This document shows, piece by piece, positions 1-64,000 of a stretch of 64,000 bases of DNA. The notes below the pieces were generated by a model. That model did no database searches and was not told the DNA's origin. It saw only the letters and a list, made by a program, of their open reading frames with translations. The position numbers were made by a program, and so were the translations under genes. The first letter of the stretch is position 1; every line of letters begins with the position of its first letter. Source of the stretch: a virus; IMG/VR virus record IMGVR_UViG_3300049995_000120, positions 16,506-80,505 of that record, one strand, 5' to 3'.

Positions 1-185
1 TTCATTTGATATGTCGCTTTCTGTTTCTTGTAATGATGCATCGGCTGTTATAATGAGGAAAAGAGCTTGCTTTAATCCTTTTATAAAACCTTCAGCCTCT
101 TCAATTGGCACAATGTCGGTTTTGTGTTTTTCACACCAAGCAACTTCCTGCTGGATTATAGAATCGATTTGCCAAAGCATAAGTT

Positions 186-410
186 TCATTTCTTTCTCTC
201 TCTCTTCCCAATTTTGGTTCCTGGCGTGGGATTCTTGGCATAAGCCTTTTCTAACTGCAGAGCAAAATACTTCCCGCAGGATTTCTTGGCATGGGTTAGA
301 TGACGCTTGCGCGCGTTGTGGACCTTCTCAGAACGAATGGATGAATTGCGCCCCTTCTCGCGAGATGAGCGCATCAGAACTTTGATTTTGCCGGTCTTTT
401 TTTGCTGCAT
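186..410 (-). CDS. small basic hypothetical protein
   Basis: 74-aa K/R-rich ORF, translationally coupled to 410..1027. Confidence 0.5.
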   Translation of the reverse strand: MQQKKTGKIKVLMRSSREKGRNSSIRSEKVHNARKRHLTHAKKSCGKYFALQLEKAYAKNPTPGTKIGKRERKK

Positions 411-1027
411 CAGGAATAGACTCCTTCTAGCGCTTCCCGTAGGAGTTGGAGCGCCTGGTTGACCTTATTGAGCCGATCAGAAGACAGACAGAGTTTTTCT
501 GCCAGACGACTGATCATCCCTATGATTGATTGAATGCTGTTTTCCGAATTTCCGATAATCTGAATGGAGGGGGTTTCGGATTCGTAAGATATAACCACGT
601 CTGCCGGCTGAGTGAAGTTGTCGGGGGTTGTGTCTTCGCCAGGGCGCAAAGAGTCAGCCACCATCTGGCTTACGCTCATGGGTTCTTCGTTGACACCGCC
701 GTAGGCTGCGCGGTCAAGCCAACCCTGCCAGTCTTGGAACTGCATGGCAAAAGCGTAATGCTCGAAGGAGAGCAAGCCAGTATATTTATCCCGCCACTCC
801 TTGGTATAGAAGGCCGCAGCGCGCGCCCACCGCTGGATGGTAGAGCCAGACTTTCCCACGAAAAAACCCACCGCGCTACAGGTATAGGAAAAGGAATAGA
901 TTTCTTTGCGGTCTTGATAATTCTGGTTAGCGATATCTCCCACTCGCCACTGCATGAGATCCAAAGCGTCGCGCAGGCGCGTCAACTCTTCTTGATGATC
1001 GATATTTATACAATCGTTGAAGGACAT
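410..1027 (-). CDS. hypothetical protein, possible DNA-binding
   Basis: 205-aa ORF with AAGGAG SD; W-x-x-GD and LSFEHY motifs seen in phage proteins. Confidence 0.6.
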   Translation of the reverse strand: MSFNDCINIDHQEELTRLRDALDLMQWRVGDIANQNYQDRKEIYSFSYTCSAVGFFVGKSGSTIQRWARAAAFYTKEWRDKYTGLLSFEHYAFAMQFQDWQGWLDRAAYGGVNEEPMSVSQMVADSLRPGEDTTPDNFTQPADVVISYESETPSIQIIGNSENSIQSIIGMISRLAEKLCLSSDRLNKVNQALQLLREALEGVYS

Positions 1028-1497
1028 TTAGATACTCCTTTGAAACGCCGGAAGTAGGGTTTGGGACGCTTCTGATAAACGTGGGGTTTGGAAACAACTT
1101 GGGGTTGGATGTTCACAATAGCCATGAGCGCCAGGTTGCCTTTTTGAGACACGACGCGATGGGTAGGAATCTTGCTTGGAGAAAGACTGAACTCGGTGCC
1201 GATGGTCAGAAAACCAGCAACCAGCATACGCTCGATTTCATCCAGGGTGAACGAAGAATCTTTTCCCCAAGACTGATCGGGGTCGTGGGCAATATGGTAA
1301 TCCCCTCCTACGGACGTATTATAAGCCGCGCGAGACATTTGATATTCCAAGACATCACCCTGATAGCGCAGTTTCCTTCGCTCTGACTTTTTAGCGGCCC
1401 TGCATTTCGGACAATATTTGGTGCGAGTCGCCACACTGCCATCTACGAAAAAGGATATTTCACACTTGATACATTTTACCATAACCTTGGCTCGCAT
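1006..1497 (-). CDS. Zn-finger hypothetical protein
   Basis: CIKC...YCPKC at the N-terminus, GGAG SD. Confidence 0.6.
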   Translation of the reverse strand: MRAKVMVKCIKCEISFFVDGSVATRTKYCPKCRAAKKSERRKLRYQGDVLEYQMSRAAYNTSVGGDYHIAHDPDQSWGKDSSFTLDEIERMLVAGFLTIGTEFSLSPSKIPTHRVVSQKGNLALMAIVNIQPQVVSKPHVYQKRPKPYFRRFKGVSKCPSTIV

Positions 1498-1563
1498 TGT
1501 ATCTCCGTTACATTGATTCTATCATGAACCGTAAAAAACACAAGAGGGAACTTGGTTAAAAGA

Positions 1564-1592
1564 TTGACGAAATGTGACTAATATAGTAAGAT
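1564..1592 (+). promoter_or_regulatory. sigma70-like promoter
   Basis: TTGACG-N17-TAAGAT upstream of 1693. Confidence 0.5.
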
Positions 1593-1692
1593 AAACAACA
1601 TTGTGTAACCATGAAGAAATCCATCATGATGAATCAAACAACCACTGAACAACCCGCGAAGCCTCGCGGGCTTTGCTTTTCCTGGAGGCAAT

Positions 1693-2547
1693 ATGAAGGG
1701 ATATGTACTGGCCATCGGAGATACACATACCTCACACAATCTTGGACTTTTGAACCCCGCCACTACGATAACAGTTGAAAAACCTAACGGCGAATTTGAA
1801 GAGCAGGAAGTGACGCTCAATCCTTATCAAGATTATTTGTGGTACGACATTTATATACCAGCGCTCAAGGAGGTCAAGAAAATTACGGAGGGAGAAAAGA
1901 TGGTGGCAATCCATGGGGGCGATTGGGGGCAGGGGAATAAGTTTACAGCACAAACCAAATATTTATCCGAGGCCAACCAAGTAACGATGGCAGTGGATGT
2001 GATGAAACCCATCCTGGATGTCCCGGCCTGTGTAAAGGCGCGCTTCTCCGCCGGCACGGGCGCACATGATTTCACTGAACACTCCCTGACCCTTCTGGGG
2101 GTGAAATTCTTGCAGCATGAATATCCGCAAATCGACATCAAGGCTAACTACCAAGGGCTGGCGGATGTGTGCGGATTGAGTATCGACTACGCACATCACG
2201 GTCCAGGGGAGGGGTTGCGGATTTATCTGAATGGAAACAATGTGCGCTTTTATTTGAGCGACCTGATGATCCGTTACCTGTCCAAAGACAAGAAAACGCC
2301 AAAATTGGTGTTGCGCTGGCACGTACATGGCAATCAAGATGAATTCTTTACACTTGGGAACTACAAATCCCGTATCTTGGTAATCCCCTCCATGTGTGGG
2401 ATGAGTTTCCACGCGCGCAAGGCGACGCGTACCAAGATGAGCGTCACCAATGGTTTCGCCTTATTTGAAATCACAGATGGAGTCATAACCAACAATTGGA
2501 AATTTTATAGAGAAAACGATTTGAGTACAAAGGAGACTTTACTATGA
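1693..2547 (+). CDS. calcineurin-like metallophosphoesterase
   Basis: GDTH, GGD, GAHD, HHG and WHVH motifs; GGAGG SD. Confidence 0.75.
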   Translation: MKGYVLAIGDTHTSHNLGLLNPATTITVEKPNGEFEEQEVTLNPYQDYLWYDIYIPALKEVKKITEGEKMVAIHGGDWGQGNKFTAQTKYLSEANQVTMAVDVMKPILDVPACVKARFSAGTGAHDFTEHSLTLLGVKFLQHEYPQIDIKANYQGLADVCGLSIDYAHHGPGEGLRIYLNGNNVRFYLSDLMIRYLSKDKKTPKLVLRWHVHGNQDEFFTLGNYKSRILVIPSMCGMSFHARKATRTKMSVTNGFALFEITDGVITNNWKFYRENDLSTKETLL

Positions 2548-2882
2548 GCGATCTACCACCCCTGCAGATTGGAAAGGAAAAGAAACAGGCTATCTTTGAT
2601 GCCATCAATGCCAATATGGATTTCCCCGAACCAGCATTGCCCAGCGATGTAACCACAGAAGATGTTATGGCAGAATATCACATTAATCGTAACAAGGCCA
2701 GGGATATAATGCGCAAGATGGTTGAAAAATACCCGGAGCGATATGCTATGGTGCAGGCCATCCTACCTGAGACGTACCATAATCGTCCAGGATACGTGAT
2801 CAGGCTGGTTGAGCCTCAAGTTCTTTCGGTATCCAGGCCGGAATTATACGCGCCTCTACCAGTTGCATTGACAGAATCTTGA
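2544..2882 (+). CDS. small HTH-like protein
   Basis: ATGA overlap with upstream gene; TTEDVMAEYHINRNKARDIM resembles a helix-turn-helix. Confidence 0.5.
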   Translation: MSDLPPLQIGKEKKQAIFDAINANMDFPEPALPSDVTTEDVMAEYHINRNKARDIMRKMVEKYPERYAMVQAILPETYHNRPGYVIRLVEPQVLSVSRPELYAPLPVALTES

Positions 2883-3216
2883 TGCCCCGCGCCCATTCTG
2901 CAATAAGAACATCGCGCTGTTGGATTTCTTTGTTCAGAGTTTCAATATACTGATCTCGTTGAGTCAGCGTAATTTTTAACCCTGCCAACTCGGAGATCAT
3001 ATCCAGACTTCTTTTTTCCAACTGGTCGATGCGCGTGAGGGCTTGTGTCACCTGGTCTGCCGCCATTCCTGCCGCTTCCGCATAGTCTTTAGAAGCTCCG
3101 GCATCAGTGGATGCTTTCTCCACTGGATACATTTTTCGGGAGCGCCATATTGCATATAAAGAGGTAGCCAATGAGGCCAACAGGATGAGTGCGCCTAGAA
3201 TTTCTGTGACGCTCAT
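2800..3216 (-). CDS. membrane-anchored coiled-coil protein (lysis-associated?)
   Basis: N-terminal TM helix plus heptad-rich C-terminus, next to a holin-like gene. Confidence 0.55.
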   Translation of the reverse strand: MSVTEILGALILLASLATSLYAIWRSRKMYPVEKASTDAGASKDYAEAAGMAADQVTQALTRIDQLEKRSLDMISELAGLKITLTQRDQYIETLNKEIQQRDVLIAEWARGIKILSMQLVEARIIPAWIPKELEAQPA

Positions 3217-3261
3217 GTTTGTTTCTCTGGGTGAATATTAGAATATGTCTTAGTAAAGCGC

Positions 3262-3480
3262 TCACGGTTCATAGGGTACGCCCATGCTCTTGCTGGCCAC
3301 ATCCTCATCGGTAATACCCTTGATCACCATGAGCAAGACTGGTTGCCAGATACCAATAAAAAAGAGGGCTTGCGTCACAGCTTCAGGTTTGAGGAATAGT
3401 GTCAGGAAAAACACGATGGATGCAATGATAGCATCCAGAATCGCAATCCAGAACTTCGAGGACTTCAAATTCCTTTTCAT
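3262..3480 (-). CDS. putative holin
   Basis: 72 aa, two TM helices, LKSSKFW N-terminus and ITDED C-terminus typical of small holins. Confidence 0.6.
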   Translation of the reverse strand: MKRNLKSSKFWIAILDAIIASIVFFLTLFLKPEAVTQALFFIGIWQPVLLMVIKGITDEDVASKSMGVPYEP

Positions 3481-3564
3481 AAAAAACTCCTTCTTGCAAG
3501 AATGATTGCATTATACCACTATCCGCCAAAACACTCATTGGGAATTTTGCTCATTGAAAATCAT

Positions 3565-3593
3565 TGACATTAGAGCAAGATAGAATTAAAATG
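3565..3593 (+). promoter_or_regulatory. sigma70-like promoter
   Basis: TTGACA-N17-TAAAAT. Confidence 0.6.
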
Positions 3594-3620
3594 CTAACAC
3601 TTTGATAGCGAGGAGATTCC

Positions 3621-3878
3621 GTGAAAGCCTATAAATCCGACCAACTTGTTGTGTCTATGCCGCCCCTGGAAGGGATGGCATTGCGTGAAACCGCAGAGGA
3701 GATGCATCTTGGCACCGCTTCTCTGCTACGTATCTTAATTGATCGAGGCTTGAGGGCCAGTCAGGAGATTGAACCGATTTATATAAAAAACAAGAATAGA
3801 CTCTCTAAATTAACCGACCTCCAGTTGCTGGAGATGAAAACAAAGCCAATCCTAAAACCCAAAAATAAATTCTCGTGA
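3621..3878 (+). CDS. possible ribbon-helix-helix regulator
   Basis: GAGGAG SD with GTG start; beta-strand then two helices. Confidence 0.4.
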   Translation: MKAYKSDQLVVSMPPLEGMALRETAEEMHLGTASLLRILIDRGLRASQEIEPIYIKNKNRLSKLTDLQLLEMKTKPILKPKNKFS

Positions 3879-3888
3879 GGAGTATGCT

Positions 3889-4755
3889 ATGCCTATCAAT
3901 CTAAATCCTAACATTAAACCCGAAACCAGTGTGTTTAAGAAAAGTTTTGAGTACGTCAATCTTCCCTTTCCATTTCTGCGCCTGTCCTGGAATAATGGCA
4001 ATTCCCACGCTACCAGCGTCAAGGGTGCAGGAAGCGCGCAGTATTTCGGTGGGTTTCAGCGTGGTTCCAAAGACATCCAGGAAGATTTGGCAACCATGAA
4101 AAAGACGACCCTGCCAATCTACTTCAAAGAGGAAGAATGGGTAAACACCAAAGATGAGGCCTACATGGCCTGGGGTTCGCGTAGTGTGTGGGCAGCCCCC
4201 ATCCTGGCGCGTGTAGACTGGTACGAGGGGCGCGATAAATATACATCCGAAATCAGGTTGAAACACCGTCTGGATTTTCTGGTCTATCTTGCTGACCGCG
4301 ACAAAAACACTCTGATTCCGTGGGGGCCGGCGGTGATCACTGCCTATGGTTTTGCGGCAACTTCCATAGAAAAAGCCTTCAAGGGTTTTGCTCAGGAAAC
4401 CCTTGATGTACGCAAGAGGTTCGCCGGCGGCATTGACGCCATGTTCTTCTACCATCTCTACGGGACATTTGGCAACCAGCGCAACGCGCAAAAGGCCGGC
4501 GACACCGCCGCCGTCGTCCCCTGTGTTTATGATAAGCCAGCCGATGAATGGAGTGAGCGGATGTTAGAGAACCGCTTCGTGGGGGATGATATTGGTCAGG
4601 TCCTGGTCGATCTGCAGAAACAGGCCAAAGAGTGGTTTGAAGATACCAACGAAAATCGCCAGAAGAAAAACGGCGCGCCAAAGGCAACCAATATTCCATT
4701 CGGGCAGTTGACTCCCGATACTTTCATGGATGAGACCCCCGATGACCCTCTCTGA
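3889..4755 (+). CDS. hypothetical protein, possible ssDNA-binding protein
   Basis: 288 aa, aromatic-rich, acidic C-terminal tail DETPDDPL; GAGGAG SD. Confidence 0.45.
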   Translation: MPINLNPNIKPETSVFKKSFEYVNLPFPFLRLSWNNGNSHATSVKGAGSAQYFGGFQRGSKDIQEDLATMKKTTLPIYFKEEEWVNTKDEAYMAWGSRSVWAAPILARVDWYEGRDKYTSEIRLKHRLDFLVYLADRDKNTLIPWGPAVITAYGFAATSIEKAFKGFAQETLDVRKRFAGGIDAMFFYHLYGTFGNQRNAQKAGDTAAVVPCVYDKPADEWSERMLENRFVGDDIGQVLVDLQKQAKEWFEDTNENRQKKNGAPKATNIPFGQLTPDTFMDETPDDPL

Positions 4756-4936
4756 TAAAGAACGGGTAGATAAAATCAATGAAATGATTTGGAGGTTGGA
4801 CAGGATACTTGAACACCTTCACAATTGTTTTGGATATTTTGATCGAGAAATTCAGCCTATGCTGAATGATATCAACCACGCCCGTATGGGCATGGAGAAC
4901 CTGAAAATCACTTTAGAAAGGAGCGGAAAGAGATGA
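4742..4936 (+). CDS. hypothetical protein
   Basis: short helical ORF overlapping the upstream stop. Confidence 0.45.
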   Translation: MTLSDKERVDKINEMIWRLDRILEHLHNCFGYFDREIQPMLNDINHARMGMENLKITLERSGKR

Positions 4937-4990
4937 GGCGCTTGAGGTCAGAACCAATCTGACGGGAATAAGGATACGCGAATAAGGAAA

Positions 4991-5018
4991 CGGCGGCAGC
5001 AATGCCGCCGCTTTTTTT
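4991..5018 (+). terminator. rho-independent terminator
   Basis: CGGCGGCA-GCAA-TGCCGCCG followed by CT7. Confidence 0.8.
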
Positions 5019-5107
5019 AAAGAGGCGTTCCCGCCGGAGTCAATAGCGGGAACGCCCAGAAAGGAGAAGCGGCTTGACGATACAATCCGCATCTGTATTA
5101 TACCATA

Positions 5108-5881
5108 CTAGGAGAAGGGGCAGACCTCAAGCAGTAAATCACCCAACTCTTGGAAGTCAACTCCTGGACCCTGCCAGTCATAGACCCGATTGAATATTGC
5201 ATTCCATGGGATTTTGGTGTCGCGAATCTGCACTGGTTCAGGCCAGTTGCGCACAGTTGAAAGATAATAATCGATGAATTTGAATCCGCCTCCATGCACA
5301 CTATCACTGAATTCAACCCATACCGCCGGCACATTATAGGCTTCTGCCACGATCAGGATATGCAGGGAGGACGTGACCACAGTAGCGGCGTTGGATATCT
5401 TCTGCAGCAGAAATTCAGCATCCTTCATGGGGGAAAGAACTTCCCAATCTGGTCCCCAGTCATATTTGACGGCGAGGCCCACATCCGTGTAATGGGGAAC
5501 AACTAGCGACTTTTCTTCAACGTTATGCGGACGGGGGTAAGAATAAAAACGAGGTAGCAGGATAGCCGGATCTGCAAAAATGGCATTGGATATATCCACT
5601 CCGTATTTGCGTAGCAAATATGCCGTGAGAGGCCCGCGCACTGCTCGCGCTATCGTAGTTTTATCGCAATGTTCAGGTGGCAGATCTTCGGCCATGACGC
5701 CTGTTCCCCAAAGGATATTCCCTGGATAGGCACAATGAGATAGAGAACCAATCGCCAGGATGGTTCCGAGTACTTTACTCGGTTCTGACCAGTTTGGTTC
5801 GTGTCCTGTAATCGCCTTGTGGAGCAGAGGATTAAGGGCATCGCCAAAGTTGGTACTTCGTATCCAGAAAAGATTGCTCAT
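5108..5881 (-). CDS. polysaccharide pyruvyl transferase family protein
   Basis: NFGD, IGS, WGTG, AVRGPLT, DPA, VPH, SSLH..I.AEAY..P and FKF.DYY motifs (ExoV/PssM-like). Confidence 0.85.
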   Translation of the reverse strand: MSNLFWIRSTNFGDALNPLLHKAITGHEPNWSEPSKVLGTILAIGSLSHCAYPGNILWGTGVMAEDLPPEHCDKTTIARAVRGPLTAYLLRKYGVDISNAIFADPAILLPRFYSYPRPHNVEEKSLVVPHYTDVGLAVKYDWGPDWEVLSPMKDAEFLLQKISNAATVVTSSLHILIVAEAYNVPAVWVEFSDSVHGGGFKFIDYYLSTVRNWPEPVQIRDTKIPWNAIFNRVYDWQGPGVDFQELGDLLLEVCPFS

Positions 5882-6002
5882 GGAATACTCCTCTCTGCCT
5901 AATTATATACAATATTCATTGTAAAGTCAATGAGAATCATCAATTAAGCCTTGACGGGAAATTGGTCAGCGAGTAAAATGGGATTTGACGGGAAAGGAGT
6001 TT

Positions 6003-6698
6003 ATGCCCTTGCGTGTAGTGGTCCCAACTTGTGACAAGTATCTCTGGCTCGTACAGCCATTCACCTATTTATTCAATCGTTACTGGTCAGAACTACAACC
6101 AGTAGTGGTGGCTGGTTTTTCTCGCCCGGACTTCCATCTTCCCCCGAACTTTACGTTTTACCAGATCGCCCGGGAAGATTATCCAGCCAACAAATGGAGC
6201 GATGGCATGATTAAGTTGCTCCAGAATCTTCCCGATCAGCATTTTATTTTGCTCCTAGAAGACTACTTCCTTTGCCGCACGGTTGATCATACTGCCGTTG
6301 ACTCCTGTTATGAATATATAAAAGATAAACCAGAAGTATTACGTATTGACTTGACGGCTGATCGCCTGTACGCCGGCGGTATGTTTGACTTGGAATCATA
6401 TGGCCGCATGGATATCATTGAGACTCCTCATGGTACTCCCTATCAGTTCAGCACTCAGGCTGGAATCTGGAACAGGGATCGTCTCCTTGAAATCCTTATA
6501 CCAGGTCGCTCCGCTTGGGAGTCAGAGTTATATACGCCCGTACCAGATACATTGCGCATCTTGGGAACACGTCAGTATCCAGTACGCTATGTGAATGTGA
6601 TGAAAAGCGGCCAATTGCAACGAGCCGAACTGGATAAGTTAGATCCCGAGCATCAGGAATATCTGGCGAAGCAAGGATGGTTTTCCCGCAATGCCTAA
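6003..6698 (+). CDS. glycosyltransferase (GT-A-like)
   Basis: VVVPTCDKY, WS..M, LLLEDYFL and STQAGIW..W..E motifs; AAGGAG SD. Confidence 0.65.
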   Translation: MPLRVVVPTCDKYLWLVQPFTYLFNRYWSELQPVVVAGFSRPDFHLPPNFTFYQIAREDYPANKWSDGMIKLLQNLPDQHFILLLEDYFLCRTVDHTAVDSCYEYIKDKPEVLRIDLTADRLYAGGMFDLESYGRMDIIETPHGTPYQFSTQAGIWNRDRLLEILIPGRSAWESELYTPVPDTLRILGTRQYPVRYVNVMKSGQLQRAELDKLDPEHQEYLAKQGWFSRNA

Positions 6699-7146
6699 TG
6701 GACGCGTTCACTCCCTGGCCTGTCTTGTTACTTCTGCTAGCGCAGGAGGGTTCGTGTATTTCAATAAGTTATCAACTCCGCTAACTTCCTGCCATGTAGC
6801 ACTTGGCGCGCTACTTGGAATCCTGATTAGTCCAGACCTGGACTTGATGGAGACGGGTAATTACTCGCTTGTAATTCTGCGGAAGCGATCCGATTTCCTT
6901 GCTAGACTCTGGCGCTGGTTCTGGTGGCCTTATGCTAGACTATCTAGGCATCGTGGTATATCCCACTGGCCGATCATTGGCACCCTGTTGAGATTTGTTT
7001 ATTGCATTGTCCCGGCAATAATTGTTACGGCAATACTAAACCTGTATCTATTAGAAGTACGGCTGAATCTGGATGTCTTACTCCCTTATTTGATCGGCCT
7101 TATGCTGTCCGATTTCGTGCATACGACATTGGACGTGGTGTTTTGA
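6691..7146 (+). CDS. DUF2227-type metal-binding membrane protein
   Basis: MP.GR.H, SPDLD, WWPY...HRG.SHWPIIGT..R..Y and H...D motifs. Confidence 0.8.
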   Translation: MPNGRVHSLACLVTSASAGGFVYFNKLSTPLTSCHVALGALLGILISPDLDLMETGNYSLVILRKRSDFLARLWRWFWWPYARLSRHRGISHWPIIGTLLRFVYCIVPAIIVTAILNLYLLEVRLNLDVLLPYLIGLMLSDFVHTTLDVVF

Positions 7147-7156
7147 AAGGATAACT

Positions 7157-7408
7157 ATGGCAGGCAGGCGCAGGAATCCGGTAAAAACCTTGTTTCGAGT
7201 AGAGCATCTAACGCCCAACTCGGTTATTATTATCAAAACCGGGTCTGCAATAGACAACAAACAGCAGATGGGTGCGCTGGCTAATGAACTGGTCAAGCGC
7301 GACCTGCGTACTGTCCTCATTCTGCGTCTGCCCACTCTGGATGAATTTCAAACCCTAGACGAAAAGCAGATGAATCAGTTAGGATGGTTCAAGAAGGAGG
7401 TTATATGA
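7157..7408 (+). CDS. hypothetical protein
   Basis: 83-aa ORF with SD, in operon. Confidence 0.55.
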   Translation: MAGRRRNPVKTLFRVEHLTPNSVIIIKTGSAIDNKQQMGALANELVKRDLRTVLILRLPTLDEFQTLDEKQMNQLGWFKKEVI

Positions 7409-7647
7409 AAGATTATCAAAAGGAACCATCACCAATCCCCAACAAGTTGCCTTCTATGTGGGATTTGGTAATTGATGATATGCGCCACCGCGACAAGATT
7501 GGTGTTGAGACCTATGGCTGTCACTTGCAACCATTCAATGGGCGGAAGGCATTGCGTGATGCGTATTATGAGTGTCTGGATATGGCAGTTTATCTACGCC
7601 AAAAGATTTGGGAGGAAGAAAATGACGACAAGTCGAAATCCGCGTAA
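7405..7647 (+). CDS. small all-alpha protein, NTP-pyrophosphatase-like
   Basis: R..IG.ETYG..L...NGR..L.DAY.E.LD.AVYL pattern common in phages. Confidence 0.5.
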   Translation: MKDYQKEPSPIPNKLPSMWDLVIDDMRHRDKIGVETYGCHLQPFNGRKALRDAYYECLDMAVYLRQKIWEEENDDKSKSA

Positions 7648-8110
7648 TACGGCTGTCTTTATTCTGGCTGTTTATGATCAGCCTGCGCAACCAGAATATC
7701 AAGATAACCTCGCCAAGACCATCAAGTCTGTGCAGGCTCTGGGATTCGAGCCGTATATTGTTTCTCCCCACGATGAACTGCTGATTGAATCCAATCTGTT
7801 TATCAAGTTGGAAGCCCCCTGCGTCCCGGTTGAAATGACTAAACCCTATTGGCGCGAATTCAATTTCATCCTGATGGATAATGTCGTTTTTGATGATGCA
7901 AACCTGAAGGAGATGTTTGATGCTCCTGATCTACCGCGTCTGTTTACTACCATTCGACTCTGCATGGTCGGTATTGGATTTGAAAATGATGGGACAGATT
8001 GGACCGGATGGATCAGGAACATTAAGTCTGAAACTTTGCACGTAGTCCCTACAATGCTGTTGAGTATGTCCAAGAAAATGAAATTCCCATGCCCAAATAC
8101 GACGCCGTAA
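7622..8110 (+). CDS. hypothetical protein (possible degenerate GT-A/nucleotidyltransferase)
   Basis: in operon; ILMDNVVFDD acidic motif. Confidence 0.4.
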   Translation: MTTSRNPRNTAVFILAVYDQPAQPEYQDNLAKTIKSVQALGFEPYIVSPHDELLIESNLFIKLEAPCVPVEMTKPYWREFNFILMDNVVFDDANLKEMFDAPDLPRLFTTIRLCMVGIGFENDGTDWTGWIRNIKSETLHVVPTMLLSMSKKMKFPCPNTTP

Positions 8111-8976
8111 TCTCTGCTTCTTGCTTCATGTCGCCGCATAATGCGATCCGGATGCTGAAAAGTATCTCTGTCATCCAGGGGCGTGTACTAACGATCATTA
8201 CCTGCCCGCGTCTGGAAGATGCTTATGCTGTCAGGGATGCCCTGCAGAACACGGATATTCCGCTCATCATTCTTCACTCCACCTTTCAGCCGCGCTATTT
8301 CTGCCAATCGCTTGCTTTCGTTTATTGTGAGTTGAATGATATTTCTGGTCGGTATTTCGCGCTGGCTGATGATGATATTGAATTTATAAAAGGTGATATC
8401 TTCCCGCATTTGGATAACTGTCCGTCTTTTTCTGTGTTTGGTTTTTCTTCTAATCAAGTACGTTATGGTTTTGCTCTCTGGCATGGCAAGAATCAATATG
8501 GCGAGTACGTAGAAAATCCACTTTGGTTAGACGCGCACAATATGTGGAGCAAATGGGCAAGCAATCTGATTGGCGGTCTGCCTGATAGTTCCGCGTCATC
8601 TCCAAATGCAGCGTTTGTGGAAGTAGAATATCAACACCGCCTGCGTTTATTCACTGGCGAGCCTACTATTGGTTGCACTTATGCGCCCATTCATCATTAT
8701 ACGCGCATCGATGACTTAGAAACCCGGCGCGGGACACATAATATCGTTATTGAAGGATTCAAGCTATGGCAGGAAAAATTCGGTCTGGCTCTCAATGGAC
8801 AATTGTTCAATGAGAGTATAATGAACTGGGATGATGTTGACCAAGTATTGCGCGCACCGCATTTCATCCCGCAATATAAACAACACTTGGTATTCGGTGG
8901 CTTGTGGACAGATTGGCAAGCAATATGGGATCGATCAAGCCATGCAATTACCAAAATTTACGAAAGATTGAAATAG
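8089..8976 (+). CDS. glycosyltransferase (GT2/GT-A-like)
   Basis: YFALADDDIEF DxD motif, GGLPD, EVEY..R and IHH motifs. Confidence 0.6.
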   Translation: MPKYDAVISASCFMSPHNAIRMLKSISVIQGRVLTIITCPRLEDAYAVRDALQNTDIPLIILHSTFQPRYFCQSLAFVYCELNDISGRYFALADDDIEFIKGDIFPHLDNCPSFSVFGFSSNQVRYGFALWHGKNQYGEYVENPLWLDAHNMWSKWASNLIGGLPDSSASSPNAAFVEVEYQHRLRLFTGEPTIGCTYAPIHHYTRIDDLETRRGTHNIVIEGFKLWQEKFGLALNGQLFNESIMNWDDVDQVLRAPHFIPQYKQHLVFGGLWTDWQAIWDRSSHAITKIYERLK

Positions 8977-8984
8977 GAGGCTAT

Positions 8985-9722
8985 ATGCCAGAAACAAAAT
9001 TCGTCATGGGTCGTGAAATGACTATCTATGATAATGGTCAAATTTCGATCAGCAAACAAAACTATACTCGTTTCACGGGTGGTGCGCTCAAACACGCACA
9101 CGAATGCGGTTATTTGTATGATTGGGAGGTTCTGGTACTCCAGGCATTCGTGCGCGGTCTTCCTGAAAAAGCGGTTCTTGTGAATATCGGTGCAGGAGCC
9201 GGGGCGAGTGGTCTGGCAATGGCTGAGGCGCGCATGGATCTTATCCCACATATTTACACCATTGATGTTGTGAGGAATGGGGGACCAAGTAGCGGATTGG
9301 TCTCAGAGGCGCTTGCTTTCGTGCGCTATAATACTCCACTGGTAAACCAGATCGAGGGTGATAGTTATGATGTGGGTATGAGTTGGACACGTGGCCCAGT
9401 GGATCTGGTATTTGTGGATGGTGATCATACCTTTTACGGGGTTGAGCGCGATATCAAGGCATGGCTACCCCGCGTCAAACATGGCGGATTTATGCTCTTC
9501 CACGACTACGCACATGAACAATGGTCGGGAGTCAAGCCAGCGGTGGATGCGTTGATGGCTGGTCATGCGCAGATTATGGTCGTTGATCTTCTGGCGGTAT
9601 ACCGTATTGTTTGGCCCGTACAAATTCAAGAGTCCGCACCCGATGAAGGATTCACTCCTGTTCATATACCTAAAGAAAGAAAACCAAGAAAGGCGAAGGT
9701 GAAAGTTGCCAAAGAAGAGTGA
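8985..9722 (+). CDS. class I SAM-dependent methyltransferase (Methyltransf_24-like)
   Basis: VNIGAGAGAS, GDS, DLVFVDGDHTF.GV..D..AW.P.VK.GG.M.FHD motifs. Confidence 0.85.
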   Translation: MPETKFVMGREMTIYDNGQISISKQNYTRFTGGALKHAHECGYLYDWEVLVLQAFVRGLPEKAVLVNIGAGAGASGLAMAEARMDLIPHIYTIDVVRNGGPSSGLVSEALAFVRYNTPLVNQIEGDSYDVGMSWTRGPVDLVFVDGDHTFYGVERDIKAWLPRVKHGGFMLFHDYAHEQWSGVKPAVDALMAGHAQIMVVDLLAVYRIVWPVQIQESAPDEGFTPVHIPKERKPRKAKVKVAKEE

Positions 9723-10042
9723 ACTCATAGCTGGCTTTGCGTGGGCTAGCGTCTGTGTCATCCCCTGGCTGTGGATATTGAATAGAATCCCATTCAGCGC
9801 AGGTAGCATTTTTGCCGTGATCTTTTTCCTGGTTATCGCCATAATGGCCAGTATGTATCAAGCCGGGACAGAGATCAAGAGGAAACTATGACCTACATTC
9901 AACGCATTGGCTTGCTTATAGTGCTATTGGCCGTTATCACTGCGCTTGGAAATCCAACCCCTTCCATTACGGGTCAACTTGAATTTGTTTTTTTGTGGAT
10001 AATTGGGTGCGCATTGTTTCTTCATGAACCGAGGAAAGAAAA

Positions 10043-13000
10043 ATGACCTTGCGCGTAAAAATGATACCAGAAATAAAACAGGTGGTGACTGGGGAAAGTG
10101 GTATTCACACCATCGTGCGCAAATACGCACAATATTTTCCGAAATATGGCATGGAGATTGTGGGTAAGGATGCCGATGATTTTGATATATTTGTCGTACA
10201 TGCCGGAATGATGGAAACCCCTTACCCTGCCAATGTGGCCGCGGTGAGCATGATGCACGGTTTGTATTGGACCGCTATGTACAATGCCTCAAATTGGGAA
10301 TGGAAAGCAAACGCAGATGTGATTAACTCCATGCGCCATGCGCATGTTATAACCTGTCCTAGTACCTGGGTGGCCGAAACCATTCAGCGCGATATGCACC
10401 GCAATCCTGTAGTCGTCCCACATGGCGTTGACTGGCAGGAATGGCAGCATAACGAACCCAAAGAGGGGTATGTCATCGGCTACGCCAAGAACCGAAAGGG
10501 AATGGATGTTTGCAATCCCGACTTTCTGAACCCCCTGGCCTATGCTTTCCCCGAAACCCACTTTGCCGCTACCTTCGCCCCCGACAATCCCGAACCCAAT
10601 ATCCGAGAATTCGGGGTTCTTCCGTACCCGCAGATGAAACAACTGGTACAGCGCGCCGAAGTGTTTGTTTCGTGTGTGCGTGAGACCTTCGGGATCGCTA
10701 TCCTGGAAGCGATGGCGGCGGGACTTCCGATCGTGGGCTGGCGCGAGGGCGGCATCGTGGATCTCGTGGAACATGGTGTAAATGGCTATCTCGCAAAACC
10801 AGGCGACATGGGGGATCTTTTCCAGGGGCTGGATTACTGTATGCAGCACCGCTCCCAATTGGGCGCTAACGGGCGCGAGATGGCGAAGAAATGGACGTGG
10901 GATGCCGTCTGCGAAAACCTGCATGATGTGTTCCTGTACGCAATAGCCAAGGCTAAAGAACCGCCCACCTGCGCGATTGTCATCCCTTCATATAAGTATG
11001 CGAAAGTGGTTGGGGGGGCAATTGAAAGCGCCATGCAGCAGACCTATGAGATGCTGACCGATATCGTGGTGGTCGATGACTGCTCGCCCGATGAAGGTGA
11101 GACTGAACGTTTGGTTAAAACTTATATCCAGCGCGATAAGCGCGTGAAATACATACGCCTGCCGGTAAATTCAGGTGTGGCTGTAGCGCGCAACACGGGT
11201 ATCTACAATGTAGACACCAAGTATATCTGCTGCCTGGATAGTGATGACAAGATTTTGCCGCGTTTCCTGGAGGCCTGTATTCCGCCCCTTGAAAAAGATA
11301 GGTCTCTTGGGATAACGTTCTCCAGCATGGAGGCGATTGCCCTGGATGGTAGGGTATATGAGACGCGCTGGCCACCAGATATGCCGCTTTTCGATCAGCA
11401 ACAGTCCGGCAAGAATCAAGTCCCAACCTGCTGTGTCTTCCGCCGCGAGTTGTGGAATAATTTGGGCGGCTATCGTGCGCGCTATGCCCCCGAGGGCTGT
11501 GGCTCCGAGGACGCCGAGTTTTTCCTGCGCGCCGGCGCAAATGGATGGGGTTATCAAAAGGCAACCACAGCGCGTATGTTCATCTACAGTCTGGGGGGGA
11601 ATACCACGGGGCGCAAGGACTACCGCGAGCCTAACTGGTTATCCATGCACCCTTGGACCAAGGATGGCCAGCATCCGGTAGCGTCTCTGGCGACTCCCAA
11701 GCGCGGAAGCCATCCTGCCAGGTTCTACGATAGTCCCGCCATCAGTGTGGTAATCCCCGTCGGGCCTGGGCACGAGTTTGATATCGTCAATGCTCTGGAT
11801 AGCCTGGAAGCGCAAGACTTCCGCATGTGGGAAGCCATTATTGTTCTGGATAACGTAGATGAAGAATTGATTTCACCCGTATTGAAATCTTATCCCTATA
11901 TTCGTGTTTTCAGAACGAAAGCAAATGCACAGGGGACAGGGGCCGCGCGCAACCTAGGTGCATCTCAGGCGCGCGCTGGATTGCTTGTTTTCCTGGATGC
12001 GGATGATTACCTGCTCCCTGAAGTGCTATCATCTATGCTGGACGAGTTCAGCAAGGGTGAGGCTATCGTCTATGGCGATTGTCAGGCAAACGCCATTGTT
12101 GATGATGTCAAGAAACTAGATGAACGTATGCAGCGCCAGATTCTGGAACGGAACCAAAAGACCAAGAAAACCATCATAAGATTCCCGGCAGCGGATTACA
12201 ACTGCGAACTCGCCCAATCCATGCCCAACAGCGATGACCCCGATAGCCTCTATCTGGTGGCGCATATTACCTGTCTGATCCCAAAACTCTGGCACGATGC
12301 GATTGGCGGGTTTGATGAGAAGATGGTATCATGGGAAGATGTGGACTGGCATTGGCGATTATCCAAGGCCGGCTACTGTTACCGCCGCCTGCACAAAGAT
12401 TTGTTTATGTACCAGTTATCTTCAGGAGGGCGCAGAGAGAAAGGCCGGGAAAATTGGAAGTCATTGTTGCAGTATCTGAAAGGAAAATACAAGGAGATGC
12501 CTAATGTGCCATGTCGATCTTGTGGCGGCAGGGGTACGCCTCCGCCCATAAAACAAATTGTTGATCAAGGAAGCGAGGAGAAGAAAGTTATGTTCTCTGA
12601 TGAGAGTTTAATCAAATGCGAGTATATGCACCCCAACCGGGGGCAACATTCGGTGATCGGTGCCGCCACGCGCACCAAATATGGTCAAAGGGCCGGCGGT
12701 GATGTGTTCTTTGTCCACCGCGACGACGTGGCTGCGCAGCCTATGTATTTCAGACCCATCCAATTGGATAATATATCGGTGCCGCAACCGACTGTCGCAC
12801 CACCCCCGCCTCCGCCAAGTGTGGTTGTCAACCCTGCTCAACCCGCGTCGGCACCCGTGGAGGAAACACCTGCAACCACTGAATCGATCCCTAAAAACCT
12901 GTTGACAGATGTGGAGAAACCCGAAGGGGAGAAACCCGCACCTGCTCCGGAGCCGATACCAGATATACCGGCAGGCGAGATCAAGGCGACCATAATTGGA

Positions 13001-13195
13001 GAATATGATGAACTGGATTTGCGTCTGATCCCGAGCATCACGCCGGCTATTGCGAAGCAGATGCGAGAAATTGGCTTGACCACGCCCAGAGCCATCATGG
13101 ATTCTGGACCGGAAGGATTACAGGCCATCAAAGGCGTAGGAGAGACACGCTCCCTAGTCATCGTCCAGTACGTAGCCAAAAAAGCCGGATTATGA
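10043..13195 (+). CDS. multidomain glycosyltransferase GT4 + GT2 + GT2 + CxxC + HhH
   Basis: GT4 ETFGIAILEAMAAG; GT2 IVIPSY/VVDDCSPD/ARNTG/CLDSDD/ED; second GT2 VVIPV/ARNLG/FLDADD/GGFDE/WED; C-terminal LQAIKGVG HhH. Confidence 0.9.
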   Translation: MTLRVKMIPEIKQVVTGESGIHTIVRKYAQYFPKYGMEIVGKDADDFDIFVVHAGMMETPYPANVAAVSMMHGLYWTAMYNASNWEWKANADVINSMRHAHVITCPSTWVAETIQRDMHRNPVVVPHGVDWQEWQHNEPKEGYVIGYAKNRKGMDVCNPDFLNPLAYAFPETHFAATFAPDNPEPNIREFGVLPYPQMKQLVQRAEVFVSCVRETFGIAILEAMAAGLPIVGWREGGIVDLVEHGVNGYLAKPGDMGDLFQGLDYCMQHRSQLGANGREMAKKWTWDAVCENLHDVFLYAIAKAKEPPTCAIVIPSYKYAKVVGGAIESAMQQTYEMLTDIVVVDDCSPDEGETERLVKTYIQRDKRVKYIRLPVNSGVAVARNTGIYNVDTKYICCLDSDDKILPRFLEACIPPLEKDRSLGITFSSMEAIALDGRVYETRWPPDMPLFDQQQSGKNQVPTCCVFRRELWNNLGGYRARYAPEGCGSEDAEFFLRAGANGWGYQKATTARMFIYSLGGNTTGRKDYREPNWLSMHPWTKDGQHPVASLATPKRGSHPARFYDSPAISVVIPVGPGHEFDIVNALDSLEAQDFRMWEAIIVLDNVDEELISPVLKSYPYIRVFRTKANAQGTGAARNLGASQARAGLLVFLDADDYLLPEVLSSMLDEFSKGEAIVYGDCQANAIVDDVKKLDERMQRQILERNQKTKKTIIRFPAADYNCELAQSMPNSDDPDSLYLVAHITCLIPKLWHDAIGGFDEKMVSWEDVDWHWRLSKAGYCYRRLHKDLFMYQLSSGGRREKGRENWKSLLQYLKGKYKEMPNVPCRSCGGRGTPPPIKQIVDQGSEEKKVMFSDESLIKCEYMHPNRGQHSVIGAATRTKYGQRAGGDVFFVHRDDVAAQPMYFRPIQLDNISVPQPTVAPPPPPPSVVVNPAQPASAPVEETPATTESIPKNLLTDVEKPEGEKPAPAPEPIPDIPAGEIKATIIGEYDELDLRLIPSITPAIAKQMREIGLTTPRAIMDSGPEGLQAIKGVGETRSLVIVQYVAKKAGL

Positions 13196-13240
13196 TATAA
13201 TCTTTAAGTACGTACAATTGTTTATATTACATCCGTTTCT

Positions 13241-13276
13241 GCCGAACTGACAGTTAGTCAGTTCGGCTATTTATTT
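13241..13276 (+). terminator. terminator-like hairpin
   Basis: GCCGAACTGAC-AGTTA-GTCAGTTCGGC then TATTTATTT. Confidence 0.6.
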
Positions 13277-13603
13277 ATGCAGATTATCATATTCCTGACC
13301 TTCATTCTTGCCACTTGGCGCGTTGCGCATCTATTGGCGCATGAGGACGGGCCTTTAGCCATCTTGGTTACTCTGCGTTATGGATTGGGAGTGCGGTATA
13401 CTCCTGCCCCGCCTTATGAAAAATATGGCACGAGTATATGGTCAAAAGCAATCATCTGCGTATGGTGTAATTCAGTATGGATTGGGTTAATCTATACCAT
13501 AATGTATATTATATGGCAACCTTTATGGTTGATCGCCCTCCCCTTCGCCTTGAGCGCGGGGGCAATCTTCTTGGAAGAGGTTTGTGGATTAAAGGAAACC
13601 TAA
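13277..13603 (+). CDS. DUF1360-like membrane protein
   Basis: LATWR..HL...EDGP and C.WC.SVW motifs with TM helices. Confidence 0.7.
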   Translation: MQIIIFLTFILATWRVAHLLAHEDGPLAILVTLRYGLGVRYTPAPPYEKYGTSIWSKAIICVWCNSVWIGLIYTIMYIIWQPLWLIALPFALSAGAIFLEEVCGLKET

Positions 13604-14881
13604 ATGGCGCGCGCAAGTATCCCTACCATTTTGGCTCTTGACAGGTTTCAAAAGATAATGGGAATCATCCCGCCTCATTTTGGGCAGGGGACTTCTGGTA
13701 CTCGCTTTACCAATTCTTCCTGCAGTGATGTGTGGTATCAATATAGTTGGCAAGCTCGTGACCAGGTAGCGCGCGAAGATCTGGCACTGGAGATACATGC
13801 CGCCGAAGAAGAACTGGCTGTCGCCATGGGTTATTATCCAGGCCCCAAATACACGGTGGAAGAGGACTATGATTATCCCCGCTTCCACCGCCGTGAACTC
13901 TGGCAGACGGACATGGGCAACGTGCGTTTCGCCCCCAAGAGTATCAATCTGCGGCATGGACGCTTCATAGGACCCGGGCGACGCGCTGTAACGCTGATCG
14001 GGACGGCAACGACAGCCGGCGGAACATTGGTTTATGCAGATCTGGATGGTGATGGATTCGTTGAAAATGCCAGGATTACGATACCTACCACAGTGACAGA
14101 CATTAATGAAATAAAAGCCTTTTTTCCTGGCTATGGTGGTGTCCCTGAATGGGAAATACGCACCGAGAAAGCTAAGAGCCTTGCTGGTGGCAATGTAGTG
14201 ATGGACTTTTATGTCTGGCAGTTGGTCAGCCCTGCTTTGTGGGAAGCGTTCCCGTCTGCAGATGGTATTTATCCGGTAGACTTGACGGTTCTCGCAAACC
14301 TGTTGACTTCAGTACAGGTCTATAGAGTTTACCGAGATACTACCCAGACCAGCGTTCAATTCTTATGGAATCCCGATGCGGGTTGTACCTTCTGCGGTGG
14401 GGCTGGTTGTCTGCAGTGTGGTTATGATACGGTGGATGGTTGTATTTATGCCCGTGATTTTTATACGGGAATTGTAGTGCCTGCTCCCGCATCTTATGAT
14501 GCGGCCAGCGGTGATTGGGTCAGCGTAACTTGCGATGCCTGCCGAGATCCTGATATGGTCAAGTTATGGTATGAAAGCGGCGAGATCGATGAGCGTTATT
14601 TATCTGGTTATACCCATGACCCACTTTCAGAAGATTGGGCGCGCATCATTGCCTATATGGCAACCGCGCGTTTTGAACGTCCATTCTGCACCTGCGGAAA
14701 TTCTGAGGCGCTGGCGGAATGGCTTCGAGAAGATTTGGCCTTTACCCCGCAGGGGGCAGGATCGAGGTTTACAACTGAAGACGTTACATCTTCCCCGTTT
14801 GGCACCCATCGTGGGGAAGTGATGGCCTGGATGAAGATCAAGAAACTCAAGAAACGTCGCATGGAAGGAATAACAATATGA
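13604..14881 (+). CDS. putative head-tail adaptor/neck protein, Cys-rich
   Basis: position at the start of the tail operon; AEEELA..MGY helix resembles adaptor proteins. Confidence 0.5.
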   Translation: MARASIPTILALDRFQKIMGIIPPHFGQGTSGTRFTNSSCSDVWYQYSWQARDQVAREDLALEIHAAEEELAVAMGYYPGPKYTVEEDYDYPRFHRRELWQTDMGNVRFAPKSINLRHGRFIGPGRRAVTLIGTATTAGGTLVYADLDGDGFVENARITIPTTVTDINEIKAFFPGYGGVPEWEIRTEKAKSLAGGNVVMDFYVWQLVSPALWEAFPSADGIYPVDLTVLANLLTSVQVYRVYRDTTQTSVQFLWNPDAGCTFCGGAGCLQCGYDTVDGCIYARDFYTGIVVPAPASYDAASGDWVSVTCDACRDPDMVKLWYESGEIDERYLSGYTHDPLSEDWARIIAYMATARFERPFCTCGNSEALAEWLREDLAFTPQGAGSRFTTEDVTSSPFGTHRGEVMAWMKIKKLKKRRMEGITI

Positions 14882-15174
14882 AAAAGGTAAAATGGACTTC
14901 GCCAGATGGGTATATTCACTGCCGGATGTTACCGGATAGTGAGCCTGACGAGTCTGCTGAAATGGGCATTCCGTGTGAACCCCCCGACATCAATACAATT
15001 GATTGGGAGGGGGTGAAGCGCGATTTACATAATCTTCTGGTAGAGCGTGAACTGATCGGTATGGCTGCCGTCAACCGCGCGCCAGAACTACTCAGGAGTG
15101 CGGCAACGCAGGTGTTGTATAAACGCCTGATCGCGCTCTATCAAACTCCTCTAAAGGAGGAATCAAATGGCTAA
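14878..15174 (+). CDS. hypothetical virion-associated protein
   Basis: coupled ORF inside the structural operon. Confidence 0.55.
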   Translation: MKKVKWTSPDGYIHCRMLPDSEPDESAEMGIPCEPPDINTIDWEGVKRDLHNLLVERELIGMAAVNRAPELLRSAATQVLYKRLIALYQTPLKEESNG

Positions 15175-16672
15175 AACTCCTCTTACTAGCGGCAAGACCC
15201 GAGTATTTATTATACCGGGTCGCGCTCGTGGAGATCACTCGCCATCCTATCAGTCCTGCCAGCGCATGACCGGTATTGCCTGGGGTCAGGGCGACATCAC
15301 GCGCGTGGAGTGTCCTTCGGATACTCAGTTAGACGCGTTTGAGGAATCAGCGAAGATCAAGGGGTCGAAAGACCGCCCCACAACTTCATTGGAAGGTCGC
15401 TTCCCCTTGGATGTCAAGAGTTATATCCTTGGCCTTGTACGTAAGGGTTGCTCGGTCGATGTCCAGCTTAATGCCGGCGAATGCTCTGACCCCCGTATCT
15501 TCACTGCCTTCAAAAAGAAATTGATCTTGGAGGAAGTGGATTTCACAAACTATACCACGGATGACTTGGGCGCGTTAACCTCTGGTGATCGTGCCGCGGT
15601 AAACGAGACCGGCGAAATCAGCGCAAAAGACTTGTATGAAGTAGTTCCACTGTCTTTCGCTGAACGCGCCGGTAATCTTGTTACCAACGAAGTCCTGGAT
15701 GTGGTGATCTGTGATGCTGTATCTTGCGGGGAATGTGAAGAGGAATCCGACGGTTGCCAGAAGATCTTTGCGATCACGAAATCAGCCGGCGGTTCACCTA
15801 CCACTCCAGCAGATATCGTGTTCTCCCTCAATGGTGGGGCGACGTGGTATGCGCATGATATAGATTCTTTAGGCATAGCCGAAGACCCAGATGAGTTAGA
15901 CTGCCTAGGTAACTATATCGTGGTGGTTAGTGCAGCTTCCTGCTCTTTGCATTATGCACTGAAGAGCGAATTTGATGGTGTAACAGATCCAACTTTCACC
16001 GAAATCGCTACTGGCTTTGTGGTCGGTGGTTGCCCAGCCGCGATCAAGAGCGTAGGAAACTATGCCTTTATTGCAGGCAAAAACGGCTATGTCTATGGAA
16101 CGTCAGACCCGACTGCGGGTGTGAGCGTCCTGGATGCCGGCGTGGCAACAGCCGATGATCTTTACGCGGTGGATGCACTGGATTCAGAATTCGCTGTAGC
16201 AGTGGGCGAGAACAGTGCCATCATCAAAACTGAAGATGGCGTTACCTGGTCTGCTGTAGGTGGGCCGCCCGGACTCGGTATCGGCGTAACCTTTTACACA
16301 GTAGCCCTCAAGAGCCAGACAGAATGGTGGATTGGCACCAGCAATGGTCGTCTGTACGCCACTTATGACGGGGGCGTTACCTGGGTACTCCAGGCATTCC
16401 CCGGCTCTAGCACTGGTGTCGTGTACTTTGTCACCTTTGCCACCGACTCAGTCATGTACCTGGCGCATCAAACCGCCTTGACCAAAGGGCGCATCCTGCG
16501 CTCCTACGATGGCGGACACGAATGGGTGGTTCTCCCTGAAAGCACCGGAACAATTCCGGCTAATGACCGCATCAACGCACTGGCGGTCTGCACACTTGAT
16601 CCGAACATGGTGGTGGGCGTCGGTTTGGCCGATCTCTCTGCCGATGGCTTCATCGTGGTTGGTTCAGGCTAA
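15167..16672 (+). CDS. major tail tube protein with C-terminal BNR/Asp-box beta-propeller
   Basis: strong AAGGAGG SD; lies directly upstream of chaperone and tape measure; Asp-boxes SLNGGATW, TEDGVTW, TYDGGVTW, SYDGGHEW. Confidence 0.65.
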   Translation: MAKTPLTSGKTRVFIIPGRARGDHSPSYQSCQRMTGIAWGQGDITRVECPSDTQLDAFEESAKIKGSKDRPTTSLEGRFPLDVKSYILGLVRKGCSVDVQLNAGECSDPRIFTAFKKKLILEEVDFTNYTTDDLGALTSGDRAAVNETGEISAKDLYEVVPLSFAERAGNLVTNEVLDVVICDAVSCGECEEESDGCQKIFAITKSAGGSPTTPADIVFSLNGGATWYAHDIDSLGIAEDPDELDCLGNYIVVVSAASCSLHYALKSEFDGVTDPTFTEIATGFVVGGCPAAIKSVGNYAFIAGKNGYVYGTSDPTAGVSVLDAGVATADDLYAVDALDSEFAVAVGENSAIIKTEDGVTWSAVGGPPGLGIGVTFYTVALKSQTEWWIGTSNGRLYATYDGGVTWVLQAFPGSSTGVVYFVTFATDSVMYLAHQTALTKGRILRSYDGGHEWVVLPESTGTIPANDRINALAVCTLDPNMVVGVGLADLSADGFIVVGSG

Positions 16673-16746
16673 AATCTGTTCCAAGCGTGGAGGGCCAGGA
16701 AACTGGCTCTCCACTACACTTGAATATTCTTCGTACTGGAGATAAT

Positions 16747-17274
16747 ATGACTAAAGAAAAGATTGCCGCATTAGCCGTCGCTGAAGAACTAGCAAACCAA
16801 GACGGCATCTTGACCCTCTCGACAGGATATCGAGCAAAGATCAGACCGGTCAGCGCCCAACTCCTGGACAGCGCAATGAGCAGGATCAAGGACCCGCCCG
16901 TTCCAGAAATTTATCTGGAAGAAAAAGGGCGGAATGAACCTAATCCCAACGACCCGCAGTATTTGAAAGACCTCGATGAGGCCAACCACAAGCGCAGTAT
17001 GGCTTCGGTTGACGTATTGATTTTGATGGGTGTTCAGCTTGTCGATCCCGTACCCAATGATATTGAATGGCTTGTGGGCTTACAGCAATTGGAGCGCCTT
17101 GGCTTATTTGACCTATCTCCCTATGATTTAACCAATGAACGAGATCGGGAGTTTGTGTTCAAGCGCTTTGTGGCCGTTGGAAATGAAGACCTGAAAATGA
17201 TTACTGCAAAGATGGGTATCACGGAGGCCGACATCAAAGCCGCCGAGGCCGCCTTTTCAGGTAACAAGGCATGA
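16747..17274 (+). CDS. tail assembly chaperone (gpG-like)
   Basis: between tail tube and tape measure; GGAG SD; ends at a slippery TTTT run. Confidence 0.7.
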   Translation: MTKEKIAALAVAEELANQDGILTLSTGYRAKIRPVSAQLLDSAMSRIKDPPVPEIYLEEKGRNEPNPNDPQYLKDLDEANHKRSMASVDVLILMGVQLVDPVPNDIEWLVGLQQLERLGLFDLSPYDLTNERDREFVFKRFVAVGNEDLKMITAKMGITEADIKAAEAAFSGNKA

Positions 17275-17527
17275 TGAGGATATACGGGAATATCCCGTAA
17301 ATCCCAAGTATCAGGTCGCGACAGGAATAAAACACTCGCAGCGCTTCGCGGAATGGGAAGCCTGCATTACCGCCAGATTGGATATCTGGCGATGGGAGAA
17401 CAACTTATATACGCCGCAGTTGAAGTCTTATGTACTGGCGTGGTATAACCTGCATAACTTGGTGCTCCTCCACGAGGAAGAGGCCAAGGCCGAAAAGCAG
17501 GAACGGGAGTCAAAGAGTAAATCGTAA
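17255..17527 (+). CDS. frameshift extension of the tail assembly chaperone (gpT-like)
   Basis: +1 frame is open 17201-17527 with no ATG, reads FQVTRHDEDIREYP...KSKS*, and its TAA overlaps the tape measure ATG. Confidence 0.7.
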   Translation, partial: FQVTRHDEDIREYPVNPKYQVATGIKHSQRFAEWEACITARLDIWRWENNLYTPQLKSYVLAWYNLHNLVLLHEEEAKAEKQERESKSKS

Positions 17528-20500
17528 TGGTTCTCCAAGTAACGGGTGTCCAGTTTGTCAATCAAGGTCTTGCTTCAACCCTGCAGGGGTTGACGCAGTA
17601 TAACAACACCTTGCTGAAGACCACGCAGACTGTGATTAATTCCACGCGCAATATCAACAATGCCTATTCCGAAGTATCCCAAAAATCCATCAAGAATTTC
17701 ACGGGTATTGGAAAGATTGCCATGGATTTTTCCAATAATATATCTACGGCTCATGGTGGGCTATTGCGATTCACGGGCGGCCTAAAAAACTTGATCCTGG
17801 TGATGTCAGGTTTTATCCTGCTGAAGCGTGTTATCAATGATATTTTTGACACGCTGAAAAATTTGTGGGGGACAATGGTAGAAGGCGCGAGCATGACCCA
17901 GTTGCTCACGATTCGTTTCCAGAACCTGACAGCGATCAGTATTCAAAATACACAGGGTATCCAAGATTACGCCACCGCGCTTCGTATGGCTAAAGGACCA
18001 GCGCAGGATTTATTGGACTGGGTGAACGTGATGGCTTCCAAAACCGTGTTTAGCCGTGACGCAGTGGCCGATGTTGTTGGCCTGGGTATGGCCTTTGATT
18101 TGACGGCAGAGCAATCCCAAACTCTGGCGAAAGCTATGATTGACTGGGCATCTGGTATGGGTTTGCAGGGCGATGCTTTACAGCGCATGATCGTGAACTT
18201 CGGTCAGATGATGCGGATGGGGAAGATCACACAGCGCGAGTTGCGCGACCTAGCCATTGGCGGTTTGTTCCCGGTCAATGAAGCCCTGCGCCGGATTGGA
18301 GAATCTGCCGGCATGTCGGGCGATGAACTCAAGGGTTTCATGCAGAAAACCGCCACATCCGGTATGCCTGTCAATGCCCTGCTCAAAGAGTTTGTGGAGA
18401 TTGCGGAAGAGCGCTTCCCGAATGCTGGTGAACGAATGGCGCAAACCTGGGCCGGCGTTACCCAAAACATTAAAGACTTTGTAACCACCATTCTTGGTGC
18501 AGCCCTGCTAGGCCCCACCATGAACAAAATCGTCAAGTCCTTATCCGATTTGTTGAATAGGGCTTTGTCACCATCTGTGCGCGGAACAGCCACCGTTATT
18601 GGCGAAGTTCTGGCGGAAAGTCTGGATAAGGTAGTTCACAATCTAAAAATATTTATATCGGTTATTGGTGATCTCTTAAAGTCTTTCGGTATTGTATTCC
18701 CTTCCGTCAACCAGATCGTAGCAGCCTTTCAGGTTCTTACAAACAATATTTCGTGGGGGTTGCGCGAAGCATCGACCGCAATCAGAGATTGGATTGACAC
18801 ATCAGGCAATACAATGGCGGAAGGGGCCAGCAAGTTTCTGAAATGGGGCATCAACCTAGTCTATCAGTTTTCAGTGGGTCTTATTCAAGGAGCGACAACT
18901 TTCCTCGCCGCGGCCATGAACGTGATAGCGTTCATCCTTTCGCTTTTCTTGGGTCCCGGTTCTCCGCCGCGTGTTGCTCCAAAGATCGATATATGGGGCA
19001 AGTCGGCCATGAATGAATTCCTGAAGGGCATGACCAAGGCTGACTTTGATATCTTGAAAGACCTGCAAGGGCCAATCCAATCCGCCCTCAATGTAATGGC
19101 TGCGCTAGGTATGATTGCCAAAGAATCGGTGGGGAAAATATTTGCGGATGTATCCAGGCAGATCATCCTTGCCATGCACCAACTCGAAACGACAGGTAAA
19201 GTCAGTGAAGCAGTGTTCAGGTCCATCCGTAAGGCCGGCGGGGAATTAGGGGACGAATTGGAAGAACTGGCGCGCCGCCAGTTCGCGTTACTCGCCGCCA
19301 TGAAAGAAGTAGAGAAAGCGCAGAAGGCTCTCACGGATGCCAAAAAGGCTGATGAATTAGCCAGCAATAAGGTGGATGAGTTAACCAAACAATATCGCGC
19401 CCTGGTGGAGGCTGGCGCGAGTAAAGATATCCTGGACGCCAAGCGCGAGGAAATCAAGGCGGCGATGGATCAGCATGACCTCACCAAAGAGGCCGTATCG
19501 GATGCGCAAGACCGCGTTGATTCTGCGAATGAAGCACTTGACCCTTTGAAGGAAGCCGTCGATCTGCAGGAGCAGATGGTACAGCAGATGATTGCGCTGG
19601 CGCAGGCGCAGGTAGACGCAACCAAGGCTGGTAGTGAAGGTGCCGCTGGTTTTGCCAGCGCACTTGGCGATGCTCTGGCTGATTTTGATGATGATATGTG
19701 GGCCACCCGTATCAAAATGCAAATGCACCAACATGGTATGCAAAGAGAACTAGAGGGCATGGTTACGAATATGCAGACCAAGTTGTCAGAGATGTGGAAA
19801 CCCATTTCAGAAAAGTGGTCAAAAGATGTCCAGCCGGCGATTGATAATTTAACCAAGTCTTTTGAGAAATTGTCTAAAGTTATTGATGGTATTGTATCAC
19901 CACTTACAGGCAAGGAAGGTGGCACAGATACTTTTGCAAAAAATCTCGGAAAAATTGTTGGTTATATAATTGGTCTTAGAATTATTATTGGGATAGGTAC
20001 TTGGTTGTTCAGTCCTTTTGCTATTCTAGCCAAATGGCTGGGAAGCATTGCCGGGACTTTATTGGGCGTAAAAGTAACACTTGGCGGAATTTTAGCATTC
20101 TTCGGCACTATTGGGGGTCTGTTAACAGGTATCGGGGTAGGGCTTATATTAATTTACTTGCTGCGAGATCGAGTAAAAATGGTAATGGCCTCTTTGGGGA
20201 ATTTAATTATGACCTTTTTCGTCTGGCTTTTTAATTATGGCATACCAGAACTCGTAAGATTTGCTAACCTAGTATTAGATTATATCTCCGATACCTTCTT
20301 GCCACAGGTTTTGGGCGCTATCACTTCTTGGATTACAGGAGAAAATGGTCTTATTGTACAGTTAGTAAAATTGGGTGTGTCAGTGGGGATTGCTTTTGCC
20401 AAGGCGATTTTACAAGGCATCACAAATGTTTTGGGGTTAGCCAATCTTGGTTCACTATTGCCAGATATTGATATTGATCTGACAGGCATAGTCAATGATA

Positions 20501-20799
20501 TCTTCGCTGATATTTTCGGTGGAGGCAAGGCAACTGGCGGATTGATAACACAAAAAGGTCTCTATGCCATGGCTGAACGAGGCCCCGAAATGGTAATCCC
20601 CGCCGGCCTTACATCCTCCTTCCTGAAAGCGGCCCACGCCATGACTTCATATAACCGCCAGCCCGTCAGCGCGCGCCCGATCTTTGCGGGTACTAATAAC
20701 AATTCCTCAAACCGCAACTACAATCTTTCCATGACCACCATGAAGTCTAGCGGGAACGTGGCCAGAGATTTCGCAATTATGGAGACACTCGCCGGATGA
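17527..20799 (+). CDS. tape measure protein
   Basis: 1090 aa helical and coiled-coil; NFGQM...GK tape-measure motif; C-terminal ATGG...AERGPEMVIP. Confidence 0.9.
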   Translation: MVLQVTGVQFVNQGLASTLQGLTQYNNTLLKTTQTVINSTRNINNAYSEVSQKSIKNFTGIGKIAMDFSNNISTAHGGLLRFTGGLKNLILVMSGFILLKRVINDIFDTLKNLWGTMVEGASMTQLLTIRFQNLTAISIQNTQGIQDYATALRMAKGPAQDLLDWVNVMASKTVFSRDAVADVVGLGMAFDLTAEQSQTLAKAMIDWASGMGLQGDALQRMIVNFGQMMRMGKITQRELRDLAIGGLFPVNEALRRIGESAGMSGDELKGFMQKTATSGMPVNALLKEFVEIAEERFPNAGERMAQTWAGVTQNIKDFVTTILGAALLGPTMNKIVKSLSDLLNRALSPSVRGTATVIGEVLAESLDKVVHNLKIFISVIGDLLKSFGIVFPSVNQIVAAFQVLTNNISWGLREASTAIRDWIDTSGNTMAEGASKFLKWGINLVYQFSVGLIQGATTFLAAAMNVIAFILSLFLGPGSPPRVAPKIDIWGKSAMNEFLKGMTKADFDILKDLQGPIQSALNVMAALGMIAKESVGKIFADVSRQIILAMHQLETTGKVSEAVFRSIRKAGGELGDELEELARRQFALLAAMKEVEKAQKALTDAKKADELASNKVDELTKQYRALVEAGASKDILDAKREEIKAAMDQHDLTKEAVSDAQDRVDSANEALDPLKEAVDLQEQMVQQMIALAQAQVDATKAGSEGAAGFASALGDALADFDDDMWATRIKMQMHQHGMQRELEGMVTNMQTKLSEMWKPISEKWSKDVQPAIDNLTKSFEKLSKVIDGIVSPLTGKEGGTDTFAKNLGKIVGYIIGLRIIIGIGTWLFSPFAILAKWLGSIAGTLLGVKVTLGGILAFFGTIGGLLTGIGVGLILIYLLRDRVKMVMASLGNLIMTFFVWLFNYGIPELVRFANLVLDYISDTFLPQVLGAITSWITGENGLIVQLVKLGVSVGIAFAKAILQGITNVLGLANLGSLLPDIDIDLTGIVNDIFADIFGGGKATGGLITQKGLYAMAERGPEMVIPAGLTSSFLKAAHAMTSYNRQPVSARPIFAGTNNNSSNRNYNLSMTTMKSSGNVARDFAIMETLAG

Positions 20800-23369
20800 G
20801 CAAACTTGTTCGCCGTTTTACCTATCATACTGTTCCAGAAGTGGCCGCTGGATATATTCTCGATCCGACAGCAGGTTATTTCAGCATCATCGTTCCAGAA
20901 GAAAGAACCAACTACGTCTGGAATCCTAGTTTTGAAACCAACGATGATCAATGGTCTGCTTCAGGGGCCAGCGCCTTTGCGCGGGTCTCAACTTATGCGC
21001 GTCGGGGTTTATATAGTCTGCAATGTACGCCTACCGCCGCCCTCACTGATGGTATAGGCTATTCCGATCCTGGTCTGGGTGGTCTTCCCGCAGGTTACTT
21101 TTCCTATAGTATAGACCTGTGGGCTTACCCCGGCGTCCCAATGATTTTTGAGGCGACCACTGGTGGAGTTACCCGATCTGTAATTACTGTAGGCAAGGGG
21201 CGATGGGAAAGAATAGGGGGCGTCCATCACGCAGCCCTGGCTGGTGGAGCCTCACTCACCATCCGCAAGAATAATTCCTGGTCTACTTATCCTTTCTATG
21301 TGGACGGCGCACAGATTGAATCGGGACTCTATCCCACTACCTATATTGATGGCGACCAGGTGGGTTATAAACAAGGACTCTTAGATTATTTCTGGCTTGG
21401 AAACCCACATGACAGTTTCAGCAAGCGTACAGCCAACTGCCGTTCAGGGGGTAAAGTCGTGCCGCTTAAAGACCTGGGATTGGAAGTGATGAGCTTTACA
21501 GGCTTGGGAATGGCAGGCGTTGAAAATGACATCATGGATTTCGGCACCTTGGATGGCGGCGAATATCACGACACCCATATGCCTACGCGCCAGTTCACGA
21601 TCACGGGTGCAATCTTCGGTAAACTGCATGGGAAGATACAACAGAAGCGGAAAGATATCATTGATGTACTCAAACCCGATTTGGTTATTCCCAAACAGGC
21701 TATGGTCTTGCGCTATGAATTTGGCAGGGGCTGTGAGAAAGATGGTCTTGTTCTGGAACTACCCTCAGTATATGTAGAAGGAATGGGGGGGCAGTTTGAC
21801 AACTTCCACCAGGAACGCATCGCACTAACCTTCAATGCCCCCTGGCCATACTTATTGGAAGACGGCTATGAGGGGAAGATCATTGATGACCTGGACTCCA
21901 CAGATGACGATGCCTGGTCTTTCCGAGATACAGGTGGTCAGTGGCACAACTACGCACATGCTACCAGCGGTGGAGGAGCCGCCAAAATCTATGACATCCT
22001 GCAGTCTGACCATTGGGGCGGACTCTTCTTTGCAGGAGATTTCGATACATTCGCGGGAGTCGCAAGCCAGAGATTGGCCTTTATGGATCTGGGGACACGC
22101 GCCATCACACAGTTTAACCCATGGGCAGATGGTACTATTTTGGTTCTGCATGAATCGCCGCGCGGTTATCTATATATGGGCGGGGAATTTGATAACATTA
22201 TTGGCGCAAAACCTCACCTGGCCTATATGGATGCGGTTGGCGCAATTCAAGATTTGGCCGGCGGGGCTGATGACACAGTTCGGGCTATTGCAACCACCTA
22301 TAACAACGATGTTTATATAGGAGGCGATTTCGCCAATGTGGGAACAGGTGGTGGCGCAATTGTAGCCGCTTTTATCGCCATGTATGATGATGACGCCGCG
22401 GTGTGGGTCAATATAACGCCTGCCGGCGCGTGTGATGGCATAGTCAGGAAAATCCTGGTCGGCGCAGATGGAAAGATTTATGTGGGCGGTCATTTTTCTA
22501 ATATTGATACCGTACCTTGTTCGCGCGTGGCGGTATACGATCCTGTTACGGGGGTATGGGATAATCTGGGAGATGGACTCACAGGCGGGAACGTATCGGA
22601 TATGTGCTTTGGCGCGGATGGTCGTCTGTATGCCGTGGGTTCATTTACGGGACCGCCAGCCTATTTTGCTGTATTCAACGGCGCGAATTGGGAGCAATTA
22701 GGGTCAGGAATTCAAACAACGATTATCGGCACCACGGCTATTTACAAAATTTGTCGTGGCCCAGACGGGAAACTGTGGTTGGCAGGAGATTTCGCCATAA
22801 AAGGCCCGTTCCAGAATGCCAATTTTGAATATTGTTCCTGGGATGGTTCTACCTTTGGCTACCTAGACGCGCAACCGCCAGGTCAGGCAGATGGTCAAGC
22901 CTGCGATGGTCTGGATATCTGCGTCACGAATGGCAATGAAATCGCCGTCAGTTTTGATTACGGAACTGCAACACCTGGTGCTCGTTTCTACTGTGGTCAG
23001 GCGCAGACCTTTACCAATAACGGCAGTTCAATTGCGCATCCTACTCTGGTTTGCCAGATCACAGGTGGGCAGTATGGGTATATGTACATCCGAAATGTCA
23101 CTACAGGAGACGAATTGCGCTTCGCCATGCTCATGGATGATGGGGGTAGGTTCTGGGTAGACATGACTCCCGGCAAGATTCGCTCCTGGTCTAACTACCG
23201 CCCCGTGGAACAGACGCTATTTGATGGCTCAGATTTAGCCACGTTCAAATTAGCACCTGGCGCGAACAGGATTGTAGTGTTCTCACACCGCTCTGAGGCC
23301 GGGGCGGTGGCAGAGACGGGTATGTACTGGCGGAAAAACTATTGGAGCGCGGATAGCGGGGTGGCCTGA
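20796..23369 (+). CDS. evolved distal tail protein (CBM-like + Dit + beta-propeller)
   Basis: follows TMP; NPSFE...VDGAQIE CBM-like segment, RQFTITG and LAPGAN Dit motifs, repeated YxGGxF propeller blades. Confidence 0.7.
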   Translation: MSKLVRRFTYHTVPEVAAGYILDPTAGYFSIIVPEERTNYVWNPSFETNDDQWSASGASAFARVSTYARRGLYSLQCTPTAALTDGIGYSDPGLGGLPAGYFSYSIDLWAYPGVPMIFEATTGGVTRSVITVGKGRWERIGGVHHAALAGGASLTIRKNNSWSTYPFYVDGAQIESGLYPTTYIDGDQVGYKQGLLDYFWLGNPHDSFSKRTANCRSGGKVVPLKDLGLEVMSFTGLGMAGVENDIMDFGTLDGGEYHDTHMPTRQFTITGAIFGKLHGKIQQKRKDIIDVLKPDLVIPKQAMVLRYEFGRGCEKDGLVLELPSVYVEGMGGQFDNFHQERIALTFNAPWPYLLEDGYEGKIIDDLDSTDDDAWSFRDTGGQWHNYAHATSGGGAAKIYDILQSDHWGGLFFAGDFDTFAGVASQRLAFMDLGTRAITQFNPWADGTILVLHESPRGYLYMGGEFDNIIGAKPHLAYMDAVGAIQDLAGGADDTVRAIATTYNNDVYIGGDFANVGTGGGAIVAAFIAMYDDDAAVWVNITPAGACDGIVRKILVGADGKIYVGGHFSNIDTVPCSRVAVYDPVTGVWDNLGDGLTGGNVSDMCFGADGRLYAVGSFTGPPAYFAVFNGANWEQLGSGIQTTIIGTTAIYKICRGPDGKLWLAGDFAIKGPFQNANFEYCSWDGSTFGYLDAQPPGQADGQACDGLDICVTNGNEIAVSFDYGTATPGARFYCGQAQTFTNNGSSIAHPTLVCQITGGQYGYMYIRNVTTGDELRFAMLMDDGGRFWVDMTPGKIRSWSNYRPVEQTLFDGSDLATFKLAPGANRIVVFSHRSEAGAVAETGMYWRKNYWSADSGVA

Positions 23370-24472
23370 TGACCACAGAGTATGAATTAACTCTATATGA
23401 CCCGCGCGGTACTGCTATTACCAAACAACTGACCGCATTTTCATCTCTGGAATACACGCGCAAGATCAACGAGGTTGGATCTTTAGTTCTAAAACTCCCA
23501 TCTCAGTTTCCTTTGTGGTGGTTCGGGCGTGATTATCGCATTGAGGTCTGGCGCTCCATTGATGGACGCCCTGCCTACCTTGACGGGGATACACAGTGGT
23601 TGATCCGCAAGATCAATATCTCACGCGAGGGCGGAGATCGCGTCCTGAATGTCACGGCATATGACCTGAACCATCTCCTGAAACGGCGTATCGTGGCCTA
23701 TGATGCAAAATCAGTATATGCCGATAAATCCGATTACGCCGATGACATGATGAAAGAAATCTTCTCTGAGAATTTTGGGATTGGTTGTATTGATGCTCTT
23801 CGCGATTGGAGCGAGTGGATTTCCATTCAACCCGATTTTGGCCTCGCCATGCCGATCGAGAAAGAGTTCGCGCGCCGCACGGTGTTCAACATCTTCCAGG
23901 AAATGGCGGAATATAGTTACCAAAACGGTATCTATCTGGCTTTTGACATCGTGCGATTGACCAGCAGTATGGTAGAGTTTCGCACTTATGTCAACCAGCG
24001 CGGGGTCGATCATAGTAAGGGCAGCCTATCTCCGCTTCTCTTCGGGGCAAAGTATGGCAACCTTACCAATGACGACTATCTGGATGATAGTAGCGAGGAA
24101 GCCACCTTCATATATGCTGGTGGCAAGGGCGAGGATGCAGCACGAGTGGTGGAAGACGCACAAGATGACGCGCGCATAGGGGTTTCTCCCTTCGGGCGGA
24201 TTGAATATTTCATCGATGCGCGCGAGACGGATGTAGCGGCAGACGTAAAGGACGAAGCCGAAGCCGAACTGCGCAAGCGCGTTCCCAAGCGAATCATCTC
24301 TGGCAAGGTCGCAGATATAGATGGTTGTCGATATGGTCTGCATTATAAAATGGGGGATAAGGTCACGGTGGAAACCGATGAGGTATCCATGGATGCGTAT
24401 ATTGATTCTGCACACGTCACGGTTTCTGGTAGTACGGAAACCATTGATGTTGGACTGGAGGCAACATGGTAA
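23369..24472 (+). CDS. baseplate hub / Gp37-like minor tail protein
   Basis: follows Dit; YAGGKGE..R and YG.HY..GD.VTV motifs of siphoviral Gp37-like proteins. Confidence 0.75.
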   Translation: MTTEYELTLYDPRGTAITKQLTAFSSLEYTRKINEVGSLVLKLPSQFPLWWFGRDYRIEVWRSIDGRPAYLDGDTQWLIRKINISREGGDRVLNVTAYDLNHLLKRRIVAYDAKSVYADKSDYADDMMKEIFSENFGIGCIDALRDWSEWISIQPDFGLAMPIEKEFARRTVFNIFQEMAEYSYQNGIYLAFDIVRLTSSMVEFRTYVNQRGVDHSKGSLSPLLFGAKYGNLTNDDYLDDSSEEATFIYAGGKGEDAARVVEDAQDDARIGVSPFGRIEYFIDARETDVAADVKDEAEAELRKRVPKRIISGKVADIDGCRYGLHYKMGDKVTVETDEVSMDAYIDSAHVTVSGSTETIDVGLEATW

Positions 24473-26649
24473 ATCATTTCGATCCTGTCCAATTCAATTT
24501 GCTCCAGCGCCAGAAAACCTTGGAAAAAGAACTGGACCGCACGAAAGTCATTGAATACCCAACGGGCGGTGGCGGCGGCGCGCACGCGCTTCTTTCCGCC
24601 ACCCATACCGATACCGTAGCAGCCACCCCTCCTGGACGCGGTAGTCTCGTTGTGGGTAGCGCCGCCAATCTGTGGGCAGAGTTCCCGCTGACTGGCTTTG
24701 GCGGGTATATCCTGACGCGCACCCCCACCGATCCTTCCTGGAGCAATATCATCCAGATCAGCAACGATGCACGGATCGGGTTGATCATCAAGGCCAACAG
24801 CGCTACCCAAACCGCCAATCTACAGGAGTGGCAGTCTAGCGCGGGTGCTTTATATACCGCCGTTGACCATATCGGCAACATAGTATTTCTTAATACGCTA
24901 CACAGCCTTGAGTCGGGGATTATTTATAAAAATGCAGAACTATGGTGCCATGATTTCAACTACGGAAATAACGGCACTGTAACCACAGTCGGCTATAACA
25001 CATTCTTGGGAACAGACGCCGGTAATCTCACTTCGGGTGCAACAGCTACAGCGGCAAATGAAAGTTCTTATAATACCGGTATAGGTCATAGAGCTTTATA
25101 TGTTAATACAACTGGCTATCGAAACACAGGCGTTGGTTGTTTTGCCCTGCGTTATCATACTGGCGGTTATCGCAACGTGGCGGTTGGATCATATGCTCTC
25201 CTGGCGAGTAACACAGGCAATTATAACGTTGGTATAGGCGATAATGTAGGCATCAGCAACACAAGTGGCTCTTATAATACTTTTGTGGGTCAGGAAGCTG
25301 CTTACAACAACACTACTGGAGCACACAATATCGCTATCGGTCGCCATGCCTTACATGACAATGACACAGGCGGCACTAATATAGCTATCGGGAATTATTC
25401 CTTATTTAGTCCCGATACTCCTTCTAATAATATTGCTATCGGCTATGACGCCATGACCCTGCTTAATAACACCGGCGAATATAATATTGCAATTGGTCGC
25501 GCCTCGCTTACGAAAGGAATAAGACACAATGTTATAGTTGGCCATCACGCTCATATAAACGGCAATATGGGCGAGTACAACTGCGCGTTAGGCAACTATA
25601 CCCTGAACCAAAATACTTCCGGGACCCTGCTCGTCGCCGGCGGATACGAAACCCTATATGCGAATGTGTCTGGAAACTACAATACGGCTTATGGTTCTTA
25701 TGCCATGCGATCAAATACCGCTGGTCACTATAACACTGCGGTGGGTTATGAGGCATTATATAGTGCTGTGCCAACTGGTTTAATCATCACAGCATTCTCG
25801 GACTATAGCGCTACCGTACCAGGTACAGTGCGCGCCACATCGACTGGTCATGGACTTCCGCCTGGAATTACAAACGGCGTTGAGATTTCAGGAACCGGCG
25901 GTCTTTATGACGGCGTTTATTCTGTAACACAAATCGACGCAGATCATTTCTATTTCACCCATGCTTGGGCAGGTGCGACTGGGGGTTGGTGGAGTTTTCA
26001 TGTGGAAGGGCAATCCAATACAGCCTGCGGTGCTCTGGCAGGCCGTAGTATTACGACTGGCTCTTCTAATTCTTTCTTGGGCGATAGCGCCGGCTACCAT
26101 GCCTCCCAAAAAGTTGATGCCTACAACTCTATGGCATTGGGTTTCGGTGCGTATACCACCGCCGACAATCAAGTCGTTATTGGAAATGGCTCTATAACAC
26201 AAGTTGTCCTAAATGGCGGAGCGATTATCAACGATCAGGCATTTGACGCAGACACCCGTATCGAAGGTAATTCTTTAACTCACATGCTATTCCTGGATGC
26301 TTCAGCGGCAACCGAGAATATAGCTTTGGTAACTACAGGTGCGCCAAACTGGCAGACCATGGATAGAGGCTTGTTCCTGGGTGACGCCAGCACCGTTCCT
26401 ACAGGAAATCCCGCCGCCGGCGTATTTATTTATTCAGAAGCAGGAGCAGCAAAATGCCGGGGCGGCGGCGGCACGATCTCCACCTTTGGTCCCAGTGAAC
26501 CTCACTGTCCTGTATGCGGGTTTGACTATATGCTGGAGTGGGAAAACGAAACGTTTGGCTATCTCGCCGTCTGCATCAATTGTCTGAGTAAAGAGTTGGG
26601 TGATAGGAAATGGATCTTGCGGGAGAAGGTAGGCCGACATGGCAACTAA
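24466..26649 (+). CDS. tail fibre/adhesin with NTAxG beta-roll repeats
   Basis: about 15 N(T/I)AxG..AL repeats; C-terminal CPVC...CINC. Confidence 0.7.
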   Translation: MVNHFDPVQFNLLQRQKTLEKELDRTKVIEYPTGGGGGAHALLSATHTDTVAATPPGRGSLVVGSAANLWAEFPLTGFGGYILTRTPTDPSWSNIIQISNDARIGLIIKANSATQTANLQEWQSSAGALYTAVDHIGNIVFLNTLHSLESGIIYKNAELWCHDFNYGNNGTVTTVGYNTFLGTDAGNLTSGATATAANESSYNTGIGHRALYVNTTGYRNTGVGCFALRYHTGGYRNVAVGSYALLASNTGNYNVGIGDNVGISNTSGSYNTFVGQEAAYNNTTGAHNIAIGRHALHDNDTGGTNIAIGNYSLFSPDTPSNNIAIGYDAMTLLNNTGEYNIAIGRASLTKGIRHNVIVGHHAHINGNMGEYNCALGNYTLNQNTSGTLLVAGGYETLYANVSGNYNTAYGSYAMRSNTAGHYNTAVGYEALYSAVPTGLIITAFSDYSATVPGTVRATSTGHGLPPGITNGVEISGTGGLYDGVYSVTQIDADHFYFTHAWAGATGGWWSFHVEGQSNTACGALAGRSITTGSSNSFLGDSAGYHASQKVDAYNSMALGFGAYTTADNQVVIGNGSITQVVLNGGAIINDQAFDADTRIEGNSLTHMLFLDASAATENIALVTTGAPNWQTMDRGLFLGDASTVPTGNPAAGVFIYSEAGAAKCRGGGGTISTFGPSEPHCPVCGFDYMLEWENETFGYLAVCINCLSKELGDRKWILREKVGRHGN

Positions 26650-27172
26650 ATATCATTTATATATTGAGGCTATATTCAATTCTGAGCGCACGATTCCATG
26701 TTCTATATTTTGTGATCTGGATAGCGAGAAGCCCACTACTGGCTTAATTCCAGGTGACAGGATTTTTTGCAAAGACACAGGAAAATTTTATAAAGCCATA
26801 TCTTCTACGAACTTGGTGGAAATTGGCGGGGGTGGAGGATCTCCTTATTGGGGCAATATACTTGGCGCAATTACCGACCAGACGGATTTAATAGCCGAAT
26901 TTGATGAAAAAGCCAACGCCACACATGCTCACATTGAAACCGATGTTACGAATCTGGTGAACGATCTGGCAGGCAAAGAGGCTGCCAATGCAAATATTCA
27001 AACGCACATCACCAGCCCCCATGCTCCGAGCAACGCGCAGAAAAACAGCGATATTACAACACAGGAGATTCAAGCCAAACTCACGGGCGAGATCAACACT
27101 CACACACATCCGGGCGGCGGGGGCGGGTTATCGCACGGACAAGTGATGTCGAGAATCTTCATAGGAGGATGA
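26639..27172 (+). CDS. minor tail fibre-like protein
   Basis: GGGGG.WG.I.G.ITDQTDL and H.H...DVT.L motifs typical of fibre segments. Confidence 0.6.
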   Translation: MATKYHLYIEAIFNSERTIPCSIFCDLDSEKPTTGLIPGDRIFCKDTGKFYKAISSTNLVEIGGGGGSPYWGNILGAITDQTDLIAEFDEKANATHAHIETDVTNLVNDLAGKEAANANIQTHITSPHAPSNAQKNSDITTQEIQAKLTGEINTHTHPGGGGGLSHGQVMSRIFIGG

Positions 27173-27176
27173 GTCC

Positions 27177-28076
27177 ATGTTTTTAGATTCTGTAACCAAA
27201 AGTTTTGAGGTTTATCTAGGCGGCGCTGTCGCCGCTAATCAACTACCAATTTACGCCAGTTATGTAGATCATACAGCCAGTGCAGCGACACCTGGAGCAA
27301 GCGATACTCAGACCAATGGCGTAACGGCGGTAACGGCAGTAGCGGCTCCGGCGGCATCCACCCAACGCCAGGTCAAGATGTTGAGCATCTACAATGCCGA
27401 TACCGCCGCCGTTACCATCTATTTTAGGCTGAATAACAACAGCACCTATCGAATTCTACGGAAATGTACTTTGGCACCTGGAGAAACTTGGGTTTATACA
27501 CCAGAAACAGGATTTAAAGTATTAGATATTTTGGGGATGGAAAAAATAGGTGGTTCACTGGTAAGAATGGCTCCCCTGTTGGGGTACTCCACCAAAGATG
27601 CGGCTAACCTAACTGCAGTAACCGCCTTGGCGACTGGCGTATGTCATGCGTATTATTTAGGCGTGGCCCCGTTTGCAACCAGCGCAATCAATTTACTCGT
27701 CAATGTCACTACCGCCTTGGTGACAATCACATGGGCCGAAACAGCTATCTATAAAGGAACTCCAGCACTCAATGGCGCTTGCCCTGACCTCACGCGCTTA
27801 GGATATGCAGATGTAAGCGCAGTTTATAACAGCACAGGGCGCAAGAACACCACCATTAATCTTACCGTGCCGGCTAATCCTGGCGATAACCTGTGGGTAT
27901 TAATTGGCGCAGCCGCTACAACCATGTGCCAAATCCGCGGGGCACTGGCTGACGACTTGCAGTGTGGAATAATCAACACACTAACGGCGCGTCCATCGCT
28001 CACCCCAGGTCCTGTTGCCGGCACACTGGCCGGCGCTACCGTTGTGCCAGGTTGGGTTGTGGTTAAGTTGAATTGA
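27177..28076 (+). CDS. virion structural protein (receptor-binding candidate)
   Basis: Ala/Thr-rich beta protein in the tail operon. Confidence 0.55.
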   Translation: MFLDSVTKSFEVYLGGAVAANQLPIYASYVDHTASAATPGASDTQTNGVTAVTAVAAPAASTQRQVKMLSIYNADTAAVTIYFRLNNNSTYRILRKCTLAPGETWVYTPETGFKVLDILGMEKIGGSLVRMAPLLGYSTKDAANLTAVTALATGVCHAYYLGVAPFATSAINLLVNVTTALVTITWAETAIYKGTPALNGACPDLTRLGYADVSAVYNSTGRKNTTINLTVPANPGDNLWVLIGAAATTMCQIRGALADDLQCGIINTLTARPSLTPGPVAGTLAGATVVPGWVVVKLN

Positions 28077-28110
28077 ACCTTATGATATAATAGGATAGAA
28101 AGGAGCACCT

Positions 28111-28530
28111 ATGGAACTCACACTCAGAGAAATCGTAAGCGCCGGCGAAGCCATCGGAAAGATGGCACAGAAAAAGAACTTGAAGCCGAAAGTTTTTTAC
28201 TGGCTGACGGTGACACAGCGCAAACTGCAGAATAGTCTGGATGCCTTCCAGCAGTCCCGCATGATGACCTTGTATAAGTACGCTAATCCTGTAGAAAAGA
28301 CGGACAACTTTGAATTCAAAGACAAAGAGGCGCGCAAAAAGTTCAATGAAGAGATGGACGAGTTTATGAAGCAAACAGAGAGCCACGAGATCAACAATAT
28401 CTTGTTCTCTGTTTTATACTGCGATCCCTCTCTTGAACTGACCCCGGCCCTGGTGACTATGCTTGGACCTTTAATAGTGATGGACGATTTACCAGACGGT
28501 GAAAAGGCCGGTTTGAATGAACCAAAGTAA
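28111..28530 (+). CDS. hypothetical protein (fibre chaperone-like)
   Basis: AAGGAG SD; helical. Confidence 0.55.
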   Translation: MELTLREIVSAGEAIGKMAQKKNLKPKVFYWLTVTQRKLQNSLDAFQQSRMMTLYKYANPVEKTDNFEFKDKEARKKFNEEMDEFMKQTESHEINNILFSVLYCDPSLELTPALVTMLGPLIVMDDLPDGEKAGLNEPK

Positions 28531-29497
28531 AATTGTTGATCTGGATGTCTGGTTCCGGAACGGGGGTATTAATTGGGATCTTACCAAACTCAACCAGGAT
28601 GTGGTGGCGATCCAGGCCGGCATAGGAACATGGCAGAACCCGCTTCTAAAAGAGCAGGTGGACGGCGCATACGCCAATGGCGTACCTTACTTTACCTGGT
28701 GGATACCCGACATCAGCGATGGTCCCATCACTAGCCAGGTCGATTTCTACCTGAGTTTATATGGAGTGCGCGCGTCAGCAACCTGCATCGATATCGAACC
28801 GCCATGGGGCGGTATGCGCTGTGTCAATGCTTCAGAAGCGTTGGCTGCCAATCATCGCGTCGAGGATATAACTGGATACCAGCCTCTCAACTATTCCAAC
28901 AAGAAATACATCACCGAAGACCTGAAAACACCCGCATGGTTGCCCGACTACTGGTGGTGGATCGCTCAATATATTTATAAGCCTTGGTCAATCAGTTTCT
29001 ACACCGATTACACTTCTTTCCTTGCGAAATATGCGAACAAACTCCCACAAACGGCCTATGATTTGGGACTTGCTTCCAAGGTAATCGGTTGGCAGTTTAC
29101 GATGAAGGGAAACGCACAGGCGCTGTGCGCCAACGCCAAAACGTTAGATCCCATATATATTTATGGTATCAAAGAATGTGATTGCAGCGTTTCCACCATT
29201 GAAAAGGACGACTTTCTCCACCGCATCCAACTCGGATCAATACTCCCTCCACCTCCCCCTCCAATTGAAGGAACATGGTATATCGTTAATGTCCCTGAAC
29301 GCAACATCCGCTACCAGCCTAATGCTGTAACGGGGAAGATAATCACCACACTCCATTCAATGAATTGGGTGAAGATATCCAAAATCGTATCAGGTTTTCC
29401 TGGTCAATGGGGGGTTACAATTGCCTATAGCATCAACGGCGTGATTTCGCCTTGCTTGGGCAACTATATATACATGAACAATCTGACAACTCAATAA
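28517..29497 (+). CDS. endolysin, GH25 muramidase-like with C-terminal SH3b-like domain
   Basis: IVDLDVW, INW, DIE, WWIAQY and GWQFT motifs; Pro linker then NIR..P...G.II..L. Confidence 0.75.
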   Translation: MNQSKIVDLDVWFRNGGINWDLTKLNQDVVAIQAGIGTWQNPLLKEQVDGAYANGVPYFTWWIPDISDGPITSQVDFYLSLYGVRASATCIDIEPPWGGMRCVNASEALAANHRVEDITGYQPLNYSNKKYITEDLKTPAWLPDYWWWIAQYIYKPWSISFYTDYTSFLAKYANKLPQTAYDLGLASKVIGWQFTMKGNAQALCANAKTLDPIYIYGIKECDCSVSTIEKDDFLHRIQLGSILPPPPPPIEGTWYIVNVPERNIRYQPNAVTGKIITTLHSMNWVKISKIVSGFPGQWGVTIAYSINGVISPCLGNYIYMNNLTTQ

Positions 29498-29933
29498 TAA
29501 ATAGAAGAGCGCCACGAGACAACAGCAATCAGAACAGCAGTGGTGCTCTTTCATGTAGTATGTTCGTATATCATTACGCCAACTTGGGGTTGGGGCCAAG
29601 CGAATCTACCCAACTTTTCTGCAAATGGATAGGGGCACCCGCGATTAAGTATTCCCATAGATACGATATTGGTGCGTAGCGCGCCATGTAATATCGCATC
29701 AGCATGGCGTTCTAGTTCTTTTATATGCCTACCACATGCAATCTCATCAAATTTTAAATCGGGGGTAACTATCCTGTGATGACATCTGCGTGATGTACAA
29801 AACAGGCATTGAGTTTTTCTCATATTCACGCGCCTTCTTTCATGTTAATATTCTCGCGGCAACGATAACACTTACCCAAAACAAAAGACCAAAGACGATA
29901 CTCCAAATGATTAATTTTAGTTGCATTCCGGGT

Positions 29934-30368
29934 TTAGAGTTTGGTTGCATAGCACAGCACCTGTCCCTGCCAAGGCACTATATTAACTTGGCAACCAATC
30001 TTCATTAACAAGATGATGATCTGTTCAATGGTGCAGGCGTAAATCCAGCGCGGGTCAGCTTTCATCAGTGCAAAACTGAAATAGACTCTCGGAAAGCGGC
30101 CATTGAGGAACAGCCAGTCCAGTAAAGCAAGCGGATCTTGTAGCCATTCCAGCAGGCCAGAACAGACTGCACAGTCACCGCACACATCTGGGCGCTCAAC
30201 GTCAAGGTTCACACAGTAATCCACGCCACTATTATTCACACAATCTACATTGATGGTGTTGTGATGTAATTCCGCCAGCCACTGGTCGCCGCAACCGAAA
30301 TCCACAGCCGTCCAGTCCTTTTCAATAGCGCCGGCCAGTTTGTTTACCCGATCATGGACATTGATCAT
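29934..30368 (-). CDS. class I SAM methyltransferase-like
   Basis: VDFGCG, VD and D.AVCSGLLEW..DP motifs. Confidence 0.7.
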   Translation of the reverse strand: MINVHDRVNKLAGAIEKDWTAVDFGCGDQWLAELHHNTINVDCVNNSGVDYCVNLDVERPDVCGDCAVCSGLLEWLQDPLALLDWLFLNGRFPRVYFSFALMKADPRWIYACTIEQIIILLMKIGCQVNIVPWQGQVLCYATKL

Positions 30369-30939
30369 GTTTTATTTCAACCTCTTGCATAGCTGCCAAG
30401 TATTCTTTAATTTGTGCAATGGAATCAAAGTTTAGTTCCTTATGTGCGTTAACCGCCGGTTCATAAGAATATAAACAACAAGTACCATCGTGAAATAATT
30501 CAATAGTTTGATGTTTGTTCAGCCTCTTGCACAACTTCGCAAGGCTTGGATGCTTGGGTACGCGTCGCTCAACATAATCATAGGCTTCGCGGGGAGGCCA
30601 CCCCGCTAAAGTTTTGCCAACAAGAAATCCATCAACGGTTACGGTCTGGCCAGCTTCGGAATGACCTTCCGTGTAGTGTATGACATCCCCCTTTTCCCAT
30701 GGTTCTGTTTCACTCAGGACGCGCCACTTGCCGCGACGAGGCTTGGTACTACATTCTGCGATAAGATCAGTCTTAAGTTTTTTCGCCGCATTGGCTATTC
30801 CGTCAATCCTATAACGGTCCAGTTGGCAAGAATAAGTATTTTTCAATGAACCAATGCTAGTTATAGGCGATGACTGAATGTCGTTTAGCAATAGCTCATA
30901 GCACTTCATAATCTCTACTGCAAATTCTTTGTAATTCAT
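30352..30939 (-). CDS. hypothetical protein
   Basis: 195-aa ORF with SD, in operon. Confidence 0.55.
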   Translation of the reverse strand: MNYKEFAVEIMKCYELLLNDIQSSPITSIGSLKNTYSCQLDRYRIDGIANAAKKLKTDLIAECSTKPRRGKWRVLSETEPWEKGDVIHYTEGHSEAGQTVTVDGFLVGKTLAGWPPREAYDYVERRVPKHPSLAKLCKRLNKHQTIELFHDGTCCLYSYEPAVNAHKELNFDSIAQIKEYLAAMQEVEIKHDQCP

Positions 30940-30940
30940 C

Positions 30941-31129
30941 TTATCCTTCCTTTTTCCGCTCCTTGTGGTTCTTATAAAACGGGTTTTGGATTTCAGAATC
31001 GCACTCCGGGCAGATCAGTTTCTCCCCGTCGTCTTTGAATGCAGGGAAATTACACCTGCAATTGGGGCAGATGGCGGTGCCCACCACGCCGGCTACGATA
31101 TCATATGCTACATCATATTTGAATTTCAT
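30941..31129 (-). CDS. Zn-ribbon protein
   Basis: CPNC...CPEC. Confidence 0.55.
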   Translation of the reverse strand: MKFKYDVAYDIVAGVVGTAICPNCRCNFPAFKDDGEKLICPECDSEIQNPFYKNHKERKKEG

Positions 31130-31341
31130 CTCTGGCCCCGGTTGATGCGGCGGGATTCCTTCGCCATCTTGCGTCGCGCCTTGCTCTGCTTCTTATCCTT
31201 GCGCGTCACGCCCACACGCGGTTGTGGCTCTGCCTTCAGCCTCGTGCGCTTGCGGGGACTGTTCTTTATATAACGCAAACCATTCCCCCGTTTCAAAAGG
31301 TCGCGAATGGATTTTAAAAATTCCAATTGGTTGCCTGTCAT
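31126..31341 (-). CDS. small basic protein
   Basis: KARRKMAKESRRINR C-terminus common in phages. Confidence 0.55.
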   Translation of the reverse strand: MTGNQLEFLKSIRDLLKRGNGLRYIKNSPRKRTRLKAEPQPRVGVTRKDKKQSKARRKMAKESRRINRGQR

Positions 31342-31664
31342 TTATTTGCCTTTTTCCTTAACTTAATACCCAACTTGAACCTGAGAAAACGACGGATGGC
31401 AGGAAGGAAATCGAGTTTCAGCCAGCGGCGAAGTCTACCAGCCAGGGTTCTCGCTTTCTGTAATTCACATCCATTGCAATTTTCATAGTTATGAATGCGG
31501 AACATCATTAGCGACCAACATCCCATCTCTCCGCAGACCGCACCAGGATATTCACACCATTTGGGTTGAGGGTATAATTGGGCGCAGACCTCCCAAGTTA
31601 AACTATGTAAACCAACCAATTGGTTAAATCCCTCCTCGGTTAATTCGTGAAAATATTTAATCAT
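31338..31664 (-). CDS. Cys-rich hypothetical protein
   Basis: QP.WC.YP.A....GCWSL motif; AGGAG SD. Confidence 0.55.
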   Translation of the reverse strand: MIKYFHELTEEGFNQLVGLHSLTWEVCAQLYPQPKWCEYPGAVCGEMGCWSLMMFRIHNYENCNGCELQKARTLAGRLRRWLKLDFLPAIRRFLRFKLGIKLRKKANK

Positions 31665-31762
31665 GCTTCTCCTTTTCTAGTTGTGATTATTATAATCCAG
31701 ATTATCAAAAAGTCAATGGTTTTAGATGAGAAAACTTATCATTGATAACCATTAATAAAGCA

Positions 31763-33109
31763 TCATTTTACGTAACTGTTGATGTCAACTGTCGTTGCAT
31801 TATGGAAAACAGGATAAACATTGTCTGAAAGAAGTTCAATCGTTCCCCTATTGAGTGGTTTGGCGATATTTCTGGTCTTGGTGAAGGTAAGATATGAAAC
31901 GTTCTGCCGTCCAGGTTCGGAGCATTGGGTGAGTATTGCGATAATATCGGCATCAAAAATGACTTGGGCGCTGCCGCGCACGTCCTTGCTAGTGGGAGTC
32001 GCCGTTGAGCCTATAATATCTTTGGTGGTCGAAAGCACAGTTATACCTGCCAGATCAAGATCCAGGGTGCTGCGTTTCACAAGTCTGGACAGTATGCTGG
32101 AGCGCGGCGTTTCATCCATATCCACATAACCAGACATCATCAACAAATAATCCAGGACAAACAACTCTATTCCCAGGTTCTTTTTGGCGCGCGCCAGTTC
32201 GGCATGGAACTCCTGCGGAGTCAGGGATTTGTCAGAAATATATATGGGTAAGGCTTCCAAGTATTCTATGTCACCCAAATAATTCTGGAAAACATCATCC
32301 TTTATGTTTCCGCTGTCCATCTGGAAGGTGCTGATATGTTCTCTGGTGCTGATGACCCTTTTAATAATTTGCGCTTCGCTCATCTCGAAGGAGAAGATAG
32401 CCACCGCATGATTGCCGTTCTCGGGTAATGATGCCTGTACAGCCATCTGTGTCGCCAACTTGGTCTTGCCCGAGGATGGCGGTCCCGAAATATAAAGCAC
32501 TTCGCCTTTCTGAACACCACCCGTGAAGTCATCATAATCGTAGAAACCGGTCTTGATCCCCCAGATATTGGATGGATTGGCTCTGCGCTGCTCCACGTAC
32601 TCGTAATTATTCTTTAGGCCAGCGCTGATATGGCGCAGCCCTTTATCGGCGCTCTGGGTGGCGCTCACGACATTATCCAGCACCTTCCCGATCCCCTCAT
32701 CGATCAGCTGGCTCTCGTCCAATGCCACCTGCGCCATGCGATTAGCTTGTTCGAGTAGCGCGCGTCTCTGGCTTTTCTCCTTGACGATCTTGGCATAAGC
32801 AACAAGGTTGAAAGAAGATACATTATTGATAATGGCAGTAAGGCCGGCAGGTCCCCCCACATCTTCCAGATCTCCATCTTTCCCCATCCGATCGATAATC
32901 GTCAGGAAGTCAACGGGAGTATTCTGCTCCCGCACCTTCTGTATAGCGCGCCAGATTGCGCGCGGGGTGCTGAAATAAAAATCAGACTCCTCCAAAAACC
33001 CAATCTCATCCATACCGGGGGAGTTGATCAAAACCGCTCCCACCAGTGACTCTTCTGCATCCCTGGACTGTGGAGGAAGGATGACTTCCTGCTCTAGCGT
33101 ATCAACCAC
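31763..33109 (-). CDS. dnaB: replicative DNA helicase
   Basis: PPQS.DAEESLVGA N-domain, Walker A GPPSSGKT, FSFEMS, VLDYL, RGS....DAD, K.RN; GTG start after GGAG. Confidence 0.92.
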   Translation of the reverse strand: MVDTLEQEVILPPQSRDAEESLVGAVLINSPGMDEIGFLEESDFYFSTPRAIWRAIQKVREQNTPVDFLTIIDRMGKDGDLEDVGGPAGLTAIINNVSSFNLVAYAKIVKEKSQRRALLEQANRMAQVALDESQLIDEGIGKVLDNVVSATQSADKGLRHISAGLKNNYEYVEQRRANPSNIWGIKTGFYDYDDFTGGVQKGEVLYISGPPSSGKTKLATQMAVQASLPENGNHAVAIFSFEMSEAQIIKRVISTREHISTFQMDSGNIKDDVFQNYLGDIEYLEALPIYISDKSLTPQEFHAELARAKKNLGIELFVLDYLLMMSGYVDMDETPRSSILSRLVKRSTLDLDLAGITVLSTTKDIIGSTATPTSKDVRGSAQVIFDADIIAILTQCSEPGRQNVSYLTFTKTRNIAKPLNRGTIELLSDNVYPVFHNATTVDINSYVK

Positions 33110-34007
33110 TTGGTTTATCTCCAAACGCAGACTCTAGAAGTTGCTCCTTCCACCATTCGGGGAAGCCAGCGATCAACCCTCTCTGTACCTTGGACCAGAA
33201 GTGAGCGAAGAGAATGTTTTTCATCTCCTCCTCGCATTCTTTCTTAGTGTCTTCCTTGATTTCCGTAATCAGAGCAGGTATGTCGCGCGGTGAGCCTTCC
33301 AGAGTGCCGGCATCGCGCAGGTGCTGAACCGCTTTCAGCCAGCGCGCGGGGGTGCGGTAGCGATCAATCAACGTTTGAAGTACATCGCCTTGCGTCGGGT
33401 TGGCCTTGCGCCACTCGCCTCCCTGAACCTCTTTGAATGCTTCTGAAACATACTTTCCAATGGCTATTTTCTTCTCAGATGTAAACAGGGTGTAGTTCTT
33501 GACCACCACCCCCTCGATCTTGGTGCCGCCTAAAATCGATTTGGTTTCCAGGAGTTCCTTCAACATCTCCGCGTTCTCCACTTTACCCTCATAGAGAACC
33601 GGGACACACTCCAGATCAATTAAACCAAACTCGATTTCCTTTTCTTCGGGAGTGAGATAGTCTTCCAAGCCTGTCTGGATATCGAATCCGATCATGTAAT
33701 TCTTGGGTATCCGATCATAGCAGAGTGTGTTGTGTTTTGGCTTGGTGAGATATTCACAGCGATAAATCCAGCCGGCGTGTAAGTTGGGCTGCAGGGACTT
33801 GATGGTTTGGCAGGCGTTTTCAAACATGGTTTCGGGGCTGTCGATCACCAGTTGTGCGCCTTTGGAGCGCGCCATCAGTTCGCCTTCAATAAGTCCAAAA
33901 CTTATTTGTGACCCATCGATCTTCTCTTCCACCAAAACCGGGTCATTGAATATCCCCTCGATCATTTTATGCCCTAAAGCGAATACGGTTGGATATGAAC
34001 CTATCAT
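33102..34007 (-). CDS. RNA ligase (Rnl2-like nucleotidyltransferase)
   Basis: motif I EKIDGS, CEY, FDI, VPVLYEG, EGVVVK and K.VS..FKE. Confidence 0.8.
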   Translation of the reverse strand: MIGSYPTVFALGHKMIEGIFNDPVLVEEKIDGSQISFGLIEGELMARSKGAQLVIDSPETMFENACQTIKSLQPNLHAGWIYRCEYLTKPKHNTLCYDRIPKNYMIGFDIQTGLEDYLTPEEKEIEFGLIDLECVPVLYEGKVENAEMLKELLETKSILGGTKIEGVVVKNYTLFTSEKKIAIGKYVSEAFKEVQGGEWRKANPTQGDVLQTLIDRYRTPARWLKAVQHLRDAGTLEGSPRDIPALITEIKEDTKKECEEEMKNILFAHFWSKVQRGLIAGFPEWWKEQLLESAFGDKPSG

Positions 34008-34471
34008 GTCTTGTCTCCTGCTCTATAAATCTGAGGCCGCTCAGATTCCTTTCTCTGAAAAGCCTGCGGCCAGTATTCGTATATCTGTCCGAGAGTCGGC
34101 GGCTGGCGCTTCTGACCGCGCCAGTCATGATTCTCCCACCAATCCGCAAACTTATCCAGGGTCTCTTCATCGGGCCGTGTTGATAAAAACTCCAGCATAT
34201 CCTGACCTTCTTTGCGGTCCCAATGGTAGTTCATGCCAAAGCGCGAGTGACAGGTGGCCTTGATGGTCTGCACACGTGTCAACCCGTCAATCATGGCTGT
34301 AAATGTTCCCTTGCGCGCGGGCGTATCCGATTCGTTGGTGAACGCAATGCGCGCGGCCGAAACAACAGCCAATACGATCTCCTCAGACACTCCGCCAGGA
34401 GTACAACTGTCCAGAATCTCTCGGATGGTTTCCCTGAACTGCCCTAGTTTCTCTTGACTTATATTACTCAT
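34004..34471 (-). CDS. putative replication initiator/helicase loader-like protein
   Basis: first gene of the helicase operon; F..WW...DW.......PT..QI...W helical C-domain. Confidence 0.4.
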   Translation of the reverse strand: MSNISQEKLGQFRETIREILDSCTPGGVSEEIVLAVVSAARIAFTNESDTPARKGTFTAMIDGLTRVQTIKATCHSRFGMNYHWDRKEGQDMLEFLSTRPDEETLDKFADWWENHDWRGQKRQPPTLGQIYEYWPQAFQRKESERPQIYRAGDKT

Positions 34472-34791
34472 TTTATTTTCTTTCTTATGTGCAGGCGCAA
34501 TGATGCCCATTCCATCTATGGACATCTGGGTGTGCAGGCGCTACTGGTCATTACAGTGAGTAGCCCACTCCCCTCCAAGCCACCTGCTTTTGGCAGGACG
34601 CCCCAGGTCTGTTCAATTTACGCTTGCTTGGAAGTCCCATAACAGGACGGTCGCGAATTTCACGCTCTTACGTACTCTGGGCTTTTGTGCGCAGCGGTTC
34701 ATGATGGAGATGATTATACCGCGATATAAGGCGCTATGTCTCTGGCAGTTAGTAAGTTAAACGCATTCCTGCCAAACTGGCTAAATTGATC

Positions 34792-35022
34792 TTAGTCGGG
34801 GGCAGGCACAAGAGGATCATGATAATTTAAAATTCTGGCAACATCATAAAGAGAAATTAAACCTTTTTCAGTTAGCAATTCAATAAGGTTTGCAACTGCC
34901 AATTCAACGCTGATTCCATCCAGATCATTGGCGTCATGTTCATAAAAAATATGTACAATCCAAGTGGTTAACTCAACAGGATTGGCCTTGAAAGAAGAAT
35001 AGGGTTTATATTGAATTTTCAT
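34792..35022 (-). CDS. hypothetical protein
   Basis: MKIQYK start downstream of a structured leader. Confidence 0.5.
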   Translation of the reverse strand: MKIQYKPYSSFKANPVELTTWIVHIFYEHDANDLDGISVELAVANLIELLTEKGLISLYDVARILNYHDPLVPAPD

Positions 35023-35204
35023 ACAGCAAAAATCCTTATGGTATGTCTCGTGTCCTGTGGCCTTCCCGCGCCCTCCATGGGGAAAGGACATAAGACATCC
35101 CATAAGGATTCTTGGGAGAGCGCCATTCTGGAAGCCACGCCAGGTAGGGTCAAATCACTACGCCATTATTGTATGATAATGGCATAGTTTTGTCAAGAGG
35201 GATT

Positions 35205-35753
35205 TCACGGTGATTTTTTATTGATGTCTATCGTGAAAGACGGTTCTCCGATCCGTTTCAATTGAGCATCGCTCTCGATACGGAAGGGAAAGGCCAGCAC
35301 ATACCACTCAATGTAGACCGGGCTTACGCTCCCGTCAGCGTTCACACATTGTACGAGAGTCGGCGCGGCATCTCCAGGGGGGTATAGACTGTTGGGTTCA
35401 GCATTAGAAACAACAGAATTTGCATAACTCTCCCCTAGTATTTTATCAGGGCTGGTAAGGCGAGTAGAGTAGGGAATGGGATAAGCGATGGATGGGCAGA
35501 TTTCAATGATCTTGCCGTCATAGGTGATCATATAAGAATAGGTAGCGATGGTGCTGTTACGCGCCAGATAAGTTTCAATCACAATCTGTCGTTCCAGACT
35601 GTAGCCTCCCAAGTCGGGGATGGGCTGGTTCTGTACGATCGAGACTCCACCCTGTTTCTGCTGGCTCTGCTCAATATCATTTACGCTAGGGCTCATAGCA
35701 CAGGCGACCAGAATCAGGCTCAATATTACAATAGCGAAAACAAGTTTCTTCAT
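35205..35753 (-). CDS. lipoprotein
   Basis: MKK-hydrophobic-LVAC lipobox; ATGA overlap with upstream gene. Confidence 0.75.
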   Translation of the reverse strand: MKKLVFAIVILSLILVACAMSPSVNDIEQSQQKQGGVSIVQNQPIPDLGGYSLERQIVIETYLARNSTIATYSYMITYDGKIIEICPSIAYPIPYSTRLTSPDKILGESYANSVVSNAEPNSLYPPGDAAPTLVQCVNADGSVSPVYIEWYVLAFPFRIESDAQLKRIGEPSFTIDINKKSP

Positions 35754-36121
35754 CGGCAGTTTCCTTTCTGTTGTAGCCACTGGAGGGTGGTCGGGTTGAC
35801 CGTATCCCTCTTCATGGTTGATATTTGGGTACACATCTTGGTAATAATCGCTTTCTGTTGCGCCTGATAAGCGGCGACCAACGATTCGTTATCCTGGACT
35901 TCTGATATCTTGGTTTCCAGGCGCGCATATTCCAGGATATAGGCCTGGAGCATGTTGTTATTGGAATCGGTGAAACTCTTGCTTGACTCTACCGATTTAC
36001 GCTGGATGAACAGCCACCACGGGTAGAGTTGCTCGGTGGCAGCCATGTAGCCAACCACCAATCCACCTATTAACAAAACACAAATCACGAGGATCAGTAA
36101 ACCAGCCATAAAACTTTTCAT
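35750..36121 (-). CDS. membrane-anchored coiled-coil protein
   Basis: N-terminal TM helix then helical domain. Confidence 0.65.
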   Translation of the reverse strand: MKSFMAGLLILVICVLLIGGLVVGYMAATEQLYPWWLFIQRKSVESSKSFTDSNNNMLQAYILEYARLETKISEVQDNESLVAAYQAQQKAIITKMCTQISTMKRDTVNPTTLQWLQQKGNCR

Positions 36122-36136
36122 GACATTCTCCTTTTG

Positions 36137-36544
36137 TTATTGGGAAGCCGGCGGAATCCACTGGCTCCCGACGACTTCAATATTTCTCGACTGGCGGGTG
36201 CCATCAATGCTCACCTTATGATTTTCCACCAATCGGTTTAGAAGATAATGAACGCGCTCCATCGAGCCGAGGCACATAGCATCGCGCGCTTCGGCCAGGG
36301 AGGGAGAGTTCCCATTATGATTCGCTTTGTAATCGCATATAAACTTATATAGTTGATTCATAGTGGGAAGCGAAGCTAGGCGCACACTATGGGTATATCC
36401 TTCTTCCTTCTGCAGTAATTGATACACGCGCTGGCGCGAGATATTAAACCGCGCCTTGATGGCCTCCCAGGATTCACCATTTGCGATCATTTCCTTTATT
36501 TTCTGCAGTCGATACGTAACATAGACCGGATCGAGTTTAGTCAT
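36137..36544 (-). CDS. transcription regulator with HTH + LexA-type wHTH
   Basis: ISRQRVYQ HTH; FI.DY...H.GNSPS..E..DAM...S...V.Y.L..L...R.I LexA DNA-binding pattern. Confidence 0.75.
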   Translation of the reverse strand: MTKLDPVYVTYRLQKIKEMIANGESWEAIKARFNISRQRVYQLLQKEEGYTHSVRLASLPTMNQLYKFICDYKANHNGNSPSLAEARDAMCLGSMERVHYLLNRLVENHKVSIDGTRQSRNIEVVGSQWIPPASQ

Positions 36545-36939
36545 TGGACTGTCTTTCTAACGTCGTAATATTTTATGGTGATAACGCGTTGTCCTGTATC
36601 AATTGACGTGGCAACGCAAGGATCATCGTCCTTGTCATAAACTTTCTCGAAAGAAAGCTCCATATTTCTCGGGTCAACCTTATCTTTCTTGATATCGTCC
36701 AACAAGGATTTTAGTAGTTTAATTGCCCTTTGGCGCGCGTTGGTTATTGGTGAATCGTTTTCTTTTTTCTTGCGGCGCGGCAGGTCGTTCCAGTTGGAAA
36801 TAGCCTCTTCTTTGATATGGTTGAGTGGCCCTTCCATTTTACACTTATTGCAAACAACCCAAAATACGGTATCGCCGGCAACGCGTAAGTCTTTGGCGGT
36901 TGCATTACAGTAGGGATTAGGGCAGCGTTTAATTTTCAT
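36541..36939 (-). CDS. Lar-family restriction alleviation-like Zn-finger protein
   Basis: KRCP..YC...V.C..C...GP....EEAI..WN. Confidence 0.65.
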   Translation of the reverse strand: MKIKRCPNPYCNATAKDLRVAGDTVFWVVCNKCKMEGPLNHIKEEAISNWNDLPRRKKKENDSPITNARQRAIKLLKSLLDDIKKDKVDPRNMELSFEKVYDKDDDPCVATSIDTGQRVITIKYYDVRKTVQ

Positions 36940-37960
36940 TTGTTCTCCTTTTTGACCCAGAACCACTTGGGGTTATTATCCGTCTGGCGCACCCCGTTGA
37001 TGGAGTATGTGGTGCCTTTTCCTAAAATGCGATATTTTAGACCCGAAAACGCCTGTTTGTCTCTTGAACAAACATCATATTCCACGATCCGGCCATCTTC
37101 CAGAAGAGCCTCACGCACGATCTCGGTTGATTTGGAATCAGGGTAAGTCATCAATATAACGCCATGATTCTACTTCCACAGGATGAAGGGAATAGGCCTC
37201 AAAATCATTATAGATGATCCCATCACAATCTGTTACAAACCAATGATGAGATTGATATTTTCCTATTCCTATCCTAAAAGGCAACACTGCTGCTTTTACC
37301 CATACCAATTTTCCCGTGGTCGGGCAACCGCAGCACGCGGAGCGCCACCCATTTTTAAAAACAGGCGACGCCATTTCTATTTTATGTAGGTCTATTTCCT
37401 CACGTAACATACCTACTTCTAACTCGATCCGATGTAATCGATCATCTAATTCTTTCGTTATCATTTTTCATCCTCCAATGCCGCCGGCGTGGCGTTGAAT
37501 AATAAAGGCTGAAATGAACTCGCCTCATAATTTATTTTTACAAACGTATTACACAAACATTTGGTGCAGTAAAACCAATCAAAATAAAGTCTGCGCTTGG
37601 CCCCCGTACCCGGAAGTTGTTGTATATCTCGATACTTAACACCGCCATAAGCGAAGTTGTGATCGCATAATTCAATCGGCAACATGGTTGATGGTCTGCT
37701 TTTAGGGGATTCGTTCCAGTCACTCATTTGTATTCACCTTTTACCAAATCTGAGGGTTTTATTTGCGCCAACTCTATTGCTCCAGTTTCCACTCGATCAC
37801 AACCACCATATATTGTTCGCCTGAAAATCAATTGCGCCTTTTCGCTGATTTCACCTACCGTTAATTCGTGGTCACTCTCAACCTCTATTTGTCGTTCAAC
37901 AATCGCCTTAACTTGAACGGTATAGATATACTTTTCGGGGAATAATCTTGGAGTTATCAT
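36936..37960 (-). CDS. four small coupled hypothetical ORFs (36936-37154, 37138-37464, 37461-37727, 37724-37960)
   Basis: overlapping start/stop codons, same strand. Confidence 0.55.
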
Positions 37961-38493
37961 TTATATGCGCCTTCCACAAAATCGGTCTCTCCCGGTGGAA
38001 GAAGGTTTTGCATGACAGAACTCTCCTGCCAGAGTTGGGTGATAGTTTTCTCTCCTTCGGCCAGCATCCAGGGCATAAGAGGCGCATAACCGGGTGATAA
38101 CTGCTGTAAAAACCAAGTGCCATCCAGCGCGGTGCGGAGCATAAAAAGAGACATGCGAAGTGATTTATCCAGACGCGTATTCAAAGAAGATCGATTTCCA
38201 GCCCTTACGGGTAGAGCGGCGATATCAATACGACCTGGAATTGAAGCGCCGTTGTTGGTTTCAATGATGTAATGAATGCGAAATCCCTCGCGTGTTTGTG
38301 TTTCAATCTGAAACTTGCCACGCTGGAAGCGCATGACCATTCCACCCAAGCGGTTGATCGATTCAACAATCTCGGACTTGAGCCGCTCAAGATTCTTGGT
38401 GGTAGTCTGTCCCTGCCAGCCGGCCTCGCGCGTGACATCATCATAATATGGAACCTTGACACTACTTTTAGGGGTTTCGGGGATGAAGTTCAT
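37957..38493 (-). CDS. hypothetical protein
   Basis: AAGGAA SD, MNFIPE start. Confidence 0.6.
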   Translation of the reverse strand: MNFIPETPKSSVKVPYYDDVTREAGWQGQTTTKNLERLKSEIVESINRLGGMVMRFQRGKFQIETQTREGFRIHYIIETNNGASIPGRIDIAALPVRAGNRSSLNTRLDKSLRMSLFMLRTALDGTWFLQQLSPGYAPLMPWMLAEGEKTITQLWQESSVMQNLLPPGETDFVEGAYK

Positions 38494-39343
38494 TCCATTC
38501 CTTCCCTGGAAATTGGTCGCGCTTGTATCCATCTAGCAGTGGCATAGGGACAACTTTTCCGCCTACCTCCACTTGTTTAAGAAAAAAAGGCACGGCTGTA
38601 TAATTACATTGATTGCGAAGACGACGAAACCACTCTATATCGGCTGGCCGGCGTTCAGGACCGCTCTCGCAACCTGCCACCACCCAGTTTATTTGAGGGC
38701 ACCCCGATTGATAATAAGGCCATTCATGCTTCCAGCGATATCCTTGAAGGGCGTCGGTCATTACTGCGCCGTTCAGCATGATATAGGTCAAGTTGATTTC
38801 GCCCAACAGCGGCTCTGCACTGATCCATCTTAGCGTAGCAGGAATATTCAGCAGGAGTGGGATGCGCAAATCTGCATATTCCTGATTTTCTGCACTAACC
38901 CCCACCCAGACATTAGGAAGCGGCTCGGTCAAATTCAGATCCTGCATGGCTTGTTCTATAACAATCTTTGCGCGCGCTGGGCGCTTGGTGAGGATCAAAA
39001 AAGTATGTTGTGGACAGTCGTGCATCGTTATCCATAGCAGATTGATCCATGGTTGCGTTATATATTCCCCCGTATCATCCACAAACAAATCTGCCATAGA
39101 ATCCACGAAGATGCGCTTCGGTGTTTTCCAACTTCTTGGCTTGTCCAGCACGTTCAAAACTTGCTGGTAGATCCCGGTCCAACCCTTCTCGTCTACAACA
39201 CATTGGTATTGCGGCACTCCCATCCCTCGCAGGCGCTTGGCGAAACGTTCCGCCCAACAATGGTCGCAACCCGTACTTGCCTTGTGGCAACCAGTGGTAA
39301 CATTCCATACACAATCAACGTAGGGTATTTTGGTGGTTGACAT
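38468..39343 (-). CDS. DUF5131 / phage Gp37Gp68 family protein
   Basis: WN..TGC.K.S.GC.HCWA, IFVDSMADLF, LTKRP, NVW.GVSAENQ, SAEPLL, WVV.G.ESG, PFFLKQ. Confidence 0.9.
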   Translation of the reverse strand: MSTTKIPYVDCVWNVTTGCHKASTGCDHCWAERFAKRLRGMGVPQYQCVVDEKGWTGIYQQVLNVLDKPRSWKTPKRIFVDSMADLFVDDTGEYITQPWINLLWITMHDCPQHTFLILTKRPARAKIVIEQAMQDLNLTEPLPNVWVGVSAENQEYADLRIPLLLNIPATLRWISAEPLLGEINLTYIMLNGAVMTDALQGYRWKHEWPYYQSGCPQINWVVAGCESGPERRPADIEWFRRLRNQCNYTAVPFFLKQVEVGGKVVPMPLLDGYKRDQFPGKEWNELHPRNP

Positions 39344-39817
39344 CTAAATTGGCTCCTTGGGATTATGCCATTTCCAGTGTTTGCCCCGATGAGTATGGCC
39401 CATTTTGTATTTCATTTGACGCCCCCATTTATTACGAGACATTATAAGTTCGTGACACCCACATTGACAAGGCACCAAGGTGCGAGGCAATTTTCTTTTT
39501 TTAATGGTTTCTAAAAGTTGCTCAATCCGCTTTTGGGTTTTCTCCAAAGGCCAAGAACGAATATGATTTTGAGCATGTAAAGAGGGAGAGATTATCATAA
39601 GATTATCAATAGTGTTATCATCAGTAATGCCGTTGATATGATGAACATACTCTTTAGATTCTAAAAACCGCCGCAAATAGTTTTCCATGACTAATCTATG
39701 TTCAAAAACATAGCCATTTTTCTTGGCTTTTGGATGATTTGGACAACGAACCAAAATATATCTCTCTGAGCGTACTTTATGCCCAATCGGCAGAGGGGTC
39801 CATGTGTCCATTATCAC
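39344..39817 (-). CDS. HNH homing endonuclease
   Basis: HP.A...GYV.EHRLVME...VHHING..DDN...NL......H. Confidence 0.85.
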   Translation of the reverse strand: MIMDTWTPLPIGHKVRSERYILVRCPNHPKAKKNGYVFEHRLVMENYLRRFLESKEYVHHINGITDDNTIDNLMIISPSLHAQNHIRSWPLEKTQKRIEQLLETIKKRKLPRTLVPCQCGCHELIMSRNKWGRQMKYKMGHTHRGKHWKWHNPKEPI

Positions 39818-40068
39818 TCCGCGATGGGGAGTCGTTTTGCCACATCAGGATGTAGCAGAACCAGCAGGGTGTACGCCAGAAGTTTTCCTTCCGCCGTTCC
39901 CATAAAATAATGCTTGAGGAGAACTCCCAGATCGGGTAGTTGCCCGAGCGACCAAGCATTCAAGGTGATGCGGCTCAATTTTGTTTCCCTGCTCAACTGC
40001 AGGATAGCCCGGTCTCCTCGAAACTTGCTCATCGCTTCAATAACAATGGTATTTCGTATTTCAGTCAT
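39814..40068 (-). CDS. Cro/XRE-like HTH protein
   Basis: QLSRETKLSRITLNAW..G..PD; next to divergent promoters. Confidence 0.55.
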   Translation of the reverse strand: MTEIRNTIVIEAMSKFRGDRAILQLSRETKLSRITLNAWSLGQLPDLGVLLKHYFMGTAEGKLLAYTLLVLLHPDVAKRLPIAE

Positions 40069-40089
40069 AAAAACTCCTTTCTAGTTCGT

Positions 40090-40157
40090 AGTTTACCACC
40101 CTCCCCGTTATCTGTCAATGCCAATATCTTGACAGAATTACCCTTTCCCTTTATAAT
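40090..40157. promoter_or_regulatory. back-to-back divergent sigma70 promoters
   Basis: minus TTGACA-N17-TAAACT (40118-40090); plus TTGACA-N17-TATAAT (40129-40157); the -35 boxes form the inverted repeat TCTGTCAA/TTGACAGA. Confidence 0.75.
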
Positions 40158-40179
40158 GCTCCTAGAAAGGAGATTTTTT

Positions 40180-40410
40180 ATGATAGGTATGCTCTGGTTT
40201 GATAACGATCCCAAAAAAACCATCGCCGTCAAGATACGTGGGGCGATTGAATATTACAAAGAGAAATACGGCGCAACGCCTACGGTTTGTTACATGAACC
40301 CCGCCATGCTCCGCCAAGAACCCATCTCAAAGTCTGACGTGGGCGTGGATCTCATAACCAACAAATCATTACTTTATAACCATTTCCTGATAGGAGTTTC
40401 CAATGTGTAG
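40180..40410 (+). CDS. hypothetical protein
   Basis: AAGGAG SD; GMLWFD.DPK...A..YY..KYG..P motif. Confidence 0.65.
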   Translation: MIGMLWFDNDPKKTIAVKIRGAIEYYKEKYGATPTVCYMNPAMLRQEPISKSDVGVDLITNKSLLYNHFLIGVSNV

Positions 40411-40984
40411 TGGATTCGGTATTATCATAGACAAGAAATTGGATCTCTGGTTTGCTGAACCAGACCTGGTAGGGGATTGTTCCCATACCACCATATTAAA
40501 GCGCAAGGGAATTGTTGAAAGAAGCAGTGTTTTCACGCGGCCTTTTGTGCGCGTTCAATATCCGGGGTGGAGCGAAGATAATTTTGAGTTTGATGAACTA
40601 GAGACACTTCCATCATGGGCGTTAGAAAACGGAATTGAAATTCACCAAAAGTGTGATCAACTCCTGGGGCGTTGTAGGGCCGCCTATTTTTCCTTTGCCG
40701 AGACGATTCGTCCCTTTCGTGTCCAGTTTGAAGCCATTAACTCTGATGCTACTTTAGCATTAAGGTGGGTTCGCACATCCTGTTGGTCTGATGATAAGTT
40801 GACGTGTTTGGAACAAAGCAAGAAATACGATGAGGCAATTGCCCAGTATCGCGCCATAATCGATCCGGCCTTTCATAAATTCATGGAATCGGCGCGTGAA
40901 CCCCTCAAGGTTTTAGTCCAATCCTGGTCTTCAATACCCGGCTTTGTACCTCCGCCAGAGGACTTCGACTTCAATGTGCAATGA
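40403..40984 (+). CDS. hypothetical protein
   Basis: 193-aa ORF with AGGAG SD. Confidence 0.6.
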   Translation: MCSGFGIIIDKKLDLWFAEPDLVGDCSHTTILKRKGIVERSSVFTRPFVRVQYPGWSEDNFEFDELETLPSWALENGIEIHQKCDQLLGRCRAAYFSFAETIRPFRVQFEAINSDATLALRWVRTSCWSDDKLTCLEQSKKYDEAIAQYRAIIDPAFHKFMESAREPLKVLVQSWSSIPGFVPPPEDFDFNVQ

Positions 40985-41456
40985 GGGTTCGCTTCTCTAC
41001 CAGAACTGGGTACACCTTGTCCCGCAGGTAAAGCGCGGCGATAACAAAGCCGAGATCAGGCGCAAGACGGGCGAGATCACGCCGGCCTCCGAGTCTGCGC
41101 GGTTGGCCTATCAGGCGCATTGGACTTCCTGTTCTGTCTGCCAGAATGAGCATTTAAACGCAGACGAATATGCCAAAATGAGAGGATGGCTGTAATGGAA
41201 TATAAAATACTTTTCTGGGGTAATAACACCACCATGAAAGTCATGGAAGATACACTCAACGAATGGGCTACATCAGGATGGCGCGTGGTCTGTTCAGTTG
41301 GAAATTATTATATCATCTTGGAGCATATACAAAAGAAATCCCTATCGACCTGGAATGTGCAGGCTGAACACGTAGATCTCCCGATCCCCGTCAGTAATTG
41401 CGGCGGCGCTTCCTAGCGCGGCTCTAATTCTCAAAAAATTTCACAAGGAGGATGCT

Positions 41457-42344
41457 ATGAACGACACCCTGAAGTTTTGGGTAAAGATTTTTGGTTTCAT
41501 TTTTGCTGCCTTGGTCATCGCCTATTCATCGGTGCTGACCTATCTCATGGCCGGACGCTTGGTGCCAGGAAATTTCATCTTGCAGTTAGCTACCGTCCTG
41601 CTCTTTGACGGTGGTGCGCTAATCTGGTTTTTCCAATTCGTCTGCCATGCCAAAGGAACGGCGCAGTGGGGCTTCGCCGGCTTGGGTTTTGTTGTGGGCT
41701 TACTTGGCGCGGTAGTAATGGCTGCCGGCGAACTGATCATGTCTCAAAATCTGGTGGTATTCAGTGATATGTCTCGCTTGGGTTGGCTTTTAATTGGTAC
41801 GGTGGTGGTAGCGCTTATCACCCACATCACCCTCACTTATCTGTTCCACATCAGCGATCCGGCCCTCATGAACTCCATTGAAAACGCTCAGGCTGTTGCT
41901 AAAATCGTGCGCGGCGCTTCCATCGACGCCCACGCTGAACTTGATCGCAAACAGCACGAATTGGGGCGCGGCATAGCTGACTCCATTTATGCCCAGGCGA
42001 TTCAACAGATCGAAACGGTCACAGCCTTCCACATCCGCAACAAACGCTTAGAAAAGGGTAAAACCGATGAGTTTCTGCACGGTAATGTTCTGTCTGGTGT
42101 AGCGAGGGATGTTCCTTTGATGCCCATGACTACCACTCCAGGCGGTAATGGGCGCAAGCAGATTTACAGTCACAAACCCGCCAATGCCAAACGTGGCCTC
42201 TTCAAGCGCGGCGCACCCAAGCGCGGCCCTGCGGCTTTTAACGCCAGCGCGGCTCCCACTGTGATCGTCACCGCCCCTCCCGGTGTGCAGGAGGCGCACC
42301 AACCTCGCCCCCCGTCCCCAACGAGTTTCGACAACAAGCAGTAA
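41457..42344 (+). CDS. multi-pass membrane protein with coiled-coil tail
   Basis: four TM helices; AAGGAGG SD. Confidence 0.7.
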   Translation: MNDTLKFWVKIFGFIFAALVIAYSSVLTYLMAGRLVPGNFILQLATVLLFDGGALIWFFQFVCHAKGTAQWGFAGLGFVVGLLGAVVMAAGELIMSQNLVVFSDMSRLGWLLIGTVVVALITHITLTYLFHISDPALMNSIENAQAVAKIVRGASIDAHAELDRKQHELGRGIADSIYAQAIQQIETVTAFHIRNKRLEKGKTDEFLHGNVLSGVARDVPLMPMTTTPGGNGRKQIYSHKPANAKRGLFKRGAPKRGPAAFNASAAPTVIVTAPPGVQEAHQPRPPSPTSFDNKQ

Positions 42345-42584
42345 AAGGATTAAGAATCTGCCGCGTATGTGGTGAAGAGTTTGAAGGCGCGCGCAACGCC
42401 CGTTATTGTTCTTGGAAATGCAAACAAAGAGCATATAGATTCCGCAAACTAACTGTGGTAAAATAGTTTTGTCTAGGAATGAGCGGAATTTTAATTTGCT
42501 TATATAGAGCCGTTACTTTGTTAATTCCGCTGTTCCTAGACCCAACAGCAAAACAAAGTAGCGGCTTTATATTTTGGAGGCTAT

Positions 42585-43073
42585 ATGCAAATCATATATT
42601 CAATTAGCGGGGATGAGATTTTCGTGGACGACGATGATTATCCACTATTGAATCGCCATAGATGGAGTGTAACTCGTGAAGGATATGTAATAGGACAGAT
42701 TGCAGATCGTTCTATTACGATGCATCTGCTAATAATGGGGAAAAGAAAAGGACATGAGGTTGATCATATTAATGGCGTAGGATGTGATAACAGAAAATGC
42801 AATTTGCGGTTTTGTACTCATTCTGAAAATATGCGAAATAGTATTTCTCAGATATTCTTTTTCTGGAGAAGAACACCAAAAAAGCCTTCACGAGCGCGTT
42901 CATTACCACCTATACATTATGGCCCTCAAAAGATTGTTCCCTTTCGTTGTAAACAATGTGGTCATTTATTTCAAGGAAAACCCAACAGCAGATATTGTTC
43001 TGCTGCTTGCAAACAAAAACATTATCGTTTCCGTAAACGCATACAACACAACATCGTAGACATTTCTCCGTGA
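42585..43073 (+). CDS. HNH endonuclease with C-terminal Zn finger
   Basis: VDDDDY, MH..IM, VDHING...DNRK.NLR..T..EN..N; CKQC...YCS..C. Confidence 0.85.
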   Translation: MQIIYSISGDEIFVDDDDYPLLNRHRWSVTREGYVIGQIADRSITMHLLIMGKRKGHEVDHINGVGCDNRKCNLRFCTHSENMRNSISQIFFFWRRTPKKPSRARSLPPIHYGPQKIVPFRCKQCGHLFQGKPNSRYCSAACKQKHYRFRKRIQHNIVDISP

Positions 43074-43158
43074 TCGTAGACAAAATCGTAACAATTTGTC
43101 TAGCGCGGCGCTCAATCTTTTATTCATGCCAGCGCGGCGCAAGATAAATTGTATGCTT

Positions 43159-43527
43159 TTACAGGTCTGCAACCAAGCCAAACTCGACCTCGACCCCTGC
43201 GCGGCCTTGGCGCTTTTCTCCCCCAAGATCTCTGGTGATATAGCGATCATCCACAAACACCACGCCTTTGGCAGCATCACATAGCGCTTTTAGCAGGTTA
43301 TCAATATCGCACTGGTAGAGCGGTCCCGTGCGCACTACCAGCCAGCGTACAAAAAGCGGTACACGCGGCGGGAGCATTGGCCAGTCGTTTTGTAGCATCT
43401 GTGCCTTGTAGCCCCAAGCGAGAGCGGTCTGGTTCTGGATATACTTTTGCGCCTTGGGTATCCACAGGCCTCTCGTAGTCATGCGGGTATAGGGAATCAA
43501 CTGAAAGTCTTCAAACACGAATTTCAT
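43159..43527 (-). CDS. rusA: RusA-family Holliday junction resolvase
   Basis: DIDNLLKALCDA..G.V..DD..I. Confidence 0.8.
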   Translation of the reverse strand: MKFVFEDFQLIPYTRMTTRGLWIPKAQKYIQNQTALAWGYKAQMLQNDWPMLPPRVPLFVRWLVVRTGPLYQCDIDNLLKALCDAAKGVVFVDDRYITRDLGGEKRQGRAGVEVEFGLVADL

Positions 43528-43540
43528 ATAACCTCTTTCA

Positions 43541-43569
43541 AAAAATAGCCCCCCGATTACGGGGGGCTT
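43541..43569 (-). terminator. rho-independent terminator
   Basis: minus AGCCCCCCG-TAAT-CGGGGGGCT then ATTTTTT. Confidence 0.75.
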
Positions 43570-43696
43570 GCCTTACATCTTCACTACCACAGGGAGGGGA
43601 GAAAGATTAGCCACATTGAGGGGGGCTATCTCGTGAAAATTGTAAGGTGCTATAGTGGGAGGCTAGCGCCCTCAGGATCGCTCGACCTCTGCCTGA

Positions 43697-43725
43697 ATTA
43701 TAGCCTCTCCTTTTCCGCGTGTCAA
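43697..43725 (-). promoter_or_regulatory. consensus sigma70 promoter
   Basis: TTGACA-N17-TATAAT, perfect consensus. Confidence 0.8.
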
Positions 43726-44700
43726 GCCTCCTTTCCCTCTTCTGACTTGTAAACCAAGCGGACGGTATGGCAATTTTCATCGATGATCTTAACTTCGCCC
43801 TTTTCCCACTCTCCCGACTGGATTTTCTCCTTCATATTCGCGCCGTTTTGGTTGGCCTCACGCAGGTCATGGTACGGACCCCACATATCCCCGTCTCCCT
43901 GGAAGGGCGTATACAGGACATAGAGCGGTTTATTCATCGTCCCTCCTATATAAACACTACAGAGACTGGTAGACTGGGTGGTTCAACCCAATCTGGCTGG
44001 TCGTGGATTTTTCTCTGGTAAGCGCTCCACCAAACTTTTTGATACTGCTCCAGGCTCATCATATTGTAGGCACAGGCATTACCCCAGTAAAGCGCTTCCG
44101 CGGCGCTTGCCAGAGCTAACTTGCGCCCCGTCATCTTCTCCCAGACCGCCATATCGGTAGGGTGTACGATCGACACGCCGGCAGCCTTGAAGATCTGGCC
44201 GTCCACATGCCTACCTATGATGGTACAGGTTTCCATCGTTTGAGATTCGCCCCCATTCAGACCCGGGTCGTACCAATTCAATGTGAATTGGATTGTTACC
44301 TTCATCCCGAACAATTGAAACGATACGTGATCAACTTCATCTTTATTCATATTATCCTCTCAACTTGAACATGCCGGTCACAGACCGGATAAAGCCTCCC
44401 GCTATACCTACCAGAATCAAGGGGGCGATACAGAACACACTACACAGCATTTCAAACATCCTCTTCTCCTTTCTTAAACCTGCCCCGCGCGTCGCGCTTG
44501 GCAGCGATAGCACGGGCGATTCCGCCCTTATGACCGTGTTGATGATTTTCACAACCTATCTCTGAAAATATCTTGCGATCTTCAGCGGGGATATTCCTCA
44601 ACCAGGCGCGGCCCACCAGCGGATAGCGGCGCTTGAACATCCCCGTAAACTGCTCCCGGTCATGCTTTATCAAAATGTCTAGCGCATCCATCACGCCCAC
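43722..44700 (-). CDS. small hypothetical early genes (43722-43937, 43946-44350, 44452-44700)
   Basis: SD-preceded ORFs on the same strand. Confidence 0.5.
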
Positions 44701-44919
44701 CTTAACCAGCGGATCAGATTGCCAACTGGGTGGATTAAATCAACGCCGGCCAGCGCAAACAGGACTATAGCGGCGCACAAACTTAACATGACCAGCCAGC
44801 AGACCTCCGAGAAGGTGAAAGGTTTACTTTTTTCCATAGGCGACTCCAAGTGGCGGGTGAATTCTCCGCCCCGCTCTACCCTCCAACGCTCCAAACTGAA
44901 GGGCAGAGAGAGGGGACAA

Positions 44920-45597
44920 TTAATCAGCCATGGCCGGCGCTTGTACCATGGCCTCCCATTGCTTCTGTGTTTCTGCCTGAGCAAGTTCATCTACCTCGTT
45001 CTTTGCCTCTGTCAGACAGTAATCATACCCATAAAACCCCCAGCACGAGTCGACCTCTTCGCCGTCTTTATCCGCTATCATAAACCCCCATACATCCCCG
45101 GTAAGGTGCTGATCGTATACCTTGACCTCTGTCAGCAGACCCTTTTCTGCCTTGCTTCTCACGAAGCGGGTAAATAACTTCTTCCCCCATTCCTTGACCG
45201 CGTCGGCCTTGCTGATATAAATCCACCCTACCCTACTCGAATCCCAGCCCGCGTGATACCAATTCCGCTCAATACAGGTAGACATTGTGATCCCGCTATG
45301 ATCGTACAAGAACAAAGGCAGAACTATATTATCCTTCTCGAATTCGGCCAGCAGGGCGGGGATATCGGCATCACTCAGGAACTGGTAACGCGCGGATTCA
45401 TAATCCAAGTAATCAATTCCCAGTTCGGTTTGCAGCCATTCGCGCGGCGTCATTTCGGGCTGTTCATCCCCCAAGTTATAGCGGTTATGCCAACAAACCA
45501 TGGTGCCGGCGTTATCCCAATCTTTCCGGGGGTTAATATCACAAACATCATCTTGCTCGATCTTGATTGTATAGCCTTTATACTCTTCTGTGTCCAT
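44920..45597 (-). CDS. conserved phage hypothetical protein
   Basis: NPR.DWDN.G, LPL.LYDHSG, WDS..VGWI, E...Y...L.GDV.G, DSCWGFYG pattern. Confidence 0.7.
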   Translation of the reverse strand: MDTEEYKGYTIKIEQDDVCDINPRKDWDNAGTMVCWHNRYNLGDEQPEMTPREWLQTELGIDYLDYESARYQFLSDADIPALLAEFEKDNIVLPLFLYDHSGITMSTCIERNWYHAGWDSSRVGWIYISKADAVKEWGKKLFTRFVRSKAEKGLLTEVKVYDQHLTGDVWGFMIADKDGEEVDSCWGFYGYDYCLTEAKNEVDELAQAETQKQWEAMVQAPAMAD

Positions 45598-45686
45598 TTT
45601 GACTCCTTTCCTTTCTATGCCGGCCTCATCACCGGCTCAGGGGAGTCCTCCTCGCTCCCCTTCACGGGGTATACCGCCCGTTACGG

Positions 45687-46115
45687 TTACAGCCAATAAT
45701 GCTTAAGTGCGTAGCCGTCATGATGCTCTGTAAATGTCTTTTTCCACCCCTCGCCGTTATAGTGGTCAGGCGAAGGACAATCAGTGGTATGTTTCTCTCC
45801 CGGCGTTAAGCAGGAATAAACAGGATATAGGGAATAACTCAGCTTGTACACCAGATGGTAGCCCATATCCATACCACACCCGCCGACCTTGCAGCCCTCG
45901 TGCCGCTCGTCATATCCCTCTAGCAGTTGCGCGGCTTGCCATGAGATACGGCGCGGCTGGTTATCCTGCATCACGTAAAGATCGATAACCCGGTACATGC
46001 CTGAGCGTGACACATGCTTCAACACTGTGTATACTGTGTCCCCCGGTTTAATGATCTTGCGTAATTCGTCTTTGACCTCTTCCAGCGCCTTGTCTTTGCG
46101 TTCTTTAGCGTTCAT
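45687..46115 (-). CDS. conserved phage hypothetical protein
   Basis: VYT.L.HVSRSGM.R.I and GCGMDMG.HLVY.L pattern. Confidence 0.7.
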   Translation of the reverse strand: MNAKERKDKALEEVKDELRKIIKPGDTVYTVLKHVSRSGMYRVIDLYVMQDNQPRRISWQAAQLLEGYDERHEGCKVGGCGMDMGYHLVYKLSYSLYPVYSCLTPGEKHTTDCPSPDHYNGEGWKKTFTEHHDGYALKHYWL

Positions 46116-46204
46116 TTTGGACTCCTTTTTTCCTTTAATTATAGTTCTTTCTGATCGTATTTATAGTGTCATTCGTCATTGATTTATACGATGAATGTCA
46201 TATA

Positions 46205-47146
46205 CTACGCGGCGCGTACCAGGTTTACCCGCCACTGGCAGCGGATTCCTATGCTATCAAATGCCACCGGACCGCCGCGATCATTCTGGGGGTACACAAT
46301 CTCCGCCCAATCGACTCCTATAAACTCAGCTATGGTCTTTCCGATCTTTGCCTTTAGTGACACTACCGCTCCGCCGCTTTTCCCGTTCATACCCAACCAC
46401 AACCGACACGGCTCATCCGCTATCAGGCGCAACCAGTCTACCAGAGTCTTGGCCGGCAGTAACATACCCCGCCCGATCAAAATATAATCTCTCTTACCGG
46501 TTGGAGCGCCTTTAACGGCCTTGTATAAATCTTCTGGTCCGATGAGCGCCCCGCCGTTTTCCAGACTATATTTAACCTCCCTTACTTCCCCCTCTTCCGC
46601 CGGCTTGCTTCTCGCCTTGCTTTTATTATTCTCGGCCAACCAGGCAGACTCGGCCTCTGCTAGAGGGGCGATCCGCTCTTCAATCGCAGTTATACTTAAC
46701 CGCTCCCAGCGATCACACAGCGGCGGTTTAATCCTCATGCGCGCCGCGGCGATATTGGCAGCATTAAATAGAACATTCGTTGCGTTCTTTACTTTCAGTT
46801 TGGCACCTTCCGTATAAACGCCGATCCCTTGACGCTTGCTATCCCTCAGCATTATTAATTCAACCGACAGCGAATCGCGGCGCTCTTCCAGTAAATAGAC
46901 GCGGCGCGCCTCTTTATTGACAGGTACGCGGCGTAACCCTTCCCATTTTATAGTATACGACTCCAGTGGTTTGCTCAACGCTGCGCGGCGCGTGTCTAAC
47001 TCCGCTTGACAATCGGCAAGATCCGACTCCCGCTCTTTTATAGTAGCAGAGAAATTCTTATACTCCCCCGTCATAAACTCCAGATGTTGTACCGCTCCTG
47101 TATAGTCGCTCAACGCGGCTCTTAATCCCTGTTCTTTTTTTCTCAT
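46205..47146 (-). CDS. coiled-coil hypothetical protein
   Basis: 313-aa ORF with AGGAGTC SD. Confidence 0.6.
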   Translation of the reverse strand: MRKKEQGLRAALSDYTGAVQHLEFMTGEYKNFSATIKERESDLADCQAELDTRRAALSKPLESYTIKWEGLRRVPVNKEARRVYLLEERRDSLSVELIMLRDSKRQGIGVYTEGAKLKVKNATNVLFNAANIAAARMRIKPPLCDRWERLSITAIEERIAPLAEAESAWLAENNKSKARSKPAEEGEVREVKYSLENGGALIGPEDLYKAVKGAPTGKRDYILIGRGMLLPAKTLVDWLRLIADEPCRLWLGMNGKSGGAVVSLKAKIGKTIAEFIGVDWAEIVYPQNDRGGPVAFDSIGIRCQWRVNLVRAA

Positions 47147-48092
47147 GGCTTGACTCCTTCATCAAAATATATTCTTAGGTTCTCCTGAAAATCCTTATCA
47201 TCCTTATAGATGAACGCTAAACAAACCCGCGCGCCGGCGCGGCCATTGACCGCTATATATAGGTCAATAATCCGATAATGTCGCTCCCGCTCCTGTACCC
47301 GCTTTACAGATTCCGTGATTGACTCGTCCAAGATCCGCGGCGAATCGCCGCGCGGATTCGCGGCGATTCTTTTCTCCCCGTCTGCAGCAGTTTTTATCTC
47401 GGTAACATACTCTAACTGATTCATGCTGGACTCCCCTCTGTATAAGTCGCTAATTGCCAGTATAGCGGATAATTGGCCGGTATCGGGACCTTGCCATACC
47501 AAGGGAGCGCATAGTAAACCGCGTCCAGTTCATACCAGCGCGATTCCTCTGTTAGATAGACTCGCTTATAATCCCCCTCTCCTAACTCCACCGCCGCGCC
47601 CGTGATATCCCCCCAATCTTCACGGGGTAAACCAACCGATCCTAACAGGTCCCGCAATTCCCGATCGTTCTGTACCAGTTCTACATTAACTAAGTTGCGC
47701 AATAATATCCCCTCTGCTATCTTGTATATCGCGGCGCAATCCGGGCATAAATCAGGCGCGGCGGGTATCTTATACGTCAAACTGTAATGCTGGTAACGAT
47801 CCGCTTCGCTTCGCCCAACTCCACAGATCGGCGCGCCGGCGTTATATCCATGTTCTGTTAGATGTAACATGATTGACTCCTCTCTTTATACATGTTCAAC
47901 AAGTAGAATCGATCCGCGTCTCGATGGTACGGTATTGCCATATTCCAACCATAACCCTCGTACATCTACGCGCCAATTATAAGCGCCGGCGGTTGTTGTA
48001 TACAAAAATGGTACTCCGTTTTTGGTGATAACTGTCATTTTATGACGTTTGACAGCGTAAAAATTGCCGTAGTAATTTATAAATTTATCCAT
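47143..48092 (-). CDS. three early hypothetical genes (47143-47424, 47421-47870, 47886-48092)
   Basis: each preceded by a GGAGTC SD. Confidence 0.55.
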
Positions 48093-48255
48093 GATTGACT
48101 CCTCTCTTGGTTCATTATCGCGCCACTTGCGCGGCGATTCTAGTGTCAAATGTCATGTATTTTATATGACATTTGGCGCGGCGCTGGACTTCAACGCAGC
48201 GCGGCGCGGCGCATAGGTTGATCAGTTGGCCGGCAAACCCCAAAATTTTCGCGCC

Positions 48256-48411
48256 ATAGGCAAGCCCATAGGCAAGCCCACAGGCAAGCCCACAGGCAAG
48301 CCCACAGGCAAGCCCACAAGCAAGCCCACAAGCAAGCCCACAAGCAAGCCCACAAGCAAGCCCACGGGCAAGCCCACGGGCAAGCCCACAGACAAGGTAA
48401 CAGGCAAGCAT
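48256..48411. repeat. tandem array of 13 x 12-bp units, consensus ACAGGCAAGCCC
   Basis: counted directly; variants ATAGG/ACAGG/ACAAG/ACGGG occur in blocks; last two units degenerate. Confidence 0.95.
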
Positions 48412-48414
48412 GTA

Positions 48415-50349
48415 CTAATCATCAGATAAACCATTTTCCTGCCAACATAAAAACGTATCGCAAGGATCTCCCTCTCCGGATTCAATCCATGCGCCATATT
48501 TGGACGCGTAATTATTCAATGCCTCGAAAAATACTTCGTCTTCATAAGCTTCACGTGACCCTAATTGCCCACAGTAATTACAGCCTTTCCCCTTACAACG
48601 AGGGCAATCATCCACATTACTGCAGGCGAATGGTAAGTAATACTTACCAGATGGATTGATTAGTGTACCCAGATATACACTCATATAATTATTAGATGGA
48701 TCATCGGACATCAATTCCGGTGTTTCTTTTATCCCCCATTCGACCAATTCTTTCGCTTCTCGTTTTATGTCTCTTGCGTTCATTTTATCGTCTCCAATCG
48801 TTTGTAGTAGGTTTATAGACTTGTTAGGGGATTATATACCCCTCATTGCTTACAATCTATCCTAGGGGATTGTAGGCAATGGGAGGGTATAATCACGTGT
48901 GCATTTGGTATTGATAGGTATTTGAGGGTTCGTTATAATGGGCGATTATTCCGCCGTCCATAATGCGCCGGCCAGTGAGGTCATCCATGATATCAAAATA
49001 GTAATTATGAGGATGTCCAACGGGATTATTCCAGCAATCAAATGATAGGTATACCTTAACCAAGTTCCCATTGCTGGAATTTTCAGCAATGCGGGTTAAA
49101 TGGGCTATATAATTCTGTTTGCCATATTCGCCCCAATCCACGAACATAGAATCCATATCAAGGGAGAATGCCGATTCTACACCCTCGTTGTATACCCATT
49201 CTACTTGTGGACCGTAGAGATTAACCCAGACAGGTATAACGTCTGTAAAATCAATGGTTGAGTTATCTGGCGCAGTTATGAACGCTTGTAATACTGATTC
49301 GACTTCGTTTCGTGGGAAAGTGTACCAAGTTTCTTTATAACTACCGCTAATTTTATCGTTTTGACATTCGCTTGAATAGTGATTCAACGCAACGATCCGC
49401 GCGCCATGAGGGTTAAACATAATAATCTGACTGCAATCCTCATATGTCACCCATTTTTCGGATAATAAGCGCTTGCATTCGTCAATTGCAACGTACACGC
49501 TTGCCCGTGTTTTCCCGTCTGATATTACCCATTCTATACTGCTAGAATGTTTGTTGAGTTTTAATTCAGTGATATTAATGTTCATTTTAGACTCCTCGTT
49601 TTTTGTGATTATGGTTTAATTTTCGTTGTTCGTTTATGTCTGATAATGATCGAAATTCTGATATATCCGCGCAATTCTCACAAGCGTTATATATACCTGC
49701 CCGTGAGTGTTTTGTCCATACTACCTTGCACGGCTTGCCTGTATAGTCACATATCCAGTTATGGATATCATGGTAAAATTTCGTGTTTATCATAGTTTTA
49801 TGCCAGTGAATTCAACAACCCCAAATTGTGAAGTATTCCCCAAAATAGTTGGACCAATGGGCTAGTACTCGCTTGCATTAATCCTGCCCATTGATTCACG
49901 TCTGCAGTACCAAATGACCACGATAAAATCAGGTATAGTGCAAGGATAACGAGGGCAGTAAAAAAAGCGAATTCTACAAACGATCTGCCCGTTTCATTCG
50001 TGTATTGAACGGCATTTTCGCCTTCTGGTAACATGTTCCCACATTTGGTACAGCAAACGTATGAATCAGAGGGCAGGTTACAAGTCGGACAGATTGGGCG
50101 CGGATTATTTACAGCGGGCGGATTAACCAGAGTGTACTCATTGGGCATGACTCTAATTTCGTGATAATGACCACAATCTGGGTAGTACTGATATGCGCAT
50201 TGCATACCCCACCACTTGCGAGTAGTTAACCATATGATACTGCCGGGTTTTGCGAAGGTATACCCCACAATCCTTACATTTAAAACCGCACTTTTATAAC
50301 CCCTTTTTACAATCTCGTCATGTGTTAGATATCGCTTGTTTGTATTCAT
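48415..50349 (-). CDS. early hypothetical genes (48415-48783, 48893-49585, 49587-49793, 49798-50349)
   Basis: SD-preceded ORFs, several with CxxC motifs. Confidence 0.55.
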
Positions 50350-51078
50350 TTGAATCTCCAGTCTATGGTTGATTAAGAGAACGCCTGTATATCAGTATAC
50401 ACCAATTTAAGAAAATGTCAACTACCAATTACAATATTGTAAGGATAACAGCCCAATTGTCACCCTCTCCCGTCTCATCTGGTATCATCCCGCCGATCCC
50501 AAGTCAGGCATGGGGGGGGTATACCCTATCATCTTGTAGCATATGATTGTATAAGACAATTGTGATTCTATGCAATTAAACATGATGTGAATGGTCGCGA
50601 TAATGATTGTTAACTTAAGCATGAAATATTATCACGCATAGCTAACAACTAATCTTGCAAATTCAATTTTCGTTGCATCAATTGGTCGACTGCCCCACCA
50701 TTGGCCTAATTATATGGAATTAAATGGGATTGCATCATAATTTTAGCCAGGCGCAATGGGAGCATGGCCCACCGACGCGCAGGGGTTTCAAAAAAAGTTG
50801 CGCGGGGCTTGGCGGACTCGTTTAAACGGCAGGGAAAAATTCGCCTCTGGTCATTTACCCCCTAGGTGGTTGCGTGATCGTTCCGATCCTGTCTGGCAAG
50901 GTCCCAATATCCTTGACTCTTGGGGTGGGTGTGGTAAAATCTGGTTGTGCCTGACTTTGTATCTGTTTGTGTTTTACCAAACTGCTCCATGCCGTGGGGC
51001 AGTTTGGGTTTTAGTAGGAAAACCCTTGACTTTTTGGGGAGAGGGTAGTATAGTGGTTGGCAGAAGGAGATTGAGAGT

Positions 51079-52291
51079 ATGGTAGACAATCTGAGTGACC
51101 AAGAATTGCGAACTGAACTGAAAAGGCGGCAACAAGAAGCGCAGTTGAATCGTATCCCAAAACCCTTGGCAGAACCAGACTGGACAGACTTGAAGAAGGT
51201 GTGTGAGGAATATATTGCTGCTCTTGCCAAGGACTACTACCCAGACGAAGATTTTGGGCATTACATCTACGAGGCTGCGTTAGAGGCAATATATGGGCCT
51301 GACGTATGGGGGTTTATCAATCATCCCAAACCATTGGAATAAACGGCACGGAGAACAAGATGAACGCCGAACTTAACCAGCAAGTTGCGATGAAGGTGAT
51401 GGGCAGTCATATCATCACGGTATCTCAAGACAATACTGCCATTTGGCATGGCAGTAAAGTAGGGATGGGCACATACATGATACGTGATGATCAAGAGCCG
51501 CACGAGTGGGGTCCGCAAGTCGAGGACATTCCAAACTACAGTGGTGATATTTCTGCCGCGTGGCAAGTAGTGGAAGAGATGAGCGGTAAAGGATATCTAT
51601 TTACCATTCAAGAAATGGATAATAAAGATTGGTATGCCGCCTTTGATGCTTATGGAAGTTATTCATATCCTGCATCTAAAGCAATCTGCCTTGCCGCATT
51701 AGCAGCCATCGAGGAGGAGAAAGAATTAGATAAAGGAGAAAGGTGATGAACCCAAAACGGCGAAAGGCTACTTATAATTGCTTGCTACTATTGGTGTTTT
51801 GGACTGTTACATGGATTATCGGGTTTGCTATGCTGGCATCTGGGGTTAGTGCACTGGCAATTCCCGCCACATTGATTTTGGTAATAGGCCCATATAGTGG
51901 GTTGATATTATTGAACTGACAAGGGAGTGACATGAAAACGATTGAAGAAGTAATTGTAGAATTGCGGCGCGTGGCCTGCGGGTTTGAAGATATAGGAGAT
52001 GTTCATGGTCAACCGCATCTGCCGTCTTACCATTGCGGGAAATCCGCCGGCCTACGGATGGCGATTATGGTGCTGGAGCAATGGCTGGATGAGAGGGTAA
52101 CTGAGGAGATGCGCAGTAAATGGCAGCGCGTAGAAGGGTTGGTGGACACATTGACTCGGATGGGCAACGAGTTGGACGAGTTGGCTGCGCGTAGTCCTGC
52201 TTTCAGTGAAGAGAGAACCAAGGCGTTATATTATTGCGATGCCTATCGAGAAGCACGTAGTCTGTTGAGAAATGCTATGGAAGGAGAATGA
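51079..52291 (+). CDS. hypothetical genes (51079-51342, 51360-51746, 51932-52291)
   Basis: promoter TTGACT-N17-TATAGT at about 51026-51054; 51360-51746 carries PNYS.DISAAWQVVE...AICLAAL, a common phage domain. Confidence 0.6.
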
Positions 52292-52292
52292 C

Positions 52293-52736
52293 GTGAAAAT
52301 CTATTTAGTACATCCGGTTTCAGGATTGAGTTACGATGCGGTTATGGCGTATTATAACGAGGTCAGAGCAGCCCTGCCGTATTACGAGCCATTATGTCCT
52401 ATGGTTTGCAAGGGATACTTGTCGCCAGAGCAGGATCTAAAAGTGGAGGGATATACCAATCCTGTTTCAACCGATCACGCGATTGTGGGACGTGATATGT
52501 GGATGGTGCAGCAGAGCGACGTGGTTTATGCCGATTTCACGGGAGCGACCAGGGTTTCAATCGGGTGTGTATGTGAACTCGCCTGGGCGATGTTATTGAG
52601 GAAACATATTGTAGTGGTGATGAAGAAAGGAAATCCGCACTATCACAGTTTCATCCTTGAATGCGCCAACATTGTGTTCGAGACTGCAGATGAGGCCATT
52701 GACTACTTGTCGAGTTTGGCGTTGGGAATTCAATAG
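52293..52736 (+). CDS. nucleoside 2-deoxyribosyltransferase-like protein
   Basis: KIYL..P, RD...V.QSDVV, S.G...E..WA...K motifs. Confidence 0.75.
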   Translation: MKIYLVHPVSGLSYDAVMAYYNEVRAALPYYEPLCPMVCKGYLSPEQDLKVEGYTNPVSTDHAIVGRDMWMVQQSDVVYADFTGATRVSIGCVCELAWAMLLRKHIVVVMKKGNPHYHSFILECANIVFETADEAIDYLSSLALGIQ

Positions 52737-52851
52737 TGTGGGAAAAGTGGGCGAAACGTCACCTTTTGTCTAACATTTATCTAGGTTTTGTACAAGGCGA
52801 TAAGGTTGTGAGCGACCAACCAAAAAATGAAAAGGAGTGACATCAAGAGAA

Positions 52852-53394
52852 ATGAGTTACTATTTTACAAGTGATTTACATCTAAGTCATAGAAATATCA
52901 TCAAATACTGTAATCGTCCCTTTGATGACGTAGAAGAGATGAATCGAGTAATAAGGAACCGCTGGAACTTTGTGGTCAATCCCGATGATATCGTCTATAT
53001 TCTAGGCGATGTTTCTTTTAGAGGACTAGAAGATCTGGATGAGTTTAATGGGCTGATACATATTCTTCCCGGTTCACATGATGGGAAACTGAAACAGTTG
53101 GGGACTATAAATACTATTGAGCCATCTGTAGTAGAACTAAAAATCCCTGATTTAATGGATGAGTATGGCAACCAACGTACCCTCGTGCTTTGTCATTATG
53201 CCATGCGAGTCTGGCCCCTGTCCCATTATGCCTCCTGGCACTTGTTTGGACATAGTCACGGTAATCTACCGCCTTATGGATTATCCTTTGATGTGGGTAT
53301 AGACACTAATGAATTTTATCCATATTCACTGGAAGATATCAAGAAGAAGATGGCTACTTTAACTCCTATCGTGGATTTTAGAAAGGGAAAATGA
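52852..53394 (+). CDS. calcineurin-like metallophosphoesterase
   Basis: FTSDLH..H.NII, LGD, GSHD, CHY, GHSH, DVG.D. Confidence 0.85.
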   Translation: MSYYFTSDLHLSHRNIIKYCNRPFDDVEEMNRVIRNRWNFVVNPDDIVYILGDVSFRGLEDLDEFNGLIHILPGSHDGKLKQLGTINTIEPSVVELKIPDLMDEYGNQRTLVLCHYAMRVWPLSHYASWHLFGHSHGNLPPYGLSFDVGIDTNEFYPYSLEDIKKKMATLTPIVDFRKGK

Positions 53395-55853
53395 GAAGGA
53401 TATACACGGTAAATCAGGCTGATGTGATTGATTGGGCGACTGGATATACAGGAGAACCATTTCACGCGCTGTTGTGCGATCCGCCTTACGAGTATGGTTT
53501 TATGGGGAAAAGTTGGGATGCGACTGGTATTTCGTACAGGAAGGAAACTTGGGAAGCGTACTTGCGTATCCTGTGTCCAGGTGGATTTGGGATGGCATTT
53601 GGAGGAGCTAGGACGGCGCATAGGCTGGCGGTGGCGATCGAGGACGCCGGCTTTGTGATTCATCCCCAGATTGCGTGGATCTATGGATGCTTAAGTGACG
53701 ACACAGAAATTTTGACGCGGCGCGGATGGGCACGATACGACCGGTTATTTGATGGCTGTATGGTTATGTGCTATAATGTAAATAGTGGAACGTTGAATTT
53801 TCTTCCTGTAGAAAAGGTTTGTGTCTATGAGTATGATGATATTGCCTATCATATCGTCTCAGAAAGAACCGATCAAATTGTCTCCAGAAATCATCGGTGT
53901 TTGGTTGAACGAGACAACCGATTTGTGTTTCGGGCGGCGGAGACATTGGAATGCCAAGAGATCCTACCCATACTGGAAAGTGTGCAGGAAGTGCGGGAGG
54001 CTATATTCAGTAAAAAACGTAAAGGAATATTACAAGAAAACTACCTGCGGACTTTATTGTTGCAAAACGGTAACAGGACCGCGACCGCAAATGATCGTTC
54101 CGCTAGAAAAGCGCAAAATTACAATGATAGTCTGCGCGGTATGTGGAAAGAAGGCAATGAGGCCAAATGCGTGGGTAAGGAGGGTAAAATTGCCAACGTG
54201 CTCCAATCATTGCAATGGAATATTGCGCGCGAAAGATTTATTGCCATATTCGGGAAAAGGACGAAGTGGCTGGACCGCAGAAAGTCTTGCCTCTTTTCGG
54301 CTGAAAATGTCGGGAGAAAACAATCCTGCCTGGAAAGGTGGCGTTACTTATTTTTACAAGCACGGAAATTATGCGCCGATAAAATATGTGCGGTGTCCAG
54401 ACGAATTTTTACTTATGGCGCGCAAAGATGGCTATGTTATGGAACACCGTCTATTAGTTGCGCAAATACTTCAGCGGTGTCTAAAACGAGGGGAAATTGT
54501 CCATCATATCAACCACAATCCTCAGGACAATCGCTTGGAAAATCTACAGTTATTCGCCAGCAACTCGGCACACAAGAAATACGAACACTATGGAGAACCA
54601 TTTCCGATCTGGCAACTATAAATTCAATTCAATACAAAGGAACAGTTTGGTGTGTAAAAGTCCCAACTGGCGCGTTTGTCGCGCGCAGGAATGGAAAGGT
54701 TTTTATTACTGGAAATAGTGGCTTTCCGAAAGCTACTAGGTTGGATGCGAGGATCGATGAACAGGCCGGCGCGGCCAGGGAGGAGGTAGGGACGGTTCGC
54801 AGATGGGGTGCCAATGCGGGGAAGGGTAGGGGCAATCAATACGCCAATGAGTACGAACCGTCTGAACCAGGGGCGGAGAAGTATGATCCTATTACCGCGC
54901 CAACTACGCCACTGGCGCAGGCGTGGGCGGGACATCGGTACGGCCTGCAGGCGCTGAAACCCGCACTGGAACCGATTGTGGTATTCCAGAAGCCGTATGA
55001 GGGGAAACCCATTGACTGTATCACGCGCACAGGCGCGGGTGCGCTGAATATTGAAGGAAGTCGGATTGGCACGGAGCCTGTGATCTCAAACCGTTGGACC
55101 GACAACGCTCATCCATTTGGGGGCGGTGCGGGGAATCCCTACGAGACGGTGCATAATCGGGGCCGCTGGCCGGCGAATGTGGTGCTATCTCATCTTCCCG
55201 ACTGTGGCGAGACCTGCGTTCCTGGCTGTCCCGTGAAGGCATTGGGTGAACAGAGTGGAGTTCTGACGAGCGGGAAGCCGGCTGGATTGAGACATGCGCC
55301 TAATAACATCTATGGGGAATATGGAACGGAGATACCTGTTACGGGCTATGGCGATTCGGGTTCTGCCGCGCGCTTTTTCTACAATGCAGACTGGATGTAC
55401 GAGCGATTGGAGAAGGATGATGGATTTGTGTACTGCGCCAAGGCCAACAAGAATGATCGCGATGCTGGATTAGATTCTATGCCATTACGCCAGAAATACG
55501 CAAAGGATGGTCGTGGGAACAGTCACGAAATTTTTACCAGCGCGAGTGCTCACGATTCGTCGTGGGCGAAAAAGAATCCCGCTTATCCACAAAGAAACCA
55601 TCATCCTGCCATCAAGCCGATTGCGTTGGTGCGGCATTTGGCGACTTTACTTCTCCCGCCGGCGATGTATTCGCCGCGCAGGATTGTGGTGCCGTTCTGC
55701 GGGAGCGGAAGCGAGATGATCGGCTGCCTGCGCGCGGGCTGGGAAGTGATTGAGGGAATCGAGAAGGAGAGTGAGTATTGCGACATTGCGCGCGCAAGGC
55801 TGGAATACTGGGCGAAGATTCCCATACAGCGGGAATTACCGCTAAACACTTGA
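53391..55853 (+). CDS. DNA methyltransferase (N4C/N6A, beta-type) containing an intein
   Basis: DPPY, FMGKSWD, W.YG|SGFPK, LKPA.EPI, GRWPAN, HP.IKP..L, PFCGSGS. Confidence 0.9.
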   Translation: MRRIYTVNQADVIDWATGYTGEPFHALLCDPPYEYGFMGKSWDATGISYRKETWEAYLRILCPGGFGMAFGGARTAHRLAVAIEDAGFVIHPQIAWIYGCLSDDTEILTRRGWARYDRLFDGCMVMCYNVNSGTLNFLPVEKVCVYEYDDIAYHIVSERTDQIVSRNHRCLVERDNRFVFRAAETLECQEILPILESVQEVREAIFSKKRKGILQENYLRTLLLQNGNRTATANDRSARKAQNYNDSLRGMWKEGNEAKCVGKEGKIANVLQSLQWNIARERFIAIFGKRTKWLDRRKSCLFSAENVGRKQSCLERWRYLFLQARKLCADKICAVSRRIFTYGAQRWLCYGTPSISCANTSAVSKTRGNCPSYQPQSSGQSLGKSTVIRQQLGTQEIRTLWRTISDLATINSIQYKGTVWCVKVPTGAFVARRNGKVFITGNSGFPKATRLDARIDEQAGAAREEVGTVRRWGANAGKGRGNQYANEYEPSEPGAEKYDPITAPTTPLAQAWAGHRYGLQALKPALEPIVVFQKPYEGKPIDCITRTGAGALNIEGSRIGTEPVISNRWTDNAHPFGGGAGNPYETVHNRGRWPANVVLSHLPDCGETCVPGCPVKALGEQSGVLTSGKPAGLRHAPNNIYGEYGTEIPVTGYGDSGSAARFFYNADWMYERLEKDDGFVYCAKANKNDRDAGLDSMPLRQKYAKDGRGNSHEIFTSASAHDSSWAKKNPAYPQRNHHPAIKPIALVRHLATLLLPPAMYSPRRIVVPFCGSGSEMIGCLRAGWEVIEGIEKESEYCDIARARLEYWAKIPIQRELPLNT
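53688..54716 (+). mobile_element. intein (343 aa) in the DNA methyltransferase
   Basis: starts CLSDDTEILT..GW, block B VS.NH, ends YKG.VWC..VPTGAFVARRNGKVFITGN|S; removing it restores YG-SGFPK. Confidence 0.92.
53821..54621 (+). CDS. HNH endonuclease overprinted in the +1 frame of the intein (true start uncertain)
   Basis: CxxC fingers, GENNPAWKGG, GYVMEHRL..A......L...E.VHHINH...DNR.ENL. Confidence 0.85.
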   Translation: MSMSMMILPIISSQKEPIKLSPEIIGVWLNETTDLCFGRRRHWNAKRSYPYWKVCRKCGRLYSVKNVKEYYKKTTCGLYCCKTVTGPRPQMIVPLEKRKITMIVCAVCGKKAMRPNAWVRRVKLPTCSNHCNGILRAKDLLPYSGKGRSGWTAESLASFRLKMSGENNPAWKGGVTYFYKHGNYAPIKYVRCPDEFLLMARKDGYVMEHRLLVAQILQRCLKRGEIVHHINHNPQDNRLENLQLFASNSAHKKYEHYGEPFPIWQL

Positions 55854-55902
55854 CAGTACAATGACAGTGGAGTAGAATTGAGCGAGAAAGGAGAAAAATA
55901 TT

Positions 55903-56998
55903 ATGAATGAGCAAACAGCACAAAAATTCGCAAAATGGTGGGCTGACCACCTGCGCTGTAACGCCAAATTGGACAATGGGGATAAGTCCTATCAGGGAGC
56001 AATGACGTTGGGCCTAGCCTCCATGCTACAGGAAAAGGAGAAAGCTGGTCAGACTCTTGAGCAAATTGACAAGTTTGAGAAGGAACTTGCCGGCCTGTTA
56101 CTGCAAGATAGCCGCGACTTCGTATATGTCAGCGTGGATTATGCGCCTGACTGCATGTTAAGTTTCGCTGCAGAGAAGGCCAACTTACAATTGGGATCGA
56201 CTACCCTGCCTTGGAAAACCAACATGTGGATTAATAAGGACGAAATTGAAATCCGCTGCGGGTATTACGGAGAAATACAAAAGTTAGAGTGATACATGCA
56301 ATATAAGATAACCCGATCGGGATTTCTCAAAATATTGGGGGCGGCACTGGTAACACCTTTATTGGCGCGTATAAAAATACCGCGGGAACAGACGCCGGCC
56401 TGGGAACAGGGCGTTTCTGCCGCAGACGGCAGCATTCAGAACTCGCAGGACTTGGGTAACAGTATCACGTGGGAGCCGATTTTAGATGTGTGGCATGATA
56501 ACGATGGTACGTACATGCTGGATCGTAGCGGAATTTATTATTTCTGCCCTGCCGATTTTGAAATAAACACTTGGTTTAGGTGCGATCCCACGCTAGACCT
56601 CTGGTTAAGGCACAGGGAATCGTTGCGCGCCAGGGCGATGTGTTACATGGCAGATGCCGCCAACTGCTGCGCCAGTGGGCAGATACGCATGGCTGTCATT
56701 TTCCGTGAAACTGCTGAACGCCTTGGAAAGTTGCGGGATAGTTTGTGGACCAACTGCCCTATGTTGGAACAAGAAGAAGGAGAATACTATGAACTATGAT
56801 AAGCCGATTCGGATAATCTGCCCCATTTGTGGTACTGAGAACAGGATTCCCGCCGAAGATGTGGAGGATGGCGAAACCACTCTTCGTTACTGCCATAGAC
56901 CCGATGGTGTTGGCTGCGACAATACTTTCGCTTTCAAGGTGGATCTGCAAATTGTTACTAAGGTATATAAGTTGGAAACGGTTGAGGAAAAGCCATGA
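55903..56998 (+). CDS. hypothetical genes (55903-56292, 56296-56799, 56789-56998 Zn-ribbon)
   Basis: ORFs in series after promoter TTGACA-N17-TAGAAT at about 55850. Confidence 0.55.
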
Positions 56999-57657
56999 AA
57001 GAGCGACCCATCCTCTTCTCAGGGTCAATGATTAGACAGATACTTGCCGGGAACAAGACGCAGACACGACGTGTGATAAAGTTCCCATCAGGCGATTCTG
57101 GAATTAATTTCCCTATGGCGGTCAAAATCGATGGTTGTTATGAATGGATTTTTTGGAGTACGGCCCTCTTTAACAACCGCGACTTTACCCAAAAAGCCTA
57201 TAAATGTGGAGACGGTATTAAATGTCCGTATGGCCAACCAGGAGATCAACTGTGGGTACGGGAGACGTGGTGGATTAATCCAAATGATATCACAACACAA
57301 TGCAAAGATTTTGTAATCTATCGCCAGGAATATTCTGGGCCTAAACCTAGATTGGGATGGCTTTCACCCATCTTTATGCCGCGATGGGCTTGCCGACTCA
57401 TCCTGGAAATAACCAATATCAACGTTGAACGCTTGCAAGATATTAGGCCTCGCGACTGTTTGGCTGAAGGAATTGAGGATGATGTTTGTTTGATGTCCAA
57501 TGAACCCGTTTCCAAACCCATTCCCTATGAAATAGCAATCAAGATCGCGCGTAATCGTTTTCAAGAATTGTGGGATTCCCTAAATACCAAACGCGGATAT
57601 CCATGGTCATCCAATCCATGGGTATGGAAGATTGAATTCAAGGTGGTGAAACCATGA
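56995..57657 (+). CDS. conserved phage protein (ASCH/PUA-like)
   Basis: MKERPILFS..M...IL.G.KTQTRR, CPYG.PGD.LWVRETW, SP.FMPRWA.R, ERLQDI, NPWVW. Confidence 0.8.
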   Translation: MKERPILFSGSMIRQILAGNKTQTRRVIKFPSGDSGINFPMAVKIDGCYEWIFWSTALFNNRDFTQKAYKCGDGIKCPYGQPGDQLWVRETWWINPNDITTQCKDFVIYRQEYSGPKPRLGWLSPIFMPRWACRLILEITNINVERLQDIRPRDCLAEGIEDDVCLMSNEPVSKPIPYEIAIKIARNRFQELWDSLNTKRGYPWSSNPWVWKIEFKVVKP

Positions 57658-58312
57658 CCGAATATAAAACCATTTCTTATCAGTGTAACTTTTGTATGAC
57701 TTTTACTCAGGAGCCTGTGCGCTGGTTTCGCGTGACCAGTTTACGCAGGATCGGAGGGACACAGAAACCCTCGACCTGTGTTGAGGGTGACACCCATGCC
57801 TGTGAAAATTGTGGGCATGAGATTCACAAGATACTGGATATTTTGGGTATCCCCCATGAGTTTGAGGCAGTTGCGAAAGAGCGAGAACCGTTCCTGTGGG
57901 GACGTATCTTTGTTGCATAGATTCGAGATAAGATACATTTCCGGTATATTATGGGATATAATGTACTTACGGGGTTGTCGTGGCAGAAGGCGAAAAGGCA
58001 GATGCGCTATGCCCGGTAGACCATGATCACCACTAGCGAACCCGCCGGAAGCCGTAACCGGCACTTTATCAAGTCAATACGGGCAACGACTACAGTTTGG
58101 AGGCATAAATTTCAAAGAAAGGAACCTAAAATGAAAATCAATTGCTGGAAAGTACCTGGACGTTCAATTGTTTGTGACACCCCATTGCGCTGGTTGCGGG
58201 AAATCGTTTGGTGCTATGTCATCATGAAACTATTTAAGTCTGACATTGACGCGATTACCTCGTAACAACGCCCGACCCGCCCGTTTGACAAGTCTTACGG
58301 ATGTGATATAGT

Positions 58313-58640
58313 GGTATGGGTGTACCGCCCCGACGTAAGACTGCCTGTGCCATATGACGTGAAAGGCCAAAGTCTAAAAATGATGCCCGATATGGCGCAG
58401 GCTACCTTAATAAGGTCAATACAGGCATGTTCAAAGGAACTGTTCAGGGGAGCACCAGATTCGTGTGGTAGTAACAGACCCTACCTAGATATCCCCATAA
58501 AGGTTGCGCCTGGGTGCCTGCTTGACAAGCCTCTCCGCCATGTGCGGAAAAGGTAACGCCTGCGCCGCAAGTAACTCGGTATCCACTTGCTCGTTTGCCA
58601 ACTCCCGGCTTTTGGTGGACGGGGAGGCGGCGCAGGTAGT
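58313..58640 (+). ncRNA. candidate structured ncRNA / long leader
   Basis: follows TTGACA-N16-TATAGT; 13-bp, 7-bp and 11-bp helices. Confidence 0.45.
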
Positions 58641-58656
58641 ATAGAAGGTTCTCGCG

Positions 58657-59409
58657 ATGAAACTCATGTATGATATGGGTAATGCCAAAATCTATCATGG
58701 TGATGCGCGCCACATGGATTCCATCGCGGATGGGTCTATCCATATGGTTATTACCTCGCCTCCATATCTCAATGCCCGAGATTACAGCCAGTGGAACAAT
58801 TATCAAGAGTATCTGGCAGATATGACTCTTGCTTGGAAAGAGTGTTACCGTGTGTTATGCGATGGTGGGCGGATTGCTGTCAATGTTCCGCTTGGATATG
58901 GACGCCAGAATAATGGACGCGATGGATATATGTGTATTGGAGATGATACGACACATGCACTTAAGGAGATTGGCTTTGCCATGCGTGGTCATATCATCTG
59001 GGTGAAGAGTTCGGGTCTTTCGTCAACCGCGTGGGGAAGTTGGCGTTCAGCTTCCGATCCTTGTCTACGCGATGCTCATGAAGTGATCATTGTAGCTCAT
59101 AAGGGTAAGTCAAAACGAGAAAAAGGGGAAAGTACGATTGATAAAGACACCTTCAAGCGCGCCACGACTTCTGTTTGGCAGATAACACCCGTTCAAGGTT
59201 GGCACCCTGCGCCGTTCCCCGATGAAATACCGCATCGGTTAATACAACTCTATACCTTTAAGGGAGACACAGTTCTCGATCCTTTCGCGGGAAGCATGAC
59301 AACTCCCTTTACTGCAGCGAGAGAGGGCAGGATTGGGATAGGGGTAGAATTAAATCTGGATTATCTCAAACAGGCATGTGGCACCATGTTCGTGAGGGAA
59401 GATGATTGA
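58657..59409 (+). CDS. DNA methyltransferase (N4C/N6A, beta-type)
   Basis: GDAR, ITSPPY, HPAPFP.E...RLI, VLDPFAGS, G.ELN..Y. Confidence 0.9.
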   Translation: MKLMYDMGNAKIYHGDARHMDSIADGSIHMVITSPPYLNARDYSQWNNYQEYLADMTLAWKECYRVLCDGGRIAVNVPLGYGRQNNGRDGYMCIGDDTTHALKEIGFAMRGHIIWVKSSGLSSTAWGSWRSASDPCLRDAHEVIIVAHKGKSKREKGESTIDKDTFKRATTSVWQITPVQGWHPAPFPDEIPHRLIQLYTFKGDTVLDPFAGSMTTPFTAAREGRIGIGVELNLDYLKQACGTMFVREDD

Positions 59410-60089
59410 ATTCATCCAAGAGAATTCACTATACATCCCGCTGACAGATAAGACAGTGCTAATTAATGCCATGATTAATGTTCTTACATTTCTGCCAAAG
59501 AATTTCACACTTATCAAGATGTTTCTGAGAAAATCTGTACCGAATAAACTCGCTTTCTTTCCCCCATCTATTGATCATCTTAATTCTGATTGCGTCCTTG
59601 AGGGGATGTTCACGCAGTGTTCGTAACTCAAGAACGGTATTGGCAACTGCTCTTTTTACTTTTAGATAGGGCAAAACGGTTTGGATAATTCTTGCCGCAC
59701 TTTTATCAGTTGCTTGGAAACAATAAAGACGACGGCGATTAGGCTTCGGATTACTTATAGAGTGATAGTTTCCGCCTAATGTTGACGTAATAAAACTTAT
59801 GGCTTCCTCGTTCACCATCTGAATACATATGCGTTCTTGGTAACAAGGATTTACACGACCATTTCGCATCGTCTTGTCTTTCTTTATGCCCATATAGGCC
59901 TCGCCATCTATCAGTCCGGCAATATAAGCAATATCTGTTTCGTTCATAACCATAACCTCCAGGGTGAGTTATGGGTATTATACCACAAGAAAGGAGGTCA
60001 GGATGATTTATTGGATTGATTTGAATGCTGAATACATAACTTTATCGCGCAAGAGGTTGAATGGAATACAAAGGCAGTTTAACCCTTGA
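59402..60089 (+). pseudogene. relic DNA methyltransferase split by an inverted LAGLIDADG gene
   Basis: MTase-like N-terminus MIEFIQENSLYIPLTDKTV at 59402 and C-terminus FIG/DLNAEYITLSRKRL at 60007-60089. Confidence 0.5.
59459..59947 (-). CDS. LAGLIDADG homing endonuclease (single motif)
   Basis: IAYIAGLIDGEA, LPYL.VK; GGAGG SD 8 nt before the ATG at 59947. Confidence 0.85.
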   Translation of the reverse strand: MNETDIAYIAGLIDGEAYMGIKKDKTMRNGRVNPCYQERICIQMVNEEAISFITSTLGGNYHSISNPKPNRRRLYCFQATDKSAARIIQTVLPYLKVKRAVANTVLELRTLREHPLKDAIRIKMINRWGKESEFIRYRFSQKHLDKCEILWQKCKNINHGIN

Positions 60090-60134
60090 CGCGTATTCTG
60101 AATAGTGCTATACTGTGGCAAGAAAGGAGTAGTT

Positions 60135-60533
60135 ATGAGCGAACAATTGTTTACACCAGAAGAAATTGATGTCCTCTTTAACGCCTTGGAGTTATGGGAG
60201 AACGAATCCTTAGAGGCCGGCGATGTTGCGCGCGCCGTGATGGCAAACTTTTTTCGTGGGGAAAACACCGACATTGAGGAAAAGATGAGGACGGTGGAAC
60301 TTGAAAGCCGCACTGCCAAGCGGATGCGCAAGGAACAATCCGCTTATCTGAAAGTCAAGCTGTTGCAATTGCGCGATAAACAGGTCGTACGCGATGCCAT
60401 GGCAGATGTGTTCAAGGATGTGGTTCAGAAGGAAACTGGCGATGCCTTCGTGGATGGGTTGATCGGTCCTACAGATCGCGCCGAATTTGATCGCATCAAA
60501 AAAGATCTGGAGGAAGGATCAGGCAATTCCTGA
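60135..60533 (+). CDS. hypothetical protein
   Basis: AAGGAG SD; promoter TTGACG...TATACT. Confidence 0.6.
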   Translation: MSEQLFTPEEIDVLFNALELWENESLEAGDVARAVMANFFRGENTDIEEKMRTVELESRTAKRMRKEQSAYLKVKLLQLRDKQVVRDAMADVFKDVVQKETGDAFVDGLIGPTDRAEFDRIKKDLEEGSGNS

Positions 60534-60568
60534 CTTTGTGGTAAAATAGTAACACTGTACTTTAACAC

Positions 60569-60864
60569 GGGATAGAAAGGTTTCGACGGCTTGCGGAAAC
60601 TAAGCCGACTGAGCGCAAAAAACAAATGCTAACCCTATACGTTTCGCAGACGTTTTCGGATTTACTCCGCTCTGTCTAGCGGAGATGTTGTTCAACACTC
60701 CGGTCTCAGTTCCGGTCTACGTTCAATAATTGAGTGGTGGAGCCCGGTCAAGTCTATCTTGTTTCCCCCCCCTGGCCCCCTGCACCTACAGGTTAAACTA
60801 GGAATGCTCAGTACAGAGGCAAACTAAGGTAAGTCGGACCCGGGTTCGATTCCCGGCTATTCCA
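60569..60864 (+). ncRNA. ssrA: tmRNA
   Basis: 5' GGGATAG..GGTTTCGAC; 3' GACCCGGGTTCGATTCCCGG-CTATTCC-A; acceptor stem with G3-U wobble; internal ORF starting GCT after AAACAAAT. Confidence 0.88.
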
Positions 60865-60882
60865 CAATCCCAAACCCCAATA

Positions 60883-61064
60883 GGGTCGGTAGCAACGATG
60901 AGCGATAATGGGATAATGGGTAGTGACAGTGCCTCGAAAGTTGAAGGTAACGGCTATCGCAAAAGTTGTCGCCGGTATGAAGATTAGCGACTGGCTTTTA
61001 CGGCTTCTAAGGTGAAACTGTATGACGCGGCAAAGCCGATAAACTCAAAGCCAAGTGCCGACCC
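60883..61064 (+). ncRNA. unidentified structured RNA (182 nt)
   Basis: terminal helix GGGTCGGTA/TGCCGACCC enclosing several hairpins, between tmRNA and tRNA. Confidence 0.5.
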
Positions 61065-61068
61065 GCTT

Positions 61069-61137
61069 TACGGGGCGAAACGGTTTCAGTGGGTTTCATA
61101 AGCCCTACTCACGCAGGTCCGACTCCTGCCCCCGTTA
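61069..61137 (+). tRNA. tRNA-Met(CAT)-like, reduced D-arm
   Basis: acceptor ACGGGG/CCCCGT, anticodon GGGT-TTCATAA-GCCC, T arm GCAGG-TCCGACT-CCTGC. Confidence 0.65.
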
Positions 61138-61157
61138 CTACGTGCAAAAGCGAAGCA

Positions 61158-61311
61158 TATTGGACTTAGCCGGTCAGGCGCTCCGCGTAAAGCGAAAACC
61201 CTTGACGTACCCGATCGTGGTCGGGAATGACGGAGCGAAGCAGTAAGATCCCCTAGACTGCCAGGTGGTTGCAAGACCACCGAACCTTTACTTGTGGTGG
61301 CGAAGTCAATA
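61158..61311 (+). ncRNA. unidentified structured RNA (about 154 nt)
   Basis: closing helix and four internal helices including a GCAA tetraloop. Confidence 0.45.
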
Positions 61312-61335
61312 GTTCCCCACAGAAACCGAGGAACT

Positions 61336-61722
61336 ATGACTTTTAAATCACGAGAAGAAGAGAGTGTTTACAGAAGGAGAAAATATGCTGAAAACCCTGA
61401 GGCTTTTCGATATAAATCTGCCATGAGGGCTGACAGAGCCAGAAAAAGAATGCGAACACTATCTCAGAAAAGACGTTTAATCATTATGGAGATATTGGGT
61501 ACAAAATGTGTACGCTGTGGGTTCTCAGATTCAAGAGCATTACAAATCGATCATATTAATGGACATGGTGGTGCCGAAAGGAAAACATTTTCATCTCCTG
61601 GTGCCTATTATCAGCATATTATTGACATTAATGGAATAGGATATCAAATATTATGTGCAAACTGTAATATTATAAAGAAAATTGAAAATGATGAAACCAA
61701 CAGAAAGTATTTCTTTAAATAA
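61336..61722 (+). CDS. small HNH endonuclease
   Basis: CVRCG.SD.RALQIDHING.G...YQILCANCN. Confidence 0.8.
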   Translation: MTFKSREEESVYRRRKYAENPEAFRYKSAMRADRARKRMRTLSQKRRLIIMEILGTKCVRCGFSDSRALQIDHINGHGGAERKTFSSPGAYYQHIIDINGIGYQILCANCNIIKKIENDETNRKYFFK

Positions 61723-62011
61723 ATCTTTCCCTGCCCCGTTCGCGACTTCCCCCGTGTGGGACCTAATGGCAATGCTAGACGGCGGGGCGGGGAATGTACA
61801 ATATACTGCGGTAATTTACTAATAACTCACGAAAGGAGTATAGAATACATGAAACTCATTACAGGTTTAGGATGGATTGCGGCAATAATCTTTGTGGTCA
61901 TGTTTATTATGTTTGGAGTCAACAATGTTGAGCGGGGTGTGACCTGCGGTATTCTGATTTGCGCCTCCCTGCTTTTCGTCATCGCCACTAAACTTCCTGA
62001 TAAGGTTTGAC

Positions 62012-63130
62012 GTGCGCACAACCCTGATAGATATACCTGGACATGACCGGATGTGGGCGATTTATCCATTCAATGAGATGGATACAACGATCCGGGTTAA
62101 TCAACTGATTGATGGAAACGCCACCCCTCCCGTCTATTTCCCGCCTCGTATAGAAATTTCCATTTTCTGGCTAACATCTACGTGCCAAGTAAACGGAATT
62201 CAATGTGCTTTGGACAAAGCAAAAGAGGTATTGAGTGAGTGGCAATATAGAACAGGAACGAATATCTATGGATGAAAAACCCACCTGGCCTCCGCGTCCC
62301 TACGATGCTGAAACCTGCCGAAAGGCATTAAACTGGATGGCAGATCAGCCCAATCCGCCCGATGTAGAACAAGGCATTAAGGGCGTTCTTATACGCTGTC
62401 TTCATGAAAGATATGCCACTGATGGCGATGAAGAGAAAGCCAAGGCCAAAAGATATACTGTTCTAGGGTGGTTATTTGGCGACCCTACCAAGCGAATCAA
62501 GCCTATGTCTACGAAAGAACTTACGCGTGGGCAGTGGTATGCTTTGGAAAAATGGATAAAACCATCCAGGACGGTAACAGCAAAATGGCTTCCTTGTGAA
62601 GAATTTAAGACCGAATCGTTGTTCGTGTTGAGCGTCGCAATACAGAAAATGTATTCTGACGAGAGGGAAATGATGGTGCAGATAGGAGAAACCGAAAATG
62701 GGTAATACGATTGCTTCATGTGGTCATAAATTGACCCGTAAACAAGCGGTAACATTGAATCCCGTGCACGTACGCGGCATGAGCCGCGATGGTCATCGTG
62801 TTGTCAAGTATCTCCTGCTCTGTCCGAAATGTCATAAACACGCAATCGATAATCGCTGTATACTTATATCCGAAGCTGAACAAGAACGCTGGTTGTCGGG
62901 AATAGGAGGCGGCAATGTCTGGTAAATTAACCGCGATGGAAGGACTTACGGAAATCGTGGGTTGGCTGGTTGATGGGTTTTTGGTCGCCGCCGTGATTGT
63001 GGGATTGTGGGCGGTATATGTGTTTGCCGATCAAATCCTGACCATGGCTATTTTGTTCTTTGCCATATTCGGGATTATCGGGCTAATTTCTATGGTCATT
63101 CATTATCACTGGATGCGCAGGTCACAATGA
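62012..63130 (+). CDS. hypothetical genes (62012-62275, 62268-62705, 62698-62925, 62915-63130)
   Basis: coupled ORFs. Confidence 0.55.
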
Positions 63131-63801
63131 AGCCCAAGAGAACCTATCCTTGTAAAACGAATGAGCCATCTGCTCTGGACTTGTGTGGAACGCCTCCCTA
63201 CGCGCTTGAGCCTTTACTCCCTTATATCCCCAAATATTTACGGATCTGGGAGCCAGCCTGTGGCGAGGGTATCTTGGCGAATGCCCTTCGCATTGCAGGA
63301 TATGACGTTATTGAAACGGATATTGAGTTAGGGCAGGATTTCTTTGAATACCAGCCTCCCAAGTGGGATGTCATCATAACCAATCCGCCCTATGGGATTA
63401 AACCAGCTTGGACCGAGCATTGTTATGAGTTAGGGAAAGCCTTTGCCCTTCTCATGCCTACTGAATTTCAGGGGACAGGTGCCGCAGCAGAAATGTTCGA
63501 TCATTACGGAGTTGAAATCATGAATCTAACTCCGCGCGTCGATTTTAAAATGCCTGTTGAAAAATGGTTCTCCTGTGCCCAGTTCCCTGTTTCCTGGTAC
63601 TGCTCACAGATACTACCTTCGCAACTCATGTTTGAGTTTTTGAGAAAACCATCGCGCACCGAGAGTCGGCAGGTCTGGAAGAGGGATAAGAAGACGGGTT
63701 TTATGAAATTGATTACAGAACGCGGGTATGGCGATTGGACCGAGAGACCCGTGAGATATGATCCGATTAGTGAGAAATTTGAATACGATAAGGAGACTTG
63801 A
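63127..63801 (+). CDS. phage DNA adenine methyltransferase
   Basis: TP..A..PL, IWEPACGEG, DF, IITNPPY, FALL.P. Confidence 0.8.
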   Translation: MKPKRTYPCKTNEPSALDLCGTPPYALEPLLPYIPKYLRIWEPACGEGILANALRIAGYDVIETDIELGQDFFEYQPPKWDVIITNPPYGIKPAWTEHCYELGKAFALLMPTEFQGTGAAAEMFDHYGVEIMNLTPRVDFKMPVEKWFSCAQFPVSWYCSQILPSQLMFEFLRKPSRTESRQVWKRDKKTGFMKLITERGYGDWTERPVRYDPISEKFEYDKET

Positions 63802-64000
63802 ATATGAGTACCAATTTTATCCTGTTAGTTCTCATTGGTTTTTTCTCGATTTTATGGATGGTATGTTATTCTATTAAGATAGAACAAGATCGACACCATT
63901 GTTCTGCCCCCAAAAAAACGGACGAAAGTCTCAACCTGACGGAATACATCGCATCACAACAGAAACGTGGGGGGTGCCGCCGGGGCCCGGGGCCCCCGGC

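What the first reader, a model, noticed from the sequence alone, without database searches (positions are those of the whole stretch)
5108..13195. Phage-encoded glycan assembly line beside the neck/tail operon, centred on a GT4-GT2-GT2-CxxC-HhH fusion
Seen: within 8 kb lie a pyruvyl-transferase-family gene, two stand-alone GT-A-like genes, a Methyltransf_24-like enzyme, a DUF2227 protein and a 1050-aa protein with three GT domains, a Pro-rich linker and a helix-hairpin-helix. The cluster sits directly upstream of the structural genes. Known: some actinophages glycosylate virions using GTs encoded near structural genes, T-even GT-B enzymes glucosylate DNA, and HhH binds nucleic acid non-specifically. 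Inference: this is a complete pathway for a multi-sugar, pyruvylated and methylated glycan. Its target is either the virion (synteny) or DNA/packaging heads (HhH tether). Five or more GT domains plus decorating enzymes is an unusually elaborate set for a phage.
Basis: partly seen in the sequence, partly recalled or inferred. Interest (0 to 1): 0.8.

Follow-up and report, generated by a model that had tools for sequence, protein, structure and literature searches.

The report
Phage glycan island with triple glycosyltransferase
An uncultured sediment phage carries a real sugar-building gene cluster centred on a three-enzyme fusion protein that nearly every phage of its large, uncultured lineage keeps between its head and neck genes; it most likely sugar-coats the virus particle, but no chemistry has been done.

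Summary
The 1050-aa protein is GT4-GT2-GT2, a CxxC knuckle, a small beta domain, a Pro-rich linker and an (HhH)2 domain. All three catalytic motif sets are invariant in 25 relatives. The 237-aa ORF is a GT-A fold (Z 15.1). The 295-aa ORF is probably GT-A, on weaker evidence. The pyruvyl-transferase, Methyltransf_24 and DUF2227 matches pass Pfam cut-offs.

New here:
- The fusion is a near-universal core gene of a large uncultured phage lineage. Of 45 relatives sampled through a tail gene, 43 carry it.
- It lies after a conserved 485-aa head-block protein and before a head-to-tail adaptor.
- Between these lies a hypervariable island of 0-10 genes: amino-sugar, sulfo-, methyl- and fucosyl-type enzymes.
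- No cultured phage and no isolate genome has the fusion.
- Complete relatives lack thymidylate-synthase homologues, and the priming transferases and flippases searched for.

Most likely the cluster glycosylates virion proteins (about 0.55). DNA or host-envelope targets are less likely. The target remains untested.

This scan has already reported the same kind of island on other DNA (e1-5873547, e1-5926989, e1-2456806, e1-3439312). I class it as a new variant of a known kind.

The parts
4991..5010 (.). Bidirectional terminator-like hairpin closing the pyruvyl-transferase unit
   Evidence: 8-bp stem with 7 GC pairs and a T run, read on both strands
5108..5881 (-). Polysaccharide pyruvyl-transferase family protein (257 aa); accessory, divergently transcribed
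   Evidence: PF04230, 8.8e-9, 36.1 bits against a cut-off of 25.3. A homologue occurs only in L003. Promoter-like TTGACT-17-TATAAT at 5930-5902.
5951..5979 (+). Promoter-like site in front of the plus-strand glycan operon
   Evidence: TTGACG-17-TAAAAT, 10 of 12 matches. This is a consensus match only; the count over the whole region is not above chance.
5985..6698 (+). Stand-alone GT-A fold glycosyltransferase (237 aa; probable start 6003); conserved partner of the fusion
   Evidence: AlphaFold pLDDT 94.3. Foldseek top matches are GT-A enzymes. VIA Z 15.1 to B4GALNT1. A homologue lies upstream of the fusion in 45 of 81 loci, on the same strand. D93 is invariant in the E/D-D-Y motif.
6691..7146 (+). 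DUF2227 hydrophobic protein (151 aa); accessory
   Evidence: PF09988, 4.1e-17. Found only in L003 among the relatives.
7157..7647 (+). Two small ORFs (83 and 87 aa) of unknown function
   Evidence: No Pfam match. One has a match in a single locus.
7472..8110 (+). ORF of 212 aa (probably about 160 aa, starting at the Met near 7622); unknown function
   Evidence: No Pfam, PHROG or NCBIfam match. The L003 counterpart is 160 aa.
8089..8976 (+). Probable second stand-alone GT-A glycosyltransferase (295 aa; probable start 8128)
   Evidence: Atlas structure search: all 10 rows shown are GT2 families, TM 0.61-0.68, from a low-confidence model. DDD-IEF is invariant. It is fused in frame to Methyltransf_24 in L003 and apparently in P0122, judged by eye from the alignment. 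No sequence-level GT match.
8904..9722 (+). SAM-dependent methyltransferase, Methyltransf_24 family (probable start near 8985)
   Evidence: PF13578, 8.8e-18. A homologue lies just upstream of the fusion in 31 of 81 loci.
9706..10046 (+). Two tiny hydrophobic ORFs (61 and 52 aa, two predicted TM helices each) joined by ATGA overlaps to each other and to the fusion start
   Evidence: Read from the sequence. Hydropathy scan done. Similar ORFs occur in only a few relatives.
10043..10930 (+). Fusion protein, GT4 (GT-B, retaining type) domain
   Evidence: PF00534, PF13692 and PF13439. E214 and E222 (EX7E) are invariant in 25 relatives.
10961..11563 (+). Fusion protein, first GT2 (GT-A) domain
   Evidence: PF00535 and PF13641. 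D399, D401, D402, E489 and D490 are invariant.
11732..12412 (+). Fusion protein, second GT2 (GT-A) domain
   Evidence: PF10111. D652, D654, D655, W764, E765 and D766 are invariant.
12512..12757 (+). Fusion protein, CxxC knuckle and small conserved beta domain of unknown fold family
   Evidence: Two Cys are invariant in 43 sequences, with motif Y-x-HPN-x-G-x-H...YG-x-R-x-GG-x-F-x-V-x-x-x-D. No Pfam or PDB match. 1107 representative proteins carry it.
12758..12997 (+). Fusion protein, Pro-rich low-complexity linker
   Evidence: Translation. It is variable in length and sequence among relatives.
13010..13195 (+). Fusion protein, C-terminal (HhH)2 domain and stop codon
   Evidence: HHH_5 at 22.8 bits, below the cut-off. 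The family profile matches RadA/Rad51 N-terminal (HhH)2 at 4.9e-11, and Pol X, NusA, ComEA and RNAP alpha-CTD. PF14520 is precomputed on many homologues.
13241..13267 (+). Strong terminator-like hairpin after the fusion gene
   Evidence: 11-bp stem with 7 GC pairs, followed by a T-rich tail
13277..13603 (+). Conserved 108-aa membrane protein (three hydrophobic helices; weak DUF1360 and PHROG 781 matches)
   Evidence: Homologues follow the fusion in 44-47 loci, and their start often overlaps the fusion stop. It is also present in L162, which has no island.
13604..14881 (+). Probable head-to-tail adaptor (425 aa) with a large inserted beta domain
   Evidence: AlphaFold pLDDT 87. The best VIA matches are portal adaptor and neck proteins: GTA 6tba Z 6.9, then phi812, Mycofy1, DT57C, Mu and Bxb1. 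The terminal helices are what align. The Z values are modest.
15167..16672 (+). 501-aa structural-operon protein: unknown N-terminal 200 aa plus a C-terminal Ycf48/BNR-like beta-propeller
   Evidence: The family profile matches Ycf48 at 5.4e-16 over aa 330-462. It is followed by a 195-aa protein and a 1090-aa protein with weak tape-measure-like matches. A tail-tube role is inferred from gene order only.

Best explanation
The cluster is a virion-glycosylation module.

Its invariant core is one soluble polypeptide. It carries one retaining GT4 and two inverting-type GT2 catalytic domains. In most relatives, a stand-alone GT-A enzyme and a Methyltransf_24 methyltransferase accompany it.

Using host sugar nucleotides, these enzymes would build a short hetero-oligosaccharide or polymer in the cytoplasm. 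The acceptor would be one or more particle proteins, made from the flanking head and neck/tail genes.

Lineage-specific tailoring genes then diversify the glycan. In this phage they are a second GT-A, a pyruvyl-transferase and the methyltransferase. In relatives they are amino-sugar synthesis enzymes, sulfotransferases and fucosyltransferase-like enzymes.

The C-terminal beta domain, flexible Pro-rich linker and (HhH)2 domain would hold the enzyme on phage DNA or on an assembly partner at the site of particle assembly.

Shown here: the domain content, the intact catalytic motifs, the phage-specific distribution and the fixed position in the morphogenesis block.

Inferred: the acceptor, the sugars, the timing of expression and the role of the HhH tail.
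For: 1. Enzymes. Pfam domains pass their cut-offs. The catalytic motifs of all three GT domains are invariant across 25 relatives of 44-82% identity. The 237-aa partner is GT-A.

2. Position.
- In 81 viral loci the order is: head-block proteins, variable island, fusion, 108-aa protein, adaptor-like 425 aa, 98 aa, 501 aa, 195 aa.
- Every tblastn match to these window proteins lies on the fusion's strand.
- In the smallest versions the fusion starts 55-62 nt after the 485-aa head-block gene. The adaptor-like gene follows 109-112 nt after the fusion.

3. Near-universal. Relatives were sampled independently through the 501-aa gene. Of 45 with at least 7 kb upstream, 43 carry the fusion.

4. Phage-specific.
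- At least 112 relatives lie in IMG/VR contigs.
- In 185,579 species genomes the long matches (nine loci) lie only on MAG contigs of nine unrelated lineages, most of them short. Matches in isolate genomes and in long MAG contigs cover only the GT2 region.

5. The island is hypervariable, as expected of an exposed glycan. It holds 0-10 genes from 94 gene clusters. They include a DegT aminotransferase (32 loci), dehydratases/epimerases, sulfotransferases (13 loci), a GT10-like enzyme (11 loci) and FkbM and O-methyltransferases.

6. Alternatives lack their known prerequisites.
- No thymidylate-synthase homologue in this record or in five relatives, four of them at least 90% complete.
- No C5-methylase in this record.
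- No Bac_transf, WecA-type transferase, Wzx or GtrA, with working controls.

7. Precedent. Glycans sit on the capsid and tail-tube subunits of mycobacteriophages (Freeman et al. 2023, as cited in PMC12619734).
Against: - No acceptor is identified. No Ser/Thr-rich tails are seen on the head or tail proteins.
- The one island-less relative, L162, shows no telling deletion in the 485-aa protein.
- That 485-aa protein could not be shown to be the capsid protein. It has no Pfam, PHROG or PDB match.
- In this phage the head block is inverted and about 9 kb away.
- The glycan operon appears to have its own promoter-like site and a strong terminator. Co-expression with structural genes is therefore not shown.
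- A DNA-binding-type domain is not expected on a protein glycosyltransferase.
- Conserved and sporadic small membrane proteins flank the fusion. This hints at work at the membrane.
- L162 shows that the island is dispensable for building a particle.
Confidence: 0.55

Rival explanations
1. DNA hypermodification. The (HhH)2 domain, or the basic tail that replaces it in some relatives, tethers the three-GT enzyme to phage DNA. The enzyme then builds a multi-sugar, methylated or pyruvylated glycan on a nucleobase, which protects the genome from host nucleases.
For: - The C-terminal domain matches DNA-binding (HhH)2 domains.
- Relatives that lack it, such as P0013, P0021 and P0100, end in Lys/Arg-rich tails.
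- Phage GT-A and GT-B enzymes related to LPS and teichoic-acid enzymes do put mono- to tri-saccharides on DNA. Some such clusters lie beside structural genes (preprint 10.1101/2023.12.21.572611).
- DNA methylase genes occur in some islands (cluster 43).
Against: - The DNA glycosylation routes described in the papers read here start from a hydroxylated pyrimidine. That base is made by a thymidylate-synthase homologue or by a 5mYOX/TET enzyme.
- PF00303 is absent from this record and from five relatives, four of them at least 90% complete, with a working control.
- PF00145 is absent from this record.
- About a fifth of the fusions, for example the 877-879-aa forms, have no C-terminal appendage at all.
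- The gene sits in the morphogenesis block, not among the replication genes.
- The TET search was uninformative because its control was silent.
Confidence: 0.1
2. Membrane-associated glycan synthesis aimed at the host envelope, or at a free polysaccharide. The fusion works at the inner membrane with the small membrane proteins. It extends a host lipid-linked intermediate and so alters the surface polysaccharide late in infection, for example to block superinfection or to free progeny from debris.
For: - The closest cellular families of the GT2 domains act on undecaprenyl-linked glycans: TuaG, WcaA, PglI and EpsD.
- GtrB-like PHROG matches were found.
- A conserved three-helix membrane protein follows the fusion, and its start often overlaps the fusion stop.
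- This phage adds two tiny TM ORFs joined by ATGA overlaps and a DUF2227 membrane protein.
- Pyruvyl-transferases are known from exopolysaccharide and cell-wall glycan pathways (Pfam family description).
Against: - The fusion has no hydrophobic segment by eye.
- No priming phosphoglycosyl-transferase, Wzx flippase or GtrA is present in this record or in four relatives that are at least 90% complete.
- The Pfam scans of the main island gene clusters found no transporter, polymerase or ligase.
- The 108-aa protein and the fusion each occur without the other, in L162 and in the L022 group.
- The full fusion is absent from isolate genomes and from host polysaccharide loci.
- Serotype-converting GT genes are known from temperate phages during lysogeny. 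This lineage was found on no isolate chromosome.
Confidence: 0.15
3. Virion-carried enzyme. The beta domain and the DNA-binding tail load the enzyme, or a C-terminal fragment made from an internal start, into the head together with the DNA. It would then be injected and would modify a host target early in the next infection.
For: - The gene lies between the head and neck genes.
- The tail is of a DNA-binding type.
- Many library proteins begin exactly at one of two conserved internal Met residues of the C-terminal module.
- A GAGGAG lies 9 nt before the Met-850 codon.
Against: - There is no direct evidence.
- The short library proteins may be gene-calling artefacts on fragmentary contigs. One attempt to find such a gene in a viral contig failed.
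- The co-evolving sugar-tailoring genes fit a structural glycan better than an injected effector.
Confidence: 0.07

Closest known systems
Mycobacteriophage virion glycosylation (Freeman et al. 2023, Cell Host Microbe, as cited in PMC12619734)
   Same: Phage-encoded glycosyltransferases are thought to decorate the phage's own capsid and tail proteins in the cytoplasm.
   Different: - The enzymes are unrelated. tblastn of the fusion against 50,697 phage records gave no match covering more than 38% of the query and none from a mycobacteriophage.
- Here one polypeptide carries three GT domains plus a DNA-binding-type tail.
- The module is a lineage-wide core gene with a hypervariable tailoring island.
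- No C-terminal acceptor tails are seen, and no chemistry exists.
Chlorovirus PBCV-1 capsid glycosylation enzymes such as A064R (two glycosyltransferase domains plus a methyltransferase domain); from my own knowledge, not checked here
   Same: - A virus-encoded, cytoplasmic, multi-domain glycosyltransferase is combined with sugar O-methylation.
- A GT-A-methyltransferase fusion exists in relative L003 and apparently in P0122, by eye from the alignment.
   Different: - That system belongs to a eukaryotic giant virus.
- The domain families and their order differ.
- It has no HhH tail.
- Homology was not tested.
Phage DNA sugar hypermodification clusters (T4 alpha/beta-GT; MT/5mYOX- or ThyS-linked GT-A/GT-B enzymes, preprint 10.1101/2023.12.21.572611; arabinosyl-5hoC, PMC13326640)
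   Same: These are phage GT-A and GT-B enzymes recruited from LPS and teichoic-acid families. They make mono- to tri-saccharides and sometimes lie near structural genes. A nucleic-acid-binding domain would fit this role.
   Different: The precursor-making enzymes that define those pathways were not found. The position in the genome is within morphogenesis, not replication.
Multi-domain polysaccharide glycosyltransferases/polymerases of bacteria (for example K4CP chondroitin polymerase, WbdA-type O-antigen enzymes; the latter from my own knowledge)
   Same: Several GT domains sit in one chain. Tandem GT-A domains can polymerise alternating sugars. K4CP is among the structural neighbours of the 237-aa GT-A.
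   Different: - Those enzymes act on lipid-linked or free glycans inside host polysaccharide loci with export genes.
- The full GT4-GT2-GT2-beta-HhH architecture was found only on viral or probably mis-binned contigs.

Membership tests
CAZy-type GT4 (Pfam Glycos_transf_1 / Glyco_trans_1_4) | Profile match above the curated cut-off and the EX7E catalytic motif | tested here: met
   PF00534 scores 59.2 bits (cut-off 26.4) and PF13692 scores 57.8 bits. E214 and E222 are invariant in 25 sequences.
GT2 (Pfam Glycos_transf_2 and relatives), two copies | Profile match above the cut-off, plus a DxD and a downstream acidic motif in each copy | tested here: met
   PF00535 scores 162 bits over 2 stretches and PF10111 scores 63.9 bits. 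D399/D401/D402 with E489/D490, and D652/D654/D655 with E765/D766, are all invariant.
GT-A fold glycosyltransferase (237-aa ORF) | Nucleotide-diphospho-sugar transferase fold with an acidic metal-binding motif | tested here: met
   The fold gives Z 15.1 to B4GALNT1 and Z 13.6 to GnT-I, with 283 Foldseek matches. D93 is invariant in E/D-D-Y. The same fold also occurs in nucleotidyl-transferases (eIF2B, HddC and KdsB in the list), so the activity itself is inferred.
GT-A fold glycosyltransferase (295-aa ORF) | GT-A fold and a DxD motif | tested here: inconclusive
   In the Atlas structure search all 10 rows shown are GT2 families, TM 0.61-0.68, but the Atlas model has pLDDT 0.53. DDD is invariant. 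hhalign, Pfam and PDB profile searches were all negative.
Polysaccharide pyruvyl transferase (PF04230) | Profile match above the curated cut-off | tested here: met
   36.1 bits against 25.3. Only profile positions 126-277 of 280 are matched.
(HhH)2 DNA-binding domain | Two helix-hairpin-helix motifs recognisable by profile | tested here: met
   This protein alone scores HHH_5 at 22.8 bits, below the cut-off of 27. The profile of 14 relatives matches RadA at 4.9e-11 and 200 PDB sequences at E<=1. DNA binding itself was not tested.
Mycobacteriophage virion glycosylation system | Homology to the glycosyltransferases of those phages | tested here: not met
   tblastn against the phage collection found no mycobacteriophage record among 49 hits at E<=1e-5.
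Mycobacteriophage virion glycosylation system | Glycan attached to capsid or tail-tube subunits | not testable with these tools
   This needs mass spectrometry of virions.
Phage DNA glycosylation pathways | An enzyme that makes the hydroxylated base (thymidylate-synthase homologue, or methylase plus 5mYOX/TET) | tested here: not met
   PF00303 is absent from G000 and five relatives, four of them at least 90% complete. PF00145 is absent from G000. The PF12851 search was uninformative because its control was silent. G000 is only 72% complete.
GtrABC-type O-antigen conversion | GtrA flippase and a membrane-anchored GtrB | tested here: not met
   PF04138 is absent from five records, with a working control. 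The fusion has no hydrophobic segment by eye. The PHROG GtrB matches cover only about 100 residues of the generic GT2 core.

The most novel reading that the evidence does not exclude
The conserved C-terminal module (CxxC, beta domain, flexible linker, and (HhH)2 or a basic tail) makes this a DNA-tethered glycan polymerase. Either it builds sugar chains on phage DNA by a route that needs no thymidylate-synthase or TET precursor enzyme, or it rides into the capsid on the DNA and is delivered to the next host.
Probability: 0.1. Interest if true: 0.85.

Novelty: new variant of a known kind. Interest (0 to 1): 0.6.

Why it matters
According to the literature read here, particle glycosylation has been demonstrated in mycobacteriophages. 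The head-block protein family of this lineage alone has over 1,400 sequence clusters, and none is cultured. If this lineage really sugar-coats its particles, three things follow:

- Virion glycosylation would be widespread in environmental phages.
- It would use an enzyme architecture not found in any cultured phage.
- It would come with an O-antigen-like variable locus that includes sulfation, pyruvylation and amino sugars.

That bears on phage-host recognition, on particle stability in sediments, and on how metagenomic 'auxiliary metabolic' glycosyltransferases should be read. The fusion is also a compact three-step glyco-enzyme, which makes it attractive for biochemistry.

Tried and rejected
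Contexts came from the search for related loci instead.
- Alignments A2 and A3 were too divergent for a locus search. A narrower alignment, A7, worked.
- A megablast of 20 kb against phage records found nothing.
- The 485-aa head-block protein could not be identified. Pfam, PHROG, a PDB profile, PF05065, tblastn against phages and names from sources all gave nothing. 'Capsid protein' therefore remains an inference from position and conservation.
- The 425-aa protein gave nothing in Foldseek PDB. The BFVD matches have no names.
- The small beta domain has no significant Pfam or PDB relative.
- The 295-aa ORF gave no result by profile-profile comparison to the 237-aa family or to the fusion, nor by Pfam or PDB profile.
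- The TET/JBP search is uninformative because its control was silent.
- A search for a genomic context of a stand-alone C-terminal module (P0136) found nothing.
- Ser/Thr-rich acceptor tails, and a tell-tale deletion in the island-less relative L162, were looked for and not found.
- Rfam and the repeat searches over the cluster gave nothing relevant.
- I considered and set aside the idea that the 108-aa membrane protein is a dedicated partner of the fusion. Each occurs without the other.

Full report
**What the window is.** The window is bases 16506-80505 of an 80.5-kb linear IMG/VR virus record, judged 72% complete.
- PHROG matches identify a minor tail protein (23369-24472), a tail spike (24466-26649), an endolysin (28517-29497), a DnaB-like helicase and an RNA ligase.
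- The large terminase lies upstream on the minus strand (L002:7955-9757).
- No record among 50,697 phage genomes resembles the region at DNA level.
- None encodes a relative of the fusion covering more than 38% of it.
- None encodes a relative of the 489-aa head-block protein or the 501-aa protein.

**The observation.** Pfam confirms four things:
- a pyruvyl-transferase family protein (5108-5881, minus strand);
- DUF2227 (6691-7146);
- Methyltransf_24 (8904-9722);
- in the 1050-aa protein, a GT4 domain, two GT2 domains and a sub-threshold HHH_5 match.

An alignment of 25 full-length relatives (44-82% identity) shows that every catalytic signature is invariant:
- E214/E222 in GT4;
- D399-x-D401-D402 and E489-D490 in the first GT2;
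- D652-x-D654-D655 and W764-E765-D766 in the second GT2.

After the GT domains come a Cys knuckle (two invariant Cys), a small conserved beta domain, a variable Pro-rich linker and the HhH region. A profile of the last 60 residues from 14 relatives matches the (HhH)2 domains of RadA/Rad51 (4.9e-11), Pol X, NusA, RNAP alpha-CTD and ComEA. The HhH call is therefore sound.

The 237-aa ORF has no sequence-level annotation. It folds with pLDDT 94.3 into a GT-A fold. The best match is Z 15.1, rmsd 3.0 over 180 residues, to B4GALNT1.

The 295-aa ORF is GT-A-like only by the ESM-Atlas structure search, where all ten rows shown are GT2 families, and by an invariant DDD motif. All sequence and profile tests were negative.

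So five GT domains are present. Four are firm and one is probable.

**The fusion is a widespread, phage-specific family.**
- A search of 5.8 billion proteins found 779 relatives. The 120 listed show the same core GT domain families in the precomputed Pfam lists, and nearly all cover 84-100% of the query.
- Many of these carry PF14520, and they sit on contigs of up to 113 kb.
- IMG/VR holds at least 112 encoding loci.
- In one genome for each of 185,579 species, the nine long matches lie only on MAG contigs, most of them short. These are attributed to nine unrelated lineages, including Bathyarchaeia, Hermodarchaeota, Saccharibacteria and Desulfuromonadales. That pattern is expected for mis-binned phage DNA.
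- Isolate chromosomes give only partial GT2 matches of 22-35% identity.

**Fixed position in the morphogenesis block.** I ran tblastn with the window's proteins and clustered all ORFs in 81 loci. Both give one order on one strand:
1. a 561-aa protein;
2. a 540-640-aa protein;
3. a 168-aa protein;
4. a highly conserved protein of about 485 aa;
5. a variable island;
6. the fusion;
7. a 108-aa membrane protein;
8. the 425-aa protein;
9. a 98-aa protein;
10. the 501-aa protein;
11. a 195-aa protein;
12. long tail proteins.

- The 425-aa protein models well (pLDDT 87). Its best structural neighbours are portal adaptor and neck proteins: the GTA particle, phi812, Mycofy1, DT57C, Mu and Bxb1. The Z values are modest, 4-7. 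The terminal helices align around a large inserted beta domain.
- The 501-aa protein carries a Ycf48/BNR-like beta-propeller.
- In this phage the head block is present but inverted, on the minus strand upstream (L002).
- The 485-aa protein has more than 1,400 relatives, all unnamed. It could not be shown to be the capsid protein. That role is inferred from position and conservation.

**Core and accessory genes.** The number of loci, out of 81, in which each gene was found:

| Gene | Loci |
|---|---|
| fusion | 80-81 |
| 425-aa protein | 68-70 |
| 501-aa protein | 60-61 |
| 237-aa GT-A | 44-45 |
| Methyltransf_24 | 31-32 |

- The pyruvyl-transferase, DUF2227 and the 212-aa ORF recur only in the closest relative, L003. 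The 295-aa ORF recurs in three loci.
- The distance from the 485-aa gene to the fusion runs from 55 nt with no gene to 8.5 kb with ten genes. In all, 94 gene clusters were seen there.
- Representatives of the commonest clusters were scanned with Pfam. They are a DegT/DnrJ/EryC1 aminotransferase (32 loci), NAD-dependent epimerase/dehydratases (14), Polysacc_synt_2 dehydratases (10), sulfotransferases (13), stand-alone GT2 enzymes, GT10-like enzymes (11), FkbM and O-methyltransferase-like proteins, and a DNA methylase.
- In L003 the 295-aa GT-A is fused in frame to a Methyltransf_24 domain. P0122 appears to carry the same fusion, judged by eye from the alignment. This ties methylation to the glycan.

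I also sampled the lineage without reference to the fusion, through the 501-aa gene. Of 45 loci with enough upstream sequence, 43 carry the fusion. One exception is a rearranged contig. The other, L162, has no island at all between the 478-aa protein and the adaptor. The module is thus strongly retained but not required to build a particle.

**Which target?** I tested the known prerequisites of the alternatives.

DNA glycosylation. The routes described in the papers read here begin from a hydroxylated pyrimidine. It is made by a thymidylate-synthase homologue or by a 5mYOX/TET enzyme (preprint 10.1101/2023.12.21.572611; PMC13326640).
- PF00303 is absent from this record and from five relatives. 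Three are complete with terminal repeats, one is 90% complete and one is 87% complete. The control worked.
- PF00145 is absent from this record.
- The TET search cannot be read because its control was silent.

Lipid-linked surface glycans.
- Bac_transf, WecA-type transferases, Wzx and GtrA are all absent from five records, with working controls.
- The Pfam scans of the main island gene clusters found no transporter, polymerase or ligase.

Against a purely cytoplasmic picture:
- a conserved three-helix membrane protein follows the fusion, and its start often overlaps the fusion stop;
- this phage adds two tiny TM ORFs joined by ATGA overlaps to the fusion start;
- it also adds DUF2227.

However, the 108-aa protein and the fusion each occur without the other.

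The position between the head and neck genes, the lineage-wide retention, the O-antigen-like variability and the precedent in mycobacteriophages together make virion protein glycosylation the best reading. I put it at about 0.55.

No acceptor was found. There are no Ser/Thr-rich tails, and L162 gives no informative difference.

**Transcription signals in this phage.** Consensus scans place divergent promoter-like sites at 5902-5979. They place a strong hairpin with a T-rich tail at 13241-13267, just after the fusion. They place a bidirectional hairpin at 4991-5010. If these sites are real, the glycan genes form their own unit, and co-expression with the structural genes is not shown. Over the region, the count of promoter-like matches is not above chance.

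**The C-terminal module.** The CxxC-beta domain has no Pfam or PDB relative. It is found in 1,107 representative proteins at E<=0.001.
- By my count, about 40 of the best 150 begin exactly at the conserved Met before the CxxC.
- By my count, about 24 begin at a second conserved Met before the beta domain.
- In the window a GAGGAG lies 9 nt before the second Met codon, 12590.

These may be separate genes, products of internal starts, or gene-calling artefacts on fragmentary contigs. One attempt to find a genomic context failed. Relatives without HhH end either right after the beta domain or in Lys/Arg-rich tails.

**Comparison with what is known, and novelty.** The idea of phage-encoded particle glycosylation is known. 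The enzymes here are unrelated to those of mycobacteriophages. The architecture was found in no cultured phage and no isolate genome. This scan has already reported islands of the same kind, and at least one related fusion, in other genomes. I class the finding as a new variant of a known kind. The biochemical target is still open.

Noticed in passing
L002:1425-9757 (record bases upstream of the window): The head block (terminase, 561-aa, 638-aa, 168-aa and 489-aa proteins) lies on the minus strand here. In relatives the matching genes sit on the same strand, directly upstream of the glycan island. This phage therefore carries an inversion or rearrangement of its head module.
   Followed up: partly
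L003:10001-13848 and L003:4444-5574: In the closest relative the fusion is split into a 318-aa GT4 gene and a 732-aa GT2-GT2-C-terminal gene. A 241-aa ORF with no Pfam match lies between them. Four other loci also have a separate GT4 gene. The same island holds an IS605 OrfB/TnpB-like gene (OrfB_IS605 plus Cas12f1-like TNB).
   Followed up: partly
window 15167-16672: The conserved 501-aa protein combines an unannotated N-terminal 200 residues with a Ycf48/BNR-like beta-propeller and several conserved Cys. By gene order it could be a tail-tube protein with a propeller decoration.
   Followed up: partly
window 13604-14881: The adaptor-like 425-aa protein is two to three times the size of most of the solved adaptor and neck proteins it matched. 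It carries a beta-domain insertion of about 250 residues and a conserved Cys cluster (C-x-C...C-x-x-C).
   Followed up: partly
window 12497 and 12590 (codons 819 and 850 of the fusion): Two Met residues, conserved across relatives, precede the CxxC and the beta domain. GAGGAG lies 9 nt before the second. Dozens of library proteins start exactly at one or the other. This suggests an internal start or a separately encoded C-terminal module.
   Followed up: partly
window 9706-10046: Two tiny ORFs (61 and 52 aa), each with two predicted TM helices, are chained by ATGA overlaps into the fusion start. They are not conserved in most relatives.
   Followed up: partly
L162:4554-11449: One lineage member has no glycan island and no fusion between its 478-aa head-block gene and the adaptor. 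It is a natural 'empty site' and useful for comparison.
   Followed up: partly
L084-L092 (genome contigs): Long matches to the fusion sit on MAG contigs, most of them short, assigned to nine unrelated bacterial and archaeal lineages. These are probably phage contigs mis-binned into MAGs.
   Followed up: no
L002:10801-14328: A 1175-aa minus-strand protein with two Laminin_G_3 (concanavalin-like lectin) stretches lies beside the terminase block.
   Followed up: no
L013:5186-5914 and 12 other loci: Sulfotransferase-domain genes (PF00685) lie inside the islands of 13 relatives. This implies sulfated glycans in some members of the lineage.
   Followed up: no

What the first reader, a model, noticed from the sequence alone, without database searches (positions are those of the whole stretch)
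53688..54716. Intein whose homing endonuclease is overprinted in a different reading frame
Seen: the intein frame is open for 343 codons with intact splicing motifs (Cys1, TGN|Ser), but its central ~200 aa has no nuclease motif. The +1 frame over the same DNA encodes a complete Zn-finger/GENNPAWKGG/HNH endonuclease that stops at 54621, just before the C-terminal splicing region. No clear SD plus start precedes the nuclease core. Known: inteins normally carry the endonuclease in frame; alternate-frame HNHs in phage methylase insertions have been noted but are little characterised. Inference: dual-coding DNA with the nuclease expressed by +1 frameshift or weak internal initiation, decoupling homing from splicing.
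Basis: partly seen in the sequence, partly recalled or inferred. Interest (0 to 1): 0.75.

Follow-up and report, generated by a model that had tools for sequence, protein, structure and literature searches.

The report
Intein with a frame-shifted HNH gene
A phage DNA methyltransferase gene carries a self-splicing intein, and the middle of that intein encodes a complete HNH homing endonuclease in the +1 reading frame. The layout is real and shared by dozens of uncultured phages, but the general idea was first described in 2025.

Summary
Window 53391-55853 (+) encodes an 820-aa beta-class DNA methyltransferase. An intein of 343 codons (53688-54716) sits at the conserved YG|SGFPK site. Its two ends fold as a HINT splicing domain; its middle 190 residues are unstructured filler. 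The +1 frame of that middle encodes a 264-aa zinc-finger/HNH endonuclease (ATG 53827, stop 54621).

This is not an assembly error. Contigs from other runs are identical, and the same layout in the same relative frame occurs in 61 IMG/VR loci and 12 GTDB contigs.

Selection acts on both frames:
- The host frame has no stops in 54 loci, against 13 expected per locus.
- T is never used at HNH third positions where it would create a host-frame stop (0/2716, versus 37% elsewhere).
- Substitutions show the HNH frame is constrained in the core and the intein frame in the splicing domains.

The most likely expression route is an own start codon, conserved 46 codons after Cys1, possibly fed by a conserved extended -10 promoter inside the intein. 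A frameshift is unlikely.

Close precedents exist: the out-of-frame HNH "ShiLan domain" and inteins with out-of-frame EndoVII-like nucleases (Gogarten lab, 2025). I rate this a new variant of a known kind.

The parts
53391..53687 (+). N-extein of the beta-class DNA methyltransferase (99 aa; contains the DPPY motif)
   Evidence: ORF and PF01555 / phrog_6025 matches. Aligns with methyltransferases that lack the intein.
53688..54716 (+). Intein, 343 codons in the methyltransferase frame: Cys1 ... Thr-Gly-Asn, followed by Ser+1
   Evidence: C1, H69, N343 and S+1 are invariant in 47 homologues. AlphaFold2 plus Foldseek give a HINT fold. Same insertion site and homologous splicing blocks as the ShiLan gp65 intein.
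53688..53987 (+). N-terminal splicing domain (intein residues 1-100; block B is VSRNH)
   Evidence: pLDDT 94-98, all-beta. Intein-frame identity is 0.63-0.80 and exceeds HNH-frame identity over 53842-53930.
53749..53777 (+). Promoter-like site inside the intein: TTGATG, 17-nt spacer, TATAAT with extended -10 TGcTATAAT (codons Cys28-Tyr29-Asn30), ending 50 nt before the HNH ATG
   Evidence: Consensus scan, 10/12 match with TG. TG plus at least 5/6 of the -10 hexamer at the same aligned column in 27/47 loci, against a background of 1.9e-4 per position. T-ending synonymous codon at the last -10 base in 34/39, with 22 expected (P = 1.4e-4). Inferred, not shown.
53813..53817 (+). Weak Shine-Dalgarno-like AAAGG, 9 nt before the HNH ATG
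   Evidence: Duplex energy -3.4 kcal/mol, against a median of -6.2 for this phage's genes.
53827..54621 (+). HNH homing-endonuclease gene in the +1 frame: 264 aa, two zinc-ribbon modules, GENNPAWKGG motif, HNH core, stop TAA at 54619-54621
   Evidence: PF13392 and phrog matches. 26 invariant columns include the catalytic H/N/H. AlphaFold2 mean pLDDT 85. Best structural match is I-HmuI, Z 5.6. 73% of single-nucleotide differences between close relatives are synonymous in this frame.
53827..53960 (+). Zone of true overlap: the HNH N-terminus is read over the intein block-B region
   Evidence: The intein frame is the better conserved here, and HNH codon position 2 (host position 3) varies most.
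53990..54590 (+). Intein-frame filler, kept open but otherwise unconstrained, over the HNH core
   Evidence: Host-frame identity 0.13-0.42 against 0.22-0.88 for the HNH frame. pLDDT below 50. 0/2716 T-ending codons in contexts that would create a stop.
54588..54716 (+). C-terminal splicing domain (blocks F and G: VWCVKVPTGAFVARRNGKVFITGN)
   Evidence: pLDDT 83-98. 24/24 residues identical to the ShiLan gp65 intein.
54717..55853 (+). C-extein of the methyltransferase (378 aa; FCGSGSE AdoMet-binding motif)
   Evidence: PF01555 over residues 715-800 and phrog_67. Homologues without the intein.

Best explanation
This is a homing intein in a phage DNA methyltransferase. The slot between its splicing blocks holds a separate HNH endonuclease gene read in the +1 frame, instead of the usual in-frame endonuclease domain.

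Ribosomes translating the methyltransferase read straight through the HNH DNA in the host frame. That produces about 190 residues of unstructured filler between the two halves of the HINT domain. Protein splicing (Cys1, Ser-x-x-His, terminal Asn, Ser+1) then removes the intein and its filler, and joins YG to SGFPK.

The HNH protein is made independently from its own ATG at 53827, inside codons 47-48 of the intein. It has a weak Shine-Dalgarno site. It probably also has its own transcript, started by an extended -10 promoter (53769-53777) that is itself encoded by intein codons Cys28-Tyr29-Asn30. The free nuclease presumably cuts intein-less alleles of the methyltransferase, so that repair copies the whole unit in.

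Shown here: both reading frames, the HINT fold, selection on each frame, avoidance of host-frame stops, and conservation of the start codon and promoter-like motif. Inferred: splicing, the transcription and translation starts, and the cleavage target.
For: - Anatomy.
- Same layout and same +1 frame: 81/82 loci are nested and 61 have the intein; 18/20 nested and 12 with the intein in GTDB contigs.
- Host frame kept open: 0 stops in 54 loci against 13.2 expected; no shuffle open in any locus; 0/2716 T3 at risk contexts against 2853/7665 elsewhere. The third frame has 11.9 stops per locus.
- Frame-specific selection: the better-conserved frame switches near 53960. In the HNH core, 126 of 172 single-nucleotide differences are synonymous in the HNH frame and 144 are non-synonymous in the host frame.
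- Splicing residues are invariant in 47 sequences. HINT fold at pLDDT above 90, matching solved inteins (6zgq 4.8e-6, and many at probability 1.00).
- HNH: confident model, catalytic residues invariant, I-HmuI is the top hit.
- Start: ATG at a fixed column in 31/54 loci, SD-like pairing enriched (48% against 21% at -5 kcal/mol or stronger, P = 0.002), upstream stops close by.
- Promoter-like element.
- Contigs from other runs are identical.
- The closest extein relatives lack the intein.
Against: - There is no expression data: no RNA run holds the locus.
- The window's own SD is weak, at -3.4 kcal/mol.
- 23/54 relatives lack an ATG at the main column, and 3 have no ATG at all upstream of the first zinc finger.
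- The ATG and the -10-like motif lie in codons for conserved intein residues (Tyr47; Cys-Tyr-Asn/Asp), so part of their conservation comes from the protein. The TAT-over-TAC excess at Tyr47 is only borderline (27/38 against 19.8 expected, P = 0.05).
- The penultimate intein residue is Gly rather than His, and splicing was not tested.
- No recent, near-identical transfer event was seen.
Confidence: 0.8

Rival explanations
1. The HNH is made by a programmed +1 ribosomal frameshift from the intein frame. The product would be a fusion of N-extein, the N-part of the intein, and the HNH.
For: The HNH frame stays open for 1-60 codons upstream of the conserved ATG column in relatives. Three loci have no ATG before the first zinc finger. 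The window's SD is weak.
Against: In many loci, including the window (stop at 53809-53811), an HNH-frame stop lies only 1-5 codons upstream of the conserved ATG. That leaves almost no room for a shift site, and no shared slippery motif was noticed. ATG and SD-like pairing are enriched at a fixed column. A promoter-like element sits 50 nt upstream.
Confidence: 0.07
2. The intein no longer splices. The whole 343-residue insert stays in the methyltransferase as a tolerated loop, as proposed for the ShiLan domain.
For: Related HNH genes sit in the same +1 frame in methyltransferases with no intein at all (class B). The penultimate His is absent, replaced by an invariant Gly.
Against: C1, H69, N343 and S+1 are invariant across 47 diverged sequences. 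The splicing domains are under stronger constraint in the intein frame than in the HNH frame. The fold is a confident HINT domain. The solved AceL NrdHF intein also lacks the penultimate His and splices well (PMC7891396).
Confidence: 0.06
3. The HNH ORF is a decaying relic, and the element is in effect a mini-intein with a long linker.
For: One intein-class relative (L064) has no single open HNH frame across the match. No close pair showing recent transfer was found.
Against: The HNH frame is intact in 54 non-redundant loci at 42-54% identity to the window's HNH (alignment A3). Catalytic residues are invariant. Third positions vary most, and 73% of single-nucleotide changes are synonymous.
Confidence: 0.03
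4. It is an artefact or an RNA-level element. Either compensating indel errors hide an in-frame HNH intein, or a self-splicing intron carries the HNH ORF.
For: In-frame HNH inteins and intron-borne HNH genes are both known (10.1101/2025.01.02.630785; PMC11855218).
Against: Contigs from other runs have no indels. More than 70 separate assemblies share the frame relation. No Rfam intron family matches, even at E up to 1. An intron would not need the host frame kept open, yet stops are avoided in 2716 of 2716 contexts.
Confidence: 0.01

Closest known systems
Actinobacteriophage methylase intein, e.g. ShiLan gp65 (Gosselin et al. 2023, PMC9957025)
   Same: Same methyltransferase family, same insertion point (YG|SGFPK) and homologous splicing domains. 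The N-side alignment across the junction (window residues 58-170) is 44% identical. Blocks F-G (VWCVKVPTGAFVARRNGKVFITGN) are 24/24 identical.
   Different: The ShiLan intein carries an in-frame LAGLIDADG endonuclease domain (PMC9957025). Here the slot holds a +1-frame HNH gene, and the in-frame translation is filler.
ShiLan domain: hidden out-of-frame HNH in a phage methylase (Arsenault, Gosselin and Gogarten 2025, PMC11855218)
   Same: An HNH endonuclease is overprinted inside the same methyltransferase family, with the host frame kept free of stops. The HNH is a homologue: 36.5% identity over the last 100 residues in phages Mantra and Totinger, 34% in ShiLan.
   Different: The ShiLan domain lies at another site (the EP.VVARKP motif) and is in frame 3 (+2; my frame calculation). 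It has no splicing domains, so the filler is thought to remain in the enzyme. It was described only in mycobacteriophages.
Non-canonical actinophage inteins with the endonuclease in a separate frame (Gosselin et al., bioRxiv 10.1101/2025.01.02.630785)
   Same: The concept is the same: intact splicing domains, unstructured in-frame middle, and the nuclease ORF on the same DNA in another frame. The proposed origin is invasion of an intein by a free-standing endonuclease gene.
   Different: Those are endonuclease VII-like genes in frame 3, or antisense LAGLIDADG/VSR genes. Their hosts are DNA polymerase, minor capsid, terminase and thymidylate synthase genes. HNH nucleases were reported only in frame. 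No stop-avoidance statistics, conserved start or promoter were described in the parts I read.
Fractured genes: split inteins with a free-standing endonuclease gene between the halves (Dassa et al. 2009, as cited in the preprint)
   Same: A free-standing type nuclease gene occupies the endonuclease slot of an intein.
   Different: There the host gene is broken into two genes and spliced in trans. Here the host frame stays continuous. This comparison rests on the preprint's description and my recall of the paper.

Membership tests
Intein (HINT protein-splicing domain) | Nucleophile at position 1 and block B T/S-x-x-H | tested here: met
   Cys1 and His69 are invariant and Ser66 is at least 90% conserved in 47 homologues. 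Window sequence: CLSDDTEIL ... VSRNH.
Intein (HINT protein-splicing domain) | C-terminal Asn followed by Ser/Thr/Cys as first C-extein residue | tested here: met
   Asn343 and Ser+1 are invariant.
Intein (HINT protein-splicing domain) | Penultimate His (block G) | tested here: not met
   Gly342 is invariant. This residue is not universal: the AceL NrdHF intein lacks it and splices (PMC7891396).
Intein (HINT protein-splicing domain) | HINT fold formed by the N- and C-terminal parts | tested here: met
   AlphaFold2 pLDDT above 90 for residues 1-100 and 311-344. Foldseek top hits are all inteins, BIL or Hedgehog domains: 6zgq 4.8e-6, and 19 hits at E up to 1e-3.
Intein (HINT protein-splicing domain) | Insertion in a conserved host motif that is contiguous in intein-free homologues | tested here: met
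   L097-L102 read YGQGFPK / FGSGFPK / YGSGFPK without interruption.
Intein (HINT protein-splicing domain) | Protein splicing actually occurs | not testable with these tools
   Requires expression and a western blot or mass spectrometry.
Intein mechanistic class (1 versus 3) | Class 3: no nucleophile at position 1, plus Trp B:12, Cys F:4, Thr G:5 | tested here: inconclusive
   By my placement of blocks F and G on the consensus, Cys322 falls at F:4 and Thr341 at G:5, both invariant as in class 3. But Cys1 is also invariant and B:12 is Cys, not Trp. The best structural match is a class 3 intein.
HNH endonuclease (Pfam HNH_3, beta-beta-alpha-metal) | Profile match above the curated cut-off | tested here: met
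   PF13392 at 31.1 bits against a 24.8 cut-off. 13 PHROG HNH families match, the best at 1.3e-14.
HNH endonuclease (Pfam HNH_3, beta-beta-alpha-metal) | Catalytic His ... Asn ... His residues | tested here: met
   H226, H227, N235, N239 and H249 are invariant in 47 sequences.
HNH endonuclease (Pfam HNH_3, beta-beta-alpha-metal) | Fold resembles solved HNH nucleases | tested here: inconclusive
   I-HmuI is the top hit: Z 5.6, rmsd 3.8, 73 residues aligned over model residues 171-257. Other HNH entries score Z 2.7-2.8. These Z values lie within the range of common arrangements. Foldseek on the whole multi-domain model found nothing.
HNH endonuclease (Pfam HNH_3, beta-beta-alpha-metal) | Site-specific cleavage of the intein-less allele (homing) | not testable with these tools
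   Only indirect support: the closest extein relatives lack the intein.
Inteins with an out-of-frame endonuclease (Gosselin et al. 2025 preprint) | Nuclease ORF between the splicing blocks, same strand, different frame, with a non-folding in-frame middle | tested here: met
   HNH start is 46 codons after Cys1 and its stop is 32 codons before the intein end.
Inteins with an out-of-frame endonuclease (Gosselin et al. 2025 preprint) | Endonuclease VII-like nuclease in frame 3 | tested here: not met
   Here the nuclease is an HNH in frame 2 (+1).
ShiLan domain (PMC11855218) | Out-of-frame HNH insertion in this methyltransferase family with no splicing domains | tested here: not met
   The out-of-frame HNH is present and homologous, but it is flanked by intact intein splicing domains, lies at a different site and is in a different frame.
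Group I/II intron carrying an HNH ORF | Recognisable intron RNA core | tested here: inconclusive
   No Rfam intron match at E up to 1 over 53300-55900. Selection to keep the host frame open argues against RNA splicing.

The most novel reading that the evidence does not exclude
The intein and the HNH gene may have co-evolved into one integrated selfish unit. In it, the coding sequence of the N-terminal splicing domain would also serve as promoter (Cys28-Tyr29-Asn30 = TGcTATAAT), 5' leader, ribosome-binding site (Glu/Lys codons) and start codon (Tyr47-Glu48) of the nuclease gene. The same HNH lineage also moves between three settings in one methyltransferase family: free-standing, intein-protected, and unprotected (class B and ShiLan). 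Together these would form a living series showing how free-standing homing endonuclease genes colonise inteins. They could then either drift into frame to give canonical inteins or break the host gene to give split inteins.
Probability: 0.35. Interest if true: 0.7.

Novelty: new variant of a known kind. Interest (0 to 1): 0.55.

Why it matters
The finding shows that the overprinted arrangements recently described in mycobacteriophages are not curiosities. This HNH-in-intein form is a large, old and strictly conserved family in uncultured phages; the holder runs for this window are labelled freshwater sediment, and related contigs sit in MAGs labelled as many different phyla.

It gives an unusually clean example of selection on two overlapping frames. 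One frame is selected for protein sequence. The other is selected only for having no stop codons, visible as a total ban on T at 2716 at-risk third positions.

It links three known forms in one methyltransferase family: the in-frame LAGLIDADG intein, the intein-less ShiLan HNH, and out-of-frame intein nucleases. That supports the view that intein endonuclease domains arise when free-standing nuclease genes invade splicing domains.

In practice, gene callers annotate only the long ORF. These nucleases are therefore missed, and such inteins are likely to be misread as decaying or as mini-inteins.

Tried and rejected
- Polar-filler idea. I asked whether the +1 frame is favoured because it makes the filler unusually polar. 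It does not: hydrophobic residues are 0.24 in the filler against 0.25 in the C-extein.
- HNH structure searches. Foldseek with the whole HNH model found no hit at E up to 1e-3. A profile search of PDB sequences returned only weak zinc-finger matches, E 0.026 or worse. Only the wide VIA search placed the HNH core next to I-HmuI.
- Pfam did not detect the LAGLIDADG domain in ShiLan gp65 at E up to 0.01. That point rests on PMC9957025.
- Rfam: one hit over 53300-55900, a sub-threshold MALAT1 match that I take as chance.
- Expression: no RNA holder is listed for this stretch.
- Phage GenBank records: only one near relative with the same layout, LR756508.
- HNH tree: only the quick version finished, not the careful one. 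Class B sequences nest inside the intein-class diversity, but no branch separating them has strong support. No order of events can be claimed.
- TAT-versus-TAC test at Tyr47, which creates the ATG: borderline only (P = 0.05).
- I did not search formally for a frameshift-prone motif. None was evident by eye.
Full report
**What is in the sequence**

The + strand ORF 53391..55853 encodes an 820-aa protein that matches the N6/N4 DNA methylase family (PF01555) and several phage methyltransferase PHROGs. After ...IAWIYG the protein continues CLSDDTEILT... (Cys codon at 53688). It returns to the methyltransferase after ...RNGKVFITGN with SGFPK (Ser codon at 54717).

The 343 codons between are open. 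Their middle is rich in Lys, Arg, Gln and Ser, and has no family match.

One base to the right, a second frame is open from 53812 to 54618, with a TAA stop at 54619-54621. It encodes two CxxC...C..C zinc-ribbon modules, the motif GENNPAWKGG and an HNH core (HHINHNPQDNRLENL...H). It scores above Pfam's cut-off for HNH_3 (31.1 against 24.8 bits) and matches 13 PHROG HNH families.

**It is not an artefact and not chance**

- Contigs from three other freshwater-sediment runs (X2, X3, X4) lie on parts of 53631-54800 with no substitutions and no gaps. X2 and X3 cover both ends of the HNH ORF.
- A 484-kb uncultured phage (LR756508) has the same architecture, with an HNH only 38% identical.
- A profile scan of IMG/VR returned 123 relatives, of which 80 were fetched. 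Of the 82 loci analysed (80 fetched, plus LR756508 and the window), 81 have the HNH nested in a longer ORF that stays open through it. The HNH is always in the +1 frame relative to that ORF.
- 61 of those 82 have the intein signature at YG|SGFPK.
- In GTDB genomes, 18 of 20 hits are nested in +1 and 12 have the intein.

**Selection on two frames**

In 54 non-redundant intein-class loci the host frame has no stop across the HNH ORF.

- Shuffling synonymous codons within each HNH ORF gives 13.2 host-frame stops per locus, and never an open frame (0 of 500 shuffles in every locus).
- A host-frame stop can arise only when an HNH codon ending in T precedes a codon starting AA, AG or GA. T is used in 0 of 2716 such contexts, against 2853 of 7665 (37%) elsewhere.
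- The unused third frame has 11.9 stops per locus.

Column-by-column conservation shows a switch of the constrained frame near 53960:

| Region | Intein-frame identity | HNH-frame identity | Most variable base |
|---|---|---|---|
| 53842-53930 | 0.63-0.80 | 0.44-0.51 | intein codon position 3 |
| 53990-54620 | 0.13-0.42 | 0.22-0.88 | HNH codon position 3 |

Among close pairs, the HNH core shows 172 single-nucleotide differences. Of these, 126 are synonymous in the HNH frame and 144 are non-synonymous in the host frame.

I tested this and it fails: the HNH frame is under purifying selection.

**The intein**

An alignment of 47 intein-frame sequences has Cys1, His69 (block B, S-R-N-H), Asn343 and Ser+1 invariant. 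AlphaFold2 gives pLDDT 94-98 for residues 1-100 and 83-98 for 301-344, all beta strands, and below 50 for 111-300. Foldseek returns only inteins, bacterial intein-like domains and Hedgehog autoprocessing domains. The best is the AceL NrdHF intein, 6zgq, at 4.8e-6.

The exteins keep the DPPY and FCGSGSE motifs. The closest extein relatives, at 32-48% identity, read YGSGFPK or a near variant without interruption.

Mycobacteriophage ShiLan gp65 has an intein at the same point. Its splicing blocks are homologous, with blocks F-G 24/24 identical. Its middle is an in-frame LAGLIDADG domain (PMC9957025). The window's element is therefore the same intein allele with a different occupant in the endonuclease slot.

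One oddity concerns mechanistic class. Besides Cys1, the family has an invariant Cys that I place at block F position 4 and an invariant Thr at block G position 5. It also has Gly in place of the penultimate His. These features recall class 3 inteins such as AceL NrdHF (PMC7891396), so I leave the class open.

**The nuclease**

The 264-aa model has mean pLDDT 85. A disordered tip (residues 2-13) is followed by a helix (20-35), two zinc-ribbon hairpins and the HNH core. The core's best match among 48,161 PDB representatives is the homing endonuclease I-HmuI (Z 5.6). I-PpoI and other HNH enzymes follow. These are weak scores but consistent with the Pfam match. The catalytic His, Asn and His are invariant.

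Two relatives are free-standing. One lies directly downstream of an uninterrupted methyltransferase gene on a Curtobacterium plasmid.

**How the nuclease is probably made**

The architecture is very regular. The HNH start column lies 46 codons after Cys1 in nearly all loci, and the stop lies 32 codons (sometimes 20-29) before the intein end.

- Start codon. An ATG occupies that column in 31 of 54 loci, including the window (53827, formed by Tyr47 TAT plus the G of Glu48). Most of the others have an ATG about 15 codons upstream, at a second recurrent position. Three have none.
- Ribosome binding. Pairing to the anti-Shine-Dalgarno sequence is stronger upstream of the conserved ATG than at background positions (48% against 21% at -5 kcal/mol or stronger; P = 0.002). 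Several relatives show AGGAG or AGGAGG at 8-10 nt. The window has only AAAGG at 9 nt (-3.4 kcal/mol), weaker than the phage's median of -6.2.
- Upstream stops. HNH-frame stops often lie 1-5 codons upstream of the ATG. In the window the stop is at 53809-53811. This leaves little room for a frameshift site.
- Promoter. A consensus scan found TTGATG-17-TATAAT with an extended -10 (TGcTATAAT, 53769-53777), ending 50 nt upstream of the ATG. At the same aligned column, 27 of 47 loci have TG plus at least 5/6 of TATAAT. The background rate is 1.9e-4 per position.
  - The last -10 base is a synonymous site of Asn/Asp30. It is T in 34 of 39 loci, with 22 expected (P = 1.4e-4). Asn is AAT 17 times and AAC never.
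  - The ShiLan-type LAGLIDADG intein has other residues at that place.
  - Perfect TGNTATAAT is over-represented in the window: 8 found, 2.8 expected.

I therefore favour an internal promoter plus internal initiation. This remains an inference. Part of the motif conservation may come from the intein protein, the TAT excess at Tyr47 is only borderline, and no RNA data exist.

**Wider family**

About 20 IMG/VR loci and several GTDB contigs carry a related, shorter HNH in the same +1 frame in methyltransferases that have no intein. It sits 20-40 residues after an intact YGSGFPK, often between CxC and CxxC in the host frame. I call these class B.

In a quick tree they fall inside the intein-class diversity, without strong support. 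Mycobacteriophages Mantra and ShiLan carry the published ShiLan domain further downstream in the +2 frame.

**What is known**

- Arsenault, Gosselin and Gogarten (2025, PMC11855218) described the ShiLan domain as a hidden out-of-frame HNH in this methyltransferase family, without splicing domains.
- Gosselin et al. (bioRxiv 10.1101/2025.01.02.630785) reported actinophage inteins whose nuclease lies in another frame (endonuclease VII-like, frame 3) or on the other strand. They proposed invasion of inteins by free-standing nuclease genes. In the passages I read, HNH nucleases in inteins appear only in frame, and methyltransferases are not among the hosts of the non-canonical inteins.

The present element combines the two: a ShiLan-type HNH, in the +1 frame, inside the methylase intein. 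It occurs widely outside actinophages.

**Verdict**

It is a new variant of a kind described only in 2025. Interest is moderate to good. It gives a clean, testable dual-coding system and a large family. The concept itself is no longer new, and expression, splicing and cleavage remain untested.

Noticed in passing
L009-L012, L014, L063, L065-L066, L069, L073-L075, L077, L080-L081, L083, L087-L089, L091-L093, L095, L103, L118, L120-L122, L125: Class B. A related, shorter HNH gene is nested in the +1 frame of methyltransferases that have no intein. It lies 20-40 residues after an intact YGSGFPK, with the host frame open through it. It is often bracketed by CxC ... CxxC in the host frame, as if inserted in a zinc ribbon. 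It resembles the ShiLan domain but has a different site and frame.
   Followed up: partly
L072:1705-4428: One methyltransferase has the intein with its +1 HNH, and also a second long insertion between duplicated EPVIVAQKP / EPIVLARKP motifs. That is the site of the published ShiLan domain.
   Followed up: no
window 53688-54716 (alignment A2): The intein family combines Cys1 with an invariant Cys that I place at block F position 4, Thr at block G position 5 and Gly instead of the penultimate His. This mixes class 1 and class 3 features. The best structural match is the class 3 AceL NrdHF intein.
   Followed up: partly
L064:2501-3238: In one intein-class relative the HNH frame is interrupted while the host frame stays open. 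It may be a decaying nuclease.
   Followed up: no
L117 (Curtobacterium pusillum plasmid pCPAA3, CP018784.1) and L057: These are free-standing relatives of the HNH. In L117 it lies directly downstream of an uninterrupted methyltransferase gene.
   Followed up: partly
window 39572-39754 (-) = G000:C1:56077-56259: A second, distant HNH core in the same phage (E 2.2e-11, 46% identity over residues 189-252 of the query).
   Followed up: no
window 46, 3510, 5097, 13193, 28083, 41307, 53769, 59977: The perfect extended -10 motif TGNTATAAT occurs 8 times against 2.8 expected by chance. None of 100 shuffles reaches 8.
   Followed up: partly
L002:1263-3635 (Mantra gp64): An in-frame LAGLIDADG-like insert (WLAGLIDGEGCF) lies near the N-terminus of this methyltransferase with no splicing blocks. 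It matches the 'second endonuclease' of PMC9957025.
   Followed up: no

What the first reader, a model, noticed from the sequence alone, without database searches (positions are those of the whole stretch)
60537..61794. Polycistronic phage RNA cluster: tmRNA - RNA X - tRNA - RNA Y - HNH - hairpin
Seen: one extended -10 (TGTGGTAAAATAGT, identical to 42454-67) precedes four closely packed RNA modules with spacers of 18, 4 and 20 nt. An HNH gene and a 14-bp GC helix (61727-40/61781-94) follow. Known: RNase P and 3' trimming cut at tmRNA/tRNA ends. Inference: the tRNA-like elements punctuate the transcript and release two unknown RNAs with defined ends, a possible undescribed RNA-based module for taking over translation.
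Basis: partly seen in the sequence, partly recalled or inferred. Interest (0 to 1): 0.7.

Follow-up and report, generated by a model that had tools for sequence, protein, structure and literature searches.

The report
Phage tmRNA, odd initiator-tRNA copy, HNH
An uncultured sediment phage carries a divergent tmRNA gene, a stunted copy of an initiator tRNA and a selfish HNH nuclease gene behind one promoter, but the two "unknown RNAs" proposed between them have no support as genes and look more like spacer and leader sequence.

Summary
Partly confirmed, and mostly ordinary. The tmRNA (60569-60867), the HNH gene (61336-61722), the extended -10 and the 14-bp helix are real.

The "tRNA" (61069-61138) is real but non-canonical. 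It fails the default ARAGORN and Rfam thresholds, yet it is the only hit in the 80.5-kb genome at 95% of the ARAGORN threshold (0.075 expected per genome). It resembles a Desulfobacterota initiator tRNA-fMet with most of its D arm missing.

"RNA X" and "RNA Y" have no support as RNA genes:
- No Rfam family matches, and the genome holds no second copy.
- Their folds are no better than shuffled sequence, although this test also fails the true tmRNA.
- X's closing helix disappears when its flanks are added.
- No homologue turned up in any collection searched; 20 phage records with about 50% terminase identity lack the whole cluster.
- Y's only strong structure is a hairpin that buries the HNH ribosome-binding site, a known control of homing endonucleases.
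- Y also holds a copy of a multi-copy palindromic repeat found in Desulfobacterota genomes.

The identical 14-mer is the phage's general promoter consensus. The layout has a precedent in the T4 tRNA region (tRNAs, RNA C and D, segB).

Expression could not be tested.

The parts
60537..60550 (+). Extended -10 promoter (TGG-TAAAAT; hexamer at 60542-60547) with no good -35. It is a copy of the phage-wide consensus TGTGGTA(A/T)AAT.
   Evidence: Exact 14-mer also at 42454. Related copies at window 50930, 59974(-), -920(-), -818(+) and others.
60569..60867 (+). Divergent one-piece tmRNA. Acceptor GGGAUAG/CUAUUCC with G3-U70 and discriminator A; CCA is not encoded (CAA). The predicted tag is 33 aa and lacks the usual ...ALAA end.
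   Evidence: RF00023 55.8 bits (gathering score 47), model positions 1-374. ARAGORN also calls it. Desulfobacterota tmRNAs score 184-212 bits with tags such as ADDYNYALAA, and are only about 42% identical to this one.
60868..61068 (+). Non-coding, no recognised family, fold not robust.
   Evidence: No Rfam hit at E<=10. z is -1.4 to -1.7. Closing helix lost when flanks are added. A single-sequence covariance model R1 finds only itself in 22 viral records. In 150 Desulfobacterota genomes it finds one 28-bit match, antisense inside a 402-aa ORF.
61069..61138 (+). Initiator-tRNA-like element with anticodon CAU. It has a U1xU72 mismatch, A73, A11:U24 and GGG/CCC in the anticodon stem. The D arm is cut to a 4-bp stem and 3-nt loop, position 8 is C, the T loop is UCCGACU (C55), and CCA is not encoded.
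   Evidence: ARAGORN calls it only at or below 95% of the threshold, where it is the sole hit in the genome; shuffles give 0.075 per genome. Rfam tRNA-Sec 15.9 bits. The MFE fold is a cloverleaf. Alignment to a Desulfobacterota tRNA-fMet (L225:1453-1529) with the same U1xU72 and A73 shows a 6-nt D-loop gap. Its 17-nt T arm occurs 80 times in IMG/VR, 36 of them inside default-called tRNAs.
61139..61335 (+).
   Evidence: No ORF with a family match and no Rfam hit. Core 61139-61295 has z -0.4.
61210..61231 (+). Single copy of a palindromic multi-copy repeat of Desulfobacterota genomes (CCCGATCGTGGTCGGGAATGAC). The left arm is partly decayed.
   Evidence: Nine BLAST hits from 401 genomes converge on this segment, one of them 22/22 identical. 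Tandem copies occur in L222 and L223. The pattern CCGATN{3,5}GTCGGGAATGAC is in 15 of 401 genomes, up to 24 copies, on both strands, with 0 for the reversed control. It occurs once in the phage.
61302..61343 (+). Hairpin that pairs part of the Shine-Dalgarno sequence (GAGGA, 61328-32) and the AUG (61336-38) of the HNH gene.
   Evidence: dG -15.4 kcal/mol, z -3.4, reached by 2 of 200 shuffles.
61336..61722 (+). Free-standing HNH endonuclease gene (128 aa). Its GC of 0.33-0.40 is well below the flanks.
   Evidence: PHROG 2255/4234/3106 HNH endonuclease, E 1.3e-11. Pfam Endonuclease_7 scores 21.2 bits, below its cut-off of 23.6. GC profile. The only IMG/VR relative (44% identity, L001) has no such leader.
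61727..61794 (+). GC-rich 14-bp helix (3 G-U pairs) closing a loop of about 40 nt. No U tract follows, so it is not a canonical intrinsic terminator.
   Evidence: Fold of 61715-61850: -41 kcal/mol, z -2.3. It is not a host-type repeat: 4 of 401 genomes hit at E<=0.02, against about 8 expected by chance.

Best explanation
A host-type extended -10 promoter at 60537 drives a small accessory RNA operon in an uncultured phage whose terminase relatives sit mostly in Desulfobacterota genomes. The operon encodes a divergent tmRNA and, 200 nt further on, a D-arm-truncated derivative of an initiator tRNA-fMet. Transcription then runs into a free-standing HNH homing-endonuclease cassette.

RNase P would cut at the 5' ends of the two tRNA-shaped elements (inferred). 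The pieces between them are processing by-products and leader sequence, not dedicated RNA genes:
- 'X' is the inter-gene spacer.
- 'Y' is the 5' leader of the HNH gene. It contains a stray copy of a host-type palindromic repeat and ends in a hairpin that hides the ribosome-binding site and AUG.

That hairpin would keep the nuclease poorly translated from the read-through transcript, as shown for mobE and implicated for segB in T4-like phages (inferred by analogy). The low-GC HNH cassette is a recent selfish insertion beside the RNA genes.
For: - tmRNA.
- tRNA-like element: sole ARAGORN hit in the genome at 95% of the threshold, against 0.075 expected. It aligns to a Desulfobacterota tRNA-fMet with the same U1xU72 mismatch and A73.
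- Promoter motif is the phage-wide consensus. No terminator-like site lies between 60868 and 61335 on the + strand.
- X and Y: no Rfam family, no second copy in the genome, unstable or insignificant folds, and no homologue among the records and genomes searched: 20 related phage records, 22 viral records and 150 Desulfobacterota genomes with a covariance model, and the phage collection.
- Y holds a host-type repeat.
- The ribosome-binding-site hairpin has z -3.4.
- HNH family match and GC drop.
- Host phylum: terminase relatives lie in the Desulfosarcina variabilis chromosome and in Desulfogranum, Desulfobacteraceae and Syntrophales assemblies.
- Precedents: PMC3014915 for RNA C and D and for hairpins over homing-endonuclease start sites; PMC2330249 for segB inside the T4 tRNA cluster.
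Against: - Two 200-nt non-coding stretches are long for spacers in a genome that is about 91% coding, and they are more GC-rich than the genome.
- Lack of conservation is weak evidence. The relatives that could be searched lack the whole cluster, and the closer ones could not be fetched.
- Fold z-scores cannot exclude structure, since the true tmRNA scores only -0.5.
- No expression or end-mapping data exist.
- Whether the tRNA-like element is processed or charged is untested.
Confidence: 0.55

Rival explanations
1. X and/or the core of Y are stable small RNAs with their own function, released from the precursor by RNase P and 3' trimming at the tmRNA and tRNA-like elements. This would resemble RNA C and RNA D of the T4 tRNA region.
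For: - The stretch is non-coding and more GC-rich than the genome.
- It lies in the same transcription unit as two tRNA-shaped elements, with no terminator-like site between them.
- Both stretches can be drawn as closed multi-branch folds.
- T4 is a precedent (PMC3014915).
Against: - No family match, no conservation and no repeat copy.
- X's closure depends on the chosen ends.
- The Y core has z -0.4, and part of it is a stray host-type repeat.
- Y's significant structure is the hairpin over the ribosome-binding site.
Confidence: 0.2
2. Decaying cargo. The whole interval 60868-61335, including the tRNA-like element, is non-functional. It would be a pseudogenised initiator tRNA and scraps of captured host intergenic DNA, left next to a tmRNA and invaded by a homing endonuclease.
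For: - The tRNA-like element lacks U8, a normal D loop and U55, and fails default detectors.
- A host-type repeat copy with a decayed left arm is present.
- The cluster is absent from 20 related phage records, two of them 90% or more complete.
- The tmRNA itself is barely above threshold and has an odd tag.
Against: - The tRNA-like element still folds as a cloverleaf by MFE, with an intact 6-bp acceptor, T arm and 7-nt CAU loop.
- Relative to the bacterial tRNA-fMet, pair 2:71 differs on both sides (G-C against A-U), which keeps pairing.
- Its T arm is one used by bona fide viral tRNAs.
Confidence: 0.18
3. The non-coding RNA around the HNH ORF is a group I intron or another ribozyme or guide RNA that carries the nuclease gene in a loop.
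For: HNH ORFs are often intron-borne. GC-rich structured sequence lies on both sides of the ORF.
Against: - No group I, group II, HEARO or other ribozyme family appears at E<=10.
- No significant pairing bridges the ORF: 24 of 200 shuffles do as well.
- No interrupted host gene exists. The tmRNA matches its model end to end, and the tRNA-like element is contiguous.
Confidence: 0.04

Closest known systems
T4 tRNA gene region (eight tRNAs, RNA C and RNA D, segB homing endonuclease)
   Same: A phage cluster of tRNA-type genes that also yields small RNAs of unknown role, with a free-standing homing endonuclease gene inserted among them. Translation of such nucleases is held down by RNA structure at the start site (PMC3014915, PMC2330249).
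   Different: - Here there is a tmRNA plus one tRNA-like element instead of eight tRNAs.
- The nuclease is HNH, not GIY-YIG.
- The intervening RNAs are unverified, whereas T4 RNA C and D are observed transcripts.
Phage-encoded tmRNA genes (Rfam RF00023)
   Same: A tRNA-like domain with G3-U70 and a T arm, scoring above the gathering threshold. tmRNA genes in phages are already reported in the literature (one search lists examples such as PMC9004378).
   Different: - It scores very low (55.8 bits against 184-212 for the bacterial tmRNAs sampled).
- It is short (about 297 nt).
- The predicted tag is 33 aa without an ALAA-type end.
- No SmpB gene was found in the 80.5 kb held.
Bacterial initiator tRNA-fMet (Desulfobacterota type, L225:1453-1529)
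   Same: CAU anticodon, U1xU72 mismatch, A73, G-C-rich anticodon stem, and a near-identical T stem and acceptor 3' strand.
   Different: - The D loop is shortened by 6 nt, leaving a 4-bp stem and 3-nt loop.
- Position 8 is C and position 55 is C.
- The anticodon loop is UUCAUAA, not CUCAUAA.
- CCA is not encoded.
- It fails default tRNA detectors.
Hairpins that sequester the ribosome-binding site of free-standing homing endonucleases (Aeh1 mobE, T4 I-TevI, segB)
   Same: A stable hairpin pairs the Shine-Dalgarno sequence and AUG of the nuclease gene on the read-through transcript (PMC3014915).
   Different: No internal late promoter that would give an unstructured transcript was identified here, and the regulation is untested.
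Repetitive extragenic palindromes (REP-like elements) of bacteria
   Same: A short imperfect palindrome present in many copies on both strands, sometimes in tandem, in some Desulfobacterota genomes.
   Different: It is a single, partly decayed copy inside a phage leader. I did not identify this repeat family by name, and its transposase, if any, was not sought.

Membership tests
tmRNA (RF00023) | Covariance-model score at or above the gathering threshold, over the full model | tested here: met
   55.8 bits against 47, model positions 1-374. ARAGORN also calls a tmRNA.
tmRNA (RF00023) | Alanine identity: G3-U70 in the acceptor stem and discriminator A | tested here: met
   Read from the sequence: GGGAUAG pairs with CUAUUCC, giving G3-U70, followed by A.
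tmRNA (RF00023) | Short tag reading frame ending in a protease-recognition tail (such as ...ALAA) | tested here: inconclusive
   ARAGORN predicts a 33-aa tag ending YVQ. Sampled Desulfobacterota tags are 10 aa ending AVAA or ALAA.
Canonical tRNA | Detected by ARAGORN default settings or by the Rfam tRNA-clan gathering score | tested here: not met
   No tRNA at default settings. The best clan match is 15.9 bits against 47. It is found only at or below 95% of the ARAGORN threshold.
Canonical tRNA | Cloverleaf with 7-bp acceptor, 5-bp T stem with 7-nt loop, and 7-nt anticodon loop with U33 | tested here: met
   ARAGORN drawing and MFE fold. The acceptor has 6 pairs plus the 1:72 mismatch.
Canonical tRNA | D arm with U8, A14, G18-G19 and a loop of 7 nt or more; T loop U54-U55-C56 | tested here: not met
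   C8, a 3-nt D loop (CGG), and T loop UCCGACU.
Bacterial initiator tRNA-fMet | 1:72 mismatch, A73, CAU anticodon, A11:U24 | tested here: met
   U1xU72, A73, CAU and A11:U24 in the ARAGORN fold. The Desulfobacterota tRNA-fMet L225 has the same U1xU72 and A73.
Bacterial initiator tRNA-fMet | Three consecutive G-C pairs at 29-31:39-41, next to the anticodon loop | tested here: inconclusive
   GGG/CCC is present but sits one pair further from the loop, with a U-G pair closing the loop.
HNH endonuclease | Profile match to HNH families | tested here: met
   PHROG 2255 E 1.3e-11, plus PHROG 4234 and 3106. Pfam Endonuclease_7 scores only 21.2 bits, below its 23.6 cut-off.
Homing endonuclease (mobile) | Present or absent between otherwise homologous loci, and cleaves the empty site | not testable with these tools
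   No homologous locus without the gene could be fetched. Support is indirect only: a low-GC island.
Stable RNAs of a phage tRNA operon (T4 RNA C and D type) | Discrete stable transcripts with defined ends | not testable with these tools
   No RNA run was listed for this DNA.
Group I intron | Match to the intron core model; interrupted host gene | tested here: not met
   No hit at E<=10. The tmRNA and the tRNA-like element are uninterrupted.
REP-like palindromic repeat | Short palindrome in many copies on both strands of a genome | tested here: met
   15 of 401 Desulfobacterota genomes, up to 24 copies, on both strands, with 0 for the reversed control, and tandem copies. The phage holds one copy.

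The most novel reading that the evidence does not exclude
The D-arm-less initiator-tRNA mimic and the odd tmRNA are a working pair. The phage would use them to tamper with initiation and ribosome rescue, or to stand in for or decoy an initiator tRNA that a host toxin or defence nuclease attacks. X and/or the Y core would be stable partner RNAs released by the same processing. Together this would be a phage RNA operon of a kind not yet characterised.
Probability: 0.12. Interest if true: 0.7.

Novelty: new member of a known kind. Interest (0 to 1): 0.3.

Why it matters
If the ordinary reading holds, this is one more phage RNA-gene cluster invaded by a homing endonuclease. It is useful mainly for annotation and as a host clue, since the initiator-tRNA likeness, the palindromic repeat and the terminase relatives all point to Desulfobacterota.

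The tRNA-like element deserves some attention in its own right. It is a statistically real initiator-type tRNA with a near-absent D arm, sitting beside a tmRNA. If it is processed and charged, it would be an unusual minimal bacterial-type tRNA. It could also bear on how phages cope with host nucleases that target tRNAs.

The case also shows that single-sequence fold statistics cannot decide such claims, because the true tmRNA here scores z -0.5.

Tried and rejected
Searches for relatives of the region:
- blastn against 50,697 phage records: no match.
- IMG/VR scans with the upstream ORF, its relative P0002, the DnaB gene, the tmRNA 3' end and the tRNA-like anticodon arm: nothing.
- HNH relative L001 (44% identity) has no leader.
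- Metagenome scans: P0002 was not found. The tmRNA 3' end pattern gave only an unrelated AT-rich contig, L002.
- Genome scan with the tmRNA 5' end: none.
The 2.8-kb contig that encodes the 67%-identical neighbour protein P0002 therefore could not be read.

Sequencing runs:
- No RNA holder was listed.
- Contigs from four other sediment runs were identical to the window, so they gave no variation.

Earlier scan notes:
- No look-alike stretch on other DNA.

Weaker leads followed and dropped:
- An nhmmer alignment of the tRNA-like element plus Y to L057 was low quality beyond the T arm and was rejected.
- BLAST hit clusters at 61022-61070 and 61166-61200 in Desulfobacterota genomes lie inside long ORFs in mixed orientation, with no Rfam family, so I judged them chance.
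- The 28-bit hit of the X covariance model in G040 is antisense inside a 402-aa ORF and was rejected.
- The permuted-tmRNA (21.3 bits) and YrlA (15.5 bits) hits rest on the tmRNA's own T arm.
- Word resemblances to RNase P RNA, recalled from memory, were not borne out by any model hit.
- Pairing across the HNH ORF is not significant.
- Joining the Y core to the downstream helix did not improve the fold (z -1.5).
- The GC helix is not a host-type repeat.
- No SmpB or CCA-adding enzyme gene was found in the 80.5 kb held.
Full report
**What the window is.** The window is part of an 80.5-kb IMG/VR virus record (CheckV completeness 72%). Near-identical DNA occurs in several freshwater-sediment metagenomes. 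The genome has no close cultured relative: its DnaB is under 30% identical to any GenBank phage, and blastn of the region finds nothing. Its large terminase (L074:7955-9754, minus strand) has more than 1,300 environmental homologues. In species-representative genomes these sit mainly in Desulfobacterota. Examples are the Desulfosarcina variabilis chromosome and Desulfogranum, Desulfobacteraceae and Syntrophales assemblies, with some in Chloroflexota. Desulfobacterota is therefore the likely host phylum (inference).

**Checking the observation.**
- The 14-mer TGTGGTAAAATAGT is present at 42454 and 60537.
- It is one instance of a motif, TGTGGTA(A/T)AAT, that recurs at five or more sites that I read as intergenic, on both strands. 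One copy lies ahead of the LAGLIDADG gene at 59953 and one ahead of the HNH gene at 42587.
- I read this as the phage's general extended -10 promoter, so the identity has no special meaning.
- The tmRNA at 60569-60867 is confirmed by Rfam (55.8 bits, gathering score 47, full model) and by ARAGORN. Its acceptor carries G3-U70 and discriminator A, read directly from the sequence.
- The HNH gene at 61336-61722 matches HNH PHROGs at E 1.3e-11.
- The downstream helix 61727-40/61781-94 is 14 bp with three G-U pairs and has no U tract after it.

**The "tRNA".** Default ARAGORN and Rfam do not call a tRNA.
- When the ARAGORN threshold is lowered to 95%, a tRNA-Met(CAT) at 61069-61138 appears as the only hit in the whole genome. 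Forty Markov shuffles of the genome give 0.075 hits each.
- A chance hit in this 470-nt stretch, on this strand, next to a tmRNA is therefore very unlikely.
- The MFE fold is a cloverleaf.
- Features present: U1xU72 mismatch, A73, A11:U24, a GGG/CCC anticodon stem and a 7-nt CAU loop.
- Features that depart from a normal tRNA: a D arm of 4 bp with a 3-nt loop, C8, and T loop UCCGACU.
- Its 17-nt T arm occurs 80 times in IMG/VR. Thirty-six of these lie inside tRNAs called at default settings, so this T arm is used by real viral tRNAs.
- A BLAST of the region against 401 Desulfobacterota genomes picked up a bacterial tRNA-fMet (L225) with the same U1xU72 and A73 and a near-identical T stem and acceptor strand. 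The alignment shows a 6-nt gap in the D loop and a two-sided change at pair 2:71.
- I conclude it is a real, host-type initiator-tRNA derivative. Whether it is functional, a mimic or a pseudogene is open.

**X and Y.**
- The interval 60868-61335 has no ORF over 64 aa, and the two longest have no Pfam match.
- It is the largest non-coding gap in the genome and is more GC-rich than average. This is the only positive evidence for RNA genes.
- Against it: no Rfam family at E<=10 even when only 486 nt were searched, and no second copy in the genome.
- Fold z-scores are -1.4 to -1.7 for X and -0.4 for the Y core 61139-61295.
- X's 9-bp closing helix is replaced by other pairings as soon as flanks are included.
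- The z-scores have little power in either direction, because the true tmRNA scores only -0.5.
- Y's apparent significance (z -2.6 to -2.9) comes from the hairpin 61302-61343 (dG -15.4 kcal/mol, z -3.4). This hairpin pairs part of the Shine-Dalgarno sequence and the AUG of the HNH gene. Such hairpins are a documented control of phage homing endonucleases (PMC3014915).
- Inside Y, 61210-61231 (CCCGATCGTGGTCGGGAATGAC) is a copy of a palindromic repeat. Nine BLAST hits converge on it. It occurs in tandem in L222 and L223. The pattern is in 15 of 401 Desulfobacterota genomes with up to 24 copies on both strands, and the reversed control gives none. The phage has one copy, with a decayed left arm.

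**Conservation.**
- Twenty IMG/VR records with terminases about 50% identical, two of them 90% or more complete, have no tmRNA, no similarity to the interval and no homologue of the upstream ORF.
- A single-sequence covariance model of X found only itself in 22 viral records. In 150 Desulfobacterota genomes it found one 28-bit match, antisense inside a long ORF.
- The cluster is therefore an accessory feature of this phage or of its close kin.
- Closer kin exist: P0002 is 67% identical to the upstream ORF, and terminases at 65-76% identity are listed.
- Contigs from other sediment runs were identical to the window, and no RNA run was listed.

**The tmRNA is unusual.** Desulfobacterota tmRNAs score 184-212 bits and have 10-aa tags ending AVAA or ALAA. 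The phage tmRNA is about 42% identical to them in a poor alignment, is about 55 nt shorter, and has a predicted 33-aa tag ending YVQ. No SmpB or CCA-adding enzyme gene lies in the 80.5 kb held.

**Most likely mechanism.**
- Shown: a promoter-like motif, two tRNA-shaped elements on one strand, no terminator-like site between them, an HNH gene of low GC, and a hairpin over its start.
- Inferred:
  - a single precursor is cut by RNase P at 60569 and about 61069;
  - the tmRNA and the tRNA-like element are trimmed and receive CCA from host enzymes;
  - X is released as a by-product;
  - the rest serves as a poorly translated HNH mRNA;
  - the HNH cassette is a selfish insertion next to the RNA genes, as segB is in the T4 tRNA cluster (PMC2330249).
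- I put this reading at 0.55. X and/or Y as real stable RNAs is at 0.2, a fully decayed non-functional interval at 0.18, and an intron-type or ribozyme reading at 0.04.

**Comparison and novelty.**
- The nearest known system is the T4 tRNA region, which holds tRNAs, RNA C and RNA D of unknown role, and a free-standing homing endonuclease (PMC3014915, PMC2330249).
- The present locus is a new member of that kind, with a tmRNA and an initiator-tRNA derivative in place of a tRNA array.
- The one feature that might prove unusual is the D-arm-truncated initiator-like tRNA.

Noticed in passing
window 42454, 50930, 59974(-), 60537; genome 15585(-), 15687(+): The phage uses a recurring extended -10 motif, TGTGGTA(A/T)AAT. 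Three copies precede homing-endonuclease genes or cassettes: the HNH at 42587, the LAGLIDADG at 59953(-), and the tmRNA...HNH unit.
   Followed up: partly
window 60569-60867: The tmRNA only just passes Rfam (55.8 bits, against 184-212 for five Desulfobacterota tmRNAs). It is about 55 nt shorter and has a predicted 33-aa tag without an ALAA-type end. No SmpB gene lies in the 80.5 kb held.
   Followed up: partly
L222:1470-1560, L223:1440-1560 (Desulfobacterota genomes G038, G117): A palindromic repeat family, (A)TTCCCGAT-N3-5-GTCGGGAATGAC, occurs in up to 24 copies per genome and in tandem arrays with a period of about 30 nt. It is in 15 of the 401 genomes sampled. I did not identify it with a named family.
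   Followed up: partly
L062, L030, L033, L047, L066, L068, L073 (proviruses of about 40 kb in IMG/VR): The T arm GCAGGTCCGACTCCTGC occurs two to four times per provirus, in conserved contexts of about 70 nt. Of the 80 occurrences in all the IMG/VR loci fetched, 44 lie outside tRNAs called by ARAGORN. These may be unusual tRNA-like repeats or long-arm tRNAs.
   Followed up: no
L022:6245-7073 (80.6-kb complete phage, IMG/VR): An unrelated AT-rich phage has tRNA-Leu and tRNA-Met abutting with no spacer, both with C at T-loop position 55. Several hundred nt of non-tRNA sequence lie between its tRNA genes.
   Followed up: no
window 59459-59953 (-): A LAGLIDADG-type ORF (Pfam 18.3 bits, below its cut-off) has its own promoter copy and lies just upstream of the cluster on the opposite strand. 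The region is therefore dense in homing-endonuclease genes.
   Followed up: no
window 61163-61167 and 61338-61342: Two identical GACTT words can each pair with AAGTC at 61303-61307. This is too short to evaluate.
   Followed up: partly
L158 (Desulfosarcina variabilis chromosome, 6050013-6052485): A terminase 54% identical to this phage's lies in a complete bacterial chromosome, which suggests a related prophage and a cultivable host lineage.
   Followed up: no
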